Shown: one piece after another, positions 1-64,000 of the stretch
How the letters are laid out: each line of letters begins with the position of its first letter
How positions within the stretch are numbered: position 1 is the first letter of the stretch
Source: Desulfobacteraceae bacterium Eth-SRB1
Lineage (GTDB): Bacteria > Desulfobacterota > Desulfobacteria > Desulfobacterales > ETH-SRB1
Length of the DNA stretch: 64,000 nt
Reading direction: 5' to 3'
Assembly: GCA_004193555.1 (NCBI GenBank)
Contig: RPGP01000029.1
Location: forward strand, 140,976 to 204,975
The notes under the pieces: model-generated
Databases searched by the model: none
Told to the model about the DNA's origin: nothing
The model's input: the letters and a program-made list of their open reading frames with translations, nothing else
Program-made: the position numbers and the translations under genes

Positions 1-59
1 ATATCTACGCTCCTTTCATCGCTCCGGATAACGACACACCAACAAGGAAAATACAATGA
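1..59 (+). pseudogene. 3' end of an upstream ORF whose last residues (IYAPFIAPDNDTPTRKIQ*) duplicate HsdR residues about 24-38
   Basis: nt 1-47 align by eye to 1147-1193 (YIYAPSIAPDSETPER in hsdR). Its TGA (57-59) overlaps the rhuM ATG as ATGA. Confidence 0.4.
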
Positions 60-1084
60 AAAACAATTTGCCTGCTAAACAGTCAAACTTCCTTCTCTAC
101 ACAGGAAACGATGGGAAGGTGAATGTTGAAGTCTTTCTTAAAGACGAAACGGTTTGGCTTACGCAAAAGGCTATGGGCTTACTTTTTGGCGTTGAAAGCC
201 ACACGATCACCTATCATTTAAAAGAGATTTTCAGGTCAGGTGAACTTGATGAAAAAGCAACTACTCGAAAAATTCGAGCAGTTCAAAATGAAGGTAAAAG
301 GCAGGTAACAAGAAAACTTGATTTCTACAACCTCGATGCCATCATTTCGGTCGGTTACCGCGTCAACTCTTACCAGGCCACGCAGTTTCGCATCTGGGCT
401 ACCAGAACCCTGAAAGAATTCATCATCAAAGGGTTTGTTTTGGATGATGAGCGGCTCAAACAGGGCAATCAGGTTTTCGGTAAAGATTATTTTGATGAAC
501 TGTTGGAGCGTATACGGGAAATCCGAGCCAGTGAGCGACGCTTTTATCAAAAGATTACCGACATATATGCTCTCTCGGCTGATTATGATAAAAACGCGCT
601 TATTACCAAAGAGTTTTTTGCCACAGTTCAAAACAAGCTGCATTGGGCCATAACTGGAAAAACGGCTGCTGAAATCATTTATGATTCAGCAGATGCGACT
701 AAAATTTACATGGGTCTGACCAACTGGAAACATGCGCCGGACGATAAAATCTTAAAATCCGATGTTGCCGTTGCCAAAAATTACCTGAACAAAGCCCACA
801 TCAAGGAACTTAATCAGATCGTCTCAGCTTATCTTGATTTGGCGGAAAACAGAGCACAGCGGCAGATTTTGATGAAAATGACGGACTGGATTGAATTTCT
901 GCACAACTTTTTGGAATTGTCTAAGTATCCTATCTTACAGGACAAGGGTAAAGTCAGCGCATTGGAGGCCAGACTCAAAGCTGAACAGGAATATGAGGAG
1001 TACCGTATCGGGCAGGATAAAGACTATCTCTCTGATTTTGACAAAGAAATAAGGCGTATTACAGGCAAAAAAGATGGAAGATAA
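56..1084 (+). CDS. rhuM: RhuM-family protein
   Basis: N-terminal LLYTGNDGKVNVEV...ETVWLTQKAMGLLFG and YNLDAIISVGYRVNSYQATQFRIWATRTLKEFIIKGFVLDDERLKQG are typical of the RhuM family, which is often embedded in type I R-M loci. Confidence 0.85.
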   Translation: MKNNLPAKQSNFLLYTGNDGKVNVEVFLKDETVWLTQKAMGLLFGVESHTITYHLKEIFRSGELDEKATTRKIRAVQNEGKRQVTRKLDFYNLDAIISVGYRVNSYQATQFRIWATRTLKEFIIKGFVLDDERLKQGNQVFGKDYFDELLERIREIRASERRFYQKITDIYALSADYDKNALITKEFFATVQNKLHWAITGKTAAEIIYDSADATKIYMGLTNWKHAPDDKILKSDVAVAKNYLNKAHIKELNQIVSAYLDLAENRAQRQILMKMTDWIEFLHNFLELSKYPILQDKGKVSALEARLKAEQEYEEYRIGQDKDYLSDFDKEIRRITGKKDGR

Positions 1085-4000
1085 AATAACTGAAAATGCT
1101 ATTGAAAAATTTGCTATCGAACTCCTTGAAAAGCAGGGCTACCAATACATCTACGCCCCTTCCATCGCCCCGGACAGCGAGACACCGGAAAGAGAATCCT
1201 TTGAAGATGTGCTGCTCATGGAGCGATTGCAAACAGCCGTCGGCAGGATCAACCCGTCTATTCCAGCGGATATCCGGGAAGACGCTATCAAGCAGATTCT
1301 AAGGCTTAATTCACCGGAACTCATTGCTAACAATGAAGCATTTCACCGAATGCTGACAGAGGGAATAAAAGTCACTTATCAAAAAGACTGGGCCAGCCGG
1401 GGTGATCTGGTCTGGCTCATTGATTTCAAAAATCCGGAAAATAATGATTTTGTCGTTGCCAACCAATTCACCGTTATTGAAAACAATGTAAACAAACGGC
1501 CAGATGTAGTTCTTTTTGTGAACGGCCTGCCTCTGGTTGTTATTGAACTTAAAAATCCGGCTGATGAAAACGCAACCATAAGATCGGCATTCAAACAACT
1601 GCAAACATATAAACAGGAAATCCCCAGCCTGTTTATCTATAACGGCTTTATGATTATTTCCGATGGCTTGGAAGCAAAAGCCGGTTCTATTTCTGCTGGT
1701 TTAACCCGTTTTATGGCATGGAAAACATCGGACGGCAAAGTAGAAGCATCCCCATTGATCGGACGAGTGGAAACCCTGATAAAGGGAATGCTAAACAAAG
1801 AAACGCTTTTGGACGTCATCCGTCATTTTGTTGTGTTTGAAAGGTCAACAAAGTTGACTCCCTCCCTCAATCCCTCCCAGCGGGAGGGAAGCCATTATCG
1901 TGGTGGAATGAATTTCACCGGTATGATAAAACAAGTCAGAGATTTACGAAAAAATCAGACTGAAGCGGAAAGTATTTTTTGGGAGCTGGTGAGAAACAAA
2001 AAGTTCTTCGGATTGAAGTTTAGACGACAACATCAAATTGGACACTACATTGTTGATTTTTACTGTCACTCGGAGAAGTTGATAATTGAGTTAGATGGTG
2101 AAGTTCATAATATTCAGGAACAAAAGAACAAAGACGAGAAAAGGGATAAGTATCTGAAAAGTCTCGGCAATAGAATGTTGAGATTTAAAAATACAGAATT
2201 ATTTGAGAATACAGAAAATGTGCTGAAAACAATTGAAAAAAACCTCTCTCCCTCTGGGAGAGACGGAAGAGAGGGTGGTATAACGACAGTTACTACCATC
2301 AAAAAACTGGCTGCCTATCATCAATATTATGCTGTAAACAGAGCTGTTGAATCTACGTTAAGAGCCGCTGAATATTTGCCTGTGCAGAAAAAAACACAGC
2401 GGGAACAAATAGCGGAATCCCCTGAAAGTTATGGCCTGCCGGGTGTAAAAAAACAGCCTTCAGGAGACCGGAAAGGCGGCGTGGTATGGCACACTCAAGG
2501 AAGCGGCAAATCGCTTTCCATGGTTTTTTATACTGGAAAGATTGTCCTGGTAATGGATAACCCCACGGTTCTGGTCATTACCGACAGAAACGATCTGGAC
2601 GATCAGTTGTTTGATACCTTTGCCGCATCAAAACAACTGCTCAGGCAGGAACCGGTGCAGGCGGAAGACAGAGGCCACTTGAAGGAGCTGCTCAAAGTCG
2701 CATCTGGCGGAGTGGTGTTTACCACCATCCAGAAATTCCAACCCGATGAAGGCAATGTTTATGAAACCCTTTCGGAAAGAAGAAACATCATTGTCATTGC
2801 CGATGAAGCCCACCGGACTCAGTATGGTTTTAAAGCCAAGACCATTGATGCCAAAGATGAAAACGGCAATATTGTCGGTAAAAAAATTGTGTACGGTTTT
2901 GCCAAGTATCTGCGGGATGCGCTACCGAACGCTACTTATCTTGGCTTTACCGGAACGCCCATTGAAAGCACCGATGTTAACACCCCGGCTGTATTTGGCA
3001 ACTATGTTGATATTTACGATATCCTGCAAGCGGTTGATGATGGTGCAACAGTCAGAATCTTTTACGAAAGCAGACTGGCAAAGATTAACCTCAGTGAAGA
3101 AGGCAAGCAACTCATCAAAGATTTTGATGAGTTACCCCTCTCCCAACCTCTCCCAGAGGAAGAGGAGAGTTTGCTCCCTTCTCCTTCTGGGGGAAGGGCT
3201 GGGGATGGGGGTTTTGTTTCCAACAAAATCAAGGCCAAATGGACACAATTAGAAGCGCTCATCGGCAGTGAAGACCGGATAAAACAGGTTGCTCAAGATA
3301 TTATCAATCATTTTGAGCAGCGTCAGGAAGTTTTTGAAGGCAAGGCCATGATTGTTGCCATGTCCCGCCGGATCGCCGCCGATTTATACAAGGAAATCAT
3401 CAGCATCAGACCGCAATGGCATAACGACGATCTGAAAAAGGGCGTCATTAAAGTGGTAATGACATCCGCATCCTCTGATGGCCCTGAAATTTCCAAACAT
3501 TACACTACCAAAGATCAACGCAGAGCATTGGCCGACAGGATGAAAGACCCTGAAGATGAACTCAAACTGGTCATTGTCCGGGATATGTGGCTGACCGGTT
3601 TTGATGTGCCTTGCATGCACACTCTTTACATAGACAAACCCATGAAAGGCCATAATCTGATGCAGGCCATTGCGCGGATCAATCGCGTCTATAAGGATAA
3701 ACCCGGCGGGCTTGTGGTAGATTATCTTGGCATTGCGTCAGACCTTAAAAAAGCGTTGTCGTTTTATTCGGACAGCGGAGGGAAAGGCGACCCGGCAATC
3801 GCACAGGAAAAAGCGGTTCAAATGATGCTGGAGAAACTGGAAGTCGTTTCCCAGATGTTTCACGGGTTTGCCTATGAAGAATATTTCGAGGCTGACACAA
3901 GGGAAAAACTTTCTCTGATACTTGCCGCAGAAGAACATATTCTGGGCCTGGAAAACGGGAAAAAGCGATACATCAATGAGGTAAACGCCCTGTCCCGTGC

Positions 4001-4778
4001 TTTTTCCATTGCCATACCACACGAACAAGCCATGGATGTTAAAGATGAGGTCTCGTTTTTTCAGGCGGTAAAATCCCGATTGGCCAAATTTGACAGCACC
4101 GGCTTTGGCAAAACAGACGAAGAAGTTGAAACAGCGATTAGACAGGTTATTGACAAAGCATTGGTAACAGAAAAGGTTGTGGATGTTTTCGATGCCGCTG
4201 GAATCAACAAACCTGATATTTCAATACTTTCAGAAGAATTCCTTTTGGAAGTCAAAAACATGGAGCATAAAAATATTGCTCTGGAAGTTTTGAAAAAACT
4301 GCTGAATGACGAAATAAAGATGAGAACCAAAAAGAATCTGATACAAAGCAAATCCCTCATGGAAATGCTGGAAAATTCCATTAAGAAATATCACAACAAA
4401 ATTTTAACAGCAGCAGAAGTCATTGAAGAATTAATTGAATTGAGCAAAGAAATTCAGAAGATGGACAAAGAGCCTCAGGAAATGGGGCTGTCTGATTTTG
4501 AATATGCTTTTTATACGGCCATTGCCAATAACGACAGCGCTCGTGAGTTAATGGAAAAAGACAAGCTGAGGGAATTGGCAATTGTATTGTTTAAAAAGGT
4601 AAAGGCCAATGCTTCCATCGACTGGACAATCAAGGAAAGCGTAAAAGCAAAATTAAAGGTCATTGTAAAAAGAACATTACGGCAGTATGGCTATCCACCG
4701 GATATGCAGAAATTGGCAACTGAAACAGTTTTAAAACAAGCTGAATTAATAGCGGAAGAAATTACACGTGGAGAATAA
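1074..4778 (+). CDS. hsdR: Type I restriction enzyme R subunit (HsdR), 1234 aa, with two in-frame insertions
   Basis: PD-(D/E)XK nuclease core DVVLFVNGLPLVVIELK; helicase motifs TQGSGKS, DEAHRTQ, GFTGTP, MWLTGFDVP, QAIARINR; KKLAAYHQYYAVNRAV linker. The start overlaps the rhuM stop. Confidence 0.92.
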   Translation: MEDKITENAIEKFAIELLEKQGYQYIYAPSIAPDSETPERESFEDVLLMERLQTAVGRINPSIPADIREDAIKQILRLNSPELIANNEAFHRMLTEGIKVTYQKDWASRGDLVWLIDFKNPENNDFVVANQFTVIENNVNKRPDVVLFVNGLPLVVIELKNPADENATIRSAFKQLQTYKQEIPSLFIYNGFMIISDGLEAKAGSISAGLTRFMAWKTSDGKVEASPLIGRVETLIKGMLNKETLLDVIRHFVVFERSTKLTPSLNPSQREGSHYRGGMNFTGMIKQVRDLRKNQTEAESIFWELVRNKKFFGLKFRRQHQIGHYIVDFYCHSEKLIIELDGEVHNIQEQKNKDEKRDKYLKSLGNRMLRFKNTELFENTENVLKTIEKNLSPSGRDGREGGITTVTTIKKLAAYHQYYAVNRAVESTLRAAEYLPVQKKTQREQIAESPESYGLPGVKKQPSGDRKGGVVWHTQGSGKSLSMVFYTGKIVLVMDNPTVLVITDRNDLDDQLFDTFAASKQLLRQEPVQAEDRGHLKELLKVASGGVVFTTIQKFQPDEGNVYETLSERRNIIVIADEAHRTQYGFKAKTIDAKDENGNIVGKKIVYGFAKYLRDALPNATYLGFTGTPIESTDVNTPAVFGNYVDIYDILQAVDDGATVRIFYESRLAKINLSEEGKQLIKDFDELPLSQPLPEEEESLLPSPSGGRAGDGGFVSNKIKAKWTQLEALIGSEDRIKQVAQDIINHFEQRQEVFEGKAMIVAMSRRIAADLYKEIISIRPQWHNDDLKKGVIKVVMTSASSDGPEISKHYTTKDQRRALADRMKDPEDELKLVIVRDMWLTGFDVPCMHTLYIDKPMKGHNLMQAIARINRVYKDKPGGLVVDYLGIASDLKKALSFYSDSGGKGDPAIAQEKAVQMMLEKLEVVSQMFHGFAYEEYFEADTREKLSLILAAEEHILGLENGKKRYINEVNALSRAFSIAIPHEQAMDVKDEVSFFQAVKSRLAKFDSTGFGKTDEEVETAIRQVIDKALVTEKVVDVFDAAGINKPDISILSEEFLLEVKNMEHKNIALEVLKKLLNDEIKMRTKKNLIQSKSLMEMLENSIKKYHNKILTAAEVIEELIELSKEIQKMDKEPQEMGLSDFEYAFYTAIANNDSARELMEKDKLRELAIVLFKKVKANASIDWTIKESVKAKLKVIVKRTLRQYGYPPDMQKLATETVLKQAELIAEEITRGE
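1857..2279 (+). mobile_element. In-frame, hairpin-flanked cassette encoding a DUF559 (Vsr-like) endonuclease domain inside hsdR
   Basis: LRKNQTEAESIFWELVRNKKFFGLKFRRQHQIGHYIVDFYCHSEKLIIELDGEVH...RDKYLKSLGNRMLRFKN matches DUF559. It is flanked by hairpins tccctccc-agc-gggaggga (1871-1889) and ctctccc-tct-gggagag (2246-2262). It interrupts the HsdR nuclease-helicase linker. Boundaries are approximate. Confidence 0.7.
3133..3213 (+). repeat. Solo-end (endonuclease-less) derivative of the same cassette, in frame in hsdR (about 27 codons, PLSQPLPEEEESLLPSPSGGRAGDGGF)
   Basis: ctctcccaacctctcccagaggaagaggagag plus ctcccttctccttctgggggaagggctggggatgggg resemble the left and right ends of the 1857-2279 cassette placed side by side. 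Confidence 0.6.
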
Positions 4779-5052
4779 CCATTTTGGCCATAGTCTGTTC
4801 GGCGGTAAAAATCACGAGGGAAATCGAATAAAAGGACTAACAGACGCATGGGGGAGATATTCGGGACATACTGAACTATTCAACTTAATTAATGATGTGC
4901 AATATGTTATTCGGATTACACGCCTAAAAAATTACGAATAGATATTCCTGAAGCTTTGCACTATATAATTGATATGGGATCTGTACAATCCATTTCCTAT
5001 GACCTTCGAAGCTGAAAACGGAGTTTGAAGAGCAGTTTATAGAGGTGAGAAA

Positions 5053-5463
5053 ATGAGTGAGAAGGATATACGCTGGAAACAGCGATTTCAGAATTTTGAG
5101 AAAGCATATATGCGTTTGAAAGAAGCAATGGAAATGGAAGAATTAAACGAACTTGAAAGAAATGGATTGATTCAGCGTTTTGAGTTTACACTTGATCTTT
5201 CGTGGAAGGTAATGAAAGATTTTTTGGAAGAAAAAGGATTTGTTTTTAAACCTTCACCCAAAGACACATTGCGGATGGCCCAACAGAGCAATTATATTAC
5301 TTATGCGCAAGAGCTGATTGATGGGTTAGATATAAGAAATGAGCTTTCACATGATTATAGCGGTGAAAAATTTGAACGTTTGGAGCAGAAATTAAGAGAA
5401 GAAACCTTTGTTGCATTAGAAAAACTGCACCTTTTTTTTGTAAATGAAAAAACAAATGGTTAG
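5053..5463 (+). CDS. HI0074-family nucleotidyltransferase substrate-binding protein (HEPN toxin-like)
   Basis: RWKQRFQNFEKAY...RFEFTLDLSWKVMKDFL...RNELSHDY is typical of the HI0074/HEPN family. It is paired with an MNT gene. Confidence 0.8.
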   Translation: MSEKDIRWKQRFQNFEKAYMRLKEAMEMEELNELERNGLIQRFEFTLDLSWKVMKDFLEEKGFVFKPSPKDTLRMAQQSNYITYAQELIDGLDIRNELSHDYSGEKFERLEQKLREETFVALEKLHLFFVNEKTNG

Positions 5464-5821
5464 GCCCAATTATCCCATGAATAAAAAAGAAAAAAATGTT
5501 TTTGGACTTACCGATAGGGATATTAGAACATTTCAGGATATTTTTAAAAAATACCCTGGCGTGAAAAACGTTTTTATATTTGGGAGCAGGGCTAAGGGAA
5601 CTTACAAGCAAGGTAGTGATATTGACCTGGCAATAATGAATGAAGGGGTGAAAGATACGGTTACCGGCAAAATGAAAAGCGATTTTGAAGACAGCAGCCT
5701 GCCCTATACCGTTGATTTGGTAAACTACCACACCATAAAACATCCCGAACTGAAAAATCATATTGATAGGGTTGGAGTGGCTTTTTATGAAAAAATGGGG
5801 GATAAAGATAAAACTATTTGA
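5444..5821 (+). CDS. Minimal nucleotidyltransferase (MNT antitoxin-like)
   Basis: The FIFGSRAKGTYKQGSDIDLAI motif (GS...DxD). The start could instead be the ATG at 5477. Confidence 0.8.
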   Translation: MKKQMVRPNYPMNKKEKNVFGLTDRDIRTFQDIFKKYPGVKNVFIFGSRAKGTYKQGSDIDLAIMNEGVKDTVTGKMKSDFEDSSLPYTVDLVNYHTIKHPELKNHIDRVGVAFYEKMGDKDKTI

Positions 5822-5860
5822 GAAGAATTCCCAGGATGGAACCCTGGTGGGAAGAGATAG

Positions 5861-6115
5861 ATGACAAAAGAGAATAAGGACAAGTTAAAAAATCAGCGCG
5901 TGTTTCAGCATACAAACGGCAGCTACATCCTGCTCACAAAGGCAGGCAGGGCGGTTTCCTTTCGGGTTGATGAACGAGATCGGATTCATGTTTTGGAAGA
6001 GCTGGAAGGTGTTGACTTTAAGGCAACCGGAACCCAGTTGAAGAAAGAAGGGTGGCGATGCATCGGGCCGGGGATTGAATTTGATGCGTTGCTTAAAGAA
6101 GAAAGTTTGAAATAA
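5861..6115 (+). CDS. Hypothetical protein (84 aa)
   Basis: ORF only; no motif recognised. Confidence 0.35.
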   Translation: MTKENKDKLKNQRVFQHTNGSYILLTKAGRAVSFRVDERDRIHVLEELEGVDFKATGTQLKKEGWRCIGPGIEFDALLKEESLK

Positions 6116-6171
6116 TAAAGGATTGATTGTTTGCAACCATTTGACGATGTCAATAGTAAAGGAGAACAGAT

Positions 6172-6426
6172 ATGCCGTTATTTGATTTTTTATGTTTGGA
6201 CTGCGGAAAACAGAGCGAAATACTCGTAACCGGTTCAAGTGATAAACCGCGATGCCTGGCGTGCGGCAGCAGGAACCTTGATAAATTACTTTCCGCTCAT
6301 TCATCATTGTCAGGGCCTTCCCATAACAGTATGCCCGGTCCCGGCGACACAACATGTTGCGGGTCCAGCCCGAGCGAAGCGGGATGCGCAGGTCCCGGAA
6401 GTTGTTGCGGGCATAAGCCGTCCTAA
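6172..6426 (+). CDS. FmdB-family zinc-ribbon protein
   Basis: MPLFDFLCLDCGK...PRCLACGS (CxxC...CxxC) with a Cys/Gly/Ser-rich tail; GGAG-like RBS upstream. Confidence 0.75.
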   Translation: MPLFDFLCLDCGKQSEILVTGSSDKPRCLACGSRNLDKLLSAHSSLSGPSHNSMPGPGDTTCCGSSPSEAGCAGPGSCCGHKPS

Positions 6427-6704
6427 AATAAATATGGATTATCTCCCGATTAGTTGTAGTTAAGGCAAAAAAGCGGATTATCTCCAATTGAGCAGGTGTG
6501 ATCACAGAGGGTGCAAGGGGTCAAGGATTCAAGGGTTCAAGTGACACGTAATGAAGCGAAAACGCCAACCATAAATTCGGGCAATCTCCGGAAACATAAT
6601 CGGATTGTGAGCGCTAGAACTTATTGAGAAGTTACCAATTTATATCCTGAATATCCGGTAATCCTGTCAAAAAATATATTTTAAGAACAAAAGTAGTACG
6701 AATT

Positions 6705-7316
6705 ATGAATTCTTACCACAAAGAGCAGTCAGATGCGCTGGAAATGGTGCAGCGGTATCTTGCGGGCATTTCCGTGCCGGAAAGGAAAAAGCTTGAAGCA
6801 GAGGTGTCGGATTATCTTTTGTTCCGGGATGAGGTTGGCTTTTTTCTTTCCACCCATTTCAGTGAAGTCTGCACTCAAAAATGCTACCAGAGTAAACTGA
6901 GCGCCTGTTGTTCCCGTGAAGGAATTATTACTTTTTTTGGGGAATTTGTTGTCGATGCTCTGGTTTCTCAGGAAAAGGAGATTAAAGTGCTGCTGTCTGT
7001 CTTGAAAAAGCCGAATGAGGGGTTTAAGTGTGTCTATCTTGGAGAAAACGGGTGCATGTGGAAAGTAAAACCGATTGTCTGTGAGATGTTTCTCTGTGAG
7101 CAGGCAAAAAAAGATGTGTTTGGTTTAAATCCTGGCGCCGCGCAGGTATGGGAAGAGCTGAAAAAGAGAAAAAAGCTGTATACATGGCCGGACAGGACAG
7201 TACTGTTTGATACACTTGAGAACTATTTTCTGAATGCAGGATATTTATCACCTCTTATGTATATGCACAATAGTCCCGGACTGTTGCGTGTGAAGCGCAG
7301 GGCGCAGGTTGTATGA
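6705..7316 (+). CDS. Cysteine-rich hypothetical protein (possible Fe-S/Zn binding, loosely YkgJ-like)
   Basis: C-x3-C-x7-CC, then C-x8-C-x9-C-x4-C. It overlaps the helicase gene start by 8 nt. Confidence 0.5.
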   Translation: MNSYHKEQSDALEMVQRYLAGISVPERKKLEAEVSDYLLFRDEVGFFLSTHFSEVCTQKCYQSKLSACCSREGIITFFGEFVVDALVSQEKEIKVLLSVLKKPNEGFKCVYLGENGCMWKVKPIVCEMFLCEQAKKDVFGLNPGAAQVWEELKKRKKLYTWPDRTVLFDTLENYFLNAGYLSPLMYMHNSPGLLRVKRRAQVV

Positions 7317-8679
7317 TATTTTGAAAATTACCATTAAAAATAATCTCCGCCTTATCGATATTCCGCCGGACTTCAGAAAAATTCTAATTAAAAAGCTAAC
7401 CGTTTCTAATCCCAAATGGATTGAAAACGCGAGAATGAGCCGCTGGAACAGGGGCACTCCAAAGGTGTTGCAGTTTTATGATAAAACCAAAGCAGACGGC
7501 TTGTGGATTCCACGCGGTTATATGCGTCAGTTGGTATTGCTGTGCAGACATTACGGCATAAAACATCAACTTGACGACCAGAGGCGCGCCTTGGAGATAG
7601 TGGATTTTAATTTTGCCGGCAGGTTGAAGCAATTCCAGAAGGAAGCTGTCAATGTTATGCTTGCAAAAGACTTTGGCACATTGTGCGCTCCCACTGGAAG
7701 CGGGAAAACAGTAATGGCTTTGAATATGATAGCAGCGCGTCGACAGCCTGCATTGATTGTGGTGCACACAAAAGATCTGGCTTTTCAATGGGTTGACCGG
7801 ATAAGCGCTTTTCTTGGAATTCCGGCCGATGATGTTGGTTTTATAGGCGGGGGAAAGAAAAATATAGGGCAAAAGGTCACTGTCGCGCTTGTGCAGTCAC
7901 TTTATAAATTTGCTGAAACAGCGGCTAAAAAAACAGGCTTTCTCATCGTTGATGAATGTCATCGGTGCCCAAGCAGGACATTTACAGAAGCTGTAACCTG
8001 TTTTGATTCTAAATATATGCTCGGACTGTCTGCCACACCCTGGAGGCGTGACAATCTGTCAAAATTAATATTCTGGCATCTCGGAGATGTGCATCACGAG
8101 GTGGATAAAAACCGTTTGATTGAAAAAGGATATGTTCTGTCTGCTGAAGTAATAGTCAGGGAAACAGATTTTGAGCCATATTATGATCCGGTAAATGAAT
8201 ACAGCAAAATGCTTTCAGAACTTACGACGGATGATGTTAGAAACAGGCTTATAGCTTCGGACGTAGCGCTGGAATCACGGAATATTGCAGGTGTATGTCT
8301 AATTATGTCTGACAGGAAGAAACACTGCGAGACTCTCCAGGCGCTTTTAAAATATAAGCACAAAGTGGCATCCGAACTGCTGACAGGAGATCTTAAAGAC
8401 AGCGAGAGGCAGAAGGTGCTTGAAAGATTGAATCAGGGACAGGTCAAGGTGCTTATTGCCACAGGCCAGTTGATAGGGGAGGGGTTTGACTGTAAGAATT
8501 TGTCAACCCTGTTTTTTGCAACCCCTGTCCGGTTTAGCGGCCGTGTGATACAATACCTTGGAAGGGTACTCAGGCCGGCGCCGGGAAAGCAGAAAGCAAT
8601 GGTTTATGATTATGTTGATGTTAAGGTTGATGTTTTGAGAAAGGCCGCTATGGCGAGGCAAAAGGTATATAACAGCTAA
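7309..8679 (+). CDS. SF2 DEAD/DEAH-box helicase (XPB/Rad25-like, 456 aa)
   Basis: APTGSGKT (motif I), VDECHR (II), SATP (III), TGQLIGEGFD (V), QYLGRVLR (VI). Confidence 0.85.
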   Translation: MYDILKITIKNNLRLIDIPPDFRKILIKKLTVSNPKWIENARMSRWNRGTPKVLQFYDKTKADGLWIPRGYMRQLVLLCRHYGIKHQLDDQRRALEIVDFNFAGRLKQFQKEAVNVMLAKDFGTLCAPTGSGKTVMALNMIAARRQPALIVVHTKDLAFQWVDRISAFLGIPADDVGFIGGGKKNIGQKVTVALVQSLYKFAETAAKKTGFLIVDECHRCPSRTFTEAVTCFDSKYMLGLSATPWRRDNLSKLIFWHLGDVHHEVDKNRLIEKGYVLSAEVIVRETDFEPYYDPVNEYSKMLSELTTDDVRNRLIASDVALESRNIAGVCLIMSDRKKHCETLQALLKYKHKVASELLTGDLKDSERQKVLERLNQGQVKVLIATGQLIGEGFDCKNLSTLFFATPVRFSGRVIQYLGRVLRPAPGKQKAMVYDYVDVKVDVLRKAAMARQKVYNS

Positions 8680-8683
8680 ATAC

Positions 8684-8820
8684 AGGTTGTTAGGCTGTAG
8701 GCTGAAGGCTGTAGGATATCTCTCAAACATCAAAAGTCGAATTTGGGAATAGTGTGCTTGAATGGCTATGCTATATTATTGGGTTTTGTGAGTTTTTTCC
8801 CTAAAAGCCTTCAGCCTGTC
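8684..8820. repeat. Nested palindromic word-repeat element (arms built of aggctgt/aggctga words)
   Basis: Left arm aggttgttaggctgtaggctgaaggctgtagg, right arm cctaaaagccttcagcctgtc. Same family as 62964-63155. Confidence 0.75.
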
Positions 8821-11800
8821 TAACTGAGTAGTTTGGCTGAGTAGTTTGGCTGAGTAGTTTGGCCGGACTTGAACGCATTGATAAGCGAATCATCTATTAT
8901 GGCTTCGTAACCGGTTAACAGGGCAACAACGACATTGTCTTGATCAAGGAAAGTAAAATCGCATTTCATTTTATGTCTGGTTGTTTTCTTTACCTCAAGT
9001 ACCGCTGTGACCCCATCTGATGGAAAATCATTTCTATATTGTCGATAAGAGGCTGTATAGCTGGGGAGTGAAACTGCCCCTGTTTTTTCAAAGGACCATA
9101 TAATCGCCATCTGAAAGGCGCAGTCGAGGACAAGCGGATCTGTCAGCCATTTACTTCTCAGTGGATTTGATATCCATTTTGCTGGTTGAGGAGCTGATGA
9201 AATCCTGGCTGCCATTTTATTGGATGAATAATATATTATCTCTTTGATTCCGCGAAGCTCGGCGCCGTGGAATAGTATTTTTTCGTATATTTCTTCAATG
9301 CTCATGGGGAAAGGTTTTGAATCGATGTCATCCAATCCGCTGAAAACCGGCGGCTGAGCAGGTCTATCAGTCAAAATAGCCTTTGCCCTGGAGTGAATCA
9401 TCTCTACTCCATCCTTAATGCCGTTTCTAATTTCAACATCTACTTCAAAAATCGAACCTTTTTTTCTGGATTTTCCTGCCATGAGACGGATCATCTTTTT
9501 GTTGTTATTAAGCTTGATCCCGCTTAAGATCCGCATGTCATCAAGACCATGGAAGAAAAGACCCGGGTTTTCATGAAGGGCTCCATGCCCCAGCCATTCT
9601 GTTATGAGAGCAAAAGGCACAACAGGTTTTCCGTCAAGTATATGAGATTCAAGAACAGGGTAACTGTTAATATCAATTTCACATTTTGCGGTAAGTGAAA
9701 GATTTTTTTTTGTATCGGAAAGCGAGACCTGTTTTCCTCCTGAAATAAGCTTTTTTGCAGGCATTATATTCGCGCCCATAACAACTTCTACAGGAGAGCT
9801 TTTATCTCCCATCATCTCATAGAGCATACACATGGCTCCTGAATCTAAGGGGATCAGCTCAATTTTGCTGCGGGCAAATTCTCGTTTCAGGGCAGATGAT
9901 ACCATGCCTCCATCCCATGGCCCCCAGTTTATGGAAATCACTTTGCAATCAGGCCTGACAATCGATTCATACCGGGCAATCTTGTTTAAAACCTCATTAG
10001 CCATGGCATAGTCAGCCTGCCCCCTGTTTCCAAATCTCGCTGTTATAGATGAAAAAAGGACAATATATTTTAGCTTATCCTGTTTTGTCGCCTCAAGAAG
10101 TGTTTTAAGCCCTTTAACCTTTGTATCGAACACCATTTCAAACTGCTTCAAAGTTTTTTCAACTATAAGCCGGTCTTTAAGGGTTCCGGCACCATGAATA
10201 ACACCCTTAATCGGGCCATGGTTTGATCTGACATTATCAAGGATCGATTTAACCATGTCAGAATCACGAATATCAACAGAATAATAGAGTACGGTTGAGC
10301 CGGTTTCTTCAAGCTTAACAATGTTTCCTGTAATTTCACGATTCGCCATATGATTTTTGTATGATTTTTCCAACTGAACCGGAGATGCATGATTTCCGCT
10401 GAATTCGTTTTTTAGGATTGCTTTTTTAATGGCAGGCTCATCATTTATGGTTGCGAGCCATTCCGGTTCGGGAGACGGATTTGGAGATCGTCCAAGCAGA
10501 ACAAGGGTCGGCTTCGAGTGCTTTGCAAGGGCAAGAGCCGAAGCAGCGGTAACACCTCTTGCGCCTCCGGTTATAACAACGACATCATTCTGGTTGAGGT
10601 CGATTTTTCCATGGTGATAAGGAGAAGGTTCAAGCTCAAGCATTAATCTTGAATCAGGGTTCAGTCCCGTTTCAACAGGAGCTGAAAGATCAGGATTTAA
10701 AAGTTCATATACAACGGCTTTTGCTATCTCTTTATTATTTTTCCAGTCCGGCGATATGTCTATGGCATGACAGTTGACCTTTTCCCATTCAATCGAGGCT
10801 GTTTTTGCAAGGCCTGCAAGACCGCCCTGCAAAGGATTAAAAATGTTCTTGCCTTTAAAACCGAAAGCGCCGTCAAGGGAGGTGATTGTTGTAAATACTG
10901 CTCCGCCTTTTTCTGCGGAATCAAGAAGTTCCACTGCAACACGGCTTGTAAGCTCAAAGGCCTTTTTCAGGAATGCGTCATCAGGCAAATTCGCCCTGTT
11001 GTTCTGGGAATAATCAGCTCCAATCATTTTACTGTCAGGAAGAATTATGAGCCCTCCTGCCGGTGGCAGATCTTTTTTGTTTTTTAATATATCGTTTGAA
11101 ATAACAGATGCATCGATATTAAAGGATGCCAGCTCTCTGGCAATTGCCTTTGAAAGGCCTGCTCTGTCGTCAGTAATTAATACTTTTCTCCCATTGGGAA
11201 TACTTAATTTGTTGTCATAGTGAAGCGGTTTTTCAGATAGAGATACGACTCTTTTATCTATTTTAACGGCTGTTTTTTCATCTGTTTTATTTTTAGATAA
11301 AACTTTTTCATTCTGTTTTTTATGCGCATCGCCATTATCAGATCCCGTGAGATATTCAGCGATCTGCCCTAATGTTTTAAAGTTGCCCATGATTTCCGGC
11401 GAAACAGAAGGCAGGTCAGGCATCTTTTCCTCAAGAGCAGAGAGTATTTCCACCCTTTTGATTGAATCTATGCCCAAATCCGATTCAATATCCATGTCAA
11501 GCTCAAGCATCTCAACAGGATACCCTGTAAGCCGGCTGACTACTTCGAGCATTTCGTTTTGTATTTTTTGACCGGTTTGAGAGGCATGCTCCCGGGGCGC
11601 ACTTTCTTGTATTTTCTTTTCTTTTGGTCTGGATTGGGGCTCTTTTTTTTCAGATCCGGTTAAATATTCAGCGATTTGCCCCAATGTTTTGAGGCTGCCC
11701 ATGATTTCCGGCGAAACAGAAGGCAGGTCGGGCATCTTTTCTTCAAGTGTGGAGAGTATTTCCACCCTTTTGATTGAATCTATGCCTAAATCCGACTCAA

Positions 11801-14800
11801 TATCCATATCGAGTTCCAGCATTTCTACAGGATACCCTGTAAGCCGGCTGACTACCTCTAACATATTATTTTGGATTGAAGATTGCTGAACTCCGACCTC
11901 AGACTCATTTTGTTGCCGGTTGCCGGTTGCTGGTTGCTCGTTACTGGTTGCTGGATTCTGGATGTTGGTTGATTGTTGATTGTTTATTTCGGATTGCTGA
12001 CCTCTGACCTCTGACATCTGACTTCCGGTTTCCAGCTTTAAGCTTTCCGCTTTGAGCTTTGAGCTTTGAGCTTCTTCCCAGCTTCCAGTTTCCAGTTTCC
12101 AGTTTCCAGTCTTCAGCTTAAGCCCCAGTGAAACTTCTGCCAGGCGCTGTGTGTTTTCCATCATGTTTTGCAGCGCGCGATTAGCCTCTGTCTGCGTTTC
12201 CAGAAACTTTTTGTGCGCTTCGGCGGTTTGTGCCTGGAGAGCCTGTATCGACTTTAAGCCTTCCCGGGTAATCTTTAATGCATCTGCAATTAAGTTTGTG
12301 TTTTTCGTTTTGTCCCTGTTCGTATTGTTTGGGTTCGTATTGTTTGGGTTTGTATTGTCTGGGACAGTTTTGTTTTTATATGCGCTCATAGCTTTATCCG
12401 GTTTGTTGATGTGTTGAGTGTGGGCAAACTCCTCATTGGGTGGGGTTTTTGTTTGTATGCTGTTTATAACTTTTTTACTCTTTTTTTTGTTTTTTAGTAT
12501 TTGTTCCGGCTCCGTTCTGTAGTTTGCTCCAGTGATAGGTATGCTCATCAGCTGCTTCCTGGTTTCGAAAACAGGATGTTCCCATCCGGCTAATTCAACA
12601 TGGTGACCTATTGATGCGAGATGGCAAAGTGTTTTAGCGAGATCCGCCACTCCGAATTGTTTTCCTGAAGAACAGTCCATTGGAATCACATGAAAATTTT
12701 GATCTTTTAATATCGATTTTACAAGACCGGTCAGAACTCTTTTGGGCCCTATCTCTATAAATGTGCGAACACCTGTTTTGAATTGATTTTTAATTTCACT
12801 TACAAAATCCACAGGACATAAAATCTGTTTGCCAAGCAAATCTTTTGCCTTGGCCGGATCATAAGGGTATGGTTTGCCTGTTGTGTTGGAAAAAACCGGG
12901 ATGTCTGAAGGGGTTATTCCGGCTTTTTTAACGATCTTTGCAAACGGTTTTTGAGCATCTTTTACAAGATTGCTGTGAAAAGCGGCGGATACCGGCAGTT
13001 TTATTGTTTTATATCCTTTTTCTATGCATATTTTGTCTGCCCGGTCAACAGCCTCGATTGTGCCGGATAGAACTCCCTGGTCAGGGCTGTTTTTGTTTGC
13101 AAGGATAACGCCTGTATCCGTATTCTCAACAAGCTTGGCAAGTTCGTCAACCGGCGCTTTTACAGCTAACATAGCGCCATTCTGGTTTTTGTTCCGGCTC
13201 GCATCAGCCATTAAATTGCCCCGTGCGATTGAGAGGTCGAAAAGGGTATCGATGTCGATCCAGCCTGCTGCATAAAGGGCGGGCAGTTCGCCATAGCTGT
13301 GTCCGCAGACAGCATCATGTTTTACCCCAAACTTTTGAAGGGTTTTCAGCATTGACAGGCTTACAGCGCCGATGGCAGGTTGAGCAATATCGGTCCTTCT
13401 TAAAGTTTCTTCCTGAACCAGCTTTTCTTTATCGGATTGAGAGGGAAGAGGGTAGATGTATTCGCATAAGGAATATGAATTATCGTATTTTGCATTTGCA
13501 ATTTCCAGGATATCGAAAGCTTCGGGAAACCAGCAAGCAATGTCCCGGCCCATGCCGGTATATTGACTTCCCTGGCCTGGAAACATGAATCCGATTTTAC
13601 CGGCTTTTTCGGAGCCAGCATAATCGGGGCCCCCGTAAAAGATATTTTTCAGATTCCAGGCCGGTTTGCCGCTGTTTTTTTCAAGGCCATCCAATGCAGC
13701 GGTAAACAAATCGGATATTTCTTTCAAGTTGTCTGAAGACCGTTCAATAACAAGAAGGAGCCTGTGCTTATCTTTTCTTGAAAATTGTGATCTTGAGCTA
13801 AAAGCTTTTTTCGAGAATTTTTTTCCCGGCAGCCCATGTTCAATAGAGCTTTTGAGGGAGCTGAGAGCTGCGGCAAGTTCCTTTTTTGTTGAAGCAGACA
13901 GCGCAAAAATTTCAACCGAGCCGTCCCATGATATTTCAGTTTTGTTTTGCTTATATTCTTCGAGAATCACATGAAAATTGCTTCCTCCGAACCCGAAAGA
14001 GCTTACACCGGCGCGTCGCGGATGTTCTTTTTTTGAGAACCATGGTTTGGACGCTGTGCTGAGATAAAAAGGTGTTTCATTGATCTTGAGATTTGGATCA
14101 GGCTTATCGGCTTTCAAGGTGGGTGGAAGCACTTTGTTATAAAGAGATAAAGCGGTTTTTATAATGCCGGCAGCTCCGGCAGCAGCCTTGGTATGCCCGA
14201 TCATGGATTTAACCGAGCCTAATGCGCACCATTTGCCGGATTTTTTATTAGATTCGCCAAAAACCCGGCTTAAAGCCTGAAACTCAACCATGTCGCCGAC
14301 CCTGGTGCCGGTGCCGTGAGCCTCGATAAGTTCGATAGTGGACGGGTCAATACCTGCATTACTGTGTGCCATTCGGAGCGCTTTTGCCTGTCCTTCAGGT
14401 TTTGGGGCATATATGCTTTGCGCTTTGCCGTCGCTTGAAGAACCTATGCTTTTTACAACAGCATAGATTCTGTCATTATTTTTTTCCGCATCATCAAGCC
14501 TTTTTAAAACAAGTATTCCGACACCTTCCCCAAGAACTGTGCCGTCCGCATCCTTTGAAAAAGGCCTTGCATCCCCGGTTGGTGAAAGAACATGACTTTT
14601 TGAAAAGCACATATGCATGAAGATGTCGTTCAAGGTGTCAATGCCGCCCGTGAGAACTGTGTCGCTGCGACCGGATACAAGTTCCAGGACGGCGAGATGG
14701 ATTGCGCCCATTGAACTGGCGCATGCGGCATCAATAACACAGTTGGTGCCCCCCAGGTCAAGGCGGTTGCATATTCTTCCGGCTACGACGTTTCCCAGGA

Positions 14801-15356
14801 GTCCGGGAAATGAGCTTTCCTGCCAGGAAACGTATGAGTCTGATATATCTTTTATGATTTCTTCTGTTTTTTCAGGAGAGATACCTGAGTTTAAAAGAGC
14901 TTTCCGCCATTTTGGATGCCCTAACCTGGCACCCAGAGGAATAACAAGCTCCTGTGTTCCTGTTATTCCTAAAATTACGCTTGTTCTGTCTTTGTTATAT
15001 TTTTTTCCTTCTCCATAGCCTGAGTCATGAAGCGCCATTTTTGCGGCAGTCAGGCCGAAGAGCTGGGATGTGTCGGTTGCTTCAATGGAGGCTGGAGGAA
15101 TGCCGAATTCTGTTGGATCAAATGAGACAGGTGATAGAAATCCGCCCCGTTTACAGTAAACATGGTCCGGTTTTTTGGGGTCCTTATCAAAGTAATCCTC
15201 TGACAGCCAGTGTGTTTTCGGGACATCGGTAATTCCGTTTTCGCCGTGAAATATCAAACGCCAGTATTCTTTTAATTCAGACGATTTTGGAAAGAGGCAT
15301 CCGATTCCAATGATGGCAATGGGAGTATTCTGGTAAGTATTTTTATTTGATTTCAA
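8820..15356 (-). CDS. Type I polyketide / PfaA-like synthase, KS-AT-ACP-ACP-KR-DH (2178 aa)
   Basis: KS: DAACASS, HGTGT, GHT. AT: GHSYGE. Two ACPs: LGIDSIKRVEIL twice. KR Rossmann fold: VITGGARGVT. C-terminal hot-dog DH: HILDGKPVVP. Confidence 0.9.
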   Translation of the reverse strand: MKSNKNTYQNTPIAIIGIGCLFPKSSELKEYWRLIFHGENGITDVPKTHWLSEDYFDKDPKKPDHVYCKRGGFLSPVSFDPTEFGIPPASIEATDTSQLFGLTAAKMALHDSGYGEGKKYNKDRTSVILGITGTQELVIPLGARLGHPKWRKALLNSGISPEKTEEIIKDISDSYVSWQESSFPGLLGNVVAGRICNRLDLGGTNCVIDAACASSMGAIHLAVLELVSGRSDTVLTGGIDTLNDIFMHMCFSKSHVLSPTGDARPFSKDADGTVLGEGVGILVLKRLDDAEKNNDRIYAVVKSIGSSSDGKAQSIYAPKPEGQAKALRMAHSNAGIDPSTIELIEAHGTGTRVGDMVEFQALSRVFGESNKKSGKWCALGSVKSMIGHTKAAAGAAGIIKTALSLYNKVLPPTLKADKPDPNLKINETPFYLSTASKPWFSKKEHPRRAGVSSFGFGGSNFHVILEEYKQNKTEISWDGSVEIFALSASTKKELAAALSSLKSSIEHGLPGKKFSKKAFSSRSQFSRKDKHRLLLVIERSSDNLKEISDLFTAALDGLEKNSGKPAWNLKNIFYGGPDYAGSEKAGKIGFMFPGQGSQYTGMGRDIACWFPEAFDILEIANAKYDNSYSLCEYIYPLPSQSDKEKLVQEETLRRTDIAQPAIGAVSLSMLKTLQKFGVKHDAVCGHSYGELPALYAAGWIDIDTLFDLSIARGNLMADASRNKNQNGAMLAVKAPVDELAKLVENTDTGVILANKNSPDQGVLSGTIEAVDRADKICIEKGYKTIKLPVSAAFHSNLVKDAQKPFAKIVKKAGITPSDIPVFSNTTGKPYPYDPAKAKDLLGKQILCPVDFVSEIKNQFKTGVRTFIEIGPKRVLTGLVKSILKDQNFHVIPMDCSSGKQFGVADLAKTLCHLASIGHHVELAGWEHPVFETRKQLMSIPITGANYRTEPEQILKNKKKSKKVINSIQTKTPPNEEFAHTQHINKPDKAMSAYKNKTVPDNTNPNNTNPNNTNRDKTKNTNLIADALKITREGLKSIQALQAQTAEAHKKFLETQTEANRALQNMMENTQRLAEVSLGLKLKTGNWKLETGSWEEAQSSKLKAESLKLETGSQMSEVRGQQSEINNQQSTNIQNPATSNEQPATGNRQQNESEVGVQQSSIQNNMLEVVSRLTGYPVEMLELDMDIESDLGIDSIKRVEILSTLEEKMPDLPSVSPEIMGSLKTLGQIAEYLTGSEKKEPQSRPKEKKIQESAPREHASQTGQKIQNEMLEVVSRLTGYPVEMLELDMDIESDLGIDSIKRVEILSALEEKMPDLPSVSPEIMGNFKTLGQIAEYLTGSDNGDAHKKQNEKVLSKNKTDEKTAVKIDKRVVSLSEKPLHYDNKLSIPNGRKVLITDDRAGLSKAIARELASFNIDASVISNDILKNKKDLPPAGGLIILPDSKMIGADYSQNNRANLPDDAFLKKAFELTSRVAVELLDSAEKGGAVFTTITSLDGAFGFKGKNIFNPLQGGLAGLAKTASIEWEKVNCHAIDISPDWKNNKEIAKAVVYELLNPDLSAPVETGLNPDSRLMLELEPSPYHHGKIDLNQNDVVVITGGARGVTAASALALAKHSKPTLVLLGRSPNPSPEPEWLATINDEPAIKKAILKNEFSGNHASPVQLEKSYKNHMANREITGNIVKLEETGSTVLYYSVDIRDSDMVKSILDNVRSNHGPIKGVIHGAGTLKDRLIVEKTLKQFEMVFDTKVKGLKTLLEATKQDKLKYIVLFSSITARFGNRGQADYAMANEVLNKIARYESIVRPDCKVISINWGPWDGGMVSSALKREFARSKIELIPLDSGAMCMLYEMMGDKSSPVEVVMGANIMPAKKLISGGKQVSLSDTKKNLSLTAKCEIDINSYPVLESHILDGKPVVPFALITEWLGHGALHENPGLFFHGLDDMRILSGIKLNNNKKMIRLMAGKSRKKGSIFEVDVEIRNGIKDGVEMIHSRAKAILTDRPAQPPVFSGLDDIDSKPFPMSIEEIYEKILFHGAELRGIKEIIYYSSNKMAARISSAPQPAKWISNPLRSKWLTDPLVLDCAFQMAIIWSFEKTGAVSLPSYTASYRQYRNDFPSDGVTAVLEVKKTTRHKMKCDFTFLDQDNVVVALLTGYEAIIDDSLINAFKSGQTTQPNYSAKLLS
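11345..11890 (-). repeat. Tandem duplication (period about 342 nt) encoding the two ACP domains
   Basis: Near-identical blocks NEMLEVVSRLTGYPVEMLELDMDIESDLGIDSIKRVEILS(T/A)LEEKMPDLPSVSPEIMG occur twice. Confidence 0.85.
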
Positions 15357-15496
15357 TTCAAAACCTCAATTAAATCACGAAAACACGAAAGAATGAAAGC
15401 ACGAAACAGGAAAGGTCAAAAAACCGATTTTTACGAATTTATAATTTATTAATATAAAACACAAATAAAATTATTGCAAGACATTGACAAAATATT

Positions 15497-15524
15497 TTAG
15501 TTGATATATTGGTATATCAACTAA
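15497..15524. promoter_or_regulatory. Perfect 12-bp inverted repeat ttagttgatata-ttgg-tatatcaactaa (operator-like)
   Basis: Seen directly. It sits 15 nt upstream of the ATG at 15539 and next to ttgaca at 15484, in the PKS-divergent intergenic region. Confidence 0.6.
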
Positions 15525-15538
15525 TCAAGAGGCGGATT

Positions 15539-16111
15539 ATGATAAAGTACTATATAAACAGGGAACTTTCCCAAAAACTTGGAATAAACCTGGCGAAATG
15601 GAAAAGGTGGTCACGGGAGTTTTTAGCGCCTGATCCATTGGGTGGAATGCAGTCCGGCTACGCAAGGCAATATAGCATTGAAAATGCTTTTACTGTTTAT
15701 CTTGGAGGTCATTTGGTGGCTGATATAAAGTTTGCCGTGCCGGAGGCAAAACAAATCCTTAATGATTTACATAAATGGCTTACAGAAAACCGGTTTTACT
15801 CTATTGCCAGAGCCGGTTCAAAACCTTTTGAATGTGGGGATAATTTGGTAAAAAGATACATAATCTTTATCTGTTGTATGCAGTTAGAGAGAGTAACAGT
15901 TGGTTTTCATTATAAAATCAGAGGAATAATTTCTGACAAAACTGTTGATTACAAGGGTTTTCAGGTCAGGCAAGAGCATTTTATAGAAACAATAATTTGC
16001 CCACAAACAAATAAGCAGGCAATGCTCGATTTGGTTAATGTTAAAATGCTGAATATTACAGAGTTACATAAGAAATTTTTAGTAAATCTTGAGATCACAC
16101 CGTCTGCCTGA
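15539..16111 (+). CDS. Hypothetical protein, possible N-terminal HTH
   Basis: ELSQKLGINLAKWKRWSREF resembles a short HTH. ATG at 15539 is preferred over the TTG at 15509. Confidence 0.45.
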   Translation: MIKYYINRELSQKLGINLAKWKRWSREFLAPDPLGGMQSGYARQYSIENAFTVYLGGHLVADIKFAVPEAKQILNDLHKWLTENRFYSIARAGSKPFECGDNLVKRYIIFICCMQLERVTVGFHYKIRGIISDKTVDYKGFQVRQEHFIETIICPQTNKQAMLDLVNVKMLNITELHKKFLVNLEITPSA

Positions 16112-16207
16112 CGGACCGCGAGTTCTTCAATCTTTCCCGGAATAAATGAGCGCTTCCATAGTCCTTTCTGTTTAGTTGTATTTATGTCTTCTTGAGATAC
16201 GTAAATA

Positions 16208-16281
16208 TTACATAAATGCAGTCTGTCTCTTATATTGTCACATATTTGTAGTTTGTCGCTTACATTATTACATATTTGTAA
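16208..16281. promoter_or_regulatory. Three TTACA-N4-TGTAA-type palindromes phased exactly 30 bp apart
   Basis: ttacataaatgcag (16208), tcacatatttgtag (16238), ttacatatttgtaa (16268), lying 100-175 nt upstream of the TGGCAC element at 16383. Confidence 0.5.
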
Positions 16282-16382
16282 CGCAGCAACTTTTTTCTTC
16301 ATATATGTAACCACCTTCCATAATATTTTTATTCCATTAACATCTTATAGTTATAGTGATTCGTCGTGGCATTTATCCTTTG

Positions 16383-16398
16383 TGGCACATATCTTGAT
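16383..16398 (+). promoter_or_regulatory. Sigma54-like -24/-12 element TGGCAC-atatc-TTGAT (non-canonical -12)
   Basis: tggcacatatcttgatat has the same architecture as the elements at 57672 and 58731. Confidence 0.4.
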
Positions 16399-16464
16399 AT
16401 ATAGTTTTATAACTTTGTAACGAAATCTCGAAATATGCCAAATTAAAATGAAAGGGGGTTAGAA

Positions 16465-16497
16465 ATAAAAAAGATCGAGGCGATCATTAAACCTTTT
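16465..16497 (+). pseudogene. Relic of the first 11 codons of a PII (glnB/glnK) gene, with ATG mutated to ATA
   Basis: ataaaaaagatcgaggcgatcattaaacctttt versus glnB atgaagaaaatcgaggcgatcatcaaacctttt ([10 protein letters not shown]), preceded by aaggggg. Confidence 0.55.
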
Positions 16498-16540
16498 GTG
16501 GATGGACACTAACTCATTAAAAAATAGAGGAGAAAGATTG

Positions 16541-17353
16541 ATGAAGAAATATTTGCAAGACAAGAAGCTTTTTGTGGCGGTGATTACTGCTTTGATTTGT
16601 GCTGTTGTTATGGTTTTTCCAGCCTTGGCCGAAGAGGATAAGCCGTCAGCTGATCTTTCGGTAGCGGTTCTAAGTGATTACATTTGGCGCGGACAGGAAT
16701 TGAGCCGCGACAGCGTGGTTATCCAACCGTCCATGACGATCAGCTATATGGGCTTTTCAACCAATATTTGGGGTAACATGGATACCGATCCCTATACATC
16801 CAGCGGGCAAGATGATCCGGCCAAATGGAACGAGACTGACTTCACGTTTTCTTATGCCAAAGACTTTGATCTTGTGAGCGTAGAAGGGGGTTATATCTAT
16901 TATGGCCTGGACGGCGCTGATGATTCCCAAGAGTTTTTCCTGAGCCTGGGTATGGATATTTTTCTTTCTCCTGGATTGACTATATATAAGGATTGTGACA
17001 CCTATCCGCACTGGTATCTCCTTTTTGGTATCTCCCATTCCTTAGGGATCACCGAGGCTGTTTCTTTGGAGCTTTCGGCTTCGGCGAGCTATTTAAAAAG
17101 TGAGGATGCCGACGACTACCCAGAGATTAACGATAGTGGGGCAACTACCGGCGATAAATTTAATGGTTTTCACGACGGTATTATTTCGGCAAGCCTTCCC
17201 ATATCGGTGGCAAAGTACATCACCGTCACCCCGTCGCTGTCATATATCTTCCCGCTTTCAAGTGATGCAGGCGACGAAATGAAGTGGCGCAGCAAGAAGG
17301 GGGACGACGATAACTTTATTTATGGCGGTGTGACCCTAAGCATGGCCTTTTAA
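16541..17353 (+). CDS. TIGR02001-like outer-membrane beta-barrel protein
   Basis: Signal peptide MKKYLQDKKLFVAVITALICAVVMVFPALA, then LSVAVLSDYIWRGQELS...STNIWGNMD and a terminal F. RBS agaggag. Confidence 0.7.
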   Translation: MKKYLQDKKLFVAVITALICAVVMVFPALAEEDKPSADLSVAVLSDYIWRGQELSRDSVVIQPSMTISYMGFSTNIWGNMDTDPYTSSGQDDPAKWNETDFTFSYAKDFDLVSVEGGYIYYGLDGADDSQEFFLSLGMDIFLSPGLTIYKDCDTYPHWYLLFGISHSLGITEAVSLELSASASYLKSEDADDYPEINDSGATTGDKFNGFHDGIISASLPISVAKYITVTPSLSYIFPLSSDAGDEMKWRSKKGDDDNFIYGGVTLSMAF

Positions 17354-18075
17354 GTTTAACCGGTATCCATCCACAAATGGCATCTTTCGGCTCCTGGCGG
17401 CGTTCTCGCTTTTTTAATAGGCGCACTATGCCTGCGGTTGCAAAAACGCTTGAGCCTTGCCAGGAACCAAAATCTAGCATTTGTGGATGGATACAAACTA
17501 ACTTTCAAGTTTCGCATCCTTGATTTCTATCAAGGTCAAGACGGTAAGGGCTAAAAATAAATTTTTAAAGCGAAATATACTGTCTGTAGTTTTAACGACG
17601 GCCCCAATCAATAAAGATGAGAGGGTATGATATTACGGGCAGACCCACTTGAACTCGTCTTCAGTAATTATATGAAACTAATATCGTGACAACCCTGCAT
17701 ATTTTCACTATTCTTATTTAAATTTTTCCTGCAATCAATGACCGCTTTTGTGGCGCTTTCTGCTTAAGAATGTGATCATCTTCCTTTTTATATTGTAAAT
17801 CAAATATTTTGACATATATATTGCACTTATAGTAATTAATTCCGAAACCTGAGACCTTTGAAAAATGTTTAATTTTGTTCGAGTACAAGGAAGGCGAAAA
17901 TTTCAACCGGAGGAATATATTGAATATTTCGAGGATAGCGCTAAAGTTTCACTCCGTGCCGAAATTTGAGCCTGACGCAGTAATCGGGCAGATAAGCGCA
18001 GACTTTGAAAGGGGACGTTTTGCAAAGGTCTCAACTTGTGTGCATCGAGCCGGCAAATTATATAGGAGGGATAAT

Positions 18076-18537
18076 ATGGCGCTTTTACTTGTGCAGCATG
18101 GCAAGAGCCTGCCAAAGGATAAAGATCCTGAAAAGGGCCTTTCCGATGAAGGGAACATTGATGTTAAGCGTATAGCGGATGCAGCTAAGAAATACGGCGT
18201 TAATGTATCATGTATTAAGCACAGCGGCAAAAAAAGGGCGCGTCAAACTGCCGATATATTTGCATCTGCCTTACAACCCGCACTTGGCGTTCAGGAAATT
18301 GGCGGAATAAATCCAATGGATGACATTGCAAGCTTTGCCGACAGTATAAGCAGCGGAGAAGATTTAATGATTGCAGGTCATTTGCCTTTTATGGAAAAAT
18401 TGGTCTCTTTTCTGATAACAGGGTCTATTGCAAAGCCGGTGATAAAATTCCAGAATGGAGGCATTGTGTGTCTAAATGAAGATCCGGATAGCCATTCCTG
18501 GGTAATAAAATGGGCGCTTATGCCGGATATTAAATAA
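18076..18537 (+). CDS. sixA: SixA-like histidine phosphatase (RHG motif reads QHG)
   Basis: MALLLVQHGKS...GLSDEG...RARQTA...IAGHLPF. RBS aggaggg. The ORF-track N-terminal extension is rejected. Confidence 0.65.
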   Translation: MALLLVQHGKSLPKDKDPEKGLSDEGNIDVKRIADAAKKYGVNVSCIKHSGKKRARQTADIFASALQPALGVQEIGGINPMDDIASFADSISSGEDLMIAGHLPFMEKLVSFLITGSIAKPVIKFQNGGIVCLNEDPDSHSWVIKWALMPDIK

Positions 18538-18711
18538 TGATATAGCCGCAAAATTGCTCAAAATAGGCAAAAAATAAAATCTACATTCTTTAATATCAAT
18601 AGGTTATAAGTAATAATAACTTAAAGTCAGACTTTTTACGAATTTATCTATAACAGTCGGCGCATCCTGTAGTTTACCCCGGTATTGTTTGTTTTTATAA
18701 AGGAACGCTTA

Positions 18712-20046
18712 ATGACCAATATTTTATTAATTTCTATTGTCCTTATCTCTATTGCTTCGCTTGTCCTGCTTTTGATTCTCAATAAGGGTAAATCGGATGA
18801 ATGGATAAAAAAGATTGCAGGCCGGTTTGATCTTCTGAAAAACGGACAGGAGGATACCGGCCGCATTGTAAAGGAAGAAATTGCTCTGAACAGGGAGGAA
18901 ACAGCCAGGAATTCTAAAAATGCCAGGGAAGAATTAGGCAGATACCTCAAGGATTCCAGCGATTCCCTTCTTAAGCGGATGACGGAAAATGCCGGAATGC
19001 AGAAAGATCAGCTCGATTCCTTTTCAAAACTGCTGGGAGATATGACCAAACTGCATGAAGAAAAATTCAATGCAATGCGCAGGACACTGGAAAATCAGTT
19101 GAGGTCGCTTCAGGAAAATAACAGCAGGAAGCTGGATCAGATGAGGCTGATTGTTGATGAGAAGCTCCAGTCAACCCTTGAAGCCCGCCTCGGTGAGTCC
19201 TTTAAACAGGTCAGTGAACGGCTTGAGCAGGTATATAAAGGGCTGGGAGAAATGCGCAGCCTGGCTGCCGGTGTGGGTGACCTGAAGAAAGTATTAACCA
19301 ACGTGAAGACGCGTGGTACCTGGGGAGAGATCCAGTTAGGCAATATTCTGGAACAAATTTTAACTCCGGATCAATATGGTGTTAATGTGGCGACAAAGAA
19401 AAACAGCAATGACAGGGTTGAATTTGCCATAAAATTGCCGGGACAGGGCGCTGATAAGGAACAGATTGTCTGGATGCCTATTGACTCCAAATTTCCCCAG
19501 GAGGATTACCAGCGCCTGATAGATGCGCAGGAGGCGGCAGATAAAGAGCTGGCAGACAAGTCGATGAAAAATCTGGAAATCCGTATAAAGGCGGAAGCCA
19601 GGAATATTAAGGAAAAGTATCTTGACCCTCCCAATACAACCGATTTTGCCATTATGTTCTTGCCTGTGGAAGGGTTGTATGCAGAGGTATTACGGATGCC
19701 CGGGTTATGCGATTTTTTGCAGCGGGAATACCGTATTACCGTTACCGGCCCAACAACCCTGGCAGCATTGCTAAACAGCCTCCAGATGGGTTTCAGGACG
19801 CTTGCAATACAAAAGCGTTCCAGCGAAGTCTGGGAACTTCTGGGTGCTGTTAAAACAGAATTTGGTAAATTTGGTGAAGTTCTGGACAAAACCAAGAAAA
19901 AACTTAAGGAAGCTACAAACATTATTGGTCAGGCGGAAGTCCGCACCAGGGCCATTGAAAGAAAGCTTAGGAAAGTCCAGGAAATACCGCAGAACGGATC
20001 TGATGTTGATCAGGATCAAGTTAGCGCACCTTCGGTGCGGACATAA
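18712..20046 (+). CDS. rmuC: DNA recombination protein RmuC
   Basis: N-terminal TM helix, long coiled coil, then TRGTWGEIQLGNILEQ...FAIMFLPVEGLYAE, typical of RmuC. Confidence 0.85.
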   Translation: MTNILLISIVLISIASLVLLLILNKGKSDEWIKKIAGRFDLLKNGQEDTGRIVKEEIALNREETARNSKNAREELGRYLKDSSDSLLKRMTENAGMQKDQLDSFSKLLGDMTKLHEEKFNAMRRTLENQLRSLQENNSRKLDQMRLIVDEKLQSTLEARLGESFKQVSERLEQVYKGLGEMRSLAAGVGDLKKVLTNVKTRGTWGEIQLGNILEQILTPDQYGVNVATKKNSNDRVEFAIKLPGQGADKEQIVWMPIDSKFPQEDYQRLIDAQEAADKELADKSMKNLEIRIKAEARNIKEKYLDPPNTTDFAIMFLPVEGLYAEVLRMPGLCDFLQREYRITVTGPTTLAALLNSLQMGFRTLAIQKRSSEVWELLGAVKTEFGKFGEVLDKTKKKLKEATNIIGQAEVRTRAIERKLRKVQEIPQNGSDVDQDQVSAPSVRT

Positions 20047-20258
20047 GTGCCTAAAGTGAGCTAAAGTGCCTAAAATGCCTAAAGTTGTGGTACGCCTTCG
20101 GCGTGTTAGAGATTTTCAGGGCTTGGTTATAAGTTCAGGTAGAAACAAAGTGAGCAAAATTGTATGGTGAAAAAAATTAAAATTGGCAGCGCCGAAGGTG
20201 CATTCCTTAACTTTAGGCACTTTAATATACTTTAGTTCACTTTAGACACTTTTTACTT
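20045..20258. repeat. Nested palindromic word-repeat element (gtgcctaaag words)
   Basis: gtgcctaaagtgagctaaagtgcctaaaatgcctaaag ... ctttaggcactttaatatactttagttcactttagacac, with inner arms gtacgccttcggcgtg / gcgccgaaggtgc. Confidence 0.75.
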
Positions 20259-20266
20259 ATATAATT

Positions 20267-20980
20267 ATGGATAAAATCATATCAGAAACCAAGGATAAAT
20301 ACATCAAAGCTTTGATGGATATCAGCAGGGCAATAACTTCCGACCTTTACCTTGAAGATATTCTTAGACTGATCGTGATGGTTACCGCCAGGGTTACCGG
20401 GGTTGAAATTTGTTCTTTATGGCTTATTGATGAAACAGTCAGTCCCCCAATGATTCGGCTTAAAGCCACACAGGCAATTGATTCCGATTATGTGCGTGAC
20501 AGATCTTTAAACCTGGATGAAGGTGTGGTCGGCTATGTGGCTACACATAAATCCCCTCTTATTATTAAAGATGTTTTGAAGGAGTCAAAGTTTAAGGAAA
20601 AAGAGATGGCCAGGAAGCTTGGACTTGTATCTATGCTAAGTGTTCCGCTTCAGGTAAAGGATGAAAAGGTGATCGGTGTGTTTAACTGTTTTACGGCACA
20701 CCCTCATAAATTTTCAGAAACAGATGTGAATATGATAACCACGGTTGCAAACCAGGCAGCTCTGGCAATCCTTAATACTGAATTAATAGTTAAAACCAAG
20801 GTTATTCAGGAAGAGCTGGAAACGCGCAAGATGGTTGAGCGGGCCAAGGAAGTACTTATGCATCGCCGCAATAAGACCGGAGAAGAGGCATATTCCTGGA
20901 TTAGAAAACGGAGTATGGATACACGCAAATCCATGCGTTGCGTAGCCGATGCAATTCTGCTTTCAGAAGAGCTCGAATAG
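20267..20980 (+). CDS. GAF + ANTAR RNA-binding antitermination regulator
   Basis: GAF region (SLWLIDE...VVGYVATHKSPLIIKDV) plus a C-terminal ANTAR helix pattern (LETRKMVERAKEVLM...EEAYSWIRKRSMDTRKSMRCVADAIL). Confidence 0.85.
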   Translation: MDKIISETKDKYIKALMDISRAITSDLYLEDILRLIVMVTARVTGVEICSLWLIDETVSPPMIRLKATQAIDSDYVRDRSLNLDEGVVGYVATHKSPLIIKDVLKESKFKEKEMARKLGLVSMLSVPLQVKDEKVIGVFNCFTAHPHKFSETDVNMITTVANQAALAILNTELIVKTKVIQEELETRKMVERAKEVLMHRRNKTGEEAYSWIRKRSMDTRKSMRCVADAILLSEELE

Positions 20981-21056
20981 ATTTGCAAAAAAAAATATCT
21001 TGACATATTTGCTGTGTTTGGCTTAAAAAAATCAGTTTAATAATTTTACGAAAACT

Positions 21057-21109
21057 CTGTACAATGGAGTGCAGAATTTTTTTGAATATGGAAGACAAAG
21101 GCGTCTTTT
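21057..21109 (+). promoter_or_regulatory. Dual hexaloop ANTAR-target RNA (two hairpins, loops AAUGGA and AAAGGC)
   Basis: ctgtac-aatgga-gtgcag (21057-21074) and ggaagac-aaaggc-gtctttt (21090-21109). Both loops have A1 and G4. Confidence 0.7.
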
Positions 21110-21140
21110 CCCTGTAAGAGGATAGACGTCTTTTTTATTT
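21100..21140 (+). terminator. Intrinsic terminator overlapping ANTAR hairpin 2
   Basis: ggcgtcttttc (21100-21110) pairs with ggatagacgtc (21120-21130) with 1 mismatch and 2 GU pairs, followed by ttttttattt. Confidence 0.7.
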
Positions 21141-21174
21141 CTATAACAACTTAGGTAAGGAGGGTAAACAAGTT

Positions 21175-22740
21175 ATGTCATTTAGTAAACCAAATCGTAG
21201 CGCAGCTACAGTTAGTTTAACACGGGTTGATCCGGCTCCTGGGTCCGGCATTTGTGTAACCTGTCTTGATGGTTGTGAGGGGCCGTGTGAAATAGGGCGC
21301 TCTGCCTTGAAGGGACGCGAGATGCTTTATCCGCAACCCTTTGGCAAGGTCACATCAGGTTCGGAAAAGGATTATCCGATCGATTTTTCCCATTTTAATA
21401 TTCAGGGTACCTGTGTTGGAGCGGTTGGAATTGAAGCCGATTCTGATGTCGCCATATTTTCTGCAGTTGACTGTTCAACAGCCGTTGGAAAGGATAGCAG
21501 CATAAAACTTGATTTTCCTGTATTTACAGGCGCTGTTGGATCAACCGAAATTGCCAGGGTCAATTGGGAAGAGATGGCTGTCGGCGCAGCTATATCCGGC
21601 ATTATAGTGGTAGCAGGAGAAAATATATGCGGCATGGATTCGCAGGCCGAGTTTAAAAATGGTAAAATCAGCAAGTCTCCTGAGATGGAGCGCAGGATAG
21701 ACGCCTTTAAAAGATGGTATGACGGCAAGGGCGGCATCATCATTCAAGCTAATGTTGAAGATACAAAGCTTGGTGTGCCGGAATATGTAATAGAAAAGCT
21801 CGGCATAGAGATATTCGAGCTCAAATGGGGCCAGGGCGCCAAAGATATTGGCGGTGAGGTTAAACTGCCAAGCCTTGAGAGAGCATTAGAGCTAAAAAAA
21901 CGAGGGTATATTGTTTTGCCCGATCCGACCAATCCAGCTGCCCAGGAGGCCTTTAAGACAGGTGGAATCACTGAATTTGAAAGACACTCACGACTTGGAA
22001 TGGTTGATGAGGAGTCTTTTCATAAATCTGTTGAATATCTTCGCGGTGTTGGAGCAAAATATGTTACCCTTAAAACTGGTGCTTATCGTCCGGCCGATCT
22101 TGCAAGAGCCATTAAATATGCTTCAGACGCTAAAATAGACATGCTGACTATTGATGGCGCCGGCGGCGGAACAGGTATGAGTCCCTGGAGAATGATGAAT
22201 GAATGGGGCATCCCTACTGTTGAGCTCGAATGTATGGCTTACCAGATGTGTGAACGTCTGAAATCAAAGGGCGCCTATATTCCGCCTATTGCTATTGCCG
22301 GCGGTCTTTCATTAGAAGATCATATATTTAAGGCCATTGCCCTTGGAGCGCCTTATGTCAAGGCTATCTGTCTGGGAAGAGCCATGATGACAGCGGCTAT
22401 GGTGGGAAAAACTCATGGCAAATTAATGGCAGAGAAAATGGACTTGGAAGGGGAAGACATTGAAGCAGGATATCTCAAGCTGTTTGCAGTGGGCGCACAA
22501 TTAAAAGAACGTTTTGGCGCGGATTTCAGCAAACTTCCGGCCGGCGCCATTGGAATGTACTCTTATGTGGATCGCTTGCGCCAGGGCCTGCAGCAGTTTA
22601 TGGCCGGCGCAAGAAAATTTGCTCTTCAGCATGTAGATAGAAACGATCTGGTTGCTTTGACAAGAGATGCGGCTGACATATCAGGCATCCCGTATGTTAT
22701 GGAATCTGATCAAGAGGAAATTGACAAGATACTGGGATAA
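21175..22740 (+). CDS. Glutamate synthase FMN-domain (GltB domain 2) family protein, archaeal split type
   Basis: N-terminal Cys cluster CVTCLDGCEGPCEIG; WGQGAKDIGGEVKL; DGAGGGTGMSPW FMN-site motifs. Confidence 0.8.
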   Translation: MSFSKPNRSAATVSLTRVDPAPGSGICVTCLDGCEGPCEIGRSALKGREMLYPQPFGKVTSGSEKDYPIDFSHFNIQGTCVGAVGIEADSDVAIFSAVDCSTAVGKDSSIKLDFPVFTGAVGSTEIARVNWEEMAVGAAISGIIVVAGENICGMDSQAEFKNGKISKSPEMERRIDAFKRWYDGKGGIIIQANVEDTKLGVPEYVIEKLGIEIFELKWGQGAKDIGGEVKLPSLERALELKKRGYIVLPDPTNPAAQEAFKTGGITEFERHSRLGMVDEESFHKSVEYLRGVGAKYVTLKTGAYRPADLARAIKYASDAKIDMLTIDGAGGGTGMSPWRMMNEWGIPTVELECMAYQMCERLKSKGAYIPPIAIAGGLSLEDHIFKAIALGAPYVKAICLGRAMMTAAMVGKTHGKLMAEKMDLEGEDIEAGYLKLFAVGAQLKERFGADFSKLPAGAIGMYSYVDRLRQGLQQFMAGARKFALQHVDRNDLVALTRDAADISGIPYVMESDQEEIDKILG

Positions 22741-22773
22741 TTTTTGTTTTGACGAGGTCTGAAAGGAGATAAA

Positions 22774-22980
22774 ATGCTTAATGTAATTTGTAAACATAAC
22801 TGCAAGGATTGTTATGCGCTTAGAGTTTGTGCAGTACAGGCCATAAAAGATCAGCAGGGTTCAATCTATGTGGAAACTGATGATTGTATCGGCTGTGGTT
22901 GCTGCAAAACAGCCTGTGTCACCTTTGGTTACAAGGCCCTTGAAGACAAGACACCTGAATGGTTAAAAGGGGCTGCTTAA
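22774..22980 (+). CDS. Small 4Fe-4S ferredoxin-like protein
   Basis: CKDCYALRVC and CIGCGCCKTAC motifs. Confidence 0.65.
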   Translation: MLNVICKHNCKDCYALRVCAVQAIKDQQGSIYVETDDCIGCGCCKTACVTFGYKALEDKTPEWLKGAA

Positions 22981-23078
22981 CCGATTTATTGATTTCGGAA
23001 TGCGGAGTGCGGAATGCAGAGAAAAAATCCGAAATCCGCATTCCGAAATCCAGAATTATAAGACAGGGAGAATAAGAG

Positions 23079-24920
23079 ATGCACGGTTGGATTGGTCGGT
23101 GTCTGAGGGTTAACCTGACTAAAAATGATTTTAAGCTCGAAGAAATTTCTCAGGAACTCATGAATAAATTTTTAGGGGGGCGTGGGCTCGGGGTTAAAAT
23201 TCTTTTCGATGAAATTGATCCCATGGTTGATCCATTATATCCTGACAATAAGCTTATATTTGTTTCAGGCCCGCTTGTAGGCACAGGTGCTGTAACCGGA
23301 GCATCATGCAATGTGATAACAAAGAGCGCTCTTTCAGGGACAATTGCGTGCGCAAAATTGCGAGGGCATTTCGGCGCGGAATTAAAATACTCCGGTCTGG
23401 ATATGATTATCGTGGAGGGCAGGGCTGAATTTCCCGTTATTCTTTCCATTCTTGACGATAAAATTGTCATCCAGCCTGCGCTTGAGTATTGGGGCCGTAC
23501 TACATCTGAAACGGAAAACATGTTTAAAAGCAGCCTGAGCGACAGATGGGCGGCTCGTGACACATATCTCTTATCCATCGGCCCTGCAGGAGAGAAACTT
23601 GTGCCGATGGCTAATGTTATCAACGACGGTTTTTTGTCGGTTGGGGGCGCTGGTATCGGCGCAGTAATGGGCTCTAAAAATCTTAAGGCAATTGCGGTCA
23701 AGGGTAATCACTCGGTGACAGTAGCCGACGGAAACCGTTTTGTGCAGGTTGTAACAACCTTGATCAACAAACTAAACAGCGCACCCCTGACCTCTCAATC
23801 CATGTCTTCCTGGGGTTCCGCTTTTCTTGTAGGTCTTTGTAATCAAAAAGCGATATTGCCGTTTAAGAACTTTCAGAGTTCTTCATTTGAGGAATCAAAA
23901 CAGATTGGAACAGAAGCTCTGTCCAGCGCCTTTGCACTTAGAAGCAGGGGCTGTTTTGCGTGCCCGATTGCATGCATAAAGAAAGCGGATGTGGATAACC
24001 GGTTTTATAAAGGCAAAGGAATGGCTCCAACCTACCTTGCTATTGGCGCTCTGGGACTTAATTGCGGCATTACAGATCTTACCAACATCGGGATAGCCAA
24101 CATGATTTGCGGTGAAATGGGCCTGGATCCTGTTGCAGCAGGTGGAACTATTGCCACTGCCATGGAGCTTGAGAGAAAAGGGCTTTTAACAAAGGATTCT
24201 TTAAAGCTTGATTTGCGGTTTGGTAATGGAGAAGATCTGATCCAGGCGTTAACCCTTATGGCGACAAAAAAAGGGCATGTTAAAAGAATAGGGCGGGGAG
24301 CAAAGGCATTGGCAGAGGAATATGGGCATCCGGAACTTTTTATGGGCGTCAAAAATATACCACTTGCCCCGTTTGACCCACGTGCAATCCAGGGAATGGG
24401 ACTTCACTTCGCAACATCCAATTATGGCCCACACCACCTCTATGCATACACTTTTATTGATGAAGTCCTGAATGTACATGAAAAATCGGATCCATGGACT
24501 ACGGAAGGAAAACCTGAACTGGTAAAGCGGTTCCAGGATATTACTGCTGTGATGGATTCATTAGGGTTGTGCAACTGGTCGTTGATGGGGCTTAAATTCA
24601 ATAATTTTGTACCCTTGATTAATAGCTGCTTAGGCACAAGCTACAAGGCTGAAGATTTACTCCAGACAGGTGAGAGGGTCTGGAATCTGGAGAGGCTGTT
24701 CAATATGCGAGCCGGGTTTAATCGAAGTCATGATAGCCTGCCTGAGAGATTTTATAATGAGCCGATTGAAGATGGGCCTGCCAAGGGGCAAATCAGCAAG
24801 GCCAATGAAATGCTGGATGACTACTATGGACTTCGTGGTTGGGATAATAAAGGCCAGCCGTCCGCAGAGATCTTAAGAGCATTAGAACTGGAGAGTAGAG
24901 ATGCCAAGAATAAAGATTGA
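23079..24920 (+). CDS. aor: Tungsten-type aldehyde:ferredoxin oxidoreductase (AOR family)
   Basis: N-terminal GRCLRVNLT...GGRGLG, the CFACPIAC 4Fe-4S motif, and GLCNW near the C-terminus. Confidence 0.85.
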   Translation: MHGWIGRCLRVNLTKNDFKLEEISQELMNKFLGGRGLGVKILFDEIDPMVDPLYPDNKLIFVSGPLVGTGAVTGASCNVITKSALSGTIACAKLRGHFGAELKYSGLDMIIVEGRAEFPVILSILDDKIVIQPALEYWGRTTSETENMFKSSLSDRWAARDTYLLSIGPAGEKLVPMANVINDGFLSVGGAGIGAVMGSKNLKAIAVKGNHSVTVADGNRFVQVVTTLINKLNSAPLTSQSMSSWGSAFLVGLCNQKAILPFKNFQSSSFEESKQIGTEALSSAFALRSRGCFACPIACIKKADVDNRFYKGKGMAPTYLAIGALGLNCGITDLTNIGIANMICGEMGLDPVAAGGTIATAMELERKGLLTKDSLKLDLRFGNGEDLIQALTLMATKKGHVKRIGRGAKALAEEYGHPELFMGVKNIPLAPFDPRAIQGMGLHFATSNYGPHHLYAYTFIDEVLNVHEKSDPWTTEGKPELVKRFQDITAVMDSLGLCNWSLMGLKFNNFVPLINSCLGTSYKAEDLLQTGERVWNLERLFNMRAGFNRSHDSLPERFYNEPIEDGPAKGQISKANEMLDDYYGLRGWDNKGQPSAEILRALELESRDAKNKD

Positions 24921-25275
24921 TCACAATAAGTGCACCGGTTGCAGGCATTGCGAAACCGCCTGTTCTCTCAATCATGTGGCCGGAGTCGCCAATCCGAGAA
25001 GATCTCGAATAAGAGTTTTTAGAGAAGGCACAACCTATTTTCCGACTATTGCCGGTCCTTTTGTGGATGCTGCCTGCACCTCAAAAAATGATCTGATTAT
25101 CGGTGATCATACTTACGATATGTGTCTGATCTGCAGGGCATCCTGTCCTGAGAAGCCATTTTTTATTGAAGCTGAAACAGGTTTCCCTCTAAAATGCGAT
25201 TTTTGCGGCATTCCTCCAAGTCCTTCCTGCGTAAGGTGGTGCAATAGCGGGGCATTGGAGCTGGTGGAAGATTAA
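24901..25275 (+). CDS. 4Fe-4S dicluster electron-transfer protein (AOR-associated)
   Basis: CTGCRHCETAC, CLICRASCP and CDFCG motifs. It overlaps the AOR 3' end by 20 nt. Confidence 0.7.
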   Translation: MPRIKIDHNKCTGCRHCETACSLNHVAGVANPRRSRIRVFREGTTYFPTIAGPFVDAACTSKNDLIIGDHTYDMCLICRASCPEKPFFIEAETGFPLKCDFCGIPPSPSCVRWCNSGALELVED

Positions 25276-25505
25276 ATATGTGGTCGAGTGGTGGTTGGGC
25301 CGTCCTACGTGGCGACTGGTCGAGCGGTGAATTGGTCGAGTGGTGAATTTGGTCAAAAGAACAAATTAAAAGATGAACGTCCAACATCCAACATCGAATT
25401 TTCAATAAGGTATTCTGCCAATTTGTAAACCGGCGGAGAGAAGCGATTTCATCATTCGATGTTCGACGTTGGATGTTCGATGTTGGACGTTCAAAAAAAT
25501 TCACC
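25276..25505. repeat. Nested palindromic word-repeat element (ggtcgagtggtg and ccaacatccaacatcg words)
   Basis: aacgtccaacatccaacatcgaa ... ttcgatgttcgacgttggatgttcgatgttggacgtt. Outer ggtcgag(t/c)ggtgaat repeats. Confidence 0.75.
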
Positions 25506-25622
25506 TATATCCTATGATACCGAATTCATTAGGCATAAAATGGAAATTTCTATACTATCAAGTTAAGAAAAATGATTTGAACCCTGAACCTCTGAACGGT
25601 TACTTTTATAATTTCTTGTACA

Positions 25623-28600
25623 ATGAAAAATAATAATAGACATAACAATCTTGTTGGAGCTGTAATGGTGGTTGGCGGAGGAATTGCCGGCATCCAGGCA
25701 TCTCTCGATCTTGCCGATTTGGGATATTTTGTTTACCTGGTAGAAAAAAGCGCTTCTATTGGCGGAGTTATGGCCAGGCTGGACAAAACTTTTCCGACCA
25801 ATGATTGCGCCATCTGAATTCTTGCGCCCAAGCTGGTCGAGGCCGGTCGGTCTCCAAATATTAAGATTATCACCAATGCGCAGCTCATGTCAGTGGATGG
25901 CAATGCCGGAAATTTTATCGCCGGCGTCCGTTGCATTCCAAGATATGTGGACGAAAAACTTTGCACAGCCTGTGGAACCTGCACCAGTTACTGTCCTGTA
26001 ACCATCAAGGATCAATTTAACGACGGACTCTCTTTAACAAAAGCCATACATATAGATTATCAGCAGGCCATACCCGCGGCAAACGTTGTGAATGCAGACT
26101 TTTGTCTATTTTTGACAAGGCGTGAATGCAAACAGTGTGAGAGGGTCTGCCTTGCTAATGCTATCGATTTTAAACAGCAGCCGCAGGTTATTGATATAAA
26201 TGTCGGCGCTATTATTCTGTCTCCCGGCTTTGGCAGGATAGATAAAAAAGTCTTATGTAAATATGGTTACGGGATATCTCCCGATGTAATGACCGGTATG
26301 GAATTTGAGCGCATAACATCGGCTTCCGGGCCGTTCATGGGCAAAATTGTCAGGCCCTCAGATGGCCGGCATCCTGAACGGATTGCCTTTTTTCAGTGTA
26401 TCGGCAGTAGAGATCTGCCAAGTGGCAATGGATATTGTTCATCAGTTTGCTGTATGTATGCCATCAAGGAGGCGCTTGTTGCCAAAGACCATGCCCCGGA
26501 TATTGATATAGCCATTTTTTACATGGATATGCGAACCCAGGGCAAGGAATTCGATTATACAAGGATCCGGGCCAGGGAGAAGGGCATCCGTTTTATAAGG
26601 AGTCGCGTCGGCGGTGTTCACGCCAAAGACAAAATTTTCGAAGTTTTTTATGTAAATGAGCAGGGGGAGCATATAAGAGAAGATTTTGATATGATAGTTC
26701 TTCCCGAAGGTCTTGAATCACCAAAGGATGCTAAACTGCTGGCAGGAGCAGCCTGTATTGATTTAAATAAGTATGATTTTTGCATGACCAGCTCATATGC
26801 TCCTCTGGAAGCAAATCGCTCGGGAATATTTGTGGCAGGGGCGTTTCAGGGGCCAAAAGATGTGCCTGAGAGCGTGACAGATGCAAGCGGCGCAGCGGCC
26901 CTTGTCTCGGAACTGCTTTGCAAAGCCAGGGATACCCAGGTTAAAGCACGAATTTATCCCGAAGAGAAAGAGATCGAAAAGGAGCTTCGCATTGGAGTGT
27001 TTATTTGCTCCTGTGGAAGTAATATCGGTGGTGTGGTTGATGTGCCGGCTGTTGCCGGGTATGCAGCCGGTCTTGAAAATGTCGTCGCAGTTGATACAAA
27101 TCTTTATAGCTGTGCTCAAAACACTCAGGAGGCAATTACTGAAAAGATCAAGGTAAATGGATTAAATCGTGTAGTTGTTGCGGCCTGTAGCCCGAGAACA
27201 CACGAGCCCTTATTCCAGGAGACACTTAAAAACGCCGGATTAAACCGGAGCCTGTTTGAAATGGCCAATATCAGGGATCATTGCTCATGGGTTCATGTAA
27301 ATACTCCTGAGGAGGCTACTGAGAAATCAAAGGACCTTGTAAGAATGGCTGTTGCCAAGGCGAGCCTGCTTCAACCTATGAGAGAACAGGAAATTCCCGT
27401 GATACCAAAAGCTCTCGTTATTGGAAGCGGCATTTCCGGGATGACGGCTGCTTTAAGTATCGCCAGGCAGGGTTTTGAGTGTTATCTTGTTGAAAAATCA
27501 CACAAACTCGGAGGCAATATAAAACGTCTTCGGTATCTGATAACCGGCGATGACCCCGGTAGAATTTTTACTGAGCTGGAAAGTGATGTCAGATCAAACC
27601 CTTTAATACATGTATATGAGAATGCTGTTATAGATAACATAACAGGTTATATCGGAAATTTTGCTACTACTTTGCAGATGCCGGAACATTCAGAAATGTT
27701 GGAGCATGGCGTAGTTGTTATAGCAACAGGCGGAATGCCTTATGAGCCCAAACAATACCTTTATGGAAAATCAAAACAGGTTGTCACACAGCTTGAACTG
27801 GAAGAAATGATAGCCGGCGGTAAAGGATTAGAAAATGTTCATGATATCGTAATGATACAGTGTGTCGGTTCCAGAGGTGAAGATCTGTCTTATTGCAGCA
27901 AGGTGTGTTGTTCACAGGCCATAAAAAATGCTTTAAAGATTCTGGAATATAATCCAGCGGCAAATATTACAATCCTTTACAGAGATATCCGCACTTATGG
28001 ATTTGATGAAGACTACTATCAATTAGCCAGGGAAAAGGGGGTAACTTTCATCCGTTTTGAAAAAGATTATCCTCCTGAAGTGACTGAAAAGGATGGTTTT
28101 ATCAATGTAGATGTTTTTGACAGGATATTGGGGGCAAAATTATCTATAAAACCGGATCTAATTATCCTTAGTGTAGGGATAACTCCAGCTCCTGCGCAGG
28201 ATCTGGCTAAAATGCTCAAGATTCCTTTAACCCGGGACGGGTTTTTTCTGGAGGCACACCCAAAACTCAGGCCGGTTGAATTTTCAGTGGAGGGAATCTA
28301 CCTTTGCGGCGCAGCCCATTCACCAAAACCTGTATCAGAGTCTATTGCCCAGGCAAAGGCAGCGGCAGGTAAAGCTTGCGTTCCGTTGACCAGGGGGTTT
28401 GTTGCTGTAGAACCTATTGTATCATCTGTTGATATGGATGCCTGTATCGGATGCAGGATTTGTGAAAGCCTGTGCCCGTATGCAGCTATCAGGATGATAA
28501 AGGCAGGCAAAAGGAAAAAGGCCGAAACTATTTCCGCTTCGTGTAAGGGATGTGGGATATGTGCTTCACACTGCCCGGCAATGGCTATATCAATGGCTGG

Positions 28601-28649
28601 ATTCACTAACGAACAGATTTTGTCACAAATACATGCTTTTGGAGAATGA
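25623..28649 (+). CDS. hdrA: HdrA-like heterodisulfide reductase flavoprotein with two FAD domains; selenocysteine at in-frame UGA 25815-25817
   Basis: ORFs 25623-25817 and 25887-28649 are in the same frame. Reading through gives [18 protein letters not shown], matching the conserved HdrA CSMC-ILxPK site with Cys replaced by Sec. GGGIAGIQ and GSGISGM dinucleotide folds; several CxxCxxCxxxCP motifs. Confidence 0.8.
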
Positions 28650-28652
28650 ATT

Positions 28653-29300
28653 TTGAGCAGTATGATGAAAAATAAATCATTTGAACCAAAAATACTCGGC
28701 TTTCTTTGCAACTGGTGTTGTTATGCAGCCGCCGATTCCGCCGGCATTGCACGATTTCAATATCCGCCCAATATCCGCGTCGTAAGAGTGATGTGTACCG
28801 GAAGAATAGATCCTCTGTTTATTGTCGAAGCCTTTTCTGCCGGCGCAGACGGCGTATTTGTAGGCGGGTGACAGCTCGGTGAATGTCATTACCAGGTTGG
28901 TAATTATGACGCAATGGTAACTGCCTGTTTTATTCAGGAAATATTAAACTGCTTGCAGATAAATTCAGATAGATTGCTTCTGGATTGGGCATCTGCGGCT
29001 GAAGCGCCGCTGTATGTTGAGTTAATAACCGCATTTACAAACCGGATAAAAGAATTAGGGCCTTTAGGGCATGTTGAAGGAATAGAACTTAATGATTTGC
29101 AATCAAAACTTTCAGCGGCCGGCAGGGCTGTTAAAAGTATTAAAATGCGGACACGATTCGCAAAGTTAACCCGGTATTTTCGTGAGTCAAAAGACTACTC
29201 TAAAAGTGTTATTCAGGCCAGAATTGTCGAAAAGCTAAGGGGTCCAATCTGCCAGGAAATTGAAAAGCAGGAAGTAGCAGTTCGGAGGATGGATAATTGA
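28653..29300 (+). CDS. mvhD: MvhD-like (methyl-viologen hydrogenase delta / Hdr-associated) protein; selenocysteine at in-frame UGA 28869-28871
   Basis: ORFs 28653-28871 and 28914-29300 share a frame. Reading through gives [22 protein letters not shown], matching the MvhD GC-HxGDCHY motif. The start may be the ATG at 28662. Confidence 0.8.
28885..28910 (+). promoter_or_regulatory. Candidate bacterial SECIS hairpin 14 nt downstream of the mvhD UGA
   Basis: gtcattacc-AGGUU-ggtaattatgac: a 6-bp upper stem plus a bulged lower stem, with GGU in the apical loop. Confidence 0.45.
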
Positions 29301-31075
29301 CAATTACTTCTCATAAAGTGGACCCGCGATTCAAATTTGAAGTAGCCTCCATGGCAGGTGGTGAACTGGTCAAAGGTTGTTTTGACTGCGGAACATGCAC
29401 TGGTGTATGCCCTGTCAGTGAAGTTGAACCAGGCTTTGATCCAAGAAAAATCCTTCATATGATTCGGCTCGGGCTTAAAGAGCAGGTCCTGAGTTCTACT
29501 GCTATATGGTTTTGCACACACTGTGACACATGCGCATTGGTATGTCCGCAGAATGTGCGGTTCAGCAGCATTGTGGATGTTCTTCGCGAATTAGCTGTCA
29601 AGGAAGGTTATGCGGAACTCAAAACAAAGGAACCATTTGCCACAAGCCCGTGCAAGGCAGCCTGTCCCGCCCATATAAGCATACCTGGTTTTATTGCGGC
29701 AGTTTTACAGGGGAAATACAGAGAAGGCCTGAGGCTGATAAAAGAAGAGATGCCCTTTCCGGCAATTTGCGGTCGTGTCTGTCCCCACCCATGCGAAGCG
29801 GCATGCAACAGGAACAGTTCAGATAAACCTGTAGCAATTGAGTATTTAAAACGTTTTCTGGCTGATGAGGATATTTTGTCGGATGAATCATATATCCCTC
29901 AAAAAAAGCAAAGTAGAACAGAAAAAATCGGTGTTGTCGGATCCGGGCCGGCTGGCTTAACTGTCGCTTATTATCTGTCTATTGAAGGTTATCCTGTTAC
30001 GGTTTTTGAAAAACTCCCTGTAGCAGGCGGCATGATGGCTGTTGGCATACCGGAATTCCGCCTTCCACGAAATATTCTCAACGCTGAAATAGATATTATC
30101 AAGAAATTAGGCGTTGATATCAAACTCAATTTTTCAATCGGAAAGGATTGCAGCCTTGCCGAGCTGCAAAAGAATTATAGAGCCGTTTTTATTGGTGCAG
30201 GATGTTGCAAATCAATGAAACTCGGTATTGCCGGTGAAGATGTCAGAGAAGATGAGGATACAGGTATTATTGACGGTCTTATGTTCTTACAGGATATACA
30301 TCTCGGAAACCTTCCTGCTTCCAGAGGCAGGCTAATTGTTATCGGCGGCGGCAATACGGCGGTTGATTGCGCGCGTGTAGCTATACGGCTGGGTTATAGA
30401 AATGTTGCTGTTTTGTATAGAAGAACCAGGGAGGAGATGCCGGCAAACTCATGGGAGGTTGATGAAACAATTGAGGAGGGAATAGACATTCAGTTTTTGA
30501 CGGCGCCGGTGCGAATTATATCGGATGACGGGAAGGTGTCAGGCGTGGAATGTGTTCGAATGGAATTGGGTGAGCCGGATGAATCAGGAAGACGAAGACC
30601 TGTGCCTGTCCAGGGATCTGAATTTATCGTTAAAACAAACGTTATAGTATCGGCTATCGGACAGACGCCTGATTTGAAATGCATGACTGACAAATGCGAA
30701 ATTAATATTTCAAACAGGGGGCTTGTTGCGGCTGATCTTCAAACAGGCCTTACAAATATTCCCGGAATATTTGCCGGAGGTGATGTGGTCTCAGGCCCCA
30801 GAACGGTCGTGGAAGCGGTTGCGTTTGGGAAAAGAGCGGCGTTAAGTATTGATAAATATTTAAGAGGTAAAGATATTAGCTCGGGACGCAAAATGAATTG
30901 GACTGGAATTAAACTGATATCTAATGAGATAATATATAAGGAAAGGGAGCAAATGCCCCGGCTTCCTCTTGCCGAGTGTACAAAAAGTTTTAAAGAAATA
31001 GAGTCAGGTTTTAACAGGGAACAGGCCAAAAGAGAAGCCGAACGCTGTTTAAAAATATGTGGTCTTCAAAAATGA
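29297..31075 (+). CDS. HdrC-like 4Fe-4S domain fused to a GltD/NfnB-like NAD(P)H:FAD oxidoreductase
   Basis: CFDCGTCTGVCP...CTHCDTCALVCP (HdrC-like); CKAACPAH...CGRVCPHPCEAACNR and VGSGPAGL, GGGNTAVDCAR (GltD-like). The TTG start overlaps the mvhD stop; an alternative ATG is at 29351. Confidence 0.8.
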   Translation: MTITSHKVDPRFKFEVASMAGGELVKGCFDCGTCTGVCPVSEVEPGFDPRKILHMIRLGLKEQVLSSTAIWFCTHCDTCALVCPQNVRFSSIVDVLRELAVKEGYAELKTKEPFATSPCKAACPAHISIPGFIAAVLQGKYREGLRLIKEEMPFPAICGRVCPHPCEAACNRNSSDKPVAIEYLKRFLADEDILSDESYIPQKKQSRTEKIGVVGSGPAGLTVAYYLSIEGYPVTVFEKLPVAGGMMAVGIPEFRLPRNILNAEIDIIKKLGVDIKLNFSIGKDCSLAELQKNYRAVFIGAGCCKSMKLGIAGEDVREDEDTGIIDGLMFLQDIHLGNLPASRGRLIVIGGGNTAVDCARVAIRLGYRNVAVLYRRTREEMPANSWEVDETIEEGIDIQFLTAPVRIISDDGKVSGVECVRMELGEPDESGRRRPVPVQGSEFIVKTNVIVSAIGQTPDLKCMTDKCEINISNRGLVAADLQTGLTNIPGIFAGGDVVSGPRTVVEAVAFGKRAALSIDKYLRGKDISSGRKMNWTGIKLISNEIIYKEREQMPRLPLAECTKSFKEIESGFNREQAKREAERCLKICGLQK

Positions 31076-31086
31076 TGGCTTTGTAT

Positions 31087-31509
31087 CTATAATACCGCAA
31101 CCTTTGGGGCAGTACCTTCTTGAACCCGTGTTTTACCGCGGCGGATCTTGACACGTGGAAAATCGATAGCTGCTTTTTGGGAATAGTCTAATTCCTTTCT
31201 TCCTCTCAATAAGGCTATAAGCAAACCCTCTTCGCGACAGCGACCTTCATGAGCACATTTCATTCGAGTTTTTTCAAAGTAATTAAGGGGGGCAAGGCAG
31301 TTGAATGCACTGGCATTTACGCTGTCTTCCGAATGAGCCATACCATCGTAAACCAGCTTCTTTTTCTTTCGCAGTATTTCTACCCCCAGGGCAAGATCGG
31401 GGCAATCATCCTTAAATCTGGGACATGAGAAGCAGCGCTCATAAAATTTCAGAGGGGCCTGACAGTCAAATTCGAGGGCATGGATTATTCCTGACGTGGC
31501 ATTTTTCAT
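31087..31509 (-). CDS. Cysteine-rich hypothetical protein with an internal duplication
   Basis: Two modules: ALEFDCQAPLKFYERCFSCPRFKDDC... and ASAFNCLAPLNYFEKTRMKCAHEGRC... Confidence 0.45.
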   Translation of the reverse strand: MKNATSGIIHALEFDCQAPLKFYERCFSCPRFKDDCPDLALGVEILRKKKKLVYDGMAHSEDSVNASAFNCLAPLNYFEKTRMKCAHEGRCREEGLLIALLRGRKELDYSQKAAIDFPRVKIRRGKTRVQEGTAPKVAVL

Positions 31510-31869
31510 AATTCATCCTTTTTTAGTTCGGTATTAGTGTTTATATACAACATTAGGCACTTCATATTCTATGCCGAAGATAGAAACCACCTTTCAAAAG
31601 TGTAAACTACTTTTTGGCCTATATGAAAGATGCGCAAAATAATATTATTTTTACTAACTTTTGTTAATATATGTTAGCAATACTAATTGTCAAGTTATTA
31701 TTAATTGTAGCTGTTTACGGCTTGAAATTGGAATTTAGAAATTAAGATTTTTCCCTTTGGTCGAAATGACAAATAACGGCAGTTGTACAAAGCTCTCGAG
31801 TTAACAGTATAAAAAGATAAAGGCCAAATTTCCAATTTCTATTTTCTAATTTCAACGTTCCGTGAACGC

Positions 31870-33171
31870 CTACTTGATCTTTATCCAGAGCAACCTGGCT
31901 AAACCAGGTCCGGGATTTTTCCACTGGGTAGGTATATCGGAGGATAGATAGATAACATCGCGCGCACGAACTGTGTATACAGCCTTATCTAATTTAAGCT
32001 GTAATTTGCCTGACAATAAATAACCGATCTCTTCGCCTTTATGGATGAAGAAATGGGAAGGCAGGGTTTTTTGAGGCGGAATTTTAATTATATATGGTAT
32101 TGCTTTAGGCATAAAGTCCACAGGGGTTAACAGGCTTGCATAAATACTTCCATCCGGCATGTCGGGAAAGTTTACATCAACGGCTTCAGCGTAAGGAAAA
32201 ATCATCCTGTTTGTCATGTCTGCTGATTTTTGGAAAAATGAGCCTACTTCGACGCCAAGAACTTCTGCTATTTTAAGCAGTCCGGGCAACGAAGGATAAA
32301 TTAAATTGCTTTCAATTTGAGAGATCGAACTCGGTGTCACACCTGTGAGTTTTGCCAGCTCTGTTTGGCTCAAGCCTCGCTTTATGCGGAATTCTTTCAG
32401 GCGCAATCCAAGATCAAACCATCCTGTTGAAGGCTTTTCCGAATCAAAGGTAATTCTCAAATCTTTGCTCCGGTAATTAACCGCTTTATTCAGGGTGTCA
32501 AGATCGCGTTTTTCAGCCTTTAAGATTGTCAAAGAGGTTTTGCCTTTCCTGGCTGAAAGCTCAAAGGCGACCTGTGCAATCTGATTGATCTTGGCTCTGA
32601 GACGTGGAGTATGAGCTTTTTTTTCCATTACCCAGTAGGCGATAGTATTCAATTCGTATAATAACGGACAGGAGTGGGAATAAAAATTAATGATATGTTC
32701 CTCCCCGCCCCATAATTCCTGCATTCCGGTCAGGCTTTCGAAAACCAACCGAACATCGCCTGTCGTTGTTTTGTGGATTTCAAAAAAGGCATCTAACACG
32801 CTTTCTACTTTTCGAGGGTCGTTTAAACTAATAATCCGGCATGGGTATTTAACGCTATATTTTTCATAGAAATTTAGAAAAACATCGTAGCCCCCTCCTT
32901 TGCCATAAGTAAAGCAGTCAACAATGGTTAATTGCTTATAATCAGCCAGATGTCCGAGTTTTTCCAGAAGATTTTTCGGGGAACGGTCGAAACTGAAGTA
33001 GATGATTGATTTGTTTTGCGCCTGGGAGGTCTGGATAAAGTTCAGGCAAAATACAGATGCCAGGCTGCCGGCATCATCTTGCCATACTACGTTGTCACCG
33101 ATATAAAGCCCACCAAGAAGGCGATCAAGATGGCTTATTCCGGAAGCCACTCGTATTTTTTCTGAAACCAT
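31870..33171 (-). CDS. Regulator with a degenerate KaiC/RecA-like domain + XRE HTH + cupin
   Basis: SGISHLDRLLGGLYIGDNVVWQDDAGS (KaiC-like fold with no GxxGxGKT); LSQTELAKLTGVTPSSISQIESN (XRE); C-terminal cupin (HFFIHKGEEIGYLLSG). Start taken at MVSEK; the 33258 ATG lies inside the glnA coding sequence. Confidence 0.65.
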   Translation of the reverse strand: MVSEKIRVASGISHLDRLLGGLYIGDNVVWQDDAGSLASVFCLNFIQTSQAQNKSIIYFSFDRSPKNLLEKLGHLADYKQLTIVDCFTYGKGGGYDVFLNFYEKYSVKYPCRIISLNDPRKVESVLDAFFEIHKTTTGDVRLVFESLTGMQELWGGEEHIINFYSHSCPLLYELNTIAYWVMEKKAHTPRLRAKINQIAQVAFELSARKGKTSLTILKAEKRDLDTLNKAVNYRSKDLRITFDSEKPSTGWFDLGLRLKEFRIKRGLSQTELAKLTGVTPSSISQIESNLIYPSLPGLLKIAEVLGVEVGSFFQKSADMTNRMIFPYAEAVDVNFPDMPDGSIYASLLTPVDFMPKAIPYIIKIPPQKTLPSHFFIHKGEEIGYLLSGKLQLKLDKAVYTVRARDVIYLSSDIPTQWKNPGPGLARLLWIKIK

Positions 33172-33229
33172 TGAACCCTCATATTTAATATGATAAAAGT
33201 CTTTTCGGTTTTTTCCTAAAATATTCGGT

Positions 33230-34642
33230 CTATATGTCAAAGTAAAGAAAGAATTCATGTGGATGCGGACGAAGTTTAACAGGATTTACTTCGTGTTCAG
33301 TCTTGTATTCAATCCACGTATCAATAACATCCTGAGTAAAAACATCACCTTTCAGCAGGAAAGCGTTGTCTTCTTTTAAGGCGGTAAGAGCCTCTTCGAG
33401 AGAGCCCGGAGCAGATGGTATATTGGCAAGCTCTTCCGGCGGAAGGCCGTATATGTCTTTGTCTAACGGTTCACCCGGATCAATCTTGTTTTCGATGCCG
33501 TCTAATACAGCCATAAGAATAGCTGAAAAGGCCAGATAACCGTTACAGGACGGGTCAGGAGTTCTGAATTCAATCCGTTTTGCCTTTGGTGATGCAGAGT
33601 ACATCGGGATGCGGATTGCCGCGCTCCGGTTGCGGCTTGAGTAGGCCAGATTTACAGGCGCCTCAAAGCCGGGGACAAGCCGTTTATATGAGTTTGTAGT
33701 TGGATTCGTAAGCGCACAAAGCGCCCTGCAGTGTTTCAATATTCCTCCGATTCCGTAAAGAGCTTCCTGAGAAACCCCGGCATACTTATCACCTGCAAAT
33801 AAGGGCTCTCCATCTTTCCAGATGCTGATATGTGTATGCATTCCGGTGCCGTTATCTTCAAAAAGAGGTTTCGGCATAAATGTGACCGTACGATTATCCC
33901 GTTGGGCCACATTTTTCAGCACATACTTAAACCACATGAGCTGGTCACCCATTTGAACAAGCGGTTTAAAGCGCATATCAATCTCCGCCTGGCCGGCTGT
34001 TGCGACTTCATGATGCTGACATTCAACATCTATCCCCAGTTTTTCAAGTGTAAGAAGCATTTCGGTTCGAAGATCCTGGAACTTATCGGTGGGCGGAACA
34101 GGAAAGTATCCCTGTTTATGTTTGGGCTTATACCCTAAATTAGGAAATTCTTCCCTGCCGCTGTTCCAGATTCCTTCTACAGAATCAATTTCATAGAAGG
34201 ATCCGTTTGTTGAGGAATCAAAACGGACATCATCGAAGATAAAAAATTCAGCTTCAGGACCGATGTATGCTGTGTCGCCAATTCCGCTGCCTTTCAGGTA
34301 TAGTTCAGCCTTTTTAGCAATATAGCGCGGGTCGCGAGAATAAGGTTCACGAGTAAGCGGGTCGGCTATATCTCCGATAAGAACCAGAGTTGGAACCTCA
34401 AAAAATGGATCCATTTTTGCTGTTGAAGGGTCTGGTATCACAAGCATGTCGCTGGCATGAATCGGCTGCCATCCCCTGATGCTTGAACCGTCAAACCCGA
34501 AACCATCCTCAAAGCCGGACTCATTAAGTTCGCATATAGGCACGGTAAAATGCTGCCATACCCCCGGAAAGTCAAGAAATCGTAAATCAACAACCCTGGC
34601 CTCATTTTCTTTTGCCATTTCCAATACCTGTTTTGGTGTCAT
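33230..34642 (-). CDS. glnA: Glutamine synthetase type I, copy 1
   Basis: [33 protein letters not shown] and [11 protein letters not shown] motifs. Start at MTPKQ with RBS caggagat. Confidence 0.93.
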
Positions 34643-34708
34643 AATTTGAATCTCCTGATTATATAAATTGTTAAATATTTGAGTCCACTCGACCACTCAA
34701 CCACTTAA

Positions 34709-35071
<363 letters not shown>

Positions 35072-35082
35072 TCAAATTTTGA

Positions 35083-35220
35083 TAAATTCGTAAAAAGTCG
35101 AAAAGTTCTCTTTTCCATCATTCCGGCGAAAGTCCGCCAAAGCGCTCTGGCGGATAAATTCAATGCGTTCTGGATGCCGGATCAAGTCCGGCATGACGAT
35201 TTCGAGACTTTTTACGAGTT
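35083..35220. repeat. Palindromic element with tcgtaaaaagtc-type arms and inner hairpins
   Basis: aaattcgtaaaaagtcgaaa ... tttcgagactttttacgagttt. Inner hairpins tccgccaaagcgctctggcgga and gccggatcaagtccggc. Confidence 0.7.
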
Positions 35221-35330
35221 TATCATTTAAAAATAACCATGAAAAATTCATTTATCATATATTAAATTGTAAAGTTTTTTCAACATATGATATTAAAAAT
35301 TCGAAAAAGAATTTTTTTAAATAGCTTTTC

Positions 35331-35346
35331 AGCAATAGATATGCCA
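35331..35346 (-). promoter_or_regulatory. Canonical sigma54 promoter TGGCAT-atcta-TTGCT upstream of glnB copy 1
   Basis: The reverse complement of agcaatagatatgcca gives GG/GC spacing that fits TGGCAC-N5-TTGCW. Identical 18-mer to 42161-42178. Confidence 0.65.
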
Positions 35347-35792
35347 TAAAAGTGAAAAAATGGAGGTTATACAGGCTTCGGATACAGAAAATACGGATTT
35401 CAGGCCATTGCAAGGAGTGCAACGACGAAGCAGTCATTTGATAAACTCGTAAAAAGTCGAAATCCAGTCAATTTTTGATGCATTCGTAAAAAGTCAAAAA
35501 GGCGCACTTTCGTTATTTTTGGAAAGCTTGGAATAAAATAATTACAAATAGTTATCTCTGTGTTCTCTGTGCGCTCTCTGGTAAATGGTACTTTTTACGA
35601 ATTCAAAAAGGGAGGTAGCTGCTATGCTGCCCTTGTAGCAGCGCCGAACCCCATTGACAATGGGAAACAAATTGTCATTTCGAACGAATGTGAGAAATCT
35701 TAGCATTAAGTAGCGTGGGGCCTTTGTGCCCCACAGAGCATCGGGACCGTCTCCCCGACCAGACAACCAGATCATGTCCGGGAGCTTCAAAC

Positions 35793-37205
35793 CTATATGT
35801 CAAAGTAAAGAAAGAATTCATGTGGATGCGGACGAAGTTTTACAGGATTTACTTCGTGTTCAGTCTTGTATTCAATCCACGTATCAATAACATCCTGAGT
35901 AAAAACATCACCTTTCAGCAGGAAAGCGTTGTCTTCTTTTAAGGCGGTAAGAGCCTCTTCGAGAGAGCCCGGAGCAGATGGTATATTGGCAAGCTCTTCC
36001 GGCGGAAGGCCGTATATGTCTTTGTCTAACGGTTCACCCGGATCAATCTTGTTTTCGATGCCGTCTAATACAGCCATAAGAATGGCTGAAAAGGCCAGGT
36101 AACCATTGCAGGATGGGTCAGGAGTTCTGAATTCAAGCCGCTTTGTTTTTGGCGATGCCGAATACATCGGGATACGGATTGCGGCGCTCCGGTTGCGGCT
36201 TGAGTAGGCCAGATTTACAGGCGCCTCAAAGCCTGGGACAAGCCGTTTATATGAGTTTGTAGTTGGATTCGTAAGCGCACAAAGCGCCCTGCAGTGTTTC
36301 AATATTCCTCCGATTCCGTAAAGAGCTTCCTGAGAAACCCCGGCATACTTATCACCTGCAAATAAGGGCTCTCCATCTTTCCATATGCTGATATGTGTAT
36401 GCATTCCGGTGCCGTTATCTTCAAAAAGAGGTTTCGGCATAAAGGTAACCGTGCGATTATCCCGTTGGGCCACATTTTTCAGCACATACTTAAACCACAT
36501 GAGCTGGTCACCCATTTGAACAAGCGGTTTAAAGCGCATATCAATCTCCGCCTGGCCGGCCGTTGCGACTTCGTGATGTTGACATTCAACATCTATCCCA
36601 AGTTTTTCAAGGGTAAGAAGCATTTCGGTTCGAAGATCCTGAAACTTGTCTGTCGGCGGAACAGGAAAGTATCCCTGTTTATGTCTGGGCTTATACCCTA
36701 AATTAGGAAATTCTTCCCTGCCGCTGTTCCAGATTCCTTCTACAGAATCAATTTCATAGAAGGATCCGTTTGTTGAGGAATCAAAACGGACATCATCGAA
36801 GATAAAAAATTCAGCTTCAGGACCGATGTATGCTGTGTCGCCAATTCCGCTGCCTTTCAGGTATAGTTCAGCCTTTTTAGCAATATAGCGCGGGTCGCGA
36901 GAATAAGGTTCACGAGTAAGCGGGTCGGCTATATCTCCGATAAGAACCAGAGTTGGAACCTCAAAAAATGGATCCATTTTTGCTGTTGAAGGGTCTGGTA
37001 TCACAAGCATGTCGCTGGCATGAATCGGCTGCCATCCCCTGATGCTTGAACCGTCAAACCCGAAACCGTCTTCAAAGCCGGCCTCATTGAGTTCGCATAT
37101 AGGCACGGTAAAATGCTGCCATACCCCCGGAAAGTCAAGAAATCGTAAATCAACAACCTTAGCCTCATTTTCTTTTGCCATTTCCAGTACCTGTTTTGGT
37201 GTCAT
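35793..37205 (-). CDS. glnA: Glutamine synthetase type I, copy 2
   Basis: Differs from copy 1 at 5 of 470 residues in the ORF-track translations. Confidence 0.93.
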
Positions 37206-37545
37206 GATAATTATTCTCCTTAAAGTATCGTCATAGTTTATGTCTTTCAAAAAGACTTTTTTGACAGGATTAACAGGATATTCACGATTAAAACATCAAA
37301 ACTCATCCTGTCAATCCTCATTAAAATTCTTTACTTTGCTTTTGATTTATGCACAACCAATGATCTTTCAATCAATTCTTTGTATTTCATTTTTACACCT
37401 TACCCAGATAATGATTTTTATGATTTACTGGATAGCTAAAGTAAGGCTTAATCTCGTTTGTTCACTTGAAACCTGTCTGCGTGCTACGCACAGGCAGACA
37501 AAATCTTGTTTATCCTGTGTTATCCTGTCTGATTTTTTTAAAGGG

Positions 37546-37908
<363 letters not shown>

Positions 37909-37988
37909 TCAAATTTGATACATTATATTAATTAGATATAGTAATCACCACGTGAAAAGTCCAGCTTTTAGTTTATTATAAATTACTT

Positions 37989-39287
37989 TTAAAATGTAAT
38001 CTCAAAACCCCTCTCACCATGTAGTGAACTGTCAAGACCTTTTATTTCATTTTCCAGCTCTACCCTGATGCCCCCGGTAATAAAACGTGTCACATACACC
38101 ACGATGAGCGTTCCGACCGCTGTAAAAGATGCGGTCGCAAGAATTGAAACAACCTGAATCCAAAGCTGTTTCGGGTTTCCATAAAACAGCCCTGCTGCTC
38201 CTTCGGTTATAGCAGGATTTGCAAAGAGACCTGTTGCAAGAGCGCCCCAAACTCCACACATTCCATGCACTCCGAATGCATCCAAAGAATCATCATAGCC
38301 CATTTTTTTCTTAACTATTGCAACACAGTAAAAACCGAAGATTCCTGCAATCAGCCCAATAATCAGGGAGGCGGGCAAATTTACAAATCCGGCTGCCGGG
38401 GTAATTGCAACCAGTCCGGCAACTACTCCGGATGCGATCCCCAAGACCGTCGGCTTCTTATTAACACACCATTCAGCAAACATCCATGAAAGCGCACCCA
38501 TTGCTGCAGAGGTATTTGTCGCTATGAATGCTGATCCGGCAACACCATCCGCAGCGAGTTGACTTCCGGCATTAAAGCCAAACCAGCCAAACCATAAGAG
38601 AGCCGCGCCAAGAGTGGTTAATGTAATACTTGAGGGAAACATTGCCTCCTTACCATAACCTGACCGTTTTCCAAGAACCAGGGCGAGCACAAGACCTGCT
38701 ACACCTGCATTTATATGCACAACAGTTCCACCTGCGAAATCAAGGGCGCCCATCTTTCCCATCCATCCTCCTCCCCATACCCAGTGGGCAATGGGGCAGT
38801 ATATAAAGGTAACCCATAGAGCTGCAAAGACAATCCATGAAGAAAATTTCATTCTGTCAACTATAGAACCGAGAACAAGCGCGACAGTAATGCAGGCAAA
38901 TGTCATCTGAAAAAGAACAAACACATAAGTTGGAATGGTTCCTGACAGGCTATTCACAGTAATTCCATTTAAAAACAGGTGGTTCAGCCCCCCTATAATG
39001 CCCGCATTATCCGTTCCAAAGGCAAATGTATATCCCCACATCATCCATATTACACTTGCTATGCAGTATGAGACAAAGGTCATTGCAATGGTATTGAGAA
39101 GGTTTTTATACCTTGACATTCCACCGTAAAAGAGAGCAAGACCGGCAGGCGTCATAACCATAACCAGAGCTGTTGCCACTATTATCCATGCAGTGTCGCC
39201 TGAATCCAAAACCTCTTTGCCGGCAAAAGCTGAGGAAAATGGTATAAGAGAAACACATGCAGATAGAATTAAACTTTTTAGTTTCAT
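37989..39287 (-). CDS. amtB: Ammonium transporter
   Basis: Signal peptide, 11-12 TM pattern, and DFAGGTVVHINAG, FGFNAGS and DDSLDAFGVHG motifs. Confidence 0.93.
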   Translation of the reverse strand: MKLKSLILSACVSLIPFSSAFAGKEVLDSGDTAWIIVATALVMVMTPAGLALFYGGMSRYKNLLNTIAMTFVSYCIASVIWMMWGYTFAFGTDNAGIIGGLNHLFLNGITVNSLSGTIPTYVFVLFQMTFACITVALVLGSIVDRMKFSSWIVFAALWVTFIYCPIAHWVWGGGWMGKMGALDFAGGTVVHINAGVAGLVLALVLGKRSGYGKEAMFPSSITLTTLGAALLWFGWFGFNAGSQLAADGVAGSAFIATNTSAAMGALSWMFAEWCVNKKPTVLGIASGVVAGLVAITPAAGFVNLPASLIIGLIAGIFGFYCVAIVKKKMGYDDSLDAFGVHGMCGVWGALATGLFANPAITEGAAGLFYGNPKQLWIQVVSILATASFTAVGTLIVVYVTRFITGGIRVELENEIKGLDSSLHGERGFEITF

Positions 39288-39301
39288 TTTTTTCCTACTT
39301 C

Positions 39302-39465
39302 CTTAGGGCTCGCTCAAAAATAACTTTACATTTTAAGCGCCGATACATCCCGTCTGGCTACGTTCCGAAAGCTCAGCAATATCTTGATATTCCTAATCTT
39401 TCGCGCCTTGCCGGCCAGGCGCCTCAACACTTAAAATTGCTAATTTATTTTTGAGCGAACCCTTA
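39302..39465. repeat. About 165-bp MITE-like palindromic element (cttaggg.tcg..caaaaataa termini)
   Basis: Terminal inverted repeats cttagggctcgctcaaaaataa / ttatttttgagcgaaccctta. Internally homologous, in inverted orientation, to 45782-45946. Confidence 0.75.
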
Positions 39466-39484
39466 TTTAAATATCAATTTAGGT

Positions 39485-42112
39485 TCAAGCTGCTTGCCGC
39501 TCTGTTTTTATTAGCATTTGTTTGATACCAGCCTTTATTTTAGCGATATGAGTGTCTGAATCCACCTTTTGTCCCTCAAAATCCCTGACATAAAATATGT
39601 CGACCACCTGATCAACCTTAGTAGTAATTTTAGCAACCCGGATATCGAGTCTGGAGTTGAAAAGAACATCTGTAATCCTGAAGAGAAGCCCTGGGAAATC
39701 ATAAGTGAACACCTCGATAATGGTAAAAAAACTGGAGCTCTTATTATCGACAACGATTCGATGCGGTCTTTTAGATATTAGATGTTTTACAGGTGGGTAA
39801 TCGGATATCCTTTTGTTAACCGCCTCCGCAAGATCAAGCTCTCCGGCAAGAGCGGATTTTAAATCTTTTTCCGTTTGATTCCATTTTTCATCTTCAAAAA
39901 TTAGATCAGCAGGCGACATAACTTCGAAAATATCAAGAGCAATATTATTTCGCCACGTGTAAATTTTAGCATCAAGAACATTTAGACTGTTTAAAGTAAA
40001 TACGCCTGCAATTTTTGAAAAGAGTCCCAGACGGTCTTTTGCACAGATTGTGACGGTTCTTGTGTTTGAATTGGGTGTTTTGGTTACTTTCCGAGTAAAA
40101 TCGGTGTCTTCTAAAGTTTTGTGCAGTCTGATATGTTCCAGTATGTCTTTTCCAGGCGTGTAAAGAAGGTATCTTGTCGACATGAAATTAATAAGTTTTT
40201 TTAGATTTTGTCTGTCATGCAGCGATATTGCAGCCAAAATCTTTTTCTTTTTTTCTTCAACAAGCCGGACGGCTTCTTGAGTCGCCAGTTCTCCTTTTTC
40301 AAGAATGCGAAAAACTTTAAGAAATAAACCCCTTAAAAGATCTGCGGTCCAGCTCGACCATGCCTTTGGCCCTGTGGCCATGGAGTCTGCAACAGTCAGG
40401 AGGTAGAGCATTTTTAACCGCTCAATATCCTTTATCTCTCTGGCACAGGAAACAGCGGTTGACTCATCATTAAGATCCCTTCTTGATGCGGTTTTTATCA
40501 GAAGCAGATGCTTTTCAACTAAAAAAGATATAGTATCGATATCGTTTTGCTTAAGCCTTTTTTTTGCAAGCAACCGTCGAACGATCTCTCCGCCTTTCTG
40601 CGCGTGGCTTTTACCAGGCTTGCCTTTGCCAATATCATGAAGAATGGCCGCCCAGAGCAGCAATTTCCGGTTGGAAAGCTCTTTATACAGATTACCGCAC
40701 AGGCTGTCGTTTGAGCGGTCTTCTGAGGTGCCGAAATTTTTTATTGTTTGAACAGTGCGCAGCAAATGCTTATCCACAGGATAGATGTGATATTCGTCGT
40801 ACTGGATTCTATTAACTATTGCTTTAATTTCCGGAATAAATTTTGCCAGAAAGCCGGTATTTATCATTTCATTCAGCACATTGAATGTCGGGGCATGAGT
40901 AACCAGGATTTTTTCAAATGATTTAACTGCGGAAGCGGAGGTTCTGAAATCCTCGTTAACCATATGGGTAAATTCTTTTACAAGCCTTTTAGCCTCCATA
41001 CTTAAAGGCATTTCAAGGCGTGCGCTTTCTTCAAATATCTTTATCAAAAGAGCCGGAGACTTAAGGATTTCCTCGGAAGAAGTAAAGTTAAGCATATCCC
41101 TTTGTACTTCCAGACCGTTTATGCCGGTTGATTTTGCAACCTTTCTTTTTATATGAAAGCCTTTTTTTGCAGTCTCATGTTCGTAAAGAAACATAAGATT
41201 TTGCTGTTTAATAAATTCCATTTCGCCGTGCAGCTTTCCCAGGAATCTTTCAACAGGTTGCAGAGCCTCTTTTTTGTTGAACTTCAGAGAGCCGGCAAGT
41301 TTCGGCTGATACTCAAAGTATAATTGATCACATTTTTTTCCGGTCATGTGATGCAAGTAATTTCTTACATCCCATATAAAGGAAAGGGCTTTTGTCATGG
41401 TTTGAAACTCGTTTTGTGAAAGACAACCGAAATATTCAAGGTCTCTGGGCTCCTTTAAGTTGTATTTTGTCCGAGCGATCCAAAGCATTGTGTGGTAATC
41501 CCTTAACCCTCCCTGACCTTCTTTTAAATTTGGTTCAAGAAGATACGTAGAGTCTCCAAAACGCTGATGGCGGTTCCTGCTATTTTCGATGAGACATAGA
41601 ATAATTTTATTGGCCTGTTTTAGGATGACTTTTTTACGAAGTTGTTCCATAAGCTCTGAATATAGAAGGGATATTCCGCATATATAACGGGCGTCCAGAA
41701 TGGAAGTCAGCACTTCTAAGTCCTCGCCCGCCAATTTTACCGACTCCTTAAGCGATCTGGTAGCATATCCGATATCGAGACCGATATCCCAGAGGGGGTA
41801 GAGAATTTCACGGATAAGATCGTCGGTTTTGTCAGGAATCCTTTTTTTGAAAAGAAAAAGAAGGTCAACATCTGAATGGACGCACTGTTCCTTCCTTCCG
41901 TAACCACCAACAGCAATGATGGCATAGGGGTTCTTATTTATTTCCATACTGGGTCCGACCATGCTTTTTTCAAAACTTTCACAGAAATAATCGTCTAAAA
42001 TCTGAGCATGATTTTCTAAGAAATCAGGCTCCTTTCCTTTTAAGAGGCTTGAGATAAGCCTTTCTCTTTTTTCTTTGAGCCTCTTTGAGGCATGTTCGTA
42101 TTTATTTTGCAT
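39485..42112 (-). CDS. glnD: [Protein-PII] uridylyltransferase/uridylyl-removing enzyme
   Basis: NT domain (GGYGRKEQCVHSDVDLLFL), HD domain (LLWAAILHDIGKG) and two C-terminal ACT domains. Confidence 0.9.
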   Translation of the reverse strand: MQNKYEHASKRLKEKRERLISSLLKGKEPDFLENHAQILDDYFCESFEKSMVGPSMEINKNPYAIIAVGGYGRKEQCVHSDVDLLFLFKKRIPDKTDDLIREILYPLWDIGLDIGYATRSLKESVKLAGEDLEVLTSILDARYICGISLLYSELMEQLRKKVILKQANKIILCLIENSRNRHQRFGDSTYLLEPNLKEGQGGLRDYHTMLWIARTKYNLKEPRDLEYFGCLSQNEFQTMTKALSFIWDVRNYLHHMTGKKCDQLYFEYQPKLAGSLKFNKKEALQPVERFLGKLHGEMEFIKQQNLMFLYEHETAKKGFHIKRKVAKSTGINGLEVQRDMLNFTSSEEILKSPALLIKIFEESARLEMPLSMEAKRLVKEFTHMVNEDFRTSASAVKSFEKILVTHAPTFNVLNEMINTGFLAKFIPEIKAIVNRIQYDEYHIYPVDKHLLRTVQTIKNFGTSEDRSNDSLCGNLYKELSNRKLLLWAAILHDIGKGKPGKSHAQKGGEIVRRLLAKKRLKQNDIDTISFLVEKHLLLIKTASRRDLNDESTAVSCAREIKDIERLKMLYLLTVADSMATGPKAWSSWTADLLRGLFLKVFRILEKGELATQEAVRLVEEKKKKILAAISLHDRQNLKKLINFMSTRYLLYTPGKDILEHIRLHKTLEDTDFTRKVTKTPNSNTRTVTICAKDRLGLFSKIAGVFTLNSLNVLDAKIYTWRNNIALDIFEVMSPADLIFEDEKWNQTEKDLKSALAGELDLAEAVNKRISDYPPVKHLISKRPHRIVVDNKSSSFFTIIEVFTYDFPGLLFRITDVLFNSRLDIRVAKITTKVDQVVDIFYVRDFEGQKVDSDTHIAKIKAGIKQMLIKTERQAA

Positions 42113-42162
42113 GGCAGATTTGTAAATCTTATTTAGTTTGTAATATAATATGAGAATGAATC

Positions 42163-42178
42163 AGCAATAGATATGCCA
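42163..42178 (-). promoter_or_regulatory. Canonical sigma54 promoter TGGCAT-atcta-TTGCT about 50 nt upstream of the glnD ATG
   Basis: Reverse complement of agcaatagatatgcca. Confidence 0.65.
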
Positions 42179-42199
42179 AAAAATATATTTGAGTTAAAA

Positions 42200-42379
42200 C
42201 TAAGTTGAGCGATTTTTTGCGAAGATATGCGCTGAGATCTTGATGCATAAGGATTTGCAGGTAAGCGAGTTTACGAACTCCGAAAACCGCAGGTCCGCCT
42301 GAGGCGGATCGAGGATTTTTGCGAAGCCTTTATGCGCAAGAGATCGGCGCAGATCGAGTAAAAAATCGCTCAATTTAGG
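42200..42379. repeat. Long imperfect palindromic element in the glnD / nifA-like divergent spacer
   Basis: ctaagttgagcgattttttgcgaag ... cgagtaaaaaatcgctcaatttagg. Inner arms gcgctgagatcttgatgcataagg / cctttatgcgcaagagatcggcgc. Confidence 0.7.
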
Positions 42380-42635
42380 TTATATTAATTAGATATGCGT
42401 ATCAAGGTCTGAGGGTTAAATAGAAAAGTCACAAATATGTAATATGTAAATGTAATAATTTACAAGTTTGTAATTTTGATTGCTCAATTCAGGTTAAAAC
42501 CAGCACCGAGAATTACTTTTTAATAATTTGACACAGGTTATCAATATCGGTATTAATTAAATTCAATTTCAGACTTATAAGCGTGCATCGGCTCAAGGCG
42601 ATGCCTTTTTCCCCACACAAAATATTCAGGTTGGC

Positions 42636-44159
42636 ATGAAACGTATAGAAGAAGTTACTCTGCTTTATGAAATCAGCAAGGCTTTAAACAAGCATTTTGA
42701 TCTTAGAAAGAGCTTGTATGATGTTTTGGATATTCTGTCCAGTTCAATGGAGATGGTACGCGGTACAATTACGATATTACACCCTTTGCGGAATGAAATT
42801 TTTATAGAAGTGGCGCACGATCTTTCCAAAAGCACTATTAAAAGAGTGAAATACAAACTGGGTGAGGGGGTTACCGGCAAAGTAATTCAAACCGGCAGGG
42901 CGGTTGCGATTCCGAAAATCGGTGAGGAACCTCTGTTTCTTAATCGCACGGCCTCCAGAAAAAGCAGAAAGGATCGGGGATTTTCCTTTATATGTGTGCC
43001 GGTAATGAAGGGAAGCAAGGTGATTGGAGCAATAAGCGTTGATAAATCCTTTGACGAATCTTATTCTTTAAAGGAAGGGAAAAAGCTCATGTCTGTTGTT
43101 GCGACCATGGTTGCAAGGCATGTTATCAATCTGGAAACAATCCGCCTTGAAGAGGAGCGATTAAGAGAAGAAAACCAGAGGCTTAGAAACGAACTGGGGA
43201 ATAAATATTGTATTACCGGTATCATAGGTAACAGCAACAAGATGCGGGAAGTCTTTCAAATGATATCCCAGGTTTCCAGAAGCAATGCCACAGTGCTTAT
43301 TCGTGGAGAGAGCGGAACAGGCAAAGAGCTGGTGGCGAACTCAATACATTATAACAGCCTGAGGGCAAAGAGAGCCTGCGTTAAAGTAAATTGCGCGGCG
43401 CTTCCTTCACACCTCATAGAAAGCGAACTGTTTGGGCATGAAAAGGGTGCGTTTACCGGCGCCATAAACCAAAAGTTAGGAAAATTTGAGCTGGCTAATA
43501 AGGGAACGATATTCCTTGATGAAATTGGTTCTGTTGGTCTTGACGTTCAGACAAAACTCCTTCGCGTTTTGCAGGAAAAGGAGTTTGAACGTGTAGGCGG
43601 TCTGAGAACCATTAAGACCGATGTTCGAGTAATTGCTGCAACCAACAAGAATCTTGAACAGGGAGTAGAGGAAGAAACCTTCAGGGGCGATTTGTATTAT
43701 CGTTTGAATGTTTTTCCGATATACTTGCCTCCACTGAGAGAACGCAAGACAGATATTTTACTTTTGGCCGATCATTTTCTTGAAAGATATGCAAAGGAAA
43801 ACAGCAAGGATATCCGGCGATTTTCAACACCTGCCATAGACATGCTTATGGATTACCACTGGCCGGGAAATGTCAGAGAACTGGAAAACTGTATAGAGCG
43901 GGCGGTTATTTTGTGTGAAGAGGGTGTGATTCACAGCTACCATCTTCCTCCCACACTGCAGACAGGTGTGGAATCGGGTACTTTGCTTGCGCTGTCCCTG
44001 GAAGAAGCGGTGGAAAACCTGGAAAGGGATATGATAATTGATGCCCTTAAAAATGCCAGGGGGAACAGCGCAAGGGCGGCAAAAATACTAAATACAACTC
44101 CCCGTAAATTCAGCTATAAGGCACAAACGTATGGCATTGACTACCATAAATTTCGTTAA
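42636..44159 (+). CDS. nifA: GAF + sigma54-interaction (AAA+) + Fis-type HTH enhancer-binding protein, NifA-like
   Basis: [13 protein letters not shown]-terminus; [26 protein letters not shown]; C-terminal [21 protein letters not shown]. Confidence 0.8.
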
Positions 44160-44285
44160 ATTTGATGGCCTTTCGAGCTATAAATACAATTTCGTAAAAA
44201 ATATAGCAAATAATAACGGAAATGTAGTTTTATATCCTGCTTTTTTCACACCAGCGCAGTCATGCCTTAAAAACTTTTAGTCTAA

Positions 44286-44915
44286 AATAGAAACCTTGGC
44301 CCTCAGGGCCAGGTCAGAGTGCAGAGGCTTTGCCATCTGTACGACTCAATGTTACTCAATGGTCAAGTTGTCCCCACAACTTTCAACCAAGGAGTAACAA
44401 ATGAGCCGATTTAGGAAATTAACACAAACTATCTGGCATTGCCAATATGATATTGTCTGGGTTCCTAAATATCGTTTTCGGATATTAAGCGGAGCGGTAG
44501 CCATAGAAGTTGGTAACTGTATCAGGGCTTTTTCTGAACAGAAAGAATGCGAAATTGTAGAGTTGAATGTTCAGATTGATCATGTACACCTGCTTGTAAT
44601 GGTTCCGCCTAAAATATCGATATCTGATTATGTTGGGATGATAAAAGGTAGAACGGCAATTCGAGTGTTTAATAAGTTCAAAAAGTTAAAGACCAAGCCG
44701 TATTGGGGTAACAAGTTTTGGTCAAGAGGTTACTGTGTTGATACAGTAGGTTTGGATTCGGATATGATCCGAAAATACGTAAAATATCAGGAAAAGAAAG
44801 AGAAAAAAACAGACCAACGGAATTTGTTTGATTAACAGAAAAACGGGGGCAAGGTATACTTATCCCCTTTCAGGGGTAACCCAAAGCCTGGCCCTTTGGG
44901 CCAGGCTTCTTTACT
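44286..44915 (+). mobile_element. IS200-type (IS200/IS605 family, tnpA only) insertion
   Basis: Subterminal hairpins ggccctcagggcc (about 44298) and cctggccctttgggccagg (about 44888) flank a Y1 transposase gene. Ends are approximate. Confidence 0.75.
44401..44835 (+). CDS. tnpA: IS200/IS605-family Y1 (HUH) transposase TnpA
   Basis: IVWVPKYRF, DHVHLLV (HUH) and the catalytic Tyr region YVKYQ. Confidence 0.9.
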   Translation: MSRFRKLTQTIWHCQYDIVWVPKYRFRILSGAVAIEVGNCIRAFSEQKECEIVELNVQIDHVHLLVMVPPKISISDYVGMIKGRTAIRVFNKFKKLKTKPYWGNKFWSRGYCVDTVGLDSDMIRKYVKYQEKKEKKTDQRNLFD

Positions 44916-45768
44916 CTTAAATGACCTGTCCTGAAGGGACATGACCTGGGCATCCATGATCGCTTCATCTTGCCCGGACATATCTTTTACGCGTCTGGCA
45001 AGAGCTACGATTTCTTCCTGAGAGCGTGCAAACGCGGCTTCAAGCCTGCTGATTTCAGATACTATATCCTCTGCCTCATCATATTCTATCTGGTCAAAGC
45101 CGATACTTTCTCCGAGAGAGTGCGCATGACCTTCGGCGACACCGGGCGACACAGGCAGGCCTCTAATCAGCCCCCTTTTTCCCTTTTTCGCTGTTTTTTC
45201 AGCGTGTATTTCCACTTCTTCCAGCAGCTTTTCCTCTAAGTCTCGCCTATCCTGCCGCTCCTTTTTCAGGTTTTCAAGAAGACCGGTATAGGCTACCGTT
45301 GCAGAAATTTGGCTGGCTATGGTTGAAAACAGGCCGATGTCTGATTTGGTGACAGCGTCTTCGCGCACGGTTTGAACAACGAGTACGCCGAGCGGATTCC
45401 GGAGATGGACCAGGGGGACACCCAAATATGTGCTGTAGATCTCTTCGCCGCTTTTTTCGAAAAACTTGTATCTGGGATGTGTAGCCGGATTTACAACAAA
45501 CACAGGCTGCATTTTTTTCTAAAACGAGCCCGGTGAGTCCCTCATGGACGCTCATTCGGACTCTGCCTATCGATTCTTTACGCAACCCCACGGTTGCTTG
45601 GAGAATAAGAGAGAGCTTATCCGTATCCAGAAGATATACGGAACATACATCTGTATTAAATTTGTCGGCAACAAGTTCGACAATTTTTTCCAGCGTTCTG
45701 TGCGGCCGGGCAGACTCGGTTATTATCCTCCCGATTTCCTCCAGTATGCTTATCTTATCTCTTTCCAT
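44916..45768 (-). pseudogene. ptsP: ptsP (EI-Ntr) N-terminal remnant: GAF domain plus start of the PEP-utilizer domain, frameshifted and 3'-truncated
   Basis: MERDKISILEEIGRIITES...VHEGLTGLVLEK continues in another frame as MQPVFVVNPATHPRYKFFEKSGEEIYSTYLGVPL. The shift is at an A7/T7 run (45512-45518). The coding sequence ends in the IS right-end hairpin. Confidence 0.75.
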
Positions 45769-45781
45769 TTTTGGCTCACTC

Positions 45782-45946
45782 CTTAGGGTTCGGCAAAAAA
45801 TAAGTTCGCAATTTCAGGTGTTGAGGCACTCGGCTGACAAGGCGCGAAAAAGCATGAATATCAAGCATATTCAGAATTTTCGCAACGCAGTCAGGCGGGA
45901 TGCATCGGCGCCTGAAATGTAAAGTTATTTTTTGTCGAGCCCTTAG
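45782..45946. repeat. Second copy of the about 165-bp MITE-like element
   Basis: cttagggttcggcaaaaaataa ... ttattttttgtcgagcccttag. Confidence 0.75.
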
Positions 45947-46635
45947 TATTGATAAACCGAGCGCATCCCTTGATCGCTCACTATCAGCAAATAAGAAAGT
46001 TTTATTATATATATCATACCAAATTCCTCAAGAAACATACAGCAATTCTAATTATGGCATTTTTTTCTTTTATCCGCCAAAGCCCTCTGGCGGATGTTAT
46101 TCTTCAAAATTAGAATTGCTGAATGGGCAATAGGGACATCAACTATTAAACTTAGCGGGGAGCTGGGACGGCTATTATGATCTTTTTGCGATCAGCAAGG
46201 TTCTTCCGACGGTTCCTAAAATACGTTTGTCCTGCATTTTCTGCACCCCTGTCTGCGTGCACCGCACAGGCAGGTGGTTTCCGCTCAGGCGAGGCGGGCG
46301 GGCAAGCGCAAGATCCATGTGGTAATGCCTTGCAATATAATCCATGTCATGACCTTGGGAGAGCAAATTACCAATTTCACTAAAATTGGTATTATTGGTA
46401 ATTTGAGAGATTCTTTTCAATGGTCAATGGGGGTTGGGCCACGCTATGTTCAGGACTCCCCAACCTTTCGGCCCTTTGCCCGAATACCTGCACGCCAGTG
46501 CCAGGCTTTGGCAGGCGGGCCGTTTTGTTCTTGCCATTTGCCCGTGCTCTTGGCCATAAAAATGGCCAGTTAAAGCTTTATTTAACACAAGATTTTAACG
46601 ATGTTGCTGTGGCCCGACCCCCATTCAGACCCCGC

Positions 46636-48852
46636 CTAAAATCCTATATGTTTTCGCCCGCTATGAAATCTCTTAACATCAGCTTCTTCCTGCAATGCCT
46701 GTATCAATGATTGAGGACTAAGCTCTTCAGGGTGATAAAAGAAATTCTTGTCCCGCACAACCTTGAAATCTCCTGGGGCAAGATCAATAATTTTTTTCAA
46801 TGCTTCTTTGGTAGTTTTATTTAGTGAGGAGTTGGTCAGAGGCTCCAGAAGTCTTTGGTAAAATATAACATTGCCGTTCGGTTTGAGGTAATTAAAACCG
46901 ATCTTGTAATTAAATCTGCGTATCGAAGCGTTATCGAGACCTTTCAGTCTGTTTGTCGTGCAGATAAGGATTCCCCTGTATCTTTCCATCTGGGTCAGGA
47001 ATTCATTTGTAAAACTGATTTCCCAGGATCGCTGTGCCTGATCACGGCTGAAAAGTAGAGAATCAACTTCATCTATTATCAAAACAGCCTCTTCCGACTC
47101 GGCTTCTTCAAACGCTTCTTTGATGTTCTGCTCTGTGCCTCCTACAAAGCTATCAAGAATATCGCTGGTTTTCTTGCAGATTAGTTCTTTGTCCAGATTA
47201 CACGCAATATAACGCGCAAGTTCACTCTTGCCGGTTCCAGGAGGGCCAAAGAAGAGAAGATTCATATTTATCCTGCTTTTTCCATCAGATTGCTGAAGGT
47301 AGTTATCGAACTTTTCAAGCTGCTGCATCATGAACTGTATATTCCCTTGAACATTCAATCCTTTCAGGGAATAGTCCTTTTCTACTGTGTCTTTATCCTT
47401 GTGCTTTTTACCATGATTAAGCAGACTTTCATGTGAATCAAGGGTCAGGGTTACGGCTTTATGAAATCTTTTTTTCGATTTTGCGTTTTTTTCAACAGCT
47501 TTTTTCACTGCTATGTCCATAGCACCGGCGCTGACCTTATAATGTCCGGCAAGATTCGTAATATCAGCATTTGACAAGAAATGTTCGGCCATGTTGTTTT
47601 TCAACACAGAGTCCCAGAGACGGATGCGCTGTTTCCGGTTAAATGGTTTGAAGCAAAGGCTATAGGCAAAACGTCTCAAAACCGATTGCTCAACGCCATC
47701 TATCGAGTTTGTAATCCATATCATTCTTGTTCCCGGTTCTTCAAGTATCTGGTTGAGCCAGCCCTTATCCTGAGTTTCGCCCCTCATAAACCACGAAAAA
47801 TATGTGTTCAGAATATTATCCGCTTCATCGATTAGAATAAGGGAACCTTTCTCTGAATTTGTCATGTTGAGAGATGCTATAATCGCGGCTCGCCTCTGGC
47901 TGGTCTTATTGTCATTTCCCCTCACAATTTCATAGGCCGGTATTCTTAATTTTTCGGCCAGCCCATAGGCATAGCTTGTTTTTCCTGTACCCGGCGAGCC
48001 ATAAAGAAGGATATGCGTTGCTGTTTCCGGCTTGTGTTTTAAAAGCTCCAGGATATGTTCGGTTTGTTCCTGCTCAACAAAATGATACTCAAGCGGCACG
48101 GTATTAGGCGGCATTTTGGAGAAAAAAGTTTTTGTAAATGAGCGGGTTGAGGAATTCTGGATTAAACTTATAAGGTCATCTGTAATGCTCAAATCAAAGC
48201 CGCTTATTTCCAGCAAACCTGTTCTTGCAAGAGTTCCTTCTAATATCTTGTTGAATTCCCTTTGAGTCAAATTCAGGATATTGACCAAATTTTTTCTTCC
48301 CGCAAATTCGTCGCATTTTAAGTGGTAAGTGAAAAAATCGCGGGGAATTTCGTAACCTGCGGTTATAAAGAGGAATAAACTAAACTCAACCTCCTGATCT
48401 GTAAGATCAAACATTTTTTTAATTGCAGTTATGGTTTTTTCTATGTCAGATTTACCACTGTACTGAAACTTTTTGAGATTCTGCTCCAACAGGTGAAAGA
48501 TAAAATGTTTGAATTTGTGGAGGTAACCTGTTTTGACCTTTGCCAGCATGCGGGCAGCAAGATCGGGATACTCTTCGGGATCAAGCCCGCATTCGGAAAG
48601 CTCTTCTTTAAATCTCATTTTCCGGGAATCATCTAACAAATCTAAAATATATTCGTTTACCCTTGTCATTTCACCTCTCAAAGTATAGCAGAGTATCTTC
48701 ATGGTTTCCTCATCCAGGGTAAAATAGCGGTCTAAGTGTTGCCGCAGATATAAAGCGCACTTTTTCAAGGCAAAGCATTCGTTTTTATCAAGGGTTGCTT
48801 TGACATCCGTTAGCATTTGCTTTTTTCTTCGATGTTTTTTAGGCGTGACCAA
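46636..48852 (-). CDS. Protein with two classical AAA+ ATPase modules (738 aa) and an unassigned 270-aa N-terminal region
   Basis: Walker A GSPGTGKT and GPPGTGKS; Walker B LILIDEAD and VLIIDEVD; the second region shows arginine fingers SIRRF. Confidence 0.8.
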   Translation of the reverse strand: MVTPKKHRRKKQMLTDVKATLDKNECFALKKCALYLRQHLDRYFTLDEETMKILCYTLRGEMTRVNEYILDLLDDSRKMRFKEELSECGLDPEEYPDLAARMLAKVKTGYLHKFKHFIFHLLEQNLKKFQYSGKSDIEKTITAIKKMFDLTDQEVEFSLFLFITAGYEIPRDFFTYHLKCDEFAGRKNLVNILNLTQREFNKILEGTLARTGLLEISGFDLSITDDLISLIQNSSTRSFTKTFFSKMPPNTVPLEYHFVEQEQTEHILELLKHKPETATHILLYGSPGTGKTSYAYGLAEKLRIPAYEIVRGNDNKTSQRRAAIIASLNMTNSEKGSLILIDEADNILNTYFSWFMRGETQDKGWLNQILEEPGTRMIWITNSIDGVEQSVLRRFAYSLCFKPFNRKQRIRLWDSVLKNNMAEHFLSNADITNLAGHYKVSAGAMDIAVKKAVEKNAKSKKRFHKAVTLTLDSHESLLNHGKKHKDKDTVEKDYSLKGLNVQGNIQFMMQQLEKFDNYLQQSDGKSRINMNLLFFGPPGTGKSELARYIACNLDKELICKKTSDILDSFVGGTEQNIKEAFEEAESEEAVLIIDEVDSLLFSRDQAQRSWEISFTNEFLTQMERYRGILICTTNRLKGLDNASIRRFNYKIGFNYLKPNGNVIFYQRLLEPLTNSSLNKTTKEALKKIIDLAPGDFKVVRDKNFFYHPEELSPQSLIQALQEEADVKRFHSGRKHIGF

Positions 48853-48858
48853 TCTCCA

Positions 48859-49013
48859 ATAATTCTAATTATAGCCTGTTATTCACCACGAAGCACACGA
48901 AGAACGCGAAGTATAGATTTTACTATTTTCTTATTTCTTCGTGATTTTCGTGTGCTTCGTGGTATTCCATGTCTTTTGATTCGCAAAAATTATTCCATAA
49001 TTAGAATTGCTGG
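48859..49013. repeat. Nested palindromic word-repeat element (cacgaag words; aattctaatt outer arms)
   Basis: caccacgaagcacacgaagaacgcgaag ... cttcgtgattttcgtgtgcttcgtggt. Outer arms ataattctaattatagc / ccataattagaattgctgg. Confidence 0.75.
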
Positions 49014-49102
49014 AACAATCTCCTTTTAACTTGTTTTTTCATATTATAACAGGTTAGTGTTCCATATTGCGGAATGGAAATCCTTTTTTCTGGAGGTGTT
49101 TT

Positions 49103-50110
49103 ATGCCTAAAAAATTAAGCCCTTATATGAGTTATGGTGAAAAACTGATCAGCCTGTTCGCAAGCCTTATGTTTTCAGGAAAAAACCATTCACTCACCAA
49201 TCTTTCTAAAATGCTCCAGTGTTCAAAACAGACAGTATTACGATTGGTAAACGATATACGAAAGTCGTATGGCGTAGATATTGAGGAGAGCATGCAGGGA
49301 AACAAAAGATATTACCGGATAAAAAAGCCGCGACAGATGCTCCCTGCCATAAATCTTACAGAAACCGAGATGAACGTTCTGAGGATGTGCAAAGCCTTTT
49401 CAGAGCATTTATTGGGCAAAGAGCTTTTTAAAGAGGCAACACGGGCGCTTGAGAAAAGTCAGGCGCTTCTCCCGAAAGATAAAGCGCTGTCGTCATATTC
49501 TTTTGCCTCATTTAGCCCCGGAAGCATCGACTACACTCCTTATCAGGAAAGCATTCGCATGCTGTTGGAAGCAATGGAGAAAAAAAGGATATGCAAAATC
49601 AATTACAGAGCCATTATGTCAGAAAAGCTAAAGACCTTTTACATAAAACCGCTCAAGATTTTTTCACATCATGACACAATCTACCTCCACGCGGGTATGG
49701 CGAGAAAACCCGGAAAAACTTACAAAGAACCCGATTTTGATCCCTTATTAGCAATGCACAGAATCAAAAATGTTGAACTGACGGAAAGGATGTTCAAATT
49801 CCCCAAAAAATATGACTTTGAGAAAATCTTTAACCAGGATTTCGGAATCATAAAAGAGGATTCCTTCAAGGCAGAGGTGGAATTCACTGGCTGGTCAGCC
49901 AGATACGTATCCGAGAGAATATGGAGTCCTGATCAGAAGATCATTAAAAAAGCCGATGGAAAAATAAGACTCATCTTCAGCGCTTCATCTGAATACGAGC
50001 TAAAAGGATGGGCGCTTTCTTTTGCCGATGAGGCAAGAGTGGTTAAGCCGAAGTGGCTGGTGGAAAAAGTAAGTCAGACCATCAAGAGGATGAAAAAGGT
50101 GTATTCGTAA
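49103..50110 (+). CDS. WYL-domain (YafY-like) transcriptional regulator
   Basis: N-terminal HTH (LTNLSKMLQCSKQTVLRLVNDI), WYL region (ICKINYRA...KTFYIKPLKIFSHHDTIYLHAG) and a C-terminal WCX-like region. RBS ggaggtg. Confidence 0.8.
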   Translation: MPKKLSPYMSYGEKLISLFASLMFSGKNHSLTNLSKMLQCSKQTVLRLVNDIRKSYGVDIEESMQGNKRYYRIKKPRQMLPAINLTETEMNVLRMCKAFSEHLLGKELFKEATRALEKSQALLPKDKALSSYSFASFSPGSIDYTPYQESIRMLLEAMEKKRICKINYRAIMSEKLKTFYIKPLKIFSHHDTIYLHAGMARKPGKTYKEPDFDPLLAMHRIKNVELTERMFKFPKKYDFEKIFNQDFGIIKEDSFKAEVEFTGWSARYVSERIWSPDQKIIKKADGKIRLIFSASSEYELKGWALSFADEARVVKPKWLVEKVSQTIKRMKKVYS

Positions 50111-50237
50111 TCAATTATAAATCAACCTGCATAACTTTGTATTTGACGTGGCTGCGCAGCTTAATGGATAAAAACCTTGGCATTGTTCAACCAGATAAAC
50201 GGCCGAACCTTCAAGGCCAGGGAGGAGCCGAAAGTAG

Positions 50238-50585
50238 TTACCTGTTTCTTGCAGCTTTTTGCAGGATATCGACAACAGCATTTACGATATTGTTGAATGC
50301 AATTGCATTGAGCCTGCCGACTTCACGTTCTATCAAGGAACTATTGGCGGTGAAAAGCTTGGTTGGTCTTGCATAGCTCAACCTTTGCAAGGTTCCTGTT
50401 TCGAAATCGTCATCAGTAATCTGAATGGCTTCTGGATCAGCATAGGGATTGCTGGTCACTTGGCAAAGGATCCAATCATCTCGACCAACAGAAGCAATAG
50501 CCACTGCAGGACGCAGCTTTGAGGAAGAAAGATCTGAAAAAGGGAATCTGACGAGTACTATTGAACTTTCTGAAGGTGAGACCAT
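50238..50585 (-). CDS. PemK/MazF-family toxin
   Basis: IVLVRFPFSDLSSSKLRPAVAIA...ILCQVTS...ARPTKLFT pattern. Confidence 0.75.
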   Translation of the reverse strand: MVSPSESSIVLVRFPFSDLSSSKLRPAVAIASVGRDDWILCQVTSNPYADPEAIQITDDDFETGTLQRLSYARPTKLFTANSSLIEREVGRLNAIAFNNIVNAVVDILQKAARNR

Positions 50586-50773
50586 GCTTCCTCCTCCTCT
50601 GGACGATTCCAGTCAGAAAGAGCTGCCTCGCTTAGGAGGGCTGTTTCACTGATAAATTTCGATTTTTCATCAAGAATCGTAACTATCGCTCGACAAGGCG
50701 AACTCAGGTGAATAGGTTTCTGAAGGCGAACTTTCCCATTTTTTTCGATAATTGCTTCTACGGCTGTGAGCAT
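50558..50773 (-). CDS. DUF104-like antitoxin
   Basis: VEAIIEKNGKVRLQKPIHL...AIVTIL resembles AF2212/DUF104 antitoxins. Sits upstream of, and overlaps, the MazF-like gene. Confidence 0.55.
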   Translation of the reverse strand: MLTAVEAIIEKNGKVRLQKPIHLSSPCRAIVTILDEKSKFISETALLSEAALSDWNRPEEEEAWSHLQKVQ

Positions 50774-50856
50774 AACTTTTTTCCTCCTTATAATTAATAT
50801 AATTTTACCATTCCAATGAGGCTATTGCAACGAAATTATCCTCATTCGTTTTTATC

Positions 50857-51067
50857 AGCCGAATACGTGGCCGAGAGAATATGAAGTCCTGATCAAAAGA
50901 TCATTAAAAAAGCTGATAGAAAAATAAGACTTATCTTCAGTTCTTCATCCGAGTACGAGCTAAAAGGATGGGCGCTTTCCTTTGCAGATGAGGCAAGAGT
51001 GCTTAAGCCAAAGTGGTTGGTGAAAAAGTAACTCAGACCATTCAAGAAGATGGAAAAGGTGTATTCT
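50857..51067 (+). pseudogene. Duplicated 3' fragment (about 210 nt) of the WYL regulator gene, copy 2
   Basis: Aligns by eye to 49905-50108 with scattered substitutions and indels. Confidence 0.8.
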
Positions 51068-51095
51068 GCAAAGAATTTGAAGAAGGTAAAAATTA

Positions 51096-51866
51096 ATGGC
51101 TGAGAATAAAATTGTTAATGCTGACAAGCTCCAAGGTCTTATTTATACCATTCGGGGTGTTCAAGTAATGTATGATAGTGATTTAGCTGAGTTGTATGGC
51201 GTGGAAATAAAAAGGCTTAATGAACAAGTAAAAAGAAACAGGGAAAGATTCCCTGAAGAGTTTATGTTTCAACTCACTGATGAAGAGTTTGCATCTCTAT
51301 GGTCGCAAAATGCGACCTTAGAAACCGGCATGCGTAAATTCATTACGACAAATGCTCAGATTTTTCACAGGCTTGATGCAGTGGAACAAAAGCAGCTTGA
51401 GCACAAAGCTGAAACAGATAAAAAATTTGACCGGATATTTAACGCCATAGAATCAAAAGAAATCACACCGAAGCAAGGGGTCTTTTTTGACGGACAGATT
51501 TTTGATGCCTATAAATTTGTTTCTGATCTTATCAGAACAGCGAAAAAATCGATCATTATTATTGATAATTATATTGACGATTCAGTTCTGCTGTTGCTTG
51601 CAAAAAGAAAAAAGAGTGTAACGGTTCAAATCTTTACAAAAACAATTTCAAAGCAGATGGCTCTGGATGTGAAGAAATATAATTCTCAATATCTGCCTGT
51701 GGAAATAAAAAAGTTTAAATACGCGCATGACAGGTTCATTATAATAGATGACAAAGAGGTTTTTCATTTTGGGGCATCATTAAAAGATCTTGGAAAAAAA
51801 TGGTTTGCCTTCTCAAAGCTTGAAAAAGACGCCTTCAGGCTTATGGAAAGGCTGAAGGGGAAATGA
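51096..51866 (+). CDS. ORF6N-domain protein
   Basis: IYTIRGVQVMYDSDLAELYGVEIKRLNEQVKRNRERFPEEFMFQLTDEE. Confidence 0.8.
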   Translation: MAENKIVNADKLQGLIYTIRGVQVMYDSDLAELYGVEIKRLNEQVKRNRERFPEEFMFQLTDEEFASLWSQNATLETGMRKFITTNAQIFHRLDAVEQKQLEHKAETDKKFDRIFNAIESKEITPKQGVFFDGQIFDAYKFVSDLIRTAKKSIIIIDNYIDDSVLLLLAKRKKSVTVQIFTKTISKQMALDVKKYNSQYLPVEIKKFKYAHDRFIIIDDKEVFHFGASLKDLGKKWFAFSKLEKDAFRLMERLKGK

Positions 51867-51870
51867 ATAA

Positions 51871-52116
51871 CGGAAAATTGATAATTATAAAGTCAGGATC
51901 AATATCAGCCTGCTTCAAACCGAGGATCTTTTCAAAAGCCAAAATTATCAGTTTGAGCCGCTGAGCTTTGAGATTCTTAAAACAGCTTTCGAAATCGACG
52001 ACACCCCCGAGTTGCACGACCGGCTTATTGCCGCAACTGCCAGATATCTTGACTTGCCAATTATTACCAATGATCCCGTGATCCTGGATTCCAGGTTTGT
52101 TGAAGTTATGAAATGA
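51871..52116 (+). pseudogene. vapC: vapC (PIN) 3' fragment, no start codon
   Basis: Open frame ...FEPLSFEILKTAFEIDDTPELHDRLIAATARYLDLPIITNDPVILDS...*. Confidence 0.65.
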
Positions 52117-52249
52117 TTTTAAAATGAACTGTCAATGGACAATAATTTTGACCCACTACCGGACAATAAAACTGACCCACCCCCTGCACTTAGTTTAAAT
52201 TGATTTTTTGTTTGAGCCGATAGCTTTCTCCACCCATCATAAAAATATG

Positions 52250-53409
52250 TGTTGGACGAAGTACGTCTTTGCATGGATTGAGAATCAAATTAATGGGGCG
52301 AGAGTGCAACATTCCAAGGCTGACGCTAAATCCCAAGAGGGACATCTACAGGGAATTATTAAAGACAATTCTGCATTAGAGGCTTATAAAGAGATGCTGA
52401 AACATGAAGCGTTTTGGAAGAATGGAAATTTTTTTAAAATTAAAGGAATAATCAACATTATAGAACAAAACCAGCTTTGCTTAATGCCGTGGGCCCGGAA
52501 TTTCAGATAAAAATTAGTCACAGGCGGGTAAAAGGGTGGATATCACCATGTTTGGAGTGGGGCTAATGAACTATCCATTTTATCGAGAATAAGTTTGGTA
52601 GTTTGGAAGGTGAAGACCAAACAGAATATTTCAAAAATTAGAAAAGTGGATTAAAAAATCCAGGATCACTTACCGGCTACTATATTTCTTGATTATAATA
52701 AAGGGGAACAAAGCTAAGAGCAAAGATTGGATCAGTCTAAATTACGATTGGTTGCAGAATGCCTTGAAACAACTCATTGACCGTGATGCCTATACCTACT
52801 TTTAGTGTTAGTATGTTTTGAAAGGATACTATGAGTATCTGAGCGATGATCGCTCGCTTCAATCCACCCATAGCGGTCCCAGAAAAGCATTTGGCTACGA
52901 GGTATCAAGGGTATGAGGGAAAACATAAAATGGCAAAACAAACACTGAACGATTGCTATTGGATGAAGACAAAAAATTGAGGATAAAGCTGCCTACTTGC
53001 TATATTGGCAGCCCATCGTTTTTTCTGGGGTTTATTCGACTATACTGGTTGGGAATATATTGGCGAACGGTGGAACGAACGATTGGAGTAAATATTTCCG
53101 AATACGTTGATTCTGGAAGATTGGTTTGTATTCATAAGAAGTCTTGAGTCGTTATTATAAAGATAATGACGAATGGGGCATTCAACTTCCGTGAATAAGA
53201 ATTAGCGGCATCAACTACCCCATATCTTATTTTCAAGCGGGATGAATTTAAGGAGAATATGCCAAAAGAGAAGTTTTGCAAAGGCCAAAATTTAGATGAA
53301 GTTAAAAATTATTGTCACAATCATGAAAGATTGTCAAATGATGACATACATTGTTAAAGGGCTTGCAAAGTATGTGTATAAGATGGTAAAAACATTGGAT
53401 CCTCATTAA
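52250..53409 (+). pseudogene. Decayed, inverted paralogue of the PD-(D/E)XK nuclease gene at 54974-56263
   Basis: Recognisable blocks (EGHLQG, DITMFG..NELSI, EGEDQT.EYFK, SLNYDWLQNALKQLIDRDA, IVKGLAKYVYKMVK) interrupted by stops and frameshifts. Confidence 0.8.
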
Positions 53410-53487
53410 CAACAAGTTTGTCATTTCAACCGGAAACAATTCTTCGTCGCTTGCTCCTCAAGAATAACAACTTGCGCTGTAGTGTTC

Positions 53488-53654
53488 CCATATTACCCTT
53501 GTATAAATTTCTTGCATCCCTGCCTACTGTTTCCTCCATCTCCACCAGCCACTTTGGCTAACCACTCTTGCCTCATCTGCAAGACAGCACCCATCCTTTT
53601 AGCTCGTATTTAGATGAAGCGCTGAAGATAAGTCTTATTTTTCCATCAGCTTTT
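53488..53654 (-). pseudogene. WYL-gene 3' fragment, copy 3 (inverted)
   Basis: Reverse complement matches copy 4 (54717-54890). Confidence 0.75.
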
Positions 53655-54716
53655 AATCCACAGATTTCGCAGATTACAGATTACTATAATCGCGAGTGCG
53701 GGGATCATGTCATAACCTAAATGCAAAATCTGTAATTGAAGTTAATTTCCATATGACGATAGAGTAAAACACTTATTTTTGATACCCGCTGTTTGCGGCG
53801 GGGTAGTTCGACCAGCGGTCATAATGACCCAGTAGCGAACAATAAAACTGAGTACCAAACAAATTGAACGGCATAATGAAGTATTTGTATTATGAATTAA
53901 TATGTTGCTTAAAGTTCCTCATTATTTTCAATAAGGAACAGATGAGATTGGAATGTGATTCATAAGATTAAATTGCTCTATGATGATGGCAGCGAAGTCA
54001 TTCTATCCGTGCCATTTGCTAATGAACTTCGGGTATCGGGGGTACAATCCGAGATACCTGCAATGAAATGAGGGGAAGAGATCACCTGAATATCTTAAAA
54101 CAGGCGGACGAAGAACTCGATAAATATAAAAAGTATATTATCTCCCTGCTTGAAAATATGAGAAAATTATCTGCTGTTAAAATCAAAACTTAAAGCCAAG
54201 GATAGTTTTAACTGTCTCTAACAAGGTCTGTAAGGCGCTACGTAAAACAGAATCAGGCAAACCTTAGCCGTGAAACCCAGAAACATATTATGAAGACCTA
54301 TTATAGATATGGTTCAGGAGTTCAGTGCCAGGTGAATCGGAATCAGGAATATTCCTGTTGGCGATAAATTTATCACTGTCTATTTGTAGTATTTGTTCTC
54401 TTTTCGACAAATATGAGGAACTTTAAGCAACATATTAATTATAATACAAATACTTATTATGCTGCCTGTAAAAGTTAATTGTTTGAGGTGGGTCAGTTTT
54501 ATTGTCCGCTACTGGGTCATTATAAATGACCGCTAACAATGAACTACCCCGCCGCAAACAGCGGGGGTATCAAAATAAGTGTTTTAATATTTCCTATCGC
54601 CGCAAGTAGCGGGAAATTAACCACTACAGATTTTGCATTTAGGGGGTTATGACATATGATCCCCTCGCACTTCAAGTGATTATAGTAATCTGTGTAATCT
54701 GCGAAATCTGTGGATT

Positions 54717-54890
54717 AAAAAAGCTGATGGAAAAATAAGACTTATCTTCAGCGCTTCATCTAAATACGAGCTAAAAGGATGGGTGCTGTCTTTTGCAGAT
54801 GAGGCAAGAGTGGTTAAGCCAAAGTGGCTGGTGGAGGAGATGGAGGAAACAGTAGGCAGGATGCAAGAAATTTATACAAGGGTAATATAA
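54717..54890 (+). pseudogene. WYL-gene 3' fragment, copy 4, with an alternative C-terminus
   Basis: KKADGKIRLIFSASSKYELKGWVLSFADEARVVKPKWLVEEMEETVGRMQEIYTRVI*. The first roughly 125 nt are close to 49935-50060. Confidence 0.75.
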
Positions 54891-54973
54891 CACTACAGCG
54901 CAAGTTGTTATTCTGAGGAGCAAAGCGACGAAGAATCTGTTTTCCGGGTTGAAATGACAAACTTGCTGTAGGG

Positions 54974-56263
54974 CTATTTGTTATCGAGGGATCCAATGTT
55001 TTTTACCATCTTTTTATACATACTTGCAAGCTCCTTAACAATGGCGTCATCATTTGCGACAATCTTTTTCTTTATGATTGTGACACAATTCTTTAACTTC
55101 ATCTTACCTCCCATGGCCTTTGCAAAACTTTCAAGTTTTTTGGCATATTCTTCCTTAAATTCATCCCGCTTGAAAATAAGATATAAGTAGTTGATGCCGC
55201 TGGGTTCTTGGTCTACGGAAAGTTGAATGCCCCATTCGTCATTATCTTTTTTATAATAACGACTCCAAGACTTCTTATGAATACAAAACCACCTTTTTCC
55301 AGAATCGTATTCGAAATATTTATTTCCAATCGTTCGTTCCAATCGTTCGCCAATATATTCCCAACCAGTATAGTCGAATAAACCCCAGAAAAACGATGGG
55401 TGCTGCCAATATAGCAAGTATAGCTTATCCTCAATTTTTTTTGGTTCATCCAATAGCAATCGTTCAGTAGTTTGTTTTGCTAATTCATTTTTATGTTTTC
55501 TCATAAATTTCAAGAGATTTTGATGCTTACGAGCAATTGCAGCCAAATGCTTTTCTGGACCGCTATGGTAAGGATTTGAAGAGCGATCATCGCTCAGATA
55601 CTCATAGTATCCTTTCAAAACATACTCAACACTAGCAGGTATAGCATCACGGTCAATGAGTTGCTTCAAGGCATTCTGCAACCAATCGTAATTTAGACTG
55701 ATCCAATCTTTGCTCTTAGCTTTGTTCTCATTATAATCAAGAAATATATATAGCCGGTAAGGATCCCTGGATTTTAATAATTCTTCTAATTTTTTGAAAT
55801 ATTCTAAGGTTTGGTCTTCACCTTCCAAACTACCAAACTTATTCTCGATAAAAATGGATAGTTCATTAGCCCCATCAAACATGGTGATATCCACCCTTTT
55901 ACCCGCCTGTGACTCACTTATCTGAAATTCCGGCCATACCACGGCATTAGCAAAGCTGGTTTGTTCTATATCAAAGACATTCCACTCTTTAAAAAATGCA
56001 TTCTTCTCTAAAACGCTTATGTTTTCAGCATCTTTATAAGTTTCTAATGCAGTGCGAATTAAGGCCTTAATAAAATAATCTCCCTGTAGATGTCCCTCTC
56101 TGGGATTTAGCAGCCATGCAAGTATTCTGGAATGTTGCACTTCGCCCGGTTCTATTAACGTAAATGGATTTCTTTCTTTTCCCCAATCCATGCAAAGACG
56201 TACTTCTTCGTCTAACAGAAAGTTTTCTATTTCCTTTGTGCTAATTTTCTTAGCTTTTTTCAT
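54974..56263 (-). CDS. PD-(D/E)XK-superfamily nuclease-like protein (429 aa)
   Basis: HSRILAWLLNPREGH...RVDITMF...LSIFIENKFGS (D...E-x-K core). Confidence 0.65.
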   Translation of the reverse strand: MKKAKKISTKEIENFLLDEEVRLCMDWGKERNPFTLIEPGEVQHSRILAWLLNPREGHLQGDYFIKALIRTALETYKDAENISVLEKNAFFKEWNVFDIEQTSFANAVVWPEFQISESQAGKRVDITMFDGANELSIFIENKFGSLEGEDQTLEYFKKLEELLKSRDPYRLYIFLDYNENKAKSKDWISLNYDWLQNALKQLIDRDAIPASVEYVLKGYYEYLSDDRSSNPYHSGPEKHLAAIARKHQNLLKFMRKHKNELAKQTTERLLLDEPKKIEDKLYLLYWQHPSFFWGLFDYTGWEYIGERLERTIGNKYFEYDSGKRWFCIHKKSWSRYYKKDNDEWGIQLSVDQEPSGINYLYLIFKRDEFKEEYAKKLESFAKAMGGKMKLKNCVTIIKKKIVANDDAIVKELASMYKKMVKNIGSLDNK

Positions 56264-56280
56264 AAACTGCCCCCATTAAT

Positions 56281-56346
56281 CTAACAAATAACCGCTAATC
56301 GTTTATTTTTTCTTTTGGTTACACAAGTGTCTAACAGGTATTTCAT
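56281..56346 (-). pseudogene. vapC: vapC 5' relic (MKYLLDTCV then out of context), ATGA-overlapping the phd stop
   Basis: The canonical PIN N-terminus MKYLLDT is followed by 12 unrelated codons and a stop. Confidence 0.55.
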
Positions 56347-56606
56347 AATTCTATATCTCGCGGCAAATCCTTATTTCTTTTTATGTCTAAATTAATTTTT
56401 GAAAGAGGAAAATTTTGAAAGAATTTCAACAGGTTGGTTTTCGGTTTTATTAATTTTTTGTATTCATCAATTGATAGAACAACAACAGCATCTTTGCCAT
56501 GTCTGGTTACTACTTGAGGACCATTATGTTGAGCTTTATCAACAAGGTTGCTGAATTTATTTTTTGCATTCTGAAGTTGCCATGAATTTTCTATCATTTT
56601 CATCAC
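56343..56606 (-). CDS. Phd/YefM-family antitoxin
   Basis: WQLQNAKNKFSNLVDKAQHNGPQVVTRHGKDAVVVLSIDEYKKL. Confidence 0.8.
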   Translation of the reverse strand: MMKMIENSWQLQNAKNKFSNLVDKAQHNGPQVVTRHGKDAVVVLSIDEYKKLIKPKTNLLKFFQNFPLSKINLDIKRNKDLPRDIEL

Positions 56607-56881
56607 CCCGCAGGATTATATTTTGTATGGTTCTGGCTAACCTGTCTAAAAATAGTCTTTTGGGGAGTTAAATGTCAATGATATTGTTTTTAAAAGGGCT
56701 GCCTATAAGAGCCTTTTGGATTTTTTTGGCATAAAACCGTGCCCGAAAAAAAGCTTTTTCATTCCGCAATATGGAATATCCTTATGGTATGATGCAATAA
56801 AGCAGATTAAAGAAGAAAGCAATAATGCTAAATGTGCGTCGGACAATCTCCGGAAAATTAAATCACATGGAGGATATCACC

Positions 56882-57424
56882 ATGAAAAAAGAAACAACAA
56901 GACGTAAATTTTTATGCGGCGCAGGAGCAATGTGTTTGCTAGGCAGTTATGGCTGGTGTGAAGAAAATCCGCCGGCTGTCAAGAAGAAATCTATAATATG
57001 TTCAAAAGAATTATCCATGCATGGAGCAAGTGATGCGGAAGTAGAAAAGCTATTTAAAGACACTGAGCCATTGCTTGCCAATATTGGATTAACCACAGTT
57101 GTAAAAATTATACACATTAACAGTTATGAATTTCCCGGTTCCCAATTTCAGGTCTCGGTTGATTGTAAGGCGTTGGATAATTTTGGGGCAGTACAAAACA
57201 TCTGCATGGAATTTTTCCCAAGGGCAGTCGAACAAAGAGACAAAATAGTCAAAGACCTGAAGGCCGATTCCATATTTCTGATAAAAGGAGAGTATGGCAT
57301 GCTTAAAGATATTTCTGTCACGCTTTATGAACCGGACTACAGCAGGACTAAGCCAAAATCTTTAGAGAATAAAATGAGAAAACTGTTTCAGATATTTGAA
57401 GATTCAATGAAAATCAAAATTTAA
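56882..57424 (+). CDS. Hypothetical exported protein with a Tat-like signal (TRRKFLCGAGA)
   Basis: Twin-arginine motif plus an h-region; ATG at 56882 is preceded by ggagga. Confidence 0.5.
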   Translation: MKKETTRRKFLCGAGAMCLLGSYGWCEENPPAVKKKSIICSKELSMHGASDAEVEKLFKDTEPLLANIGLTTVVKIIHINSYEFPGSQFQVSVDCKALDNFGAVQNICMEFFPRAVEQRDKIVKDLKADSIFLIKGEYGMLKDISVTLYEPDYSRTKPKSLENKMRKLFQIFEDSMKIKI

Positions 57425-57671
57425 CATTATGTTACAAAAAAGGAGATGTAATTATGTCCCATGGGGACGCCCATGCAATTATGCGTTTCCCTAAATTAAC
57501 CTATGGCAATTCTCAGGAAATTGGATCAGGTAAGCTATTGACCCGTGAGCAAATAATAACGGAAATGTAGTTTTATATCCTGCTTTTCTCACACCAGCGC
57601 AGTCCTGCTTTAAGAACTTTTAGTAATAATATCTTCTGATTGTAATGATTTTCCACAACATCTACCATTTT

Positions 57672-57687
57672 TGGCACGCCTCTTGAT
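57672..57687 (+). promoter_or_regulatory. Sigma54-like element TGGCAC-gcctc-TTGAT
   Basis: tggcacgcctcttgatatat, 100 nt upstream of the ATG at 57786. Confidence 0.4.
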
Positions 57688-57785
57688 ATATAGCTTTACA
57701 ACAAGATCGTCAAAATTGAGAAGCCTTGCCGGATAGTACCGGAATACTTCCAATAATAACCACATCATTTATGGAGTTCAGCAAT

Positions 57786-58505
57786 ATGACAAAACGATTT
57801 CTTGTCTTCCAGCACATGTCCTGGGAAGGACCGGGAATACATCTCATCCGATCAGCAGAGAAATGTGATGTTAGGCTTGATGTCGTCGAGGTATGGCACA
57901 AGCCTATTCCGGATACTGCTTCATATGACGGGCTGATCGTTTTGGGTGGCGGCCCCAATGTGGATCAAGAAAAGGAATATCCATTTCTAAAAAACGAAAA
58001 GGAAATCATACGTCGATCCCTTGAAGCAGATAAGCCCTATCTTGGGTTTTGTCTTGGCCACCAGCTTCTTGCGGACGCTCTCGGAGCTGAGACAGGCTCT
58101 AATTTTTGCCGTAGTGTCGGCTTTATTACAGGTCATCTTACGAAAAATGGTCGCAGACATCCCCTGTTTAACGGCGTTTTCAGCTCTTTTCCTCTCTTCA
58201 AATGGCATGCTCAAGCAGTCCTGCCACCCATGCCCAAGGAGATTGAGGTGTTGGTTACTTCTGCGGAATGCCAGGTAGAGGCTATTTCTGTAAAAGATCG
58301 GCCATACATTGTCGGACTCCAGTTCGATAATCAGGCTGCCACTGTTTCAGATGTTAAAGATTGGGTGAAAGGCGATGAAAGATGGCTGTCACAACCTCCT
58401 TCTATAGATATATCGGCTTTATTGAAAGATGCTGAGAAACACGAGGCCCTCATGGACGAGCAGTTTGAATTCATATTCAGCAATTACATGAACTTGATAT
58501 CGTAA
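57786..58505 (+). CDS. Class I glutamine amidotransferase-like protein with a degenerate catalytic triad
   Basis: The nucleophile elbow GFCLGHQLL is present, but the usual FHPE reads LQFDNQ. Confidence 0.65.
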   Translation: MTKRFLVFQHMSWEGPGIHLIRSAEKCDVRLDVVEVWHKPIPDTASYDGLIVLGGGPNVDQEKEYPFLKNEKEIIRRSLEADKPYLGFCLGHQLLADALGAETGSNFCRSVGFITGHLTKNGRRHPLFNGVFSSFPLFKWHAQAVLPPMPKEIEVLVTSAECQVEAISVKDRPYIVGLQFDNQAATVSDVKDWVKGDERWLSQPPSIDISALLKDAEKHEALMDEQFEFIFSNYMNLIS

Positions 58506-58618
58506 CTATTCACTGCGTCGACATCTTTTGTCCTTCCTTTTGAAAAAAATCGAAGAAACGATCTTACCCTTCCTAAATTCCTTTCCTACATTCCGGTAGC
58601 AATAGCCTTCGACTTTAC

Positions 58619-58634
58619 TGTCTCGTAGGATACA
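58619..58634 (+). promoter_or_regulatory. NifA-type UAS TGT-N10-ACA
   Basis: tgtctcgtaggataca, about 100 nt upstream of the nifH -24 element. Confidence 0.45.
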
Positions 58635-58698
58635 ACGCTATCATATTGCCACCGGACAAAGAATATATGCCGTCACTTTTATCTATCATATAAAGTAG

Positions 58699-59631
<933 letters not shown>

Positions 59632-59799
59632 TTGTGTTGTTAATCCACAGATTACGCAGATTACACGGATTACTCTGAGGGCAGAGATCGTCAAGTGGTT
59701 AAGTGGCTGTTATTATTCAAGCAAGCAGACTGTTGAAAGCTCAAAAGAAAAAGGACTCGAGCAATCGACTATTTAACGATATTTGAAGGGAGAAAAAAG

Positions 59800-60117
59800 A
59801 TGAAGATGGTAAAGGGAATAATCAGACCTGAAAAGGTGGAAGCTGTGGTGGATGCCCTGGCCGAGGCAGGCTTTGTGGCGCTTACAAAGATAGATGTAGT
59901 CGGGAGAGGCAAACAAAAAGGACTGGATGTCGGCAGTATTCATTATGACGAATTGCCAAAAACCATGCTCATGATCGTAACAGAGGATGAAGATGCTGAT
60001 AACATAGCAGATATTATTATAGACAATGGCAGAACGGGTCACTATGGCGATGGAAAGATATTTGTTACGCCGGTTGAAGAGACATATACGATTCGAACTG
60101 CCGCAAAAGGTGTATAG
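59800..60117 (+). CDS. nifI1: PII-family nitrogenase regulator NifI1
   Basis: 105-aa PII fold (MVKGIIRPEKVEAVVDAL...GDGKIFV) between nifH and nifD. Confidence 0.85.
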   Translation: MKMVKGIIRPEKVEAVVDALAEAGFVALTKIDVVGRGKQKGLDVGSIHYDELPKTMLMIVTEDEDADNIADIIIDNGRTGHYGDGKIFVTPVEETYTIRTAAKGV

Positions 60118-60504
60118 GTGAAAAAAATGAAAGAGATTTACGCCATTATTCGAATAAATAAGGTCTATGATACGAAGAAGTCTTTGGAGAAAATGGGTTT
60201 TCCGTGCCTTACCGCTTTTAGCTACAGGGTGTTTGGCAGGGGAAAGCAAAAAGGGCTTATTGATGAAGTGAGTTTTGCAATAAGCCCGGAGGTGACTGAA
60301 TCAGCCAAAGGTGGCGGAATGAAGTATATCCCCAAACGTCTTCTGTATCTCGCAGTGAATGATGAAGATCTTACCAGAGTGGTAGATGCCGTTATCCAGG
60401 CTAATCAAACCGGACACCATGGCGATGGGCGCATCTTTGTCTGTCCCCTGGAAGAGGCAGCCAGAATCAGAACAGGCGAAAAGGATGCACAGGCAATAAA
60501 GTAG
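60118..60504 (+). CDS. nifI2: PII-family nitrogenase regulator NifI2
   Basis: 128-aa PII fold with an extended T-loop (GRGKQKGLIDEVSFAISPEVTES...); GTG start abuts the nifI1 stop. Confidence 0.85.
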   Translation: MKKMKEIYAIIRINKVYDTKKSLEKMGFPCLTAFSYRVFGRGKQKGLIDEVSFAISPEVTESAKGGGMKYIPKRLLYLAVNDEDLTRVVDAVIQANQTGHHGDGRIFVCPLEEAARIRTGEKDAQAIK

Positions 60505-60569
60505 AGGAAGGGGTAAGGATTATAAAATGCTGTAGGGGCGAACCTTGTGTTCGCCCTTGAGAGGGAATT

Positions 60570-61442
60570 ATGAATTTTAAAGGAGGAGCCATGTGGTTAC
60601 CACATCCGTGTTATGACTCAAAAGCACATTATGAAATTGGCCGTATTCACCTTCCGGTTGCACCGTTTTGCGATATCCAGTGTAATTATTGTGTGAGAGG
60701 CATAAACAGCGCTGAAAATCGCCCGGGATTGACGACGGCTATCATCAGTCCCAAAAAGGCGCTGCACCGGCTGGACTGGGCGATTCGCTCAGACCCCCGC
60801 ATCCAGATTGCCGCTATTGCCGGCCCCGGAGAGCCATTGGCCAATGAGGCCACCTTTGAGACCTTTGCCCTTGTTAACCAGCGTTTTCCTGAATTGAGCA
60901 AATGTTTGAGCACCAACGGCTTAACCCTGTCAGATAAACTGCCAAGACTAAAAGAGGTAGGAGTAAAATATCTTACAGTAACACTGAATGCAGTAGATCC
61001 GAAGATTTCCGGGGCCATATATGCGCATGTCTGCTGGGAAAGACAGTTTTATCACGGCGTACAGGCAGGCCGAATTCTTCTGGAGCGTCAATTAGAGGGT
61101 ATCTATCAAGCCAGCCAAAGAGGATTTATGGTAAAGGTTAATACAGTGCTTATTCCTGGTATCAATTCTGATCATCTGATGGAAGTAGCCCAAACAATAA
61201 AAACAGCAGGGGCATGTATTATGAATATCATGCCCTTAATTCCTGTTGGCCGCTTTTCCGGGTTGCGCTTCCCGACAACGGAAGAGCTGAAAAAATCGCG
61301 CGCCGAGTGTGAACCCATTATCAAGCAATGGTATCTCTGCAAGCAGTGCCGGGCTGATGCGGTGGGAGTGCCGGGAGAAGAGACCGGAAAAGTGATGCAA
61401 CAGGAAGTATATCCTCAAGTCTGCGCCACTTGCGGTTATTAG
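60570..61442 (+). CDS. nifB: Minimal radical-SAM NifB-like FeMo-cofactor biosynthesis protein (290 aa, no NifX-like domain)
   Basis: HPCY...H...IHLPVAPFCDIQCNYC (CxxxCxxC), ENRPG, GPGEPL, TNG and NTVLIPGIN. Confidence 0.75.
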   Translation: MNFKGGAMWLPHPCYDSKAHYEIGRIHLPVAPFCDIQCNYCVRGINSAENRPGLTTAIISPKKALHRLDWAIRSDPRIQIAAIAGPGEPLANEATFETFALVNQRFPELSKCLSTNGLTLSDKLPRLKEVGVKYLTVTLNAVDPKISGAIYAHVCWERQFYHGVQAGRILLERQLEGIYQASQRGFMVKVNTVLIPGINSDHLMEVAQTIKTAGACIMNIMPLIPVGRFSGLRFPTTEELKKSRAECEPIIKQWYLCKQCRADAVGVPGEETGKVMQQEVYPQVCATCGY

Positions 61443-61527
61443 CACAAGATCTGTAGGGTCTGTTCTCCGAACAGTCAGGCAGTAACCTCTGCTACTAATT
61501 GAGAGATAAAAAGAAAGGAAAAGAAGA

Positions 61528-62961
61528 ATGTCTGTTCCAGAAAAATATAAATTAAAATGTGATATTAGCATACCTGAAAGATACAAGCACCATGTGCTTA
61601 CCAATGCAGAAAAACCTAATATTCCTGCCTGCAATGTCAAAACCATTCCAGGAGATATGACAGAACGTGGCTGTGCCTTTGCCGGGTCACGCGGGGTAGT
61701 TGGAGGGCCGATTGGCGACTGCATCCAGATTATACATTCGCCGGCCGGATGTGCCTGGTATCAATGGGGCACCAGGCGCAACCTTTCAGCCGTTTACGCC
61801 TGGGCAGGGCAGGATACGCTTTGCAATGATTCGCATAATCGCAGGCGGGCAATCACCACCGACCTTCAGGAAAAGGATGTGGTTTTTGGCGGTATGGAGA
61901 AGCTGGAGAAGACCTGCTTTGAGGCATGGCGACTTATCCCCGGCGCAGCGGGTATCCTGATTTATACTACCTGCACCAGCGGGCTTATCGGGGATGATTG
62001 TTATTCTGTGGCTCGAAGAGTTGAAAAAAAGATAGGCAGGCCCGTCTTTGTCATTGACGCACCGGGCTTTAGCGGAGTGAGCCAGTCCACGGGCCACCAT
62101 CATTTCAATGTCCAGTTTTATGATCAGATGTTGGAGTACAGGAAGAAATGCCCTGAAGTCTGCATGAAAAAAGATGAAATGGGACCTTACGACATTGCAA
62201 TTATCGGCGAATTTAATATGGACTGGGATCTGGTCTATATCAAACCCCTTTTTGAAAAACTTGGTTGCCGTATCGTATCGGTCTTTACCGGAGGCGAGCG
62301 CATGGAAAATCTTTTGAAGATACCGGACGTCAAGCTGAACGTCCTTCATTGCCAGCGTTCCTGCACCTACATTTCCAAACTTATCAAGGAGGGTTTTCAG
62401 GTTCCCTATATAGATGCGAGCTTCTTTGGAATTGAACAAACAGCGAGCGCTCTCAGGGGTGTGGCGGATTTTTTCGGTTCTCAGAAAATGAAGGAAAAGG
62501 CGGAGCAGATCATTGAGGAGGAAATCAGATGCATTACACCGGCCATTGATTTCTATCGTGAAAAGCTGACAGGCAAAAAGGTGGGCATGTATGTGGGAGG
62601 TCCAAGGGTGTGGCACTGGCAAAGGGTCATGAAAGAATTAGGAATGGAGGTGGTCTTCAGTATGTGCACCTTTGCCCATGAAGATGATTATGAAAAGATC
62701 AATGCCAGGTCAAAAAATGGCCTCTTTGTTGTAGATAATCCAAATGAATTTGAGATTGAGGAGTGTCTGGAGAAGTTTAAGCCAGATCTGTTTCTCACTG
62801 GTTTGAAGGAGAAATATCTGTGCCGCAAGCTTGGTGTGCCGACGGTAAATTCACATTCCTATGAAAAAGGCCCCTATGCCTGCTTCAGAGGCATGGTGAA
62901 CTTTGCCAGGGATATCTACCAGGGAGTTTATGCACCCGTGTGGAAATTTGTAAATTTGTAA
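61528..62961 (+). CDS. nifD: Nitrogenase MoFe protein alpha chain
   Basis: P-cluster Cys: CAFAGSRGVV, HSPAGC, TCTSGLIGDD. GVSQSTGHH (Gln191/His195 equivalents). HCQRS (Cys275 equivalent). NSHSYEKGPY (His442 equivalent). Confidence 0.9.
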   Translation: MSVPEKYKLKCDISIPERYKHHVLTNAEKPNIPACNVKTIPGDMTERGCAFAGSRGVVGGPIGDCIQIIHSPAGCAWYQWGTRRNLSAVYAWAGQDTLCNDSHNRRRAITTDLQEKDVVFGGMEKLEKTCFEAWRLIPGAAGILIYTTCTSGLIGDDCYSVARRVEKKIGRPVFVIDAPGFSGVSQSTGHHHFNVQFYDQMLEYRKKCPEVCMKKDEMGPYDIAIIGEFNMDWDLVYIKPLFEKLGCRIVSVFTGGERMENLLKIPDVKLNVLHCQRSCTYISKLIKEGFQVPYIDASFFGIEQTASALRGVADFFGSQKMKEKAEQIIEEEIRCITPAIDFYREKLTGKKVGMYVGGPRVWHWQRVMKELGMEVVFSMCTFAHEDDYEKINARSKNGLFVVDNPNEFEIEECLEKFKPDLFLTGLKEKYLCRKLGVPTVNSHSYEKGPYACFRGMVNFARDIYQGVYAPVWKFVNL

Positions 62962-62963
62962 AT

Positions 62964-63155
62964 TAGGTTGTTTAGGCTGTAGGCTGTTAGGCTATAGGCT
63001 GTTAGGCTGTAGGATACTGATATCCTCTCAATGGAAAAAAACTGCATTTTCCCCGCTGCTTGCGGCGGGGGCTTCAATGGAGAGGCTATTATTTTTTGTG
63101 AGTCTTTTCCTAACAGCCTATAGCCTAACAGCCTTCAGCCTAACAGTCTAACACC
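62964..63155. repeat. Nested palindromic word-repeat element in the nifD-nifK spacer (same family as 8684-8820)
   Basis: aggttgtttaggctgtaggctgttaggctataggctgttaggctgtagg ... cctaacagcctatagcctaacagccttcagcctaacag. Central hairpin ccccgctgcttgcggcgggg. Confidence 0.8.
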
Positions 63156-63178
63156 CTTCACTCTAAAAAAGGAGGAAA

Positions 63179-64000
63179 ATGATGCCAGCACAATTAAAAT
63201 TAAACGGAAGATTGACCATAGAAGACCTCAACGCTCTCACGGAGATGCCGGTTGAGGGTATTACCTATGACCAGATGTATATAGAAAAGGAACCTATCTG
63301 CCCTGAATATAAGGAGCCGGATCAGGATATTATCCCTTCATCCAAAAGGACAGTTGTTGTGGACCCTGGCCGGATCTGCATGCCCTTTGGGGCGATGTGG
63401 GCAAGCGTAGGAATACATAAATGCATCCCCTTTGTCCAGGGCGCACAGGGTTGCACCACCTATCCCCGTTATACCTTCTCTCGCATCTTCAGGGAGCCTG
63501 TTTCCATTGCCACGGCTTCCTTTCATGAAGATACCGCCGTATTCGGGGGACGTAAGAATTTCATTGAGGGAATTCGCAATCTCATTATCCGTTATCATCC
63601 CGAGGTTATTGCCATCATTACCGTATGCTCGAGCGAGATCATCGGAGACGATATGGAAGGCTACCTCGATGAATCCATTGATGAACTGGAAGAAGAATTC
63701 GGCCCGGAGATAACAGATGAGGTTAAATTTGCCATCATCCATACCCCAAGTTTTACCGGTTCTCATGTAGAGGGATATAACCGCGCTGCCGCAGCTTTCT
63801 TAAAAGCATTGGCTAAAAGGAGTACTCCTGAACCTAAGGTAAATATTATCCCCGGCATGATTACACCCGGAGATATCAGGGAAATAAAACATATCTTAAG
63901 ACTGATGGATATAGAAAGTACTATTCTTTTCGATATATCCGAGACCCTTGATTGCCCGTTGCGTCTCCCGCAGACCATGCCATATTATCCCAAAGGCGGC
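63179..64000 (+). CDS. nifK: Nitrogenase MoFe protein beta chain (partial; runs off the window)
   Basis: Open frame to the window end: CMPFGAMWASVGIHKCIPFVQGAQGCTTY...ITVCSSEIIGDD...HTPSFTGSH. RBS aaggagga. Absent from the ORF track because it has no stop. Confidence 0.9.
   Translation, partial: MMPAQLKLNGRLTIEDLNALTEMPVEGITYDQMYIEKEPICPEYKEPDQDIIPSSKRTVVVDPGRICMPFGAMWASVGIHKCIPFVQGAQGCTTYPRYTFSRIFREPVSIATASFHEDTAVFGGRKNFIEGIRNLIIRYHPEVIAIITVCSSEIIGDDMEGYLDESIDELEEEFGPEITDEVKFAIIHTPSFTGSHVEGYNRAAAAFLKALAKRSTPEPKVNIIPGMITPGDIREIKHILRLMDIESTILFDISETLDCPLRLPQTMPYYPKGG

What the first reader, a model, noticed from the sequence alone, without database searches (positions are those of the whole stretch)
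1857..2279. Hairpin-flanked DUF559 endonuclease cassette inserted in frame inside the type I restriction gene hsdR
HsdR reads normally up to ...IRHFVVFERSTK and resumes at ...TTIKKLAAYHQYYAVNRAV. In between are about 141 codons with no stop or frameshift.

They encode a complete DUF559/Vsr-like domain (LRKNQTEAESIFWELVRNKKFFGLKFRRQHQIGHYIVDFYCHSEKLIIELDGEVH...MLRFKN). The domain is bracketed by Pro/Ser/Gly/Glu-rich peptides encoded by G/C-strand-asymmetric hairpins: tccctccc-agc-gggaggga at 1871-1889 and ctctccc-tct-gggagag at 2246-2262.

All HsdR helicase and nuclease motifs remain intact. This looks like a mobile, intein-less, in-frame selfish cassette, conceptually like Rickettsia palindromic elements but carrying its own nuclease. 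Alternatively it could be a functional domain acquisition that adds a second nuclease to a restriction enzyme. I do not know of a description of either.
Basis: partly seen in the sequence, partly recalled or inferred. Interest (0 to 1): 0.75.

Follow-up and report, generated by a model that had tools for sequence, protein, structure and literature searches.

The report
Mobile nuclease cassette inside restriction gene
A small nuclease gene bounded by inverted triplex-forming repeats sits in frame, with no splicing machinery, in a linker of a restriction enzyme; related cassettes occur in restriction-modification genes of many bacteria and some archaea, which ties together two long-unexplained features, DUF559 proteins and BoxC/triplex repeats.

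Summary
hsdR (1074-4778, +) carries 141 in-frame codons encoding a complete DUF559 (Vsr-like) nuclease domain.

The two "hairpins" are parts of larger three-block motifs: pyrimidine arm, purine arm, mirror purine block. They lie at 1860-1889 (- strand) and 2245-2275 (+ strand) and are the only two such motifs in the 64 kb window. They belong to the known BoxC/PIT/"TM" intrastrand-triplex repeat family and form inverted terminal repeats.

The closest HsdR alleles lack the cassette, and the window's backbone nests among these empty alleles. The cassette is far younger than the divergence of the host alleles: dS is 0.55 in the cassette and saturated in the backbone. A second independent acquisition shows the same right-hand tract end.

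The domain is under purifying selection (dN/dS 0.11-0.14). The ends are frozen at synonymous sites.

Related cassettes sit in frame at four or more sites in HsdR, and in HsdM, HsdS, MmeI-like enzymes and UvrA. Free-standing DUF559 genes carry the same repeats outside their ORFs. A DUF559-less miniature copy lies at 3130-3213.

Best reading: a mobile, intein-less nuclease cassette. That its own nuclease drives the mobility is inferred, not shown. I found no published description.

The parts
1074..4778 (+). Host gene: type I restriction subunit HsdR, 1234 aa, reading frame intact through both inserts
   Evidence: It maps onto EcoR124I HsdR (2W00): query aa 109-261 align to residues 117-269 and query aa 463-594 to residues 297-425.
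1843..2300 (+). Tract that differs from the nearly identical empty allele. It comprises the cassette plus about 12 nt (left) and about 27 nt (right) of co-converted flank, and it replaces 50 nt of the empty allele (KSKKEDKDTGIITIQTE).
   Evidence: DNA alignment with L003/L002 (empty) and L001/L004 (filled). The same right boundary appears in an independent acquisition (P0003 versus P0099).
1844..1858 (+). Left-junction palindrome GTCAAC-AAA-GTTGAC. In other filled alleles the equivalent position holds an 11-14 nt inverted duplication of the host flank.
   Evidence: also visible
1860..1889 (-). Left terminal repeat: a three-block triplex-type (BoxC/PIT/TM-like) motif read on the - strand, TCCCTCCC GCT GGGAGGGA TT GAGGGAGGG. 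The hairpin part is 1871-1889. It encodes PSLNPSQREG.
   Evidence: The consensus architecture is taken from PMC4666352.
1890..2244 (+). DUF559 (Vsr-like PD-(D/E)XK) nuclease module. It has a subfamily-specific N-terminal HYRGGxxFxG motif (1893-1922), and the Pfam domain covers 1932-2246.
   Evidence: Pfam. Invariant residues including D..FYC, ExDG..H and D..RD. PDB 3HRL at E=3e-29 and I-Bth0305I (3R3P) at E=1e-4. AF2 pLDDT 85-97 for aa 281-392. Foldseek TM 0.87 to 3HRL and 0.75-0.77 to 3R3P. dN/dS 0.11-0.14.
2245..2275 (+). Right terminal repeat: a three-block triplex-type motif, TCTCTCCC TCT GGGAGAGA CGGA AGAGAGGG. The third block is the exact mirror of the purine arm. It encodes LSPSGRDGREG.
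3130..3213 (+). Miniature, DUF559-less copy of the cassette: two decayed inverted triplex motifs back to back, in frame, in the loop after helicase domain 1 (aa 686-714). It replaces DDELEVGELTVTQK of other alleles.
   Evidence: In the closest relative (L001) its right half is 40/43 identical to the right end of the full cassette and retains the last ~10 nt of the DUF559 ORF. AF2 pLDDT is below 50.
56..1084 (+). Context: upstream RhuM-like gene (PADLOC candidate defence family PDC-S05), which also precedes hsdR in related loci
   Evidence: Neighbourhoods of L002 and L004.

Best explanation
The insert is a copy of a widespread mobile cassette. It consists of a DUF559 (Vsr/EDxHD-like PD-(D/E)XK) nuclease reading frame bounded by two inverted BoxC/PIT/TM-type triplex/hairpin repeats. 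The whole unit is built so that it reads through in frame with no stop codon.

It lies in the linker between the endonuclease and motor domains of HsdR. It stays in the mature protein as an autonomous domain, tethered by the Pro/Ser/Gly/Glu peptides that the repeats happen to encode.

SHOWN:
(1) The unit is discrete and is absent from the closest alleles.
(2) This allele, and independently a second lineage, acquired it laterally, with co-converted flanks of about 27 nt on the right in both cases and about 12 nt on the left in the window.
(3) The cassette is much younger than the divergence of the host alleles that carry it.
(4) The nuclease domain is under purifying selection with its conserved core residues invariant, while the repeat ends are constrained at the nucleotide level.
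(5) Related cassettes occupy four or more sites in HsdR, and sites in HsdM, HsdS, MmeI-like enzymes and a few other proteins.
(6) Internal-deletion, tandemly expanded and frameshifted derivatives exist.

INFERRED:
- The DUF559 domain is an active nuclease.
- It promotes spread of its own DNA in two ways. Between alleles, it would break the cassette-less site so that recombinational repair copies the cassette in (homing-like). Between sites and genes, rarer events would act through the repeat ends. The inverted duplications of host flank at the left junction point to a fold-back or hairpin intermediate.
For: Presence and absence. 82 of the 120 best homologues are empty and 36 are filled at the same site. 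Q and P0001 nest deep inside a clade of empty alleles, and P0003 nests in another.

Window allele. Its flanks match the empty allele L003 up to ...TTTGAAA and again from AAAAAACTGG..., whereas the cassette plus 12/27 nt of flank match filled alleles.

Age of the cassette.
- Q versus L004: backbone nucleotide identity 0.69-0.83, cassette 0.87-0.91.
- dS is 0.55 in the DUF559 core, but at least 2.1 or not computable in the backbone.
- Q versus L010: backbone dN 0.39-0.52, cassette dN 0.18.
- HsdRs only 28-56% identical to Q carry cassettes 55-76% identical to Q's.

Second acquisition. P0003 versus the empty P0099 is 0.85-0.98 identical in the backbone, with the same right boundary.

Selection. 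dN/dS of the core is 0.11-0.14. The end codons have dS 0.00-0.06 and dN/dS 0.35-1.0.

Hairpins. They occur in 66-68% of ends against 0.4% of controls, always pyrimidine arm first. There are 28 distinct left-arm and 25 distinct right-arm stem sequences, which implies compensatory change. Left loops are purine-rich and right loops pyrimidine-rich, so the ends are inverted repeats.

Three-block motifs. In embedded cassettes the third block lies outside the hairpin in 32/41 left ends and 36/38 right ends. Motif density is 1.70/kb in cassette spans against 0.12/kb elsewhere.

Free-standing genes. DUF559 genes that stand alone have the repeats outside the ORF.

Hosts and sites. All embedded cassettes in restriction-modification (RM) genes form one clade, and HsdR, HsdM and HsdS cassettes are intermixed within it.

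Derivatives. A mini-cassette that retains the 3' end of the ORF, deletion and frameshift forms L023 and L009, and tandem expansions of the ends.

Homing-endonuclease relatives. I-Bth0305I by profile (E=1e-4) and by fold (TM 0.75-0.77).

Left junction. Inverted duplications of the host flank.
Against: No activity is shown. The DUF559 module is only about 110 aa and has no separate DNA-binding domain, unlike I-Bth0305I, so recognition of a long allele-specific target is not obvious.

Spread between alleles could be ordinary homologous recombination in genes that are exchanged frequently anyway.

Site 1 cassettes are monophyletic, so much of their distribution could be one insertion followed by recombination.

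Nearly all embedded copies are in restriction-modification genes. A purely selfish element would not obviously show that bias. My sampling also started from an HsdR cassette.

I found no clear target-site duplication. No second full copy lies in the 64 kb window, and the source genome could not be found.

The trees are neighbour-joining without support values.
Confidence: 0.62

Rival explanations
1. Functional domain acquisition. The DUF559 module is an accessory nuclease that benefits restriction-modification complexes, for example as a second cutting or nicking activity tethered to any subunit. It would spread by horizontal transfer and recombination because it is selected, not because it is selfish.
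For: Hosts of embedded cassettes are overwhelmingly restriction-modification proteins: HsdR, HsdM, HsdS, MmeI-like and Eco57I-like enzymes. Insertion into any of the three type I subunits would place the domain in the same complex. The domain is under strong purifying selection with invariant core residues. Host reading frames are almost always preserved.
Against: The repeat ends are frozen at synonymous sites and keep their inverted three-block architecture. A domesticated protein domain does not need that. The same repeats flank free-standing DUF559 genes outside the ORF. The closest alleles do without the domain. Decayed, deleted and ORF-less derivatives persist in frame. Hosts also include UvrA, a SpoU methylase and a glutamine amidotransferase.
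Confidence: 0.2
2. Repeat-driven shuffling with DUF559 as passive cargo. The BoxC/TM repeats themselves are hot spots of recombination and replication slippage. They carry whatever lies between two of them from place to place, and the nuclease plays no part.
For: TM repeats are linked with local genomic instability in E. coli (PMC4666352). Tandem expansions of the cassette ends occur. The cassette-less miniature doublet in this gene and the inverted TM doublets in E. coli K-12 show that the ends can exist without the ORF. The E. coli ycjD/TM locus is a variable region.
Against: Across phyla the thing between two inverted repeats is specifically a DUF559 gene, in a fixed orientation. Motif density is 14-fold higher next to DUF559 than elsewhere in the same loci. 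The ORF is kept under purifying selection in every context. Passive cargo would be expected to vary and decay.
Confidence: 0.1
3. An ancestral domain of this HsdR lineage that has been lost repeatedly and precisely.
For: All site-1 cassettes share one junction type on the right and form one clade.
Against: Filled alleles nest within empty clades. Synonymous divergence of the cassette is far below that of the backbones that carry it. Cassette and backbone distances are incongruent. Empty alleles share a conserved loop sequence rather than deletion scars.
Confidence: 0.03
4. An assembly chimera or sequencing artefact in the window.
For: None beyond the fact that the source is unknown.
Against: Independent assemblies carry the same arrangement: L006 (97% identical cassette), L001 and many others.
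Confidence: 0.01

Closest known systems
Vsr-like 'EDxHD' homing endonucleases (I-Bth0305I; Dassa 2009 PMC2677866; Taylor 2011 PMC3239194)
   Same: The catalytic fold is the same. The profile match to 3R3P has E=1e-4 and Foldseek gives TM 0.75-0.77. Published classification places Vsr, DUF559 and DUF2726 in one PD-(D/E)XK clade together with this homing endonuclease (PMC3424549). The distribution is invasive and presence/absence polymorphic, and flanking sequence is co-converted.
   Different: This cassette sits in no intron or intein and does not lie between split inteins. It has no separate DNA-binding domain. Its motif is ExDGxxH rather than EDxHD. It remains in the host protein. It is bounded by inverted triplex repeats.
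Inteins
   Same: Both are in-frame selfish insertions in DNA-metabolism proteins that often carry a nuclease. Both are polymorphic among alleles.
   Different: There is no Hint/splicing domain, no Cys/Ser/Thr or His-Asn junction residues, and 141 aa is too small for one. The insert sits in variable linkers and loops rather than in conserved active-site motifs, as expected for an insert that is not removed.
Rickettsia palindromic elements and other in-frame MITE-like repeats (Ogata 2000, from my own knowledge; review PMC10969869 listed)
   Same: [quoted passage not shown] The miniature copy at 3130-3213 and other small inserts in this HsdR family behave in this way.
   Different: Those elements encode nothing. 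Here the full-length form carries a conserved nuclease ORF between the repeats, and there is no sequence relationship to them.
BoxC / PIT / TMECO intrastrand triplex repeats (Hoyne & Maher 2000; Holder 2015 PMC4666352)
   Same: The three-block architecture is the same: pyrimidine arm, complementary purine arm, mirror purine block. Many related cassette ends fit the E. coli consensus CCCTCNCCC N3-6 GGGNGAGGG N3 GGGNGAGGG exactly. Inverted doublets occur in both.
   Different: Those repeats are described as strictly intergenic, not associated with mobile elements and of unknown function. Here they are translated, flank a nuclease gene and behave as terminal inverted repeats. The window's own copies are sequence variants (TCTCTCCC/GGGAGAGA) of the consensus.
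REP sequences with their RAYT transposase (REPtrons/REPINs; from my own knowledge: Nunvar 2010, Bertels & Rainey 2011)
   Same: In both, a single gene is flanked by inverted copies of a short structured repeat that also occurs as gene-less singlets and doublets.
   Different: RAYT is an HUH/Y1 transposase with a known single-strand mechanism. DUF559 is a PD-(D/E)XK nuclease that cannot join DNA by itself. The RM-embedded clade also lives inside reading frames.
Free-standing DUF559 proteins (E. coli YcjD; N. gonorrhoeae NGO0050, PDB 3HRL)
   Same: It is the same domain: NF007294 at E=5e-24, 3HRL at E=3e-29 and TM 0.87. E. coli ycjD has a decayed TM over its stop codon. About 170 nt downstream there is a duplicated fragment of the gene's 3' end followed by a perfect TMECO.
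   Different: Those genes stand alone with their own start and stop. The cassette clade adds the HYRGG N-terminal extension and an open frame through both repeats.

Membership tests
DUF559 (PF04480) / YcjD-type endonuclease-like domain | Match to the family profile above the curated threshold, over the full length | tested here: met
   Pfam 120.5 bits against a cut-off of 20.6, profile positions 6-108 of 109. The NCBIfam YcjD equivalog scores 84.5 bits, below its cut-off of 218, so this is the same domain but not a YcjD orthologue.
DUF559 (PF04480) / YcjD-type endonuclease-like domain | Conserved acidic/His core residues of the Vsr-like active site | tested here: met
   D68, E79, D81, H85, D94 and D98 (cassette numbering) are invariant in 18 diverse cassettes and free-standing genes. 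They are present in all site-1 inserts listed.
EDxHD (Vsr-like) homing endonucleases | Vsr-like catalytic fold | tested here: met
   3R3P: profile E=1e-4; Foldseek TM 0.75-0.77, rmsd about 3 A.
EDxHD (Vsr-like) homing endonucleases | E-D-x-H-D signature and a bipartite enzyme with a separate DNA-binding region | tested here: not met
   The motif here is I-E-L-D-G-E-V-H. The module is about 115 aa with no further domain.
EDxHD (Vsr-like) homing endonucleases | Residence in a group I intron or intein, or between split-intein halves | tested here: not met
   No intein domain was found and no Rfam intron. The frame is continuous with the host.
EDxHD (Vsr-like) homing endonucleases | Cleaves the cassette-less allele at or near the insertion site | not testable with these tools
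   This needs enzyme assays. Indirect support comes from short co-converted flanks in two independent acquisitions.
Intein | Hint splicing domain with a nucleophilic first residue and a terminal His-Asn followed by Cys/Ser/Thr | tested here: not met
   No Hint or intein family appears among the Pfam hits. The junctions read ...STK|LTPS... and ...REGG|ITT....
BoxC / PIT / TM intrastrand triplex repeat | Three consecutive blocks: pyrimidine arm, complementary purine arm, mirror-repeat purine block, separated by short loops | tested here: met
   Window 1860-1889 (-) and 2245-2275 (+). The outer third block is present in 32/41 left ends and 36/38 right ends of embedded cassettes.
BoxC / PIT / TM intrastrand triplex repeat | E. 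coli TMECO consensus CCCTCNCCC N3-6 GGGNGAGGG N3 GGGNGAGGG | tested here: inconclusive
   The window's copies are variants and do not match strictly. 13 cassette ends in related loci match the consensus with a slightly relaxed spacer of N2-4, for example L052.
BoxC / PIT / TM intrastrand triplex repeat | Intergenic location with no association to mobile elements, as described in E. coli | tested here: not met
   Here the repeats are inside an ORF and flank a laterally transferred cassette.
BoxC / PIT / TM intrastrand triplex repeat | Forms a triplex as single-stranded DNA | not testable with these tools
   The folding tool models hairpins only. CD and NMR data exist only for the E. coli sequence (PMC4666352).
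Transposon/MITE-like element | Terminal inverted repeats | tested here: met
   For example, the L052 ends match 34/38 when one is reverse-complemented (my count from the output).
Transposon/MITE-like element | Target-site duplication | tested here: inconclusive
   No direct repeat of the host sequence is seen at site 1 or at the mini-cassette. Instead, inverted duplications of the host flank occur at the left junction.
Transposon/MITE-like element | Several copies in one genome, and non-autonomous deletion derivatives | tested here: inconclusive
   A deletion derivative lies in the same gene. There is no second full copy in the window, and the genome is not available.
Type I restriction subunit HsdR (host) | N-terminal PD-(D/E)XK nuclease, SF2 motor and C-terminal helical domain | tested here: met

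The most novel reading that the evidence does not exclude
DUF559 proteins are the missing partner of the BoxC/PIT/TM triplex repeats. They would be a nuclease that recognises these structured repeats and causes their spread and the instability around them. This would be a REP/RAYT-like partnership built on a PD-(D/E)XK nuclease. Its RM-embedded clade would then be a new class of mobile element, a 'domain transposon' that lives inside proteins without any splicing and preferentially colonises restriction-modification enzymes.
Probability: 0.35. Interest if true: 0.9.

Novelty: new variant of a known kind. Interest (0 to 1): 0.8.

Why it matters
1. It would be a way for a selfish nuclease gene to live inside an essential reading frame without an intron or intein. 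The element supplies its own linkers and chooses permissive loops.

2. It links two orphans. DUF559 is a very common domain of unknown function, with more than 25,000 representative clusters. BoxC/PIT/TM repeats have been known since the 1990s, occur in hundreds of genomes, are tied to genomic instability and have no known agent. The link gives a directly testable hypothesis, for example whether E. coli YcjD acts on TMECO repeats.

3. It shows that type I restriction enzymes in many phyla carry an extra, conserved nuclease domain. This may alter how they cut DNA and matters for annotating and exploiting these enzymes.

4. The repeats encode recognisable 'junk' peptides (PSPxGRGxGEG and similar) that appear in many predicted proteins. 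Knowing their origin helps annotation.

Tried and rejected
- Source genome: exact-protein look-up of the window's HsdR found nothing. The species-representative genome scan did not contain the source either; the best hit was 77% identical. Copy number in the genome therefore could not be measured.
- Hairpin energy versus dinucleotide shuffles was uninformative because of base composition, so I used positional and comparative statistics instead.
- Single-sequence AlphaFold of aa 1-760 was useless (pLDDT 34). The run with an alignment gave a confident DUF559 domain but poor host domains (pTM 0.37). Surface exposure therefore rests on mapping to EcoR124I, not on a model.
- Rfam: there was only a sub-threshold, both-strand match of the mini-cassette to a microRNA hairpin model, which I take as chance.
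- Internal translation start for a free nuclease: rejected. The Met in GGMNF is not conserved, and the purine arm lies 19 nt upstream of it.
- Phage origin: only 10 distant relatives were found in 2.9 million viral contigs.
- E. coli 'empty site' for ycjD: uninformative. Genomes without ycjD have a different 7-kb operon at that position.
- Literature: searches for DUF559, COG2852, PF04480, YcjD, Vsr-like plus in-frame, in-frame palindromic elements, BoxC/PIT and the repeat sequence itself found no description of the cassette or of a link between DUF559 and TM repeats. The library lacks most subscription journals.
Full report
1. THE OBSERVATION

The ORF at 1074-4778 (+) is a 1234-aa HsdR. Pfam finds the normal HsdR architecture: HSDR_N at aa 5-208, SWI2_SNF2 at 416-686, T1R_D3-like at 811-884 and T1RH-like_C at 901-1228. 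A full-length DUF559 domain lies at aa 287-391 (E=3.7e-35).

The 141 codons at 1857-2279 are open and in frame. Both reported hairpins exist, at 1871-1889 and 2245-2263. They are the only perfect 8-bp pyrimidine-arm/purine-arm hairpins with 3-nt loops in the 64 kb window, and there is no other DUF559 copy in the window.

2. EMPTY AND FILLED ALLELES

Of the 120 best homologues, 82 lack the domain (1070-1108 aa), 36 carry it at the same place and 2 carry it about 25 residues downstream. Source names for filled proteins include Brocadiaceae, Methylocaldum and Halobacteriota.

The empty site reads FEKSKK-EDRETG-IITIQTEKKLAA. The filled site reads FERSTK[LTPSLNPSQREGSHYRGG...SLSPSGRDGREGG]ITTVTTIKKLAA.

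By alignment to EcoR124I HsdR (2W00), the site falls just after residue 269, between the stretches that align to the endonuclease and motor parts. That it is the boundary between the endonuclease domain and helicase domain 1 rests on my own knowledge of the EcoR124I domain limits.

3. THE CASSETTE WAS ACQUIRED LATERALLY

In a tree of the backbone with the insert and its neighbourhood removed, the window's gene and P0001 nest deep inside a clade of empty alleles. P0003 nests inside another such clade.

At the DNA level the window matches the empty allele L003 almost base for base up to ...TTTGAAA and again from AAAAAACTGG.... The stretch 1843-2300 matches filled alleles instead. It comprises the cassette plus about 12 nt and about 27 nt of flank.

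- Against the filled allele L004, the backbone is 0.69-0.83 identical but the cassette is 0.87-0.91.
- Synonymous divergence is 0.55 in the DUF559 core. In the backbone it is 2.1 or more, or saturated.
- Cassette and backbone distances are incongruent.
- A second case behaves the same way. P0003 is 0.85-0.98 identical to the empty P0099 along the gene and 0.68-0.84 to L004. The foreign tract again ends about 27 nt right of the repeat.
- HsdRs only 28-56% identical to the window's protein carry cassettes 55-76% identical to the window's cassette. Q versus L010 has backbone dN 0.39-0.52 against cassette dN 0.18.
- A filled allele (L004) and an empty allele (L003) come from the same metagenome.

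4. WHAT THE ENDS ARE

I examined 87 DUF559 loci fetched from metagenomes and from species-representative genomes of many phyla.

- A perfect hairpin of at least 7 bp with the pyrimidine arm first occurs in 66% of left-end windows and 68% of right-end windows. At least one end has it in 85% of loci. Control windows of the same loci have it in 0.4%, and the opposite polarity is essentially absent.
- There are 28 distinct left-arm and 25 distinct right-arm stem sequences, so pairing is kept through compensatory change.
- Left loops are purine-rich (0.71) and right loops pyrimidine-rich (0.30), so the two ends are inverted copies of each other.
- Each end has a third block that is the mirror of the purine arm. 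In embedded cassettes it lies outside the hairpin, in 32/41 left ends and 36/38 right ends.
- In the window these motifs are TCCCTCCC GCT GGGAGGGA TT GAGGGAGGG (1860-1889, - strand) and TCTCTCCC TCT GGGAGAGA CGGA AGAGAGGG (2245-2275, + strand). They are the only two such motifs in 64 kb.
- Motif density is 1.70/kb in cassette spans against 0.12/kb elsewhere in the same loci.

A search of the literature with the repeat sequence itself identified this architecture as the BoxC / PIT / 'TMECO' intrastrand triplex motif, consensus CCCTCNCCC N3-6 GGGNGAGGG N3 GGGNGAGGG. It has 23 copies in E. coli K-12, including five inverted doublets, and occurs in more than 260 genomes. It forms a triplex in vitro and is associated with local genomic instability. 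It is described as always intergenic and not associated with mobile elements, and no function is known (Holder 2015, PMC4666352). That paper does not mention DUF559 or ycjD.

The ends act as nucleic acid, not as peptide. Two results show this.

- In free-standing DUF559 genes (Nitrospinae, Nitrospira, Flavobacteriaceae, Doudnabacteria) the repeats lie outside the ORF, separated from it by stop codons, in the same polarity.
- In the 23 end codons of the HsdR cassette dS is 0.00-0.06, while the adjacent core has 0.35-0.55. The ends' dN/dS is 0.35-1.0.

5. THE NUCLEASE MODULE

- The core is under purifying selection (dN/dS 0.11-0.14).
- Residues Y15, the KFRRQHQIG stretch, D68, E79, D81, H85, D94 and D98 are invariant across cassettes and free-standing relatives.
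- The profile matches PDB 3HRL (E=3e-29) and the homing endonuclease I-Bth0305I (3R3P, E=1e-4).
- With an alignment, AlphaFold gives pLDDT 85-97 for aa 281-392. The repeat-encoded peptides and the mini-cassette loop fall below 50.
- Foldseek gives TM 0.87 to 3HRL and 0.75-0.77 to I-Bth0305I.
- Published classification puts Vsr, DUF559 and DUF2726 in one PD-(D/E)XK clade together with that homing endonuclease (PMC3424549).
- There is no intein domain and there are no splice-junction residues.

6. OTHER SITES AND OTHER HOSTS

Cassettes occur in HsdR at four regions, given in cassette-less coordinates:
- about 217-232;
- 257-266, the window's site;
- 285-325, just before motif I;
- 414-426, inside helicase domain 1.

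Other hosts found:
- HsdM at two or three sites, most often at N6_Mtase profile position 235;
- HsdS;
- MmeI-like and Eco57I-like enzymes;
- UvrA;
- upstream of, and in frame with, a SpoU methylase and a glutamine amidotransferase.

Of 80 genome loci, 36 are embedded in long ORFs. Among 50%-identity representatives there are 25,643 DUF559 relatives. Of the 61 closest, 39 by my count of the table are longer than 250 aa with the domain internal.

In a tree of the cores, all RM-embedded cassettes form one clade. Site-1 cassettes are monophyletic. HsdR site-2 and site-3, HsdM and HsdS cassettes are intermixed (neighbour-joining, no support values). Phage contigs hold almost none.

7. DERIVATIVES AND JUNCTIONS

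The second Pro/Ser/Gly-rich insert in this gene (3130-3213) is two decayed inverted triplex motifs with no ORF. In the closest relative (L001) the equivalent insert is left repeat + 9 nt + right repeat. Its right half is 40/43 identical to the right end of the full cassette and includes the last ~10 nt of the DUF559 ORF. It is therefore an internal-deletion derivative. It is shared by nine homologues.

Other derivatives:
- an in-frame deletion of the cassette's 5' half (L023);
- a frameshift in the right repeat (L009);
- tandem expansions of either end (P0015, P0061, L013).

At the left junction many alleles carry an exact inverted duplication of the host flank. Examples are ATTGTTTTTGAA-loop-TTCAAAAACAA, and TTGTGTTTGAACGG-aaaa-CCGTTCAAACACAA, in which a host G/T difference is mirrored in the copy. 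The window has GTCAAC-AAA-GTTGAC. This looks like a fold-back or hairpin intermediate during insertion or repair. I found no direct target-site duplication.

8. MECHANISM

Shown:
- a discrete unit bounded by inverted repeats;
- lateral acquisition with short flanking tracts, at least twice in this gene family;
- a cassette younger than its hosts;
- a conserved nuclease;
- ends constrained at the nucleotide level;
- many sites and hosts;
- non-autonomous derivatives.

Inferred: the DUF559 domain is active and promotes the spread. Between alleles this would be a homing-like break followed by repair. Between sites it would be rarer events acting through the triplex/hairpin ends.

The repeat-encoded peptides probably double as flexible linkers (low pLDDT), which would explain why the host tolerates the insert.

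The main rival is a selected accessory nuclease for restriction-modification complexes. The host bias favours it. The conserved repeat ends, the polymorphism and the decayed copies count against it. The two readings are not mutually exclusive.

9. COMPARISON AND NOVELTY

- The cassette works most like a free-standing homing-endonuclease gene, but it is translated as part of its host.
- It resembles inteins in lifestyle but fails every defining intein feature.
- Its miniature form resembles Rickettsia palindromic elements.
- Its gene-between-inverted-repeats layout resembles REP/RAYT, with a different enzyme.
- Its ends are members, or close variants, of the described BoxC/PIT/TM repeat family.

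E. coli K-12 itself shows the association. ycjD has a decayed repeat over its stop codon. About 170 nt downstream lies a duplicated fragment of its 3' end followed by a perfect TMECO.

I found no paper describing the cassette or the link between DUF559 and TM repeats. The searchable library is incomplete, so prior description cannot be ruled out.

10. VERDICT

The feature is real, is not chance and is not ancestral. I rate it a new variant of known kinds, combining traits of a homing-endonuclease gene, an in-frame palindromic element and a repeat/enzyme pair. There is a substantial chance that it represents a distinct class of element. Interest 0.8.

Noticed in passing
window 3130-3213: A second in-frame Pro/Ser/Gly-rich insert in hsdR. 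It is a DUF559-less doublet of decayed inverted triplex motifs, shared with nine homologues. In L001 it still holds the last ~10 nt of the DUF559 ORF.
   Followed up: yes
L125/L008, L012, L015, L032 left junctions; window 1844-1858: The left cassette junction carries an 11-14 nt exact inverted duplication of the host flank. The peptides (R/Q)K(T/A)(V/I)Q(K/T)Q are the reverse-complement reading of HF(I/V)VFE. A host G/T difference is mirrored in the copy. This is a possible fold-back or hairpin-intermediate footprint.
   Followed up: partly
P0058 (HsdR homologue, 1326 aa), alignment columns 1310-1430: A small GIY-YIG nuclease domain is inserted in frame in a different loop of the same HsdR family, flanked by LPAPPPGQ... 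and ...ARQAGG. The same protein also carries the DUF559 cassette.
   Followed up: no
P0044 (site 1) versus P0079/P0102 (N-terminal loop); also P0025/P0026/P0046, P0019/P0023, P0075/P0080: Other short in-frame inserts that look like translated palindromic repeats recur in different loops of different alleles. Examples are VNGE(V/A)REGALGY at two different sites, SVGAGLRACP, PLPLGEAGVRG and SEARQAGSD. This HsdR family appears to be a hot spot for in-frame mini-elements.
   Followed up: no
L112 (E. coli K-12 NC_000913.3) 11200-11800; L123: ycjD (DUF559) has a decayed triplex motif over its stop codon, and a duplicated fragment of its 3' end followed by a perfect TMECO lies about 170 nt downstream. 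The whole ycjD/TM segment is present in about 62% of complete E. coli genomes. It sits where other phylogroups have the eefRABCD efflux operon, reported as lost at least twice (PMC12817139).
   Followed up: partly
P0015, P0016, P0018, P0020 (right end); P0061-65, P0088, L013 (left end): Cassette ends are tandemly expanded. Examples are GRDGREGGITF repeated four times, and several repeats of ERTTVQGQPSLSLSQGEGSHYR. The repeat ends are unstable.
   Followed up: partly
L023; L009: L023 has an in-frame deletion that removes the 5' half of the cassette and part of HsdR. L009 has a frameshift inside the right repeat that truncates HsdR. Both are decaying copies.
   Followed up: partly
window 56-1084: A RhuM-like gene upstream of hsdR matches the PADLOC candidate defence family PDC-S05 (E=5e-156). 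The same gene sits between hsdS and hsdR in related loci (L002, L004).
   Followed up: partly
P0244, P0245, P0273, P0275, P0314: Some representative proteins contain two or three DUF559 stretches in one polypeptide.
   Followed up: no
window 52500-55950; 33230-37845; 49895-54838: There are large inverted repeats (arms up to 110 nt, many at 100% identity) around 52.5-55.9 kb, and 300-nt direct duplications at 33.2-37.8 kb. These may be a duplicated or invertible segment or an insertion sequence.
   Followed up: no
window 8820-15356 (-); 62959-63150: The first is a 2178-aa multidomain polyketide/PUFA-synthase-like ORF with low-complexity linkers. The second is a set of TAGGCTGT-type short tandem and inverted repeats near the window's end.
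   Followed up: no

What the first reader, a model, noticed from the sequence alone, without database searches (positions are those of the whole stretch)
3133..3213. Second in-frame insertion in hsdR looks like the two cassette ends without cargo (MITE-like or excision footprint)
About 27 extra codons (PLSQPLPEEEESLLPSPSGGRAGDGGF) interrupt the HsdR helicase region between ...LIKDFDEL and VSNKIKAKWTQLEAL.

The first half of the DNA (ctctcccaacctctcccagaggaagaggagag) resembles the left end of the 1857-2279 cassette (ccctcaatccctcccagcgggagggaag). The second half (cttctccttctgggggaagggctggggatgggg) resembles its right end (ctctccctctgggagagacggaagagagggtgg).

A full element and an ends-only derivative in the same gene, both preserving the frame, is what an autonomous/non-autonomous mobile pair would produce.
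Basis: seen in the sequence. Interest (0 to 1): 0.6.

Follow-up and report, generated by a model that had tools for sequence, protein, structure and literature searches.

The report
Cargo-less triplex-repeat pair inside hsdR
The extra 27 codons in this restriction-enzyme gene are a translated, nuclease-less pair of inverted "triplex-motif" (BoxC-type) DNA repeats of the kind that brackets the DUF559 nuclease cassette in the same gene, and host-derived mini-palindromes at its junctions hint at how such elements settle into genes.

Summary
The insertion is real. Its core (window 3135-3211, 77 nt, 63% GC against 43% for hsdR) is two inverted BoxC/PIT/"TM"-type units separated by TTTG, and it has no stop codon in any of the six frames.

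Close hsdR alleles (92-96% nt identity) lack it (net +60 nt), as do 99 of the 120 best homologues.

Within the window alone, its likeness to the DUF559 cassette ends is no better than shuffles that keep the pyrimidine/purine runs (p=0.31 and 0.16). Relatives settle homology:
- The orthologous insert in the closest allele has a right half 32/34 identical to the window's cassette right end.
- In Kuenenia the match is 64/68.
- In hsdM, some genomes hold the full DUF559 cassette and others only its two fused ends, at the same site.

So "ends without cargo" is supported. "Excision footprint" is not supported, and mobilisation by DUF559 is untested. The insert-bearing alleles are not one clade (AU p=1e-6).

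New here: in these restriction-modification genes the junctions carry perfect palindromes built from host codons. They end exactly at the repeat and show compensatory changes.

The genome has only two copies, the second in a decayed duplicate locus.

This scan has noted DUF559/BoxC cassettes, and a few cargo-less forms, before on other DNA.

The parts
3109..3133 (+). Left junction palindrome AACTCATCAAA-gat-TTTGATGAGTT (11-bp perfect stem) made of remodelled hsdR codons (QLIKDFDEL). It ends 2 nt before the repeat.
   Evidence: (I10). Empty alleles have no such hairpin. Orthologous inserts have their own perfect stems with compensatory changes.
3135..3169 (+). Left triplex-motif unit, C-rich orientation: third arm CCCCTCTCCC (3135-3144), AA, Y arm CCTCTCCC (3147-3154), loop AGA, R arm GGAAGAGG(AGAG). 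It has one stem mismatch relative to the perfect P0001 copy.
   Evidence: The same unit type is widespread in metagenomes.
3170..3173 (+). TTTG spacer between the two units, the position that cargo occupies in full cassettes. It is 4 nt here and up to about 40 nt in anammox alleles.
3174..3211 (+). Right triplex-motif unit ('type B'), G-rich orientation: Y arm CTCCCTTCTCC, loop TTCT, R arm GGGGGAAGGG, CT, third arm GGGGATGGGGG. It has one substitution relative to the perfect P0083 copy.
   Evidence: It is shared with P0035/P0050/P0083. P0001 and the anammox alleles carry the cassette-type ('type A') unit here instead.
3212..3228 (+). Right junction palindrome TTTTGTT-tcc-AACAAAA (7-bp perfect stem), starting at the first base after the repeat. 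The 3' arm corresponds to host codons (TQKA in empty alleles).
   Evidence: read directly from the sequence and compared with empty alleles.
1844..1889 (+). For comparison: left end of the DUF559 cassette in the same gene, made of junction palindrome GTCAAC-aaa-GTTGAC (1844-1858) and left unit CCCTCCCTC-AA-TCCCTCCC-AGC-GGGAGGGA (1860-1889).
2245..2297 (+). For comparison: right end of the DUF559 cassette, made of unit TCTCTCCC-TCT-GGGAGAGA-CGGA-AGAGAGGG (2245-2275) and an imperfect junction hairpin GGTATAAC-gaca-GTTA(C)TACC (2277-2297).
1074..4778 (+). Host gene hsdR (type I restriction R subunit, 1234 aa). The open frame is intact through both inserts.

Best explanation
SHOWN. Window 3135-3211 is a nuclease-less ('ends-only') inverted pair of triplex-motif repeat units (BoxC/PIT/TM class). 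It belongs to the same element family as the two ends of the DUF559 cassette in the same gene. It sits in a linker after the first helicase domain of HsdR and lies in the open frame.

INFERRED, translation. It is translated as a Pro/Ser/Gly/Glu-rich loop of about 27 residues. It is tolerated because pyrimidine-only and purine-only tracts cannot encode stop codons and the net length change is a multiple of three.

INFERRED, arrival. It did not arise in this gene. It reached the window/P0001 hsdR lineage by recombination with an insert-bearing allele, either homing-like or ordinary homologous exchange. The backbone is closest to alleles that lack it, and its two halves match different donor lineages.

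INFERRED, origin. Either cargo was lost from a DUF559 cassette, as documented at the hsdM site, or two solo units were paired. The first is slightly favoured.

INFERRED, junction palindromes. The perfect palindromes on both sides come from templated, fold-back/template-switch DNA synthesis where replication stalls at the structured repeat, either at insertion or repeatedly afterwards.

INFERRED, current state. In this genome the element is an old, slightly decayed passenger. Each hairpin has one mismatch, and the only other copy lies in a decayed duplicate of the locus.
For: Absence from relatives:
- Absent from 92-96%-identical alleles and from 99/120 homologues.
- 63% GC against 43% for hsdR, and stop-free in six frames.

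Homology with cassette ends:
- P0001 insert right half against the window's cassette right end: 32/34, z=8.5 against run-preserving shuffles.
- Kuenenia insert against its own cassette end: 64/68, including a lineage-specific tandem extension.
- Tandem GGITxGRDGRE units occur at both places.

Same site, full and cargo-less:
- The hsdM site LWFxSR|EILFIDAR holds the full cassette in L024 and L031.
- In Kuenenia L029 it holds a 67-nt fusion of the two ends (left end identical, right end 1 mismatch). L027 and L038 hold cargo-less variants. The site is empty in this genome.

Spread and recombination:
- A 29-base-specified right-unit pattern occurs only in hsdR/hsdM in 19 loci from very different phyla, including archaea.
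- Backbone tree: insert-bearing alleles need at least 4-5 changes, and one clade is rejected (lnL -263, AU p=1e-6). The window backbone is about 90-95% identical to empty alleles but 65-80% to most insert-bearing ones.
- Near-identical alleles P0035-38 and P0050 differ by presence of the cassette.

Junction palindromes:
- 63 distinct junction flanks have mean MFE -5.6 against -2.0 kcal/mol in controls (p=1.4e-15), and they close at the last host base.
- Among six insert alleles, 100% of cells are paired, with two compensatory pairs.
- The arms track synonymous host codons, and there is a nested 17-bp example.

Literature:
- The TM pattern, the five inverted TM pairs in E. coli and the reported polymerase block are in PMC4666352.
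- The template-switch mechanism that makes imperfect inverted repeats perfect is in PMC7202029.
Against: - Inside the window the halves match the cassette ends no better than architecture predicts.
- The window's right half is a different unit type from the cassette end.
- None of the homologues examined has a DUF559 at this site, so in-situ cargo loss is not shown for this site.
- The left unit word (CCTCTCCC) differs from the cassette's left word (CCCTCCC). It is common as solo, mostly non-coding copies in metagenomes: 81 of 86 are not next to a DUF559.
- Only two copies exist in this genome and there is no sign of recent movement.
- Junction palindromes are missing from most non-coding solo units (61/82 have none). 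In an independent sample of in-frame DUF559 cassettes only 3 of 21 junctions have them. A stalled fork at any such repeat cannot therefore be the whole story.
- No nuclease activity, cut site or translation product has been measured.
Confidence: 0.72

Rival explanations
1. An independent inverted pair of BoxC/TM repeats that never carried a DUF559 gene. It resembles the cassette ends only because both are built from the same widespread repeat family, and the nuclease is a separate passenger or partner.
For: - E. coli has five cargo-less inverted TM pairs, each a type A unit with a type B unit (PMC4666352).
- 7 of 83 metagenomic copies of the left unit have an inverted partner within 130 nt without cargo, e.g. 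L101 with a 9-nt spacer.
- No DUF559 was found at this hsdR site in any homologue.
- The insert occurs in alleles without a cassette (P0035-38, P0083).
Against: - In relatives the right half is identical to cassette right ends down to the cargo-proximal AGT and a lineage-specific tandem extension.
- Full and fused-ends forms share one hsdM site.
- The anammox alleles keep 30-40 nt of non-repeat sequence between the units.
Confidence: 0.3
2. An active non-autonomous element (MITE-like) that is mobilised in trans by the DUF559 nuclease of the neighbouring cassette.
For: - Among homologues of at least 1000 aa, seven of the eight with the site-1 cassette (counting the window's own hsdR) also have the insert.
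- Both show presence/absence polymorphism that is incongruent with the backbone tree.
- The hsdR and hsdM sites are occupied repeatedly across phyla.
Against: - The co-occurrence is confounded by shared ancestry of alleles.
- Either element occurs without the other.
- There are two copies in this genome, both in hsdR copies, with one mismatch in each hairpin.
- No direct target-site duplication was seen.
- No activity is known for this nuclease family.
- There were no hits in viral contigs.
Confidence: 0.2
3. An excision footprint left when a full cassette cut itself out of this site.
For: It has the two-ends-only anatomy, and full and empty-with-ends forms exist at the hsdM site.
Against: - Cut-and-paste footprints are a few bases. 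Here both complete 35-38-nt terminal units remain, in frame, and are conserved across distant alleles.
- Internal deletion would give the same anatomy without any excision.
- The spacer length varies from 4 to about 40 nt between alleles.
Confidence: 0.05
4. A host-evolved low-complexity linker or functional loop of HsdR with no mobile origin.
For: - It lies in a variable loop where homologues differ in length.
- The frame is intact.
- A low-confidence model shows coil here.
Against: - Absent from 99/120 homologues and from the closest alleles.
- DNA-level identity with repeats in other genes and phyla.
- GC is 20 points above the gene's.
- Other hairpin-repeat classes occupy the same loop in other alleles.
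Confidence: 0.03

Closest known systems
BoxC / PIT elements / TM(ECO) intrastrand triplex motifs (Holder et al. 2015, PMC4666352; Hoyne et al. 2000 as cited there)
   Same: [quoted passage not shown] E. coli also has inverted pairs that combine two unit types. The repeats are associated with local rearrangement.
   Different: - The unit words differ from the TMECO consensus CCCTCNCCC...GGGNGAGGG.
- The second loop is 2 nt, not 3.
- The published motifs are described as always intergenic and not linked to mobile elements. This pair lies in frame inside a gene and is tied to a DUF559 cassette family.
- Triplex formation was not measured here.
Rickettsia palindromic elements (RPEs), MITE-like repeats inserted in frame in protein genes (reviewed in PMC10969869)
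   Same: Both are short palindromic repeats that sit inside ORFs, keep the frame and are read as extra peptide in permissive loops.
   Different: There is no sequence relation. RPEs are about 150 bp and multi-copy within a genome. This element is 77 nt, has two copies here and a nuclease-carrying full-length form. Host-derived junction palindromes are not, to my knowledge, described for RPEs.
Free-standing or embedded homing endonuclease genes of the Vsr-like EDxHD family (I-Bth0305I; PMC3239194, cited from earlier notes, not read here), and the invasion-decay-loss cycle of homing elements
   Same: Both show presence/absence polymorphism at a fixed site in a conserved gene, spread incongruent with the host gene tree, and nuclease-less remnants.
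   Different: There is no intron or intein. The element stays in the protein. No cleavage of the empty site is known. The ends are structured repeats.
REPIN-RAYT / REP systems
   Same: A hairpin repeat family occurs as singlets and inverted doublets, with a single-copy enzyme gene bracketed by the repeats.
   Different: The enzyme here has a Vsr/PD-(D/E)xK fold, not an HUH tyrosine transposase. The repeats are triplex-type. The copies are in frame in genes.
Quasipalindrome template-switch mutagenesis (Ripley model; Klaric, Perr and Lovett 2020, PMC7202029)
   Same: It explains clustered substitutions that turn host flanks into perfect inverted repeats next to a replication obstacle, without a change of length.
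   Different: It is known as a mutational hotspot mechanism in reporters. It is not known as a regular feature of element junctions. The link here is an inference.

Membership tests
BoxC/PIT/TM intrastrand triplex motif | [quoted passage not shown] | tested here: met
   - Right unit: CTCCCTTCTCC-TTCT-GGGGGAAGGG-CT-GGGGATGGGGG.
- Left unit, read on the minus strand: CTCTCCTCTTCC-TCT-GGGAGAGG-TT-GGGAGAGGGG.
- Each has one stem mismatch in the window and is perfect in P0001/P0083.
- The second loop is 2 nt.
BoxC/PIT/TM intrastrand triplex motif | Match to the TMECO consensus CCCTCNCCC N3-6 GGGNGAGGG N3 GGGNGAGGG. | tested here: not met
   The words are CCTCTCCC/GGGAGAGG and CCCTTCTCC/GGAGAAGGG. 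The classic consensus does occur in this genome, next to the free-standing DUF559 on contig C40.
BoxC/PIT/TM intrastrand triplex motif | Forms a triplex in vitro (CD/NMR). | not testable with these tools
   Only hairpin folding could be computed (z -1.4 to -1.9 for the whole insert).
MITE | Terminal inverted repeats and small size without a coding gene. | tested here: met
   The left unit is the inverted copy of the right unit type. In P0001 a 17-nt exact core, loop included, matches the reverse complement. The element is 77 nt.
MITE | Direct target-site duplication. | tested here: not met
   No direct repeat flanks the insert. Instead, inverted copies of host sequence form junction palindromes.
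MITE | Multiple dispersed copies in the genome. | tested here: not met
   There are two copies, both within hsdR copies. About six perfect TM units exist in the genome.
Ends-only derivative of the DUF559/TM cassette | Both termini homologous to cassette termini. | tested here: inconclusive
   - Right terminus: shown in orthologous alleles (32/34, 64/68), but the window copy carries another unit type.
- Left terminus: 24/31 to the cassette left end, p=0.31 under run-preserving shuffles.
- The same left-unit type does bracket DUF559 genes elsewhere (L108, L043, L059).
Ends-only derivative of the DUF559/TM cassette | Full and cargo-less forms at one site. | tested here: inconclusive
   Met at the hsdM site. 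Not met at this hsdR site, where no homologue has cargo.
Homing-endonuclease-type element | Nuclease cuts the empty allele, and repair copies the element with flanking co-conversion. | not testable with these tools
   The tree incongruence is compatible with this. The altered flanks are better explained as junction palindromes than as co-conversion tracts.
Intein / mini-intein | Splicing blocks (N-terminal Cys/Ser, C-terminal His-Asn plus nucleophile). | tested here: not met
   The 27-residue peptide PLSQPLPEEEESLLPSPSGGRAGDGGF has none, and there is no Pfam hit in this stretch.

The most novel reading that the evidence does not exclude
The host-derived perfect palindromes that abut these elements are the missing insertion or maintenance signature of a structure-directed class of mobile DNA. 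Triplex-motif units, with or without a DUF559 gene, would be installed and kept in genes by fold-back/template-switch DNA synthesis at forks stalled on the repeat, not by transposase cut-and-paste. This would explain how BoxC-type repeats spread, why they mark unstable loci, and why the junctions show inverted rather than direct target duplications.
Probability: 0.2. Interest if true: 0.85.

Novelty: new variant of a known kind. Interest (0 to 1): 0.6.

Why it matters
BoxC/PIT/TM repeats have been known for some thirty years with no assigned function or means of spread, and they are described as strictly intergenic.

Here a pair of them is read as protein inside a defence gene. The same gene family shows all stages side by side: empty site, full nuclease cassette and fused ends. 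That is the kind of series needed to argue that these repeats and DUF559 nucleases form one mobile system.

The junction palindromes give a concrete, testable molecular signature where earlier work on these cassettes had none (no target duplication or cut site was known). They also link the repeats to an established mutational mechanism, template switching at replication obstacles.

For annotation, such inserts explain odd Pro/Ser/Gly/Glu-rich loops and length variation in restriction-modification proteins.

Tried and rejected
1. Formal alignment inside the window.
2. Genome census. BLAST found no further copies beyond the duplicated locus, so a multi-copy MITE in this genome is rejected.
3. 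Viral contigs. There was no match to the right-unit pattern.
4. 'Co-conversion tract' reading of the diverged flanks. Replaced by junction palindromes once the stems were seen.
5. P-nucleotide / hairpin-opening origin of the palindromes. Rejected because the palindromes have 2-9-nt non-palindromic centres.
6. Universality of junction palindromes. Rejected.
   - Most non-coding solo units lack them, and nine of the ten positives there are one repeat family carrying its own hairpin.
   - Only 3/21 junctions in an independent sample of in-frame DUF559 cassettes have them.
7. Structure model of HsdR 401-900. Mean pLDDT was 50, so it was used only as weak support for 'loop'. The PDB sequence search places the site between the helicase-1 and helicase-2 matches to EcoR124I HsdR, but one of those matches is not significant.
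9. Intein, translational bypass and RNA excision were considered. The strict frame and multiple-of-three tandem expansions argue for plain translation.
Full report
**What is there**

hsdR runs from 1074 to 4778 (1234 aa). It has the usual HSDR_N, SWI2/SNF2, domain-3 and C-terminal families, plus a DUF559 hit at residues 287-391.

The DNA core at 3135-3211 consists of two units.
- Left unit: a C-rich arm (CCCCTCTCCC), AA, a pyrimidine arm (CCTCTCCC), loop AGA and a purine arm (GGAAGAGG...).
- Spacer: TTTG.
- Right unit, the mirror arrangement: CTCCCTTCTCC, TTCT, GGGGGAAGGG, CT, GGGGATGGGGG.

This is the block order published for BoxC/PIT/"TM" intrastrand triplex motifs, once on each strand (PMC4666352). 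The core is 63% G+C against 43% for the gene and has no stop codon in any of the six frames. Frame preservation therefore only requires a length that is a multiple of three.

**Is it an insertion?**

Yes.
- hsdR alleles in related genomes that are 92-96% identical in the flanks lack it and read ...DLDDELEVGELTVTQKAKAKW.... The net difference is 60 nt.
- Of the 120 best homologues, 99 have the short 48-residue spacing.
- About 15 have an insert of this type at exactly this place, with the pattern TLTxPLPEGEE ... SPSGRDGREG or ...GRRAGDEGF.
- A few carry other hairpin-type peptides in the same loop.

**Does it resemble the cassette ends?**

Inside the window, only at the level of architecture.
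- The left half matches the cassette left end 24/31, and the right half matches the cassette right end 17/19 over a short core.
- Both beat mononucleotide shuffles. Neither beats shuffles that keep the pyrimidine and purine runs (p=0.31 and 0.16).
- The best internal match is the left half against the reverse complement of the cassette right end (p=0.01).

Relatives rescue the claim.
- The orthologous insert in the closest insert-bearing allele (P0001, locus L015) also has the cassette. Its right half is 32/34 identical to the window's cassette right end (z=8.5 against run-preserving shuffles).
- In a Kuenenia allele (L019) the insert's right part matches that gene's own cassette end 64/68, including a lineage-specific tandem extension.
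- In P0001 the left unit contains a 17-nt exact inverted copy of the right unit's hairpin, loop included, so the two ends are true terminal inverted repeats.
- The window's right half is a second unit type, shared with P0035, P0050 and P0083. The window insert therefore looks like a recombinant of two insert lineages.

**Ends without cargo**

A scan of species-representative genomes for the cassette-type right unit (29 specified bases) gave 19 loci. They come from Brocadiaceae, Verrucomicrobiota, Victivallaceae, Lentisphaeraceae, Gammaproteobacteria, Ghiorsea, Marinilabiliaceae, Fibrobacteria and Methanophagales archaea. All lie in hsdR or hsdM.

The hsdM site LWFxSR|EILFIDAR shows the full series.
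- Two genomes (L024, L031) have the full DUF559 cassette there.
- Kuenenia (L029) has the left end fused directly to the right end: 67 nt, left end identical, right end one mismatch, no cargo.
- L027 and L038 have cargo-less variants with a decayed left end or extra right units.
- This genome's hsdM has the site empty.

That is direct evidence that ends-only forms of this cassette exist.

For the hsdR site itself I found no allele with cargo. The left unit there uses another word (CCTCTCCC) than the cassette's left end (CCCTCCC). That word is common in metagenomes: more than 120 hits, mostly in non-coding soil contigs. Five of 86 units lie next to a DUF559 gene, and 7 of 83 have an inverted partner close by. 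Whether this insert lost a nuclease gene in place or was assembled from repeat units remains open.

**How it got here**

- The window's hsdR backbone is about 90-95% identical to alleles without the insert and to P0001. It is only 65-80% identical to the other insert-bearing alleles.
- On a tree built without the insert columns, the trait needs five changes on the quick tree, or about four if window and P0001 are sisters.
- Forcing the 13 insert-bearing rows into one clade costs 263 log-likelihood units (AU p=1e-6). Window plus P0001 as sisters is not rejected.
- The near-identical alleles P0035-38 and P0050 differ by the presence of the DUF559 cassette.

Both inserts therefore move between hsdR alleles, most simply by recombination between homologous genes. 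The data cannot say whether a nuclease promotes this. The insert and the cassette each occur without the other.

**An unexpected feature: junction palindromes**

The flanks that differ from empty alleles are not random.

- At the left junction of the insert, the window has AACTCATCAAA-gat-TTTGATGAGTT (3109-3133).
- At the right junction it has TTTTGTT-tcc-AACAAAA (3212-3228).

Every orthologous insert has its own perfect stem in the same register:
- TTTCATC/GATGAAA
- TATCATCA/TGATGATA
- TATCGTC/GACGATA
- TGATTTCATC/GATGAAATCA

These close at the last base before the repeat. Among six distinct alleles, all 42 cells pair and two positions change on both sides. Empty alleles have no such hairpin.

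The cassette junctions in hsdR and hsdM, and solo units in hsdS, behave the same way.
- One arm is host coding sequence, for example the conserved IVFE codons TTGTGTTTGAAC. The other arm is its inverted copy.
- The copy tracks synonymous host differences (GTT against GTG).
- One locus has a nested 17-bp palindrome.
- Over 63 distinct junction flanks the mean folding energy is -5.6 against -2.0 kcal/mol for random positions in the same loci (p=1.4e-15).

At the insert's left side, five substitutions in three host codons (V-A-D to I-S-S) all go towards complementarity, without change of length. This is the pattern of template-switch ("quasipalindrome") mutagenesis, in which a stalled polymerase copies the nascent strand (PMC7202029). 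PIT elements are reported to block DNA polymerase in vitro (PMC4666352). That link is my inference.

Limits:
- 61 of 82 non-coding solo units have no abutting stem. Nine of the ten with a stem of at least 6 bp belong to one repeat family that carries its own hairpin.
- In an independent sample of 15 in-frame DUF559 cassettes from 400 genomes of the phylum, only 3 of 21 junctions have one, against 2.7% of control positions.

The feature therefore belongs mainly to the restriction-modification subfamily whose third arms face outward.

**State in this genome**

- There are two copies. The second is 100% identical over 95 nt and lies in a heavily deleted pseudo-copy of the rhuM-hsdR locus about 126 kb upstream on the same contig.
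- Each hairpin in the window copy has one substitution relative to perfect copies in other alleles.
- About six perfect triplex-type units exist in the genome, against none in shuffles. Two of them bracket a free-standing DUF559 gene in the opposite unit orientation.
- The element is therefore an old passenger here.

**Protein context**

- The SWI2/SNF2 family match ends at residue 686, where the insert begins.
- Weak matches to EcoR124I HsdR place the site between the two motor domains.
- A low-confidence model (mean pLDDT 50) shows coil between two helices.
- I take this only as compatible with a permissive loop.

**Comparison and novelty**

The repeat class is known but is described as intergenic and unlinked to mobile DNA. 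In-frame palindromic repeats are known from Rickettsia (PMC10969869).

This scan has repeatedly noted DUF559 cassettes with BoxC-type ends and a few nuclease-less in-frame copies on other DNA, so the general phenomenon is not new to the scan. I found no paper on it in a single three-term search.

This case adds three things:
- the same-site series in hsdM;
- proof of homology through orthologous alleles, where the window alone is insufficient;
- the junction palindromes.

Noticed in passing
outside the window: same contig about 126 kb upstream (genome contig C29:16836-18159; L001 6837-8160): A heavily deleted pseudo-copy of the rhuM-hsdR locus, made of pieces of window 51-417, 1083-1175, 2979-3402, 3873-4134 and 4721-4778. 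Its breakpoints carry repeat fragments: 22 nt of the cassette's right unit directly before the rhuM start, an 'LSACNAQAG' hairpin, and AT-rich CAATTATCAATTAT word repeats.
   Followed up: partly
outside the window: hsdM at contig C29:132524-134180: The hsdM of this locus carries another in-frame hairpin element (…DLSACNAQAGE…) at its N-terminus. The site that holds DUF559 cassettes or fused ends in other genomes (LWFxSR|EILFIDAR) is empty.
   Followed up: partly
HsdR homologues P0011, P0016, P0027, P0093, P0120: A second nuclease class shows the same pattern. GIY-YIG cassettes sit in frame in HsdR flanked by LPAPPPGQ...GGARQAG, and short 'LSAPSEARQAG' inserts look like their fused ends. Many other hairpin-peptide classes (AGPRACP, VNGEAREGALGY, ANDYSP, PLGEAGVRGSA, LPASAGQAGG) dot this protein family.
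   Followed up: no
outside the window: contig C40:466136-466880: A free-standing 156-aa DUF559 gene is bracketed by classic TMECO-consensus units (TTA loop upstream, inverted unit downstream). Their third arms face the gene, the opposite orientation to the hsdR cassette. A further solo unit lies about 250 nt upstream.
   Followed up: partly
L040 2504 and 3815, L027 2638, L029 6292, L016 2155, L017 4682: Further in-frame triplex-type units lie in hsdS (after the conserved ...WF motif), at a second hsdM site (YHxW|...KGFC), in the HsdR C-terminal region (AKFDS|..ETAIRQ) and in the HsdR N-terminus. Some are solo and some paired. Restriction-modification genes of these lineages are hot spots for such inserts.
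   Followed up: partly
window 1-60 and 1082-1186: The first bases of the window are a diverged copy (81%) of the hsdR 5' region.
   Followed up: no
L053, L055, L058, L067, L070, L076, L085, L088, L102: A soil-metagenome repeat family carries the same left-unit type preceded by its own conserved hairpin TCCCGAC-(aa/aaa/ac)-GTCGGGA, which abuts the unit with the same geometry as the host-derived junction palindromes.
   Followed up: no

Follow-up and report, generated by a model that had tools for sequence, protein, structure and literature searches.

Why should the spacers between the genes of a sulfate-reducing bacterium be filled with nested palindromes whose arms are spelled in short words, with the word differing from one element to the next? 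The question is raised by a 64,000-nucleotide stretch of Desulfobacteraceae bacterium Eth-SRB1 (the window; coordinates are given without strand except where one is named). An earlier note on this DNA held that plain copying of REPs or MITEs would not produce such diversity, and pointed instead to a generative mechanism or to selection for RNA structure. The architecture that it described, of word arms, inner hairpin and variable centre, is real; all of its examples are present at or near their reported places, and its recurring outer arms and inner hairpins were confirmed by BLAST. Two corrections are needed. The focal element exists, but limits of 8684–8820 are too short and it actually spans about 8669–8863. 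The examples at 53648–53690 and 54680–54720 are also present, but as the paired arms of one 1.5-kb inverted duplication (53409–54969); these arms share a 74-nt block that is 100% identical.

Short inverted repeats are about 20 times commoner in the window than in shuffled sequence. Exact 11-mer inverted pairs lying no more than 300 nt apart number 104, in 22 clusters, compared with 5.5 ± 3.4 pairs (maximum 16) in about four clusters in 30 shuffles, and 18 of the 22 clusters fall outside ORFs of at least 100 aa, which make up 80.6% of the window. Among the arms, 62972–63006 pairs with 63109–63143 (35 nt, 97% complementary), 22986–23013 with 23028–23055 (28 nt, 86%), 48885–48911 with 48937–48963 (27 nt, 89%), 25374–25398 with 25469–25493 (25 nt, 92%) and 20045–20067 with 20229–20251 (23 nt, 91%). 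The degenerate words within the arms were detected as tandem repeats with TRF, mostly at period 7. Across the 232 kb of the window and its relatives (sequences denoted below by L and a number) there are 48 arrays of period 7 versus 3.6 in shuffles and 28 of period 8 versus 5.4, while periods 4–6 are not enriched. An inverted partner lies within 300 nt of 29 of the 68 short-period arrays; the remainder are one-armed.

With a probability of roughly 0.8, we conclude that the nested palindromes are several families of non-coding MITEs, with inverted arms that contain short tandem words, and that they arrived by transposition, because their terminal inverted repeats are conserved, copies sit at unrelated sites in several genomes, target-site duplications flank them and empty sites exist. 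The words are sub-terminal tandem repeats of 7–8 nt (sometimes 9–10) within the inverted arms, so that one arm shows them in forward orientation and its partner shows their reverse complement. They are inherited with the family, and their count changes between copies and between orthologues. The elements measure 60–230 nt and contain open reading frame only where a neighbouring gene runs into them; copies are dispersed over non-orthologous sites, the exception being the cggaatg palindrome discussed below, which was found at a single locus. This census covers about 230 kb of the window and relatives plus 29 metagenome loci, none a complete genome. The earlier note had allowed that its view would fall if these were multi-copy MITE families, and multi-copy families with conserved ends, target duplications and an empty site are what we find for the focal element and nearly all of its other examples. 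Words do differ between elements, but the word is a family trait and not made anew in each. The word-armed elements are a fresh example of known selfish DNA, and not a new mechanism or kind of system.

The focal aggctgt family is represented twice in the window. Copy A (8669–8863) lies between convergent helicase and PKS genes, and carries words of the form AGGCTGN, three to four in the left arm and two in the right. Its degenerate left end includes the helicase stop codon (8677–8679), while at the right end three tandem 13-nt units repeat the terminal motif ctgagtagtt (8824–8863) and form the C-terminal tail of the PKS; relatives have a single such unit. Orthologues of copy A are found in L006 and L008, with L007 retaining one arm only. 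A core-plus-arm pattern scan of 185,579 species genomes returned 11 loci in five Desulfobacterales MAGs, all with different flanks, in addition to the two window copies. The family ends are conserved (GTAACTGCTCAGG...CCTGAGTAGTTAC) in an element of about 175 nt, and the full-length copies yield an alignment consensus of the same length with ends GTAACTGCTCAGGT...ACCTGAGTAGTTAC. Copies have one to six words per arm, and a second subfamily combines the same ends and words with a different core.

The superfamily to which the focal element belongs has ends GTAACNNYTCANGG and duplicates 8 bp of its target. At six independent insertions with focal-type (GTAAC) ends the 8-bp duplication is perfect, namely CCTTTATC, AAATTTAC, GAACTTAA, AAACTAAG, TAATTTTT and GAAGATTT. 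The window copies of the focal family have decayed ends: the family terminal motif has no match in the window with up to two mismatches allowed, and no target duplication is recognisable at 8669–8863 or at 62957–63160. For these two copies we infer mobility from the family.

Copy B (62957–63160), whose ends are likewise degenerate, occupies the nifD–nifK spacer. In L022, whose NifD is 96% identical, and in the outgroup L024, the gap between the two genes is 11 nt; where an element is present (L023, L020 and the window) it is 168–218 nt. The occupants differ, with the spacer of L020 and L023 holding a GTAAC-type MITE with duplication GAAGATTT and that of the window the aggctgt MITE. Between L020 and L023 the left words of the GTAAC-type MITE number five to six versus three, while the right arms are identical. 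Empty sites are seen in the AFOR operon as well, two of whose spacers measure 14 and 30 nt in L001 but 344 and 88 nt in the window. Compared across strains, as the earlier note had proposed, elements are present or absent between strains with 96–97% identical NifD. Next to copy B, at the end of nifD, an 8-nt tandem duplication of AAATTTGT in 2.6 copies (62944–62964, + strand) gives NifD the altered tail WKFVNL*; all relatives have the unit once. Both arms of copy B have expanded to about six words with a 15-nt period; the mirrored arms probably arose when one was copied onto the other, by intramolecular template switching or gene conversion. Within it, a 20-nt hairpin, CCCCGCTGCTTGCGGCGGGG (63051–63070), replaces part of the family core, and hairpins of this type are also found at 53785–53803 and 54547–54565.

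A second set of ends defines another family. The aattctaattat element is a member of the family with ends CAGCAATTCTAATT and 9-bp duplications, copies of which lie at non-orthologous sites. The conserved ends CAGCAATTCTAATT...AATTAGAATTGCTG are found in the window and at 29 metagenome loci, these ends having been part of the search pattern, and the 29 loci contain about 12 unrelated centres. Perfect 9-bp duplications flank 6 of 27 CAGCAATTC elements; of mismatched controls, 0.4% reach seven of nine positions. Within the window, one CAGCAATTCTAATT-type MITE (48858–49015) has as its interior the cacgaag word palindrome, with a 9-nt period, and is flanked by the direct repeat CAATCTCC (48850–48857 and 49016–49023); the left half of the cacgaag element recurs at L015 1263–1309 (98%). 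Another member (46036–46125) has a tccgcc hairpin as its centre (46073–46094).

The remaining elements repeat the pattern of shared arms and exchanged interiors. The gtgcctaaag element (20045–20258) has 9–10-nt words AAGTNNNCTA in both arms and an inner hairpin gtacgccttcggcgtg/gcgccgaaggtgc; in a non-orthologous copy (L009 3104–3286) the arms are 96–97% identical and the centre is unrelated. Similarly, a nested-palindrome MITE of about 190 nt with AAACTAAGTTGAGCGATTTTTT ends (42193–42382; inner hairpin tccgcctgaggcgga) has a copy at L011 4–171 with 97% identical arms and a different inner hairpin. The ccaacatc element (25365–25500) has heptamer arms AACATCC/GATGTTC, and is found elsewhere as a left arm only (L020 6272–6302) and with a ctgtctgcgtgc hairpin nested in its centre (L017, about 7150–7310). 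In the gaaattg element (31716–31870) the words are GAAATTG/AATTTCT and the outer ends of GTTCACGG type, with a ctgcctgcgtgc hairpin nested inside the copy at L016 1655–1832. The tcgtaaaaagtc-family element (35064–35230), with TGATAAANTCGTAAAAAGTC arms and inner hairpin tccgccaaagcgctctggcgga (35133–35154), has its arms repeated at 35437–35501, 35588 and 18630, and the left arm of the gacagga palindrome (37263–37319; GACAGGATTAACAGGATA ... CATCCTGTCAATCCTC) recurs at L006 4638–4674. A MITE of about 160 nt with AGGGCTCGNNCAAAAATAACTT ends is present at 39305–39463 and, in opposite orientation, at 45776–45952; its third copy (L005 3716–3878, 86% identical) is nested in an insertion. Finally, TGAACC words ending in GGTTAC (25578–25603, + strand) look like a right-end remnant of a GTAAC-type MITE, judging from their similarity to the ends in L016 and L020.

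The same arms with differing centres, together with small hairpins lodged inside other elements, account for the nested look. One such dispersed hairpin, ctgtctgcgtgc..gcacaggcag (37473–37497), recurs at 46249–46273, at L016 1683–1708 and at about L017 7235. Centres would turn over by insertion of one element into another, or by recombination between copies with common arms. We rejected a REP/REPIN identity for the main elements, which are longer than 20–40 nt and carry target duplications; the small inner hairpins of 20–25 nt could be REP-like. No Y1-transposase gene of the RAYT/TnpA-REP type lies within the window.

Words are not restricted to palindromes. One-armed arrays on the + strand include an 8-nt word array GGGTCAAG ×4 (6509–6541), of a word type found in the MITE arms of L020 and L023; AAAGCACG/CACGAAA ×5.5 (15368–15414); and a ggtcgagtggtg word array with a GGGCCGTCCTACGTGGCG unit (25276–25355), in whose place the L005 orthologue arranges the words differently and L001 has a 14-nt spacer. 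Directly 3′ of nifH, CACAGATTA ×3 is followed by aagtggtt words (59641–59700, + strand); this array is orthologous in L023, and the spacer of L022 carries a CAGCAATTCTAATT MITE instead. Heptamers extend even into a gene. The PKS linker (11877–12120, – strand) contains five successive in-frame heptamer arrays, reading ctggaaa, gctcaaa, gtcagag, caatcaa and cagcaac on the coding strand, and the linker of the L006 orthologue is unrelated and non-repetitive.

Gain and loss of words would be by replication slippage or tandem duplication, in a lineage that appears strongly biased towards 7–8-nt units outside MITEs as well, as the one-armed arrays and the coding linker suggest. Slippage of the ordinary kind does not predict a preference for 7–8-nt over 4–6-nt units, which counts against this explanation. 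We also considered whether a common transposase binds the words, and rejected this because a single terminal repeat may be accompanied by unrelated words (AGGCTGA, GGTTCAG, CCACAGAT) or by none at all. What has been amplified in certain GTAAC-type MITEs is the inner heptamer belonging to their own terminal repeat (TTCACGG, TTCAAGG), which could represent selfish multiplication of transposase-binding sites; alternatively, unit length may reflect the footprints of 8–9-bp target duplications. A more far-reaching proposal, which we regard as rather unlikely, is that a process of this lineage, acting on DNA, preferentially creates and extends 7–8-nt tandem arrays at any place that tolerates them, be it a transposon arm, a spacer, a protein tail or the PKS linker, with template switching copying units from arm to arm so that palindromes grow in place. 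If true, the heptamer repeats of cyanobacteria, Beggiatoaceae and Geobacter, themselves unexplained, would be tied to these elements through such a process.

The rival that survives best takes local growth as primary: palindromes would be built without transposition, by tandem duplication of 7–8 nt and hairpin-templated or fork template switching, the families being secondary. Its strongest case is the cggaatg palindrome (22991–23052), which lies 27 nt before the start codon of AFOR and has heptamers GANTNCG in both arms. L001 has nothing at this site, L005 has a 20-nt perfect palindrome, GATTTCGGAATTCCGAAATC, and the window has that palindrome with about four heptamers per arm added at its centre; no second copy was found, this being the only listed example at a single locus, and it is without target duplication. 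A second series is seen in the spacer between the P-II and radical-SAM genes, where a GAGGATT-type array in the window (60502–60570, + strand) is interrupted by the hairpin GGGGCGAACC..GTTCGCCC (60535–60556). The outgroup spacer is 10 nt, the window and L023 are one-armed, L020 and L022 are two-armed, and the words are mutually reverse-complementary. A 15-mer of left-arm type is found as its complement in the right arm of copy B, whose arms are complementary at 34 of 35 positions. The PKS linker arrays, which arise without any palindrome, and the 5- to 13-fold enrichment of periods 7–8 also favour local growth. However, it does not yield what is seen in most elements: ends that are conserved, duplicated target sites, further copies at unrelated loci, and relatives with an empty site. 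Word counts are usually unmirrored between arms (one versus three in L014, four to five versus two in L006, 14.6 versus 4 at L017 3193–3368), and the difference between L020 and L023 affects one arm only; having found copy B alone to be mirrored and most copies to have unequal arms, we rejected arm-to-arm mirroring as a general rule. One-armed forms fit deletion equally well, as L007 is nested within a group whose other members carry the complete element. As a general account, local growth is therefore improbable. Some of the generative mechanism once suggested still stands: word number changes, centres are replaced, one copy shows mirrored arm expansions, heptamer arrays occur outside palindromes, and the cggaatg palindrome has apparently grown in place.

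Transposition of MITE families also fares better than the idea that the hairpins are selected RNA structures, terminators, stabilisers or RNase processing sites, kept for their function in transcripts. Predicted folding as single-stranded DNA is indeed strong, both at 62960–63160 (–52.5 kcal/mol, z = –9.4) and at 8669–8836 (–23.2 kcal/mol, z = –3.5); many elements lie within operons, immediately upstream of start codons or downstream of stop codons, and in the Nostoc trnL intron heptanucleotide repeats form a transcribed hairpin (PMC3488679). Yet across eight copies none of 35 pairs is compensatory (covariation term +0.52), and variants in one arm are unmatched in the other. Terminator-like sites are not significantly enriched over shuffles (22 versus 20.2 ± 3.9; 25 versus 17.8 ± 5.0), and the word hairpins lack T-runs and are not called as terminators, the only ones called being the inner hairpins at 46071–46096 and 63070–63087; on these two grounds we rejected a terminator function. 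The whole window gives no Rfam match at the gathering threshold, and a tRNA scan of it found nothing. Elements are found between convergent, divergent and co-directional genes alike. Presence varies between strains with 96–97% identical NifD, and the ancestral nifD–nifK gap is 11 nt. Selection for RNA structure thus goes unsupported, and we consider it very unlikely; the elements would rather be selfish or neutral passengers.

Equally doubtful is the reading in which a host regulator, or a protein that binds RNA or ssDNA, occupies the tandem 7–8-nt words cooperatively, as has been suggested for the TAACTGA repeats of Beggiatoaceae (PMC4679880) and the heptanucleotide repeats of Geobacter (PMC2700814). 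It would suit the strong preference for period 7–8 and the recurrence of AATTCCTA, TTCAAGG, GTCAGAG and GAACATC at independent loci in different genomes, but the different words, instead of one or a few, run to dozens, the arrays have no fixed position relative to start codons and are polymorphic between close strains, and the words travel with MITE families. That the elements are chimeric or fold-back joins of metagenome assembly is barely credible, for although fold-back chimeras can yield 100% identical blocks such as that of the 53409–54969 duplication, and contigs of relatives break often, the small elements recur with unchanged structure in many independent assemblies (NCBI, ENA, JGI, Logan), at orthologous positions included.

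As to what moves the MITEs, no transposase gene is encoded in the window, and no autonomous element with matching ends paired 0.7–4 kb apart was found in the loci examined, which come from incomplete genomes. The GTAAC family might be mobilised in trans by an IS66-like transposase. IS66 inverted repeats begin GTAAGCG and its direct repeats are 8 bp (PMC11946415), a likeness to the 8-bp duplications and GTAAC ends of the focal superfamily; only the first four bases of the GTAAGCG consensus are matched, neither an IS66 transposase nor a full-length IS66 element was observed, and the similarity in sequence is a lead only.

The MITEs explain why contigs are short around the query genes in every close relative and why PKS genes are nearly all "partial". 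They rewrite the ends of genes, among them the tails of NifD and the PKS and the stop codon of the helicase, and place hairpins of 150–220 nt between genes that were once 11 nt apart, such as nifD and nifK. In a clade of sulfate reducers that is common in the environment, the expression of the nitrogenase and AFOR/Hdr operons may be altered as a result. The MITEs make up a set of bacterial MITE families, with tandem-heptamer arms and one terminal repeat joined to many interiors, and offer a tractable system for the origin of heptamer repeats, a question common to the cyanobacterial STRR and the TAACTGA repeats of Beggiatoaceae. A literature search for MITEs in Desulfobacterales or uncultured Desulfobacteraceae found no description.

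Known bacterial MITEs include Correia/NEMIS in Neisseria, RUP in Streptococcus pneumoniae, Nezha in cyanobacteria and MITEAba12. The elements described here share with them their small size, lack of coding capacity, terminal inverted repeats and fixed-length target duplications (8 or 9 bp here), as well as many intergenic copies, presence or absence between strains and the supply of stop codons and protein tails. They differ in the tandem 7–8-nt words of variable number in their arms, in the combination of one terminal repeat with unrelated words and cores, and in that no autonomous partner has been identified. Their arm architecture is like that of eukaryotic Foldback (FB) transposons, which have long inverted arms of short tandem repeats in variable number and a centre that is variable or absent; FB elements, however, are eukaryotic, of kilobase scale and of a different transposase superfamily. 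The SDR of Nostoc punctiforme, reportedly described by Elhai et al. in 2008, are said to be dispersed units of about 20–27 nt nested in other repeats and hairpins, and in form they resemble the 20–25-nt hairpins (tccgcc..ggcgga, ctgtctgcgtgc..gcacaggcag, ccccgc..gcgggg) that recur here inside different elements.

Cyanobacterial heptamer repeats were reportedly treated by Mazel in 1990 and by Jackman and Mulligan in 1995. Spacers of nif clusters are highly variable yet structured, and the nif spacers here behave alike. With the cyanobacterial heptamers (STRR and the P6b hairpin) the elements also share degenerate heptamers on both sides that pair into a hairpin, and a copy number that varies between strains. 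The resemblance is in form only: the host belongs to a different phylum and is no cyanobacterium, the words are unrelated and number dozens rather than two classes, and here there are transposon ends and target duplications. In Nostoc trnL, strains differ in repeat number and in insertions that do not follow the heptamer motif (PMC3488679). Also comparable are the heptamer direct repeats TAACTGA of Beggiatoaceae (PMC4679880) and those of Geobacter metallireducens, with GGACCGG ×4 at 49 sites and MTYCTGA ×5 (PMC2700814), which are likewise mostly intergenic 7-nt tandem arrays in bacteria of sulfidic or anoxic sediments, a former deltaproteobacterial relative among them. Throughout, those genomes rely on a single word or a few, mostly repeated directly and at fixed positions, whereas here the words are many, often in inverted pairs, and carried on mobile elements. 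Finally, BrickBuilt of Porphyromonas gingivalis is a MITE that contains a minisatellite (PMC4596501); it is, like the elements of the window, a bacterial MITE with an internal tandem repeat, which here takes the form of short words in both arms.

The earlier note had described palindromes with a common architecture in this window, and this description was confirmed: degenerate runs of short words lead into an inner hairpin or unique centre, followed by the reverse complement of the words. An inverted-repeat search gives these elements arms of 23–35 nt with 86–97% complementarity, and the words are detected by TRF, with period 7 predominating. The window holds 104 exact 11-mer inverted pairs at most 300 nt apart, falling into 22 clusters (shuffles, 5.5 ± 3.4 pairs), and 18 of these clusters lie outside long ORFs, that is, in about 20% of the sequence. 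Across 232 kb of window and relatives there are 48 period-7 arrays (3.6 in shuffles) and 28 of period 8 (5.4), with no enrichment of period 4–6 arrays over shuffles. An inverted partner is nearby for 29 of 68 short-period arrays, one-armed arrays being the majority.

The focal aggctgt element is a MITE. A pattern built on the core and right arm that the copies have in common, scanned against one genome per species, hit 11 loci in five Desulfobacterales MAGs, all with different flanks, and their alignment yields a consensus of ~175 nt, GTAACTGCTCAGGTTATTAGCCTGAAGGCTGTAGGCTGAAGGATA...core...CCTAAAAGCCTTCAGCCTTCAGCCTATCTACCTGAGTAGTTAC, from which it follows that the AGGCTGA words lie sub-terminally within the inverted ends, as a rule three to an arm. 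Another subfamily shares ends and words around an unrelated core, and at six independent insertions elements with focal-type ends stand between perfect 8-bp direct repeats. Among the copies there are 1–6 words per arm. Copy A, at the PKS/helicase junction, truly extends over about 8669–8863 and is orthologous in L006 and L008 (handles L001–L043 denote loci of related MAGs and metagenomes); most of the core in L008 has been swapped for sequence with a tcgtaaaaag hairpin, and L007 retains a single arm, most simply through deletion. Copy B, in the nifD–nifK spacer (62957–63160), has six words per arm, with arms 34/35 complementary, and a CCCCGC...GCGGGG hairpin where 12 nt of core would be. A 15-mer that elsewhere characterises left arms is present as its complement in the right arm of copy B, a sequence pattern which suggests copying from arm to arm.

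Other families are likewise multi-copy. Non-orthologous copies were sought in ~140 kb of relatives, where gtgcctaaag recurs in L009 (arms 96–97% identical), ccaacatc in L020 and L017, cacgaag in L015 (left half, 98%), gaaattg in L016 and gacagga in L006, together with two MITEs named by window position, the 42193-type in L011 (97%) and the 39305-type in L005. The cggaatg palindrome (22991–23052) is the one listed example without a second copy in these ~140 kb. A metagenome scan with the outer arms aattctaattat/aattagaattgctg gave 29 loci with ~12 unrelated centres; of 27 of these, 6 have a perfect 9-bp target duplication (mismatched controls reach 7/9 in 0.4%), and the direct repeat CAATCTCC flanks the window element at 48858–49015. 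The proposal that the word palindromes are not products of MITE copying therefore largely gives way to multi-copy MITE families of conserved sequence, with cggaatg as the exception; what survives of it is that word number, centres and arms vary beyond plain copying. The gtgcctaaag arms hold unrelated centres in the window and L009, the inner hairpin of the 42193-type differs between the window and L011, and the small hairpins tccgcc..ggcgga and ctgtctgcgtgc..gcacaggcag recur within different host elements. One relative has unequal arms (14.6 words versus ~4). The terminal repeat GTAACNNYTCANGG pairs with the words AGGCTGA, GGTTCAG, TTTACGG or CCACAGAT, or with no words, and in two cases the words are its amplified inner heptamer. 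An 87-nt MITE at L009 4624–4710, composed of a GTAAC end, TTCACGG-type heptamers and an 11-nt loop within a perfect 8-bp duplication, CCTTTATC, is a minimal form of the architecture. In metagenome contigs L037 (325–393) and L043 (1646–1714), CAGCAATTCTAATT units lie head to tail with a 4-nt spacer, and are a tandem array and not a single insertion.

Comparison of spacers among relatives separates insertion from ancestral absence. The nifD–nifK gap is 11 nt, an empty site, both in the outgroup (L024/L025) and in L022, whose NifD is 96% identical, while L020, L021 (whose contig stops inside the element) and L023 carry another MITE with the same end type, ATAACTATTCAAGG...CCTGAGTACTTAC, with GGTTCAG words and a flanking duplication, GAAGATTT. 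The aggctgt MITE of the window occupies an almost identical position. From the empty sites and the two element types we conclude that one spacer was struck by two different MITEs, the ancestor having carried neither. In the GGTTCAG element the right arms are identical and the left words number 5–6 in L020 versus 3 in L023. Between the P-II and radical-SAM genes the outgroup has 10 nt; the window and L023 have a GAGGATT array with one arm in this spacer, and in L020 and L022 the array has two arms around a central hairpin.

Some genes also end in mobile-element sequence. The stop codon of the helicase (8677–8679) sits within the decayed left end of copy A, whose right terminal motif, triplicated (13 nt x3, 8820–8863), supplies the last ~14 PKS codons; before its stop NifD reads WKFVKDEDFT at empty sites, WKFVNL in the window (62944–62961) and WKFVKDEDL in a third form. 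Within the PKS gene (minus strand, 8820–15356), a 244-nt linker at 11877–12120 consists of five successive in-frame heptamer arrays, and the linker of the 94%-identical orthologue in L006 is unrelated and non-repetitive. The GTCAGAG array of this linker recurs at L016 4268–4300, where an unrelated gene has it as its C-terminal tail.

The elements lie among genes of nitrogen regulation and nitrogenase (two glnA, amtB, glnD, a NifA-like activator, nifH, nifD), an AFOR/HdrA-like operon, a pfaA-like PKS and a type I restriction system, whose top protein matches (93–97% identity) come from uncultured Desulfobacteraceae/Desulfobacterales MAGs. Contigs of close relatives with the query genes (L005–L008, L020–L023; 93–97% identity) are mostly 2–9 kb, the longest ~27 kb, and PKS homologues are nearly all partial proteins of ~900–1000 aa, consistent with short-read assembly broken by dense repeats and tandem ACP domains. 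An RmuC gene and the gtgcctaaag element (18537–20266) are missing from L001 (7180–7213), whose copies of the flanking genes are separated by 35 nt; a stretch the size of a gene has been inserted or deleted beside a MITE. Codon 65 of the HdrA-like gene (25623–28649) is an in-frame TGA (25815–25817; NDCAI-TGA-ILAPK) beyond which the frame continues, and this codon is a selenocysteine candidate; gene calls are split there in L002/L004 (64 aa + 949 aa) and read through in L001/L003 (1020 aa). Repeats of other kinds include a 1.5-kb inverted duplication (53409–54969; arms ~540 nt, a 74-nt block 100% identical, several small repeats) that could be a true palindrome or a fold-back assembly join; it holds the apparent 3' end of a WCX-domain gene similar to that at 49067–50110, and a third partial copy lies at 50903–51022 (91%). 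A 77-nt direct repeat, caaataataacggaaatgtagttttatatcctgc..., 95% identical, occurs in two unrelated spacers (44205–44281 and 57548–57624), and a 30-nt tandem repeat x2.5 (TATTACATATTTGTAGTCTGTCGCTTACAT; 16206–16280), in the 385-nt spacer 16111–16496, has no relation to the word palindromes.

Elements have inserted by transposition, leaving target duplications of 8 or 9 bp, words are inherited along with the family, word number changes, and centres turn over and nest; these steps we regard as demonstrated. Others are more conjectural: slippage or tandem duplication may operate with a lineage-specific bias to 7–8-nt units, centres may turn over via nested insertion or recombination of arm-sharing copies, and arms may occasionally be copied onto each other through template switching. 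Mutation by quasi-palindrome correction is well established. The elements would be mobilised in trans, perhaps by a transposase of the IS66 type. In IS66 the inverted repeats start GTAAGCG and 8-bp direct repeats are produced (PMC11946415); no transposase genes are encoded in the window, and no full-length element was found among the relative and metagenome loci.

Palindromes might instead grow in place by length-specific tandem duplication and arm copying. Upstream of AFOR, L001 has no element, L005 a perfect palindrome, GATTTCGGAATTCCGAAATC, and the window the same palindrome with additional heptamers at its centre, so that this one palindrome appears to have grown in place. As a general process of the lineage we consider such growth unlikely. 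Selection for RNA structure, which the earlier note had hinted at, we reject: copy B (62960–63160) has a predicted fold of -52.5 kcal/mol (z = -9.4) and copy A one of z = -3.5, but compensatory change was seen in 0 of 35 predicted pairs among eight aggctgt copies, enrichment of terminator-like sites was not significant and word hairpins were not among the sites called, an Rfam search gave no match, elements are found whether the neighbouring genes are convergent, divergent or co-directional, and their presence varies among strains with NifD 96–97% identical. We conclude that the elements are tolerated insertions, which may influence operon expression.

The window elements show the defining features of MITEs, save that the loci covered yielded no autonomous partner, and are bacterial MITEs, here with heptamer-word arms; our literature search found no account of MITEs like these from Desulfobacterales. 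Eukaryotic Foldback elements are similar in form, and a closer likeness is to the heptanucleotide-repeat hairpins of Nostoc, whose strains vary in repeat number and in inserted non-heptamer elements (PMC3488679). Heptamer arrays with one or few words genome-wide are also known in Beggiatoaceae (PMC4679880) and Geobacter metallireducens (PMC2700814).
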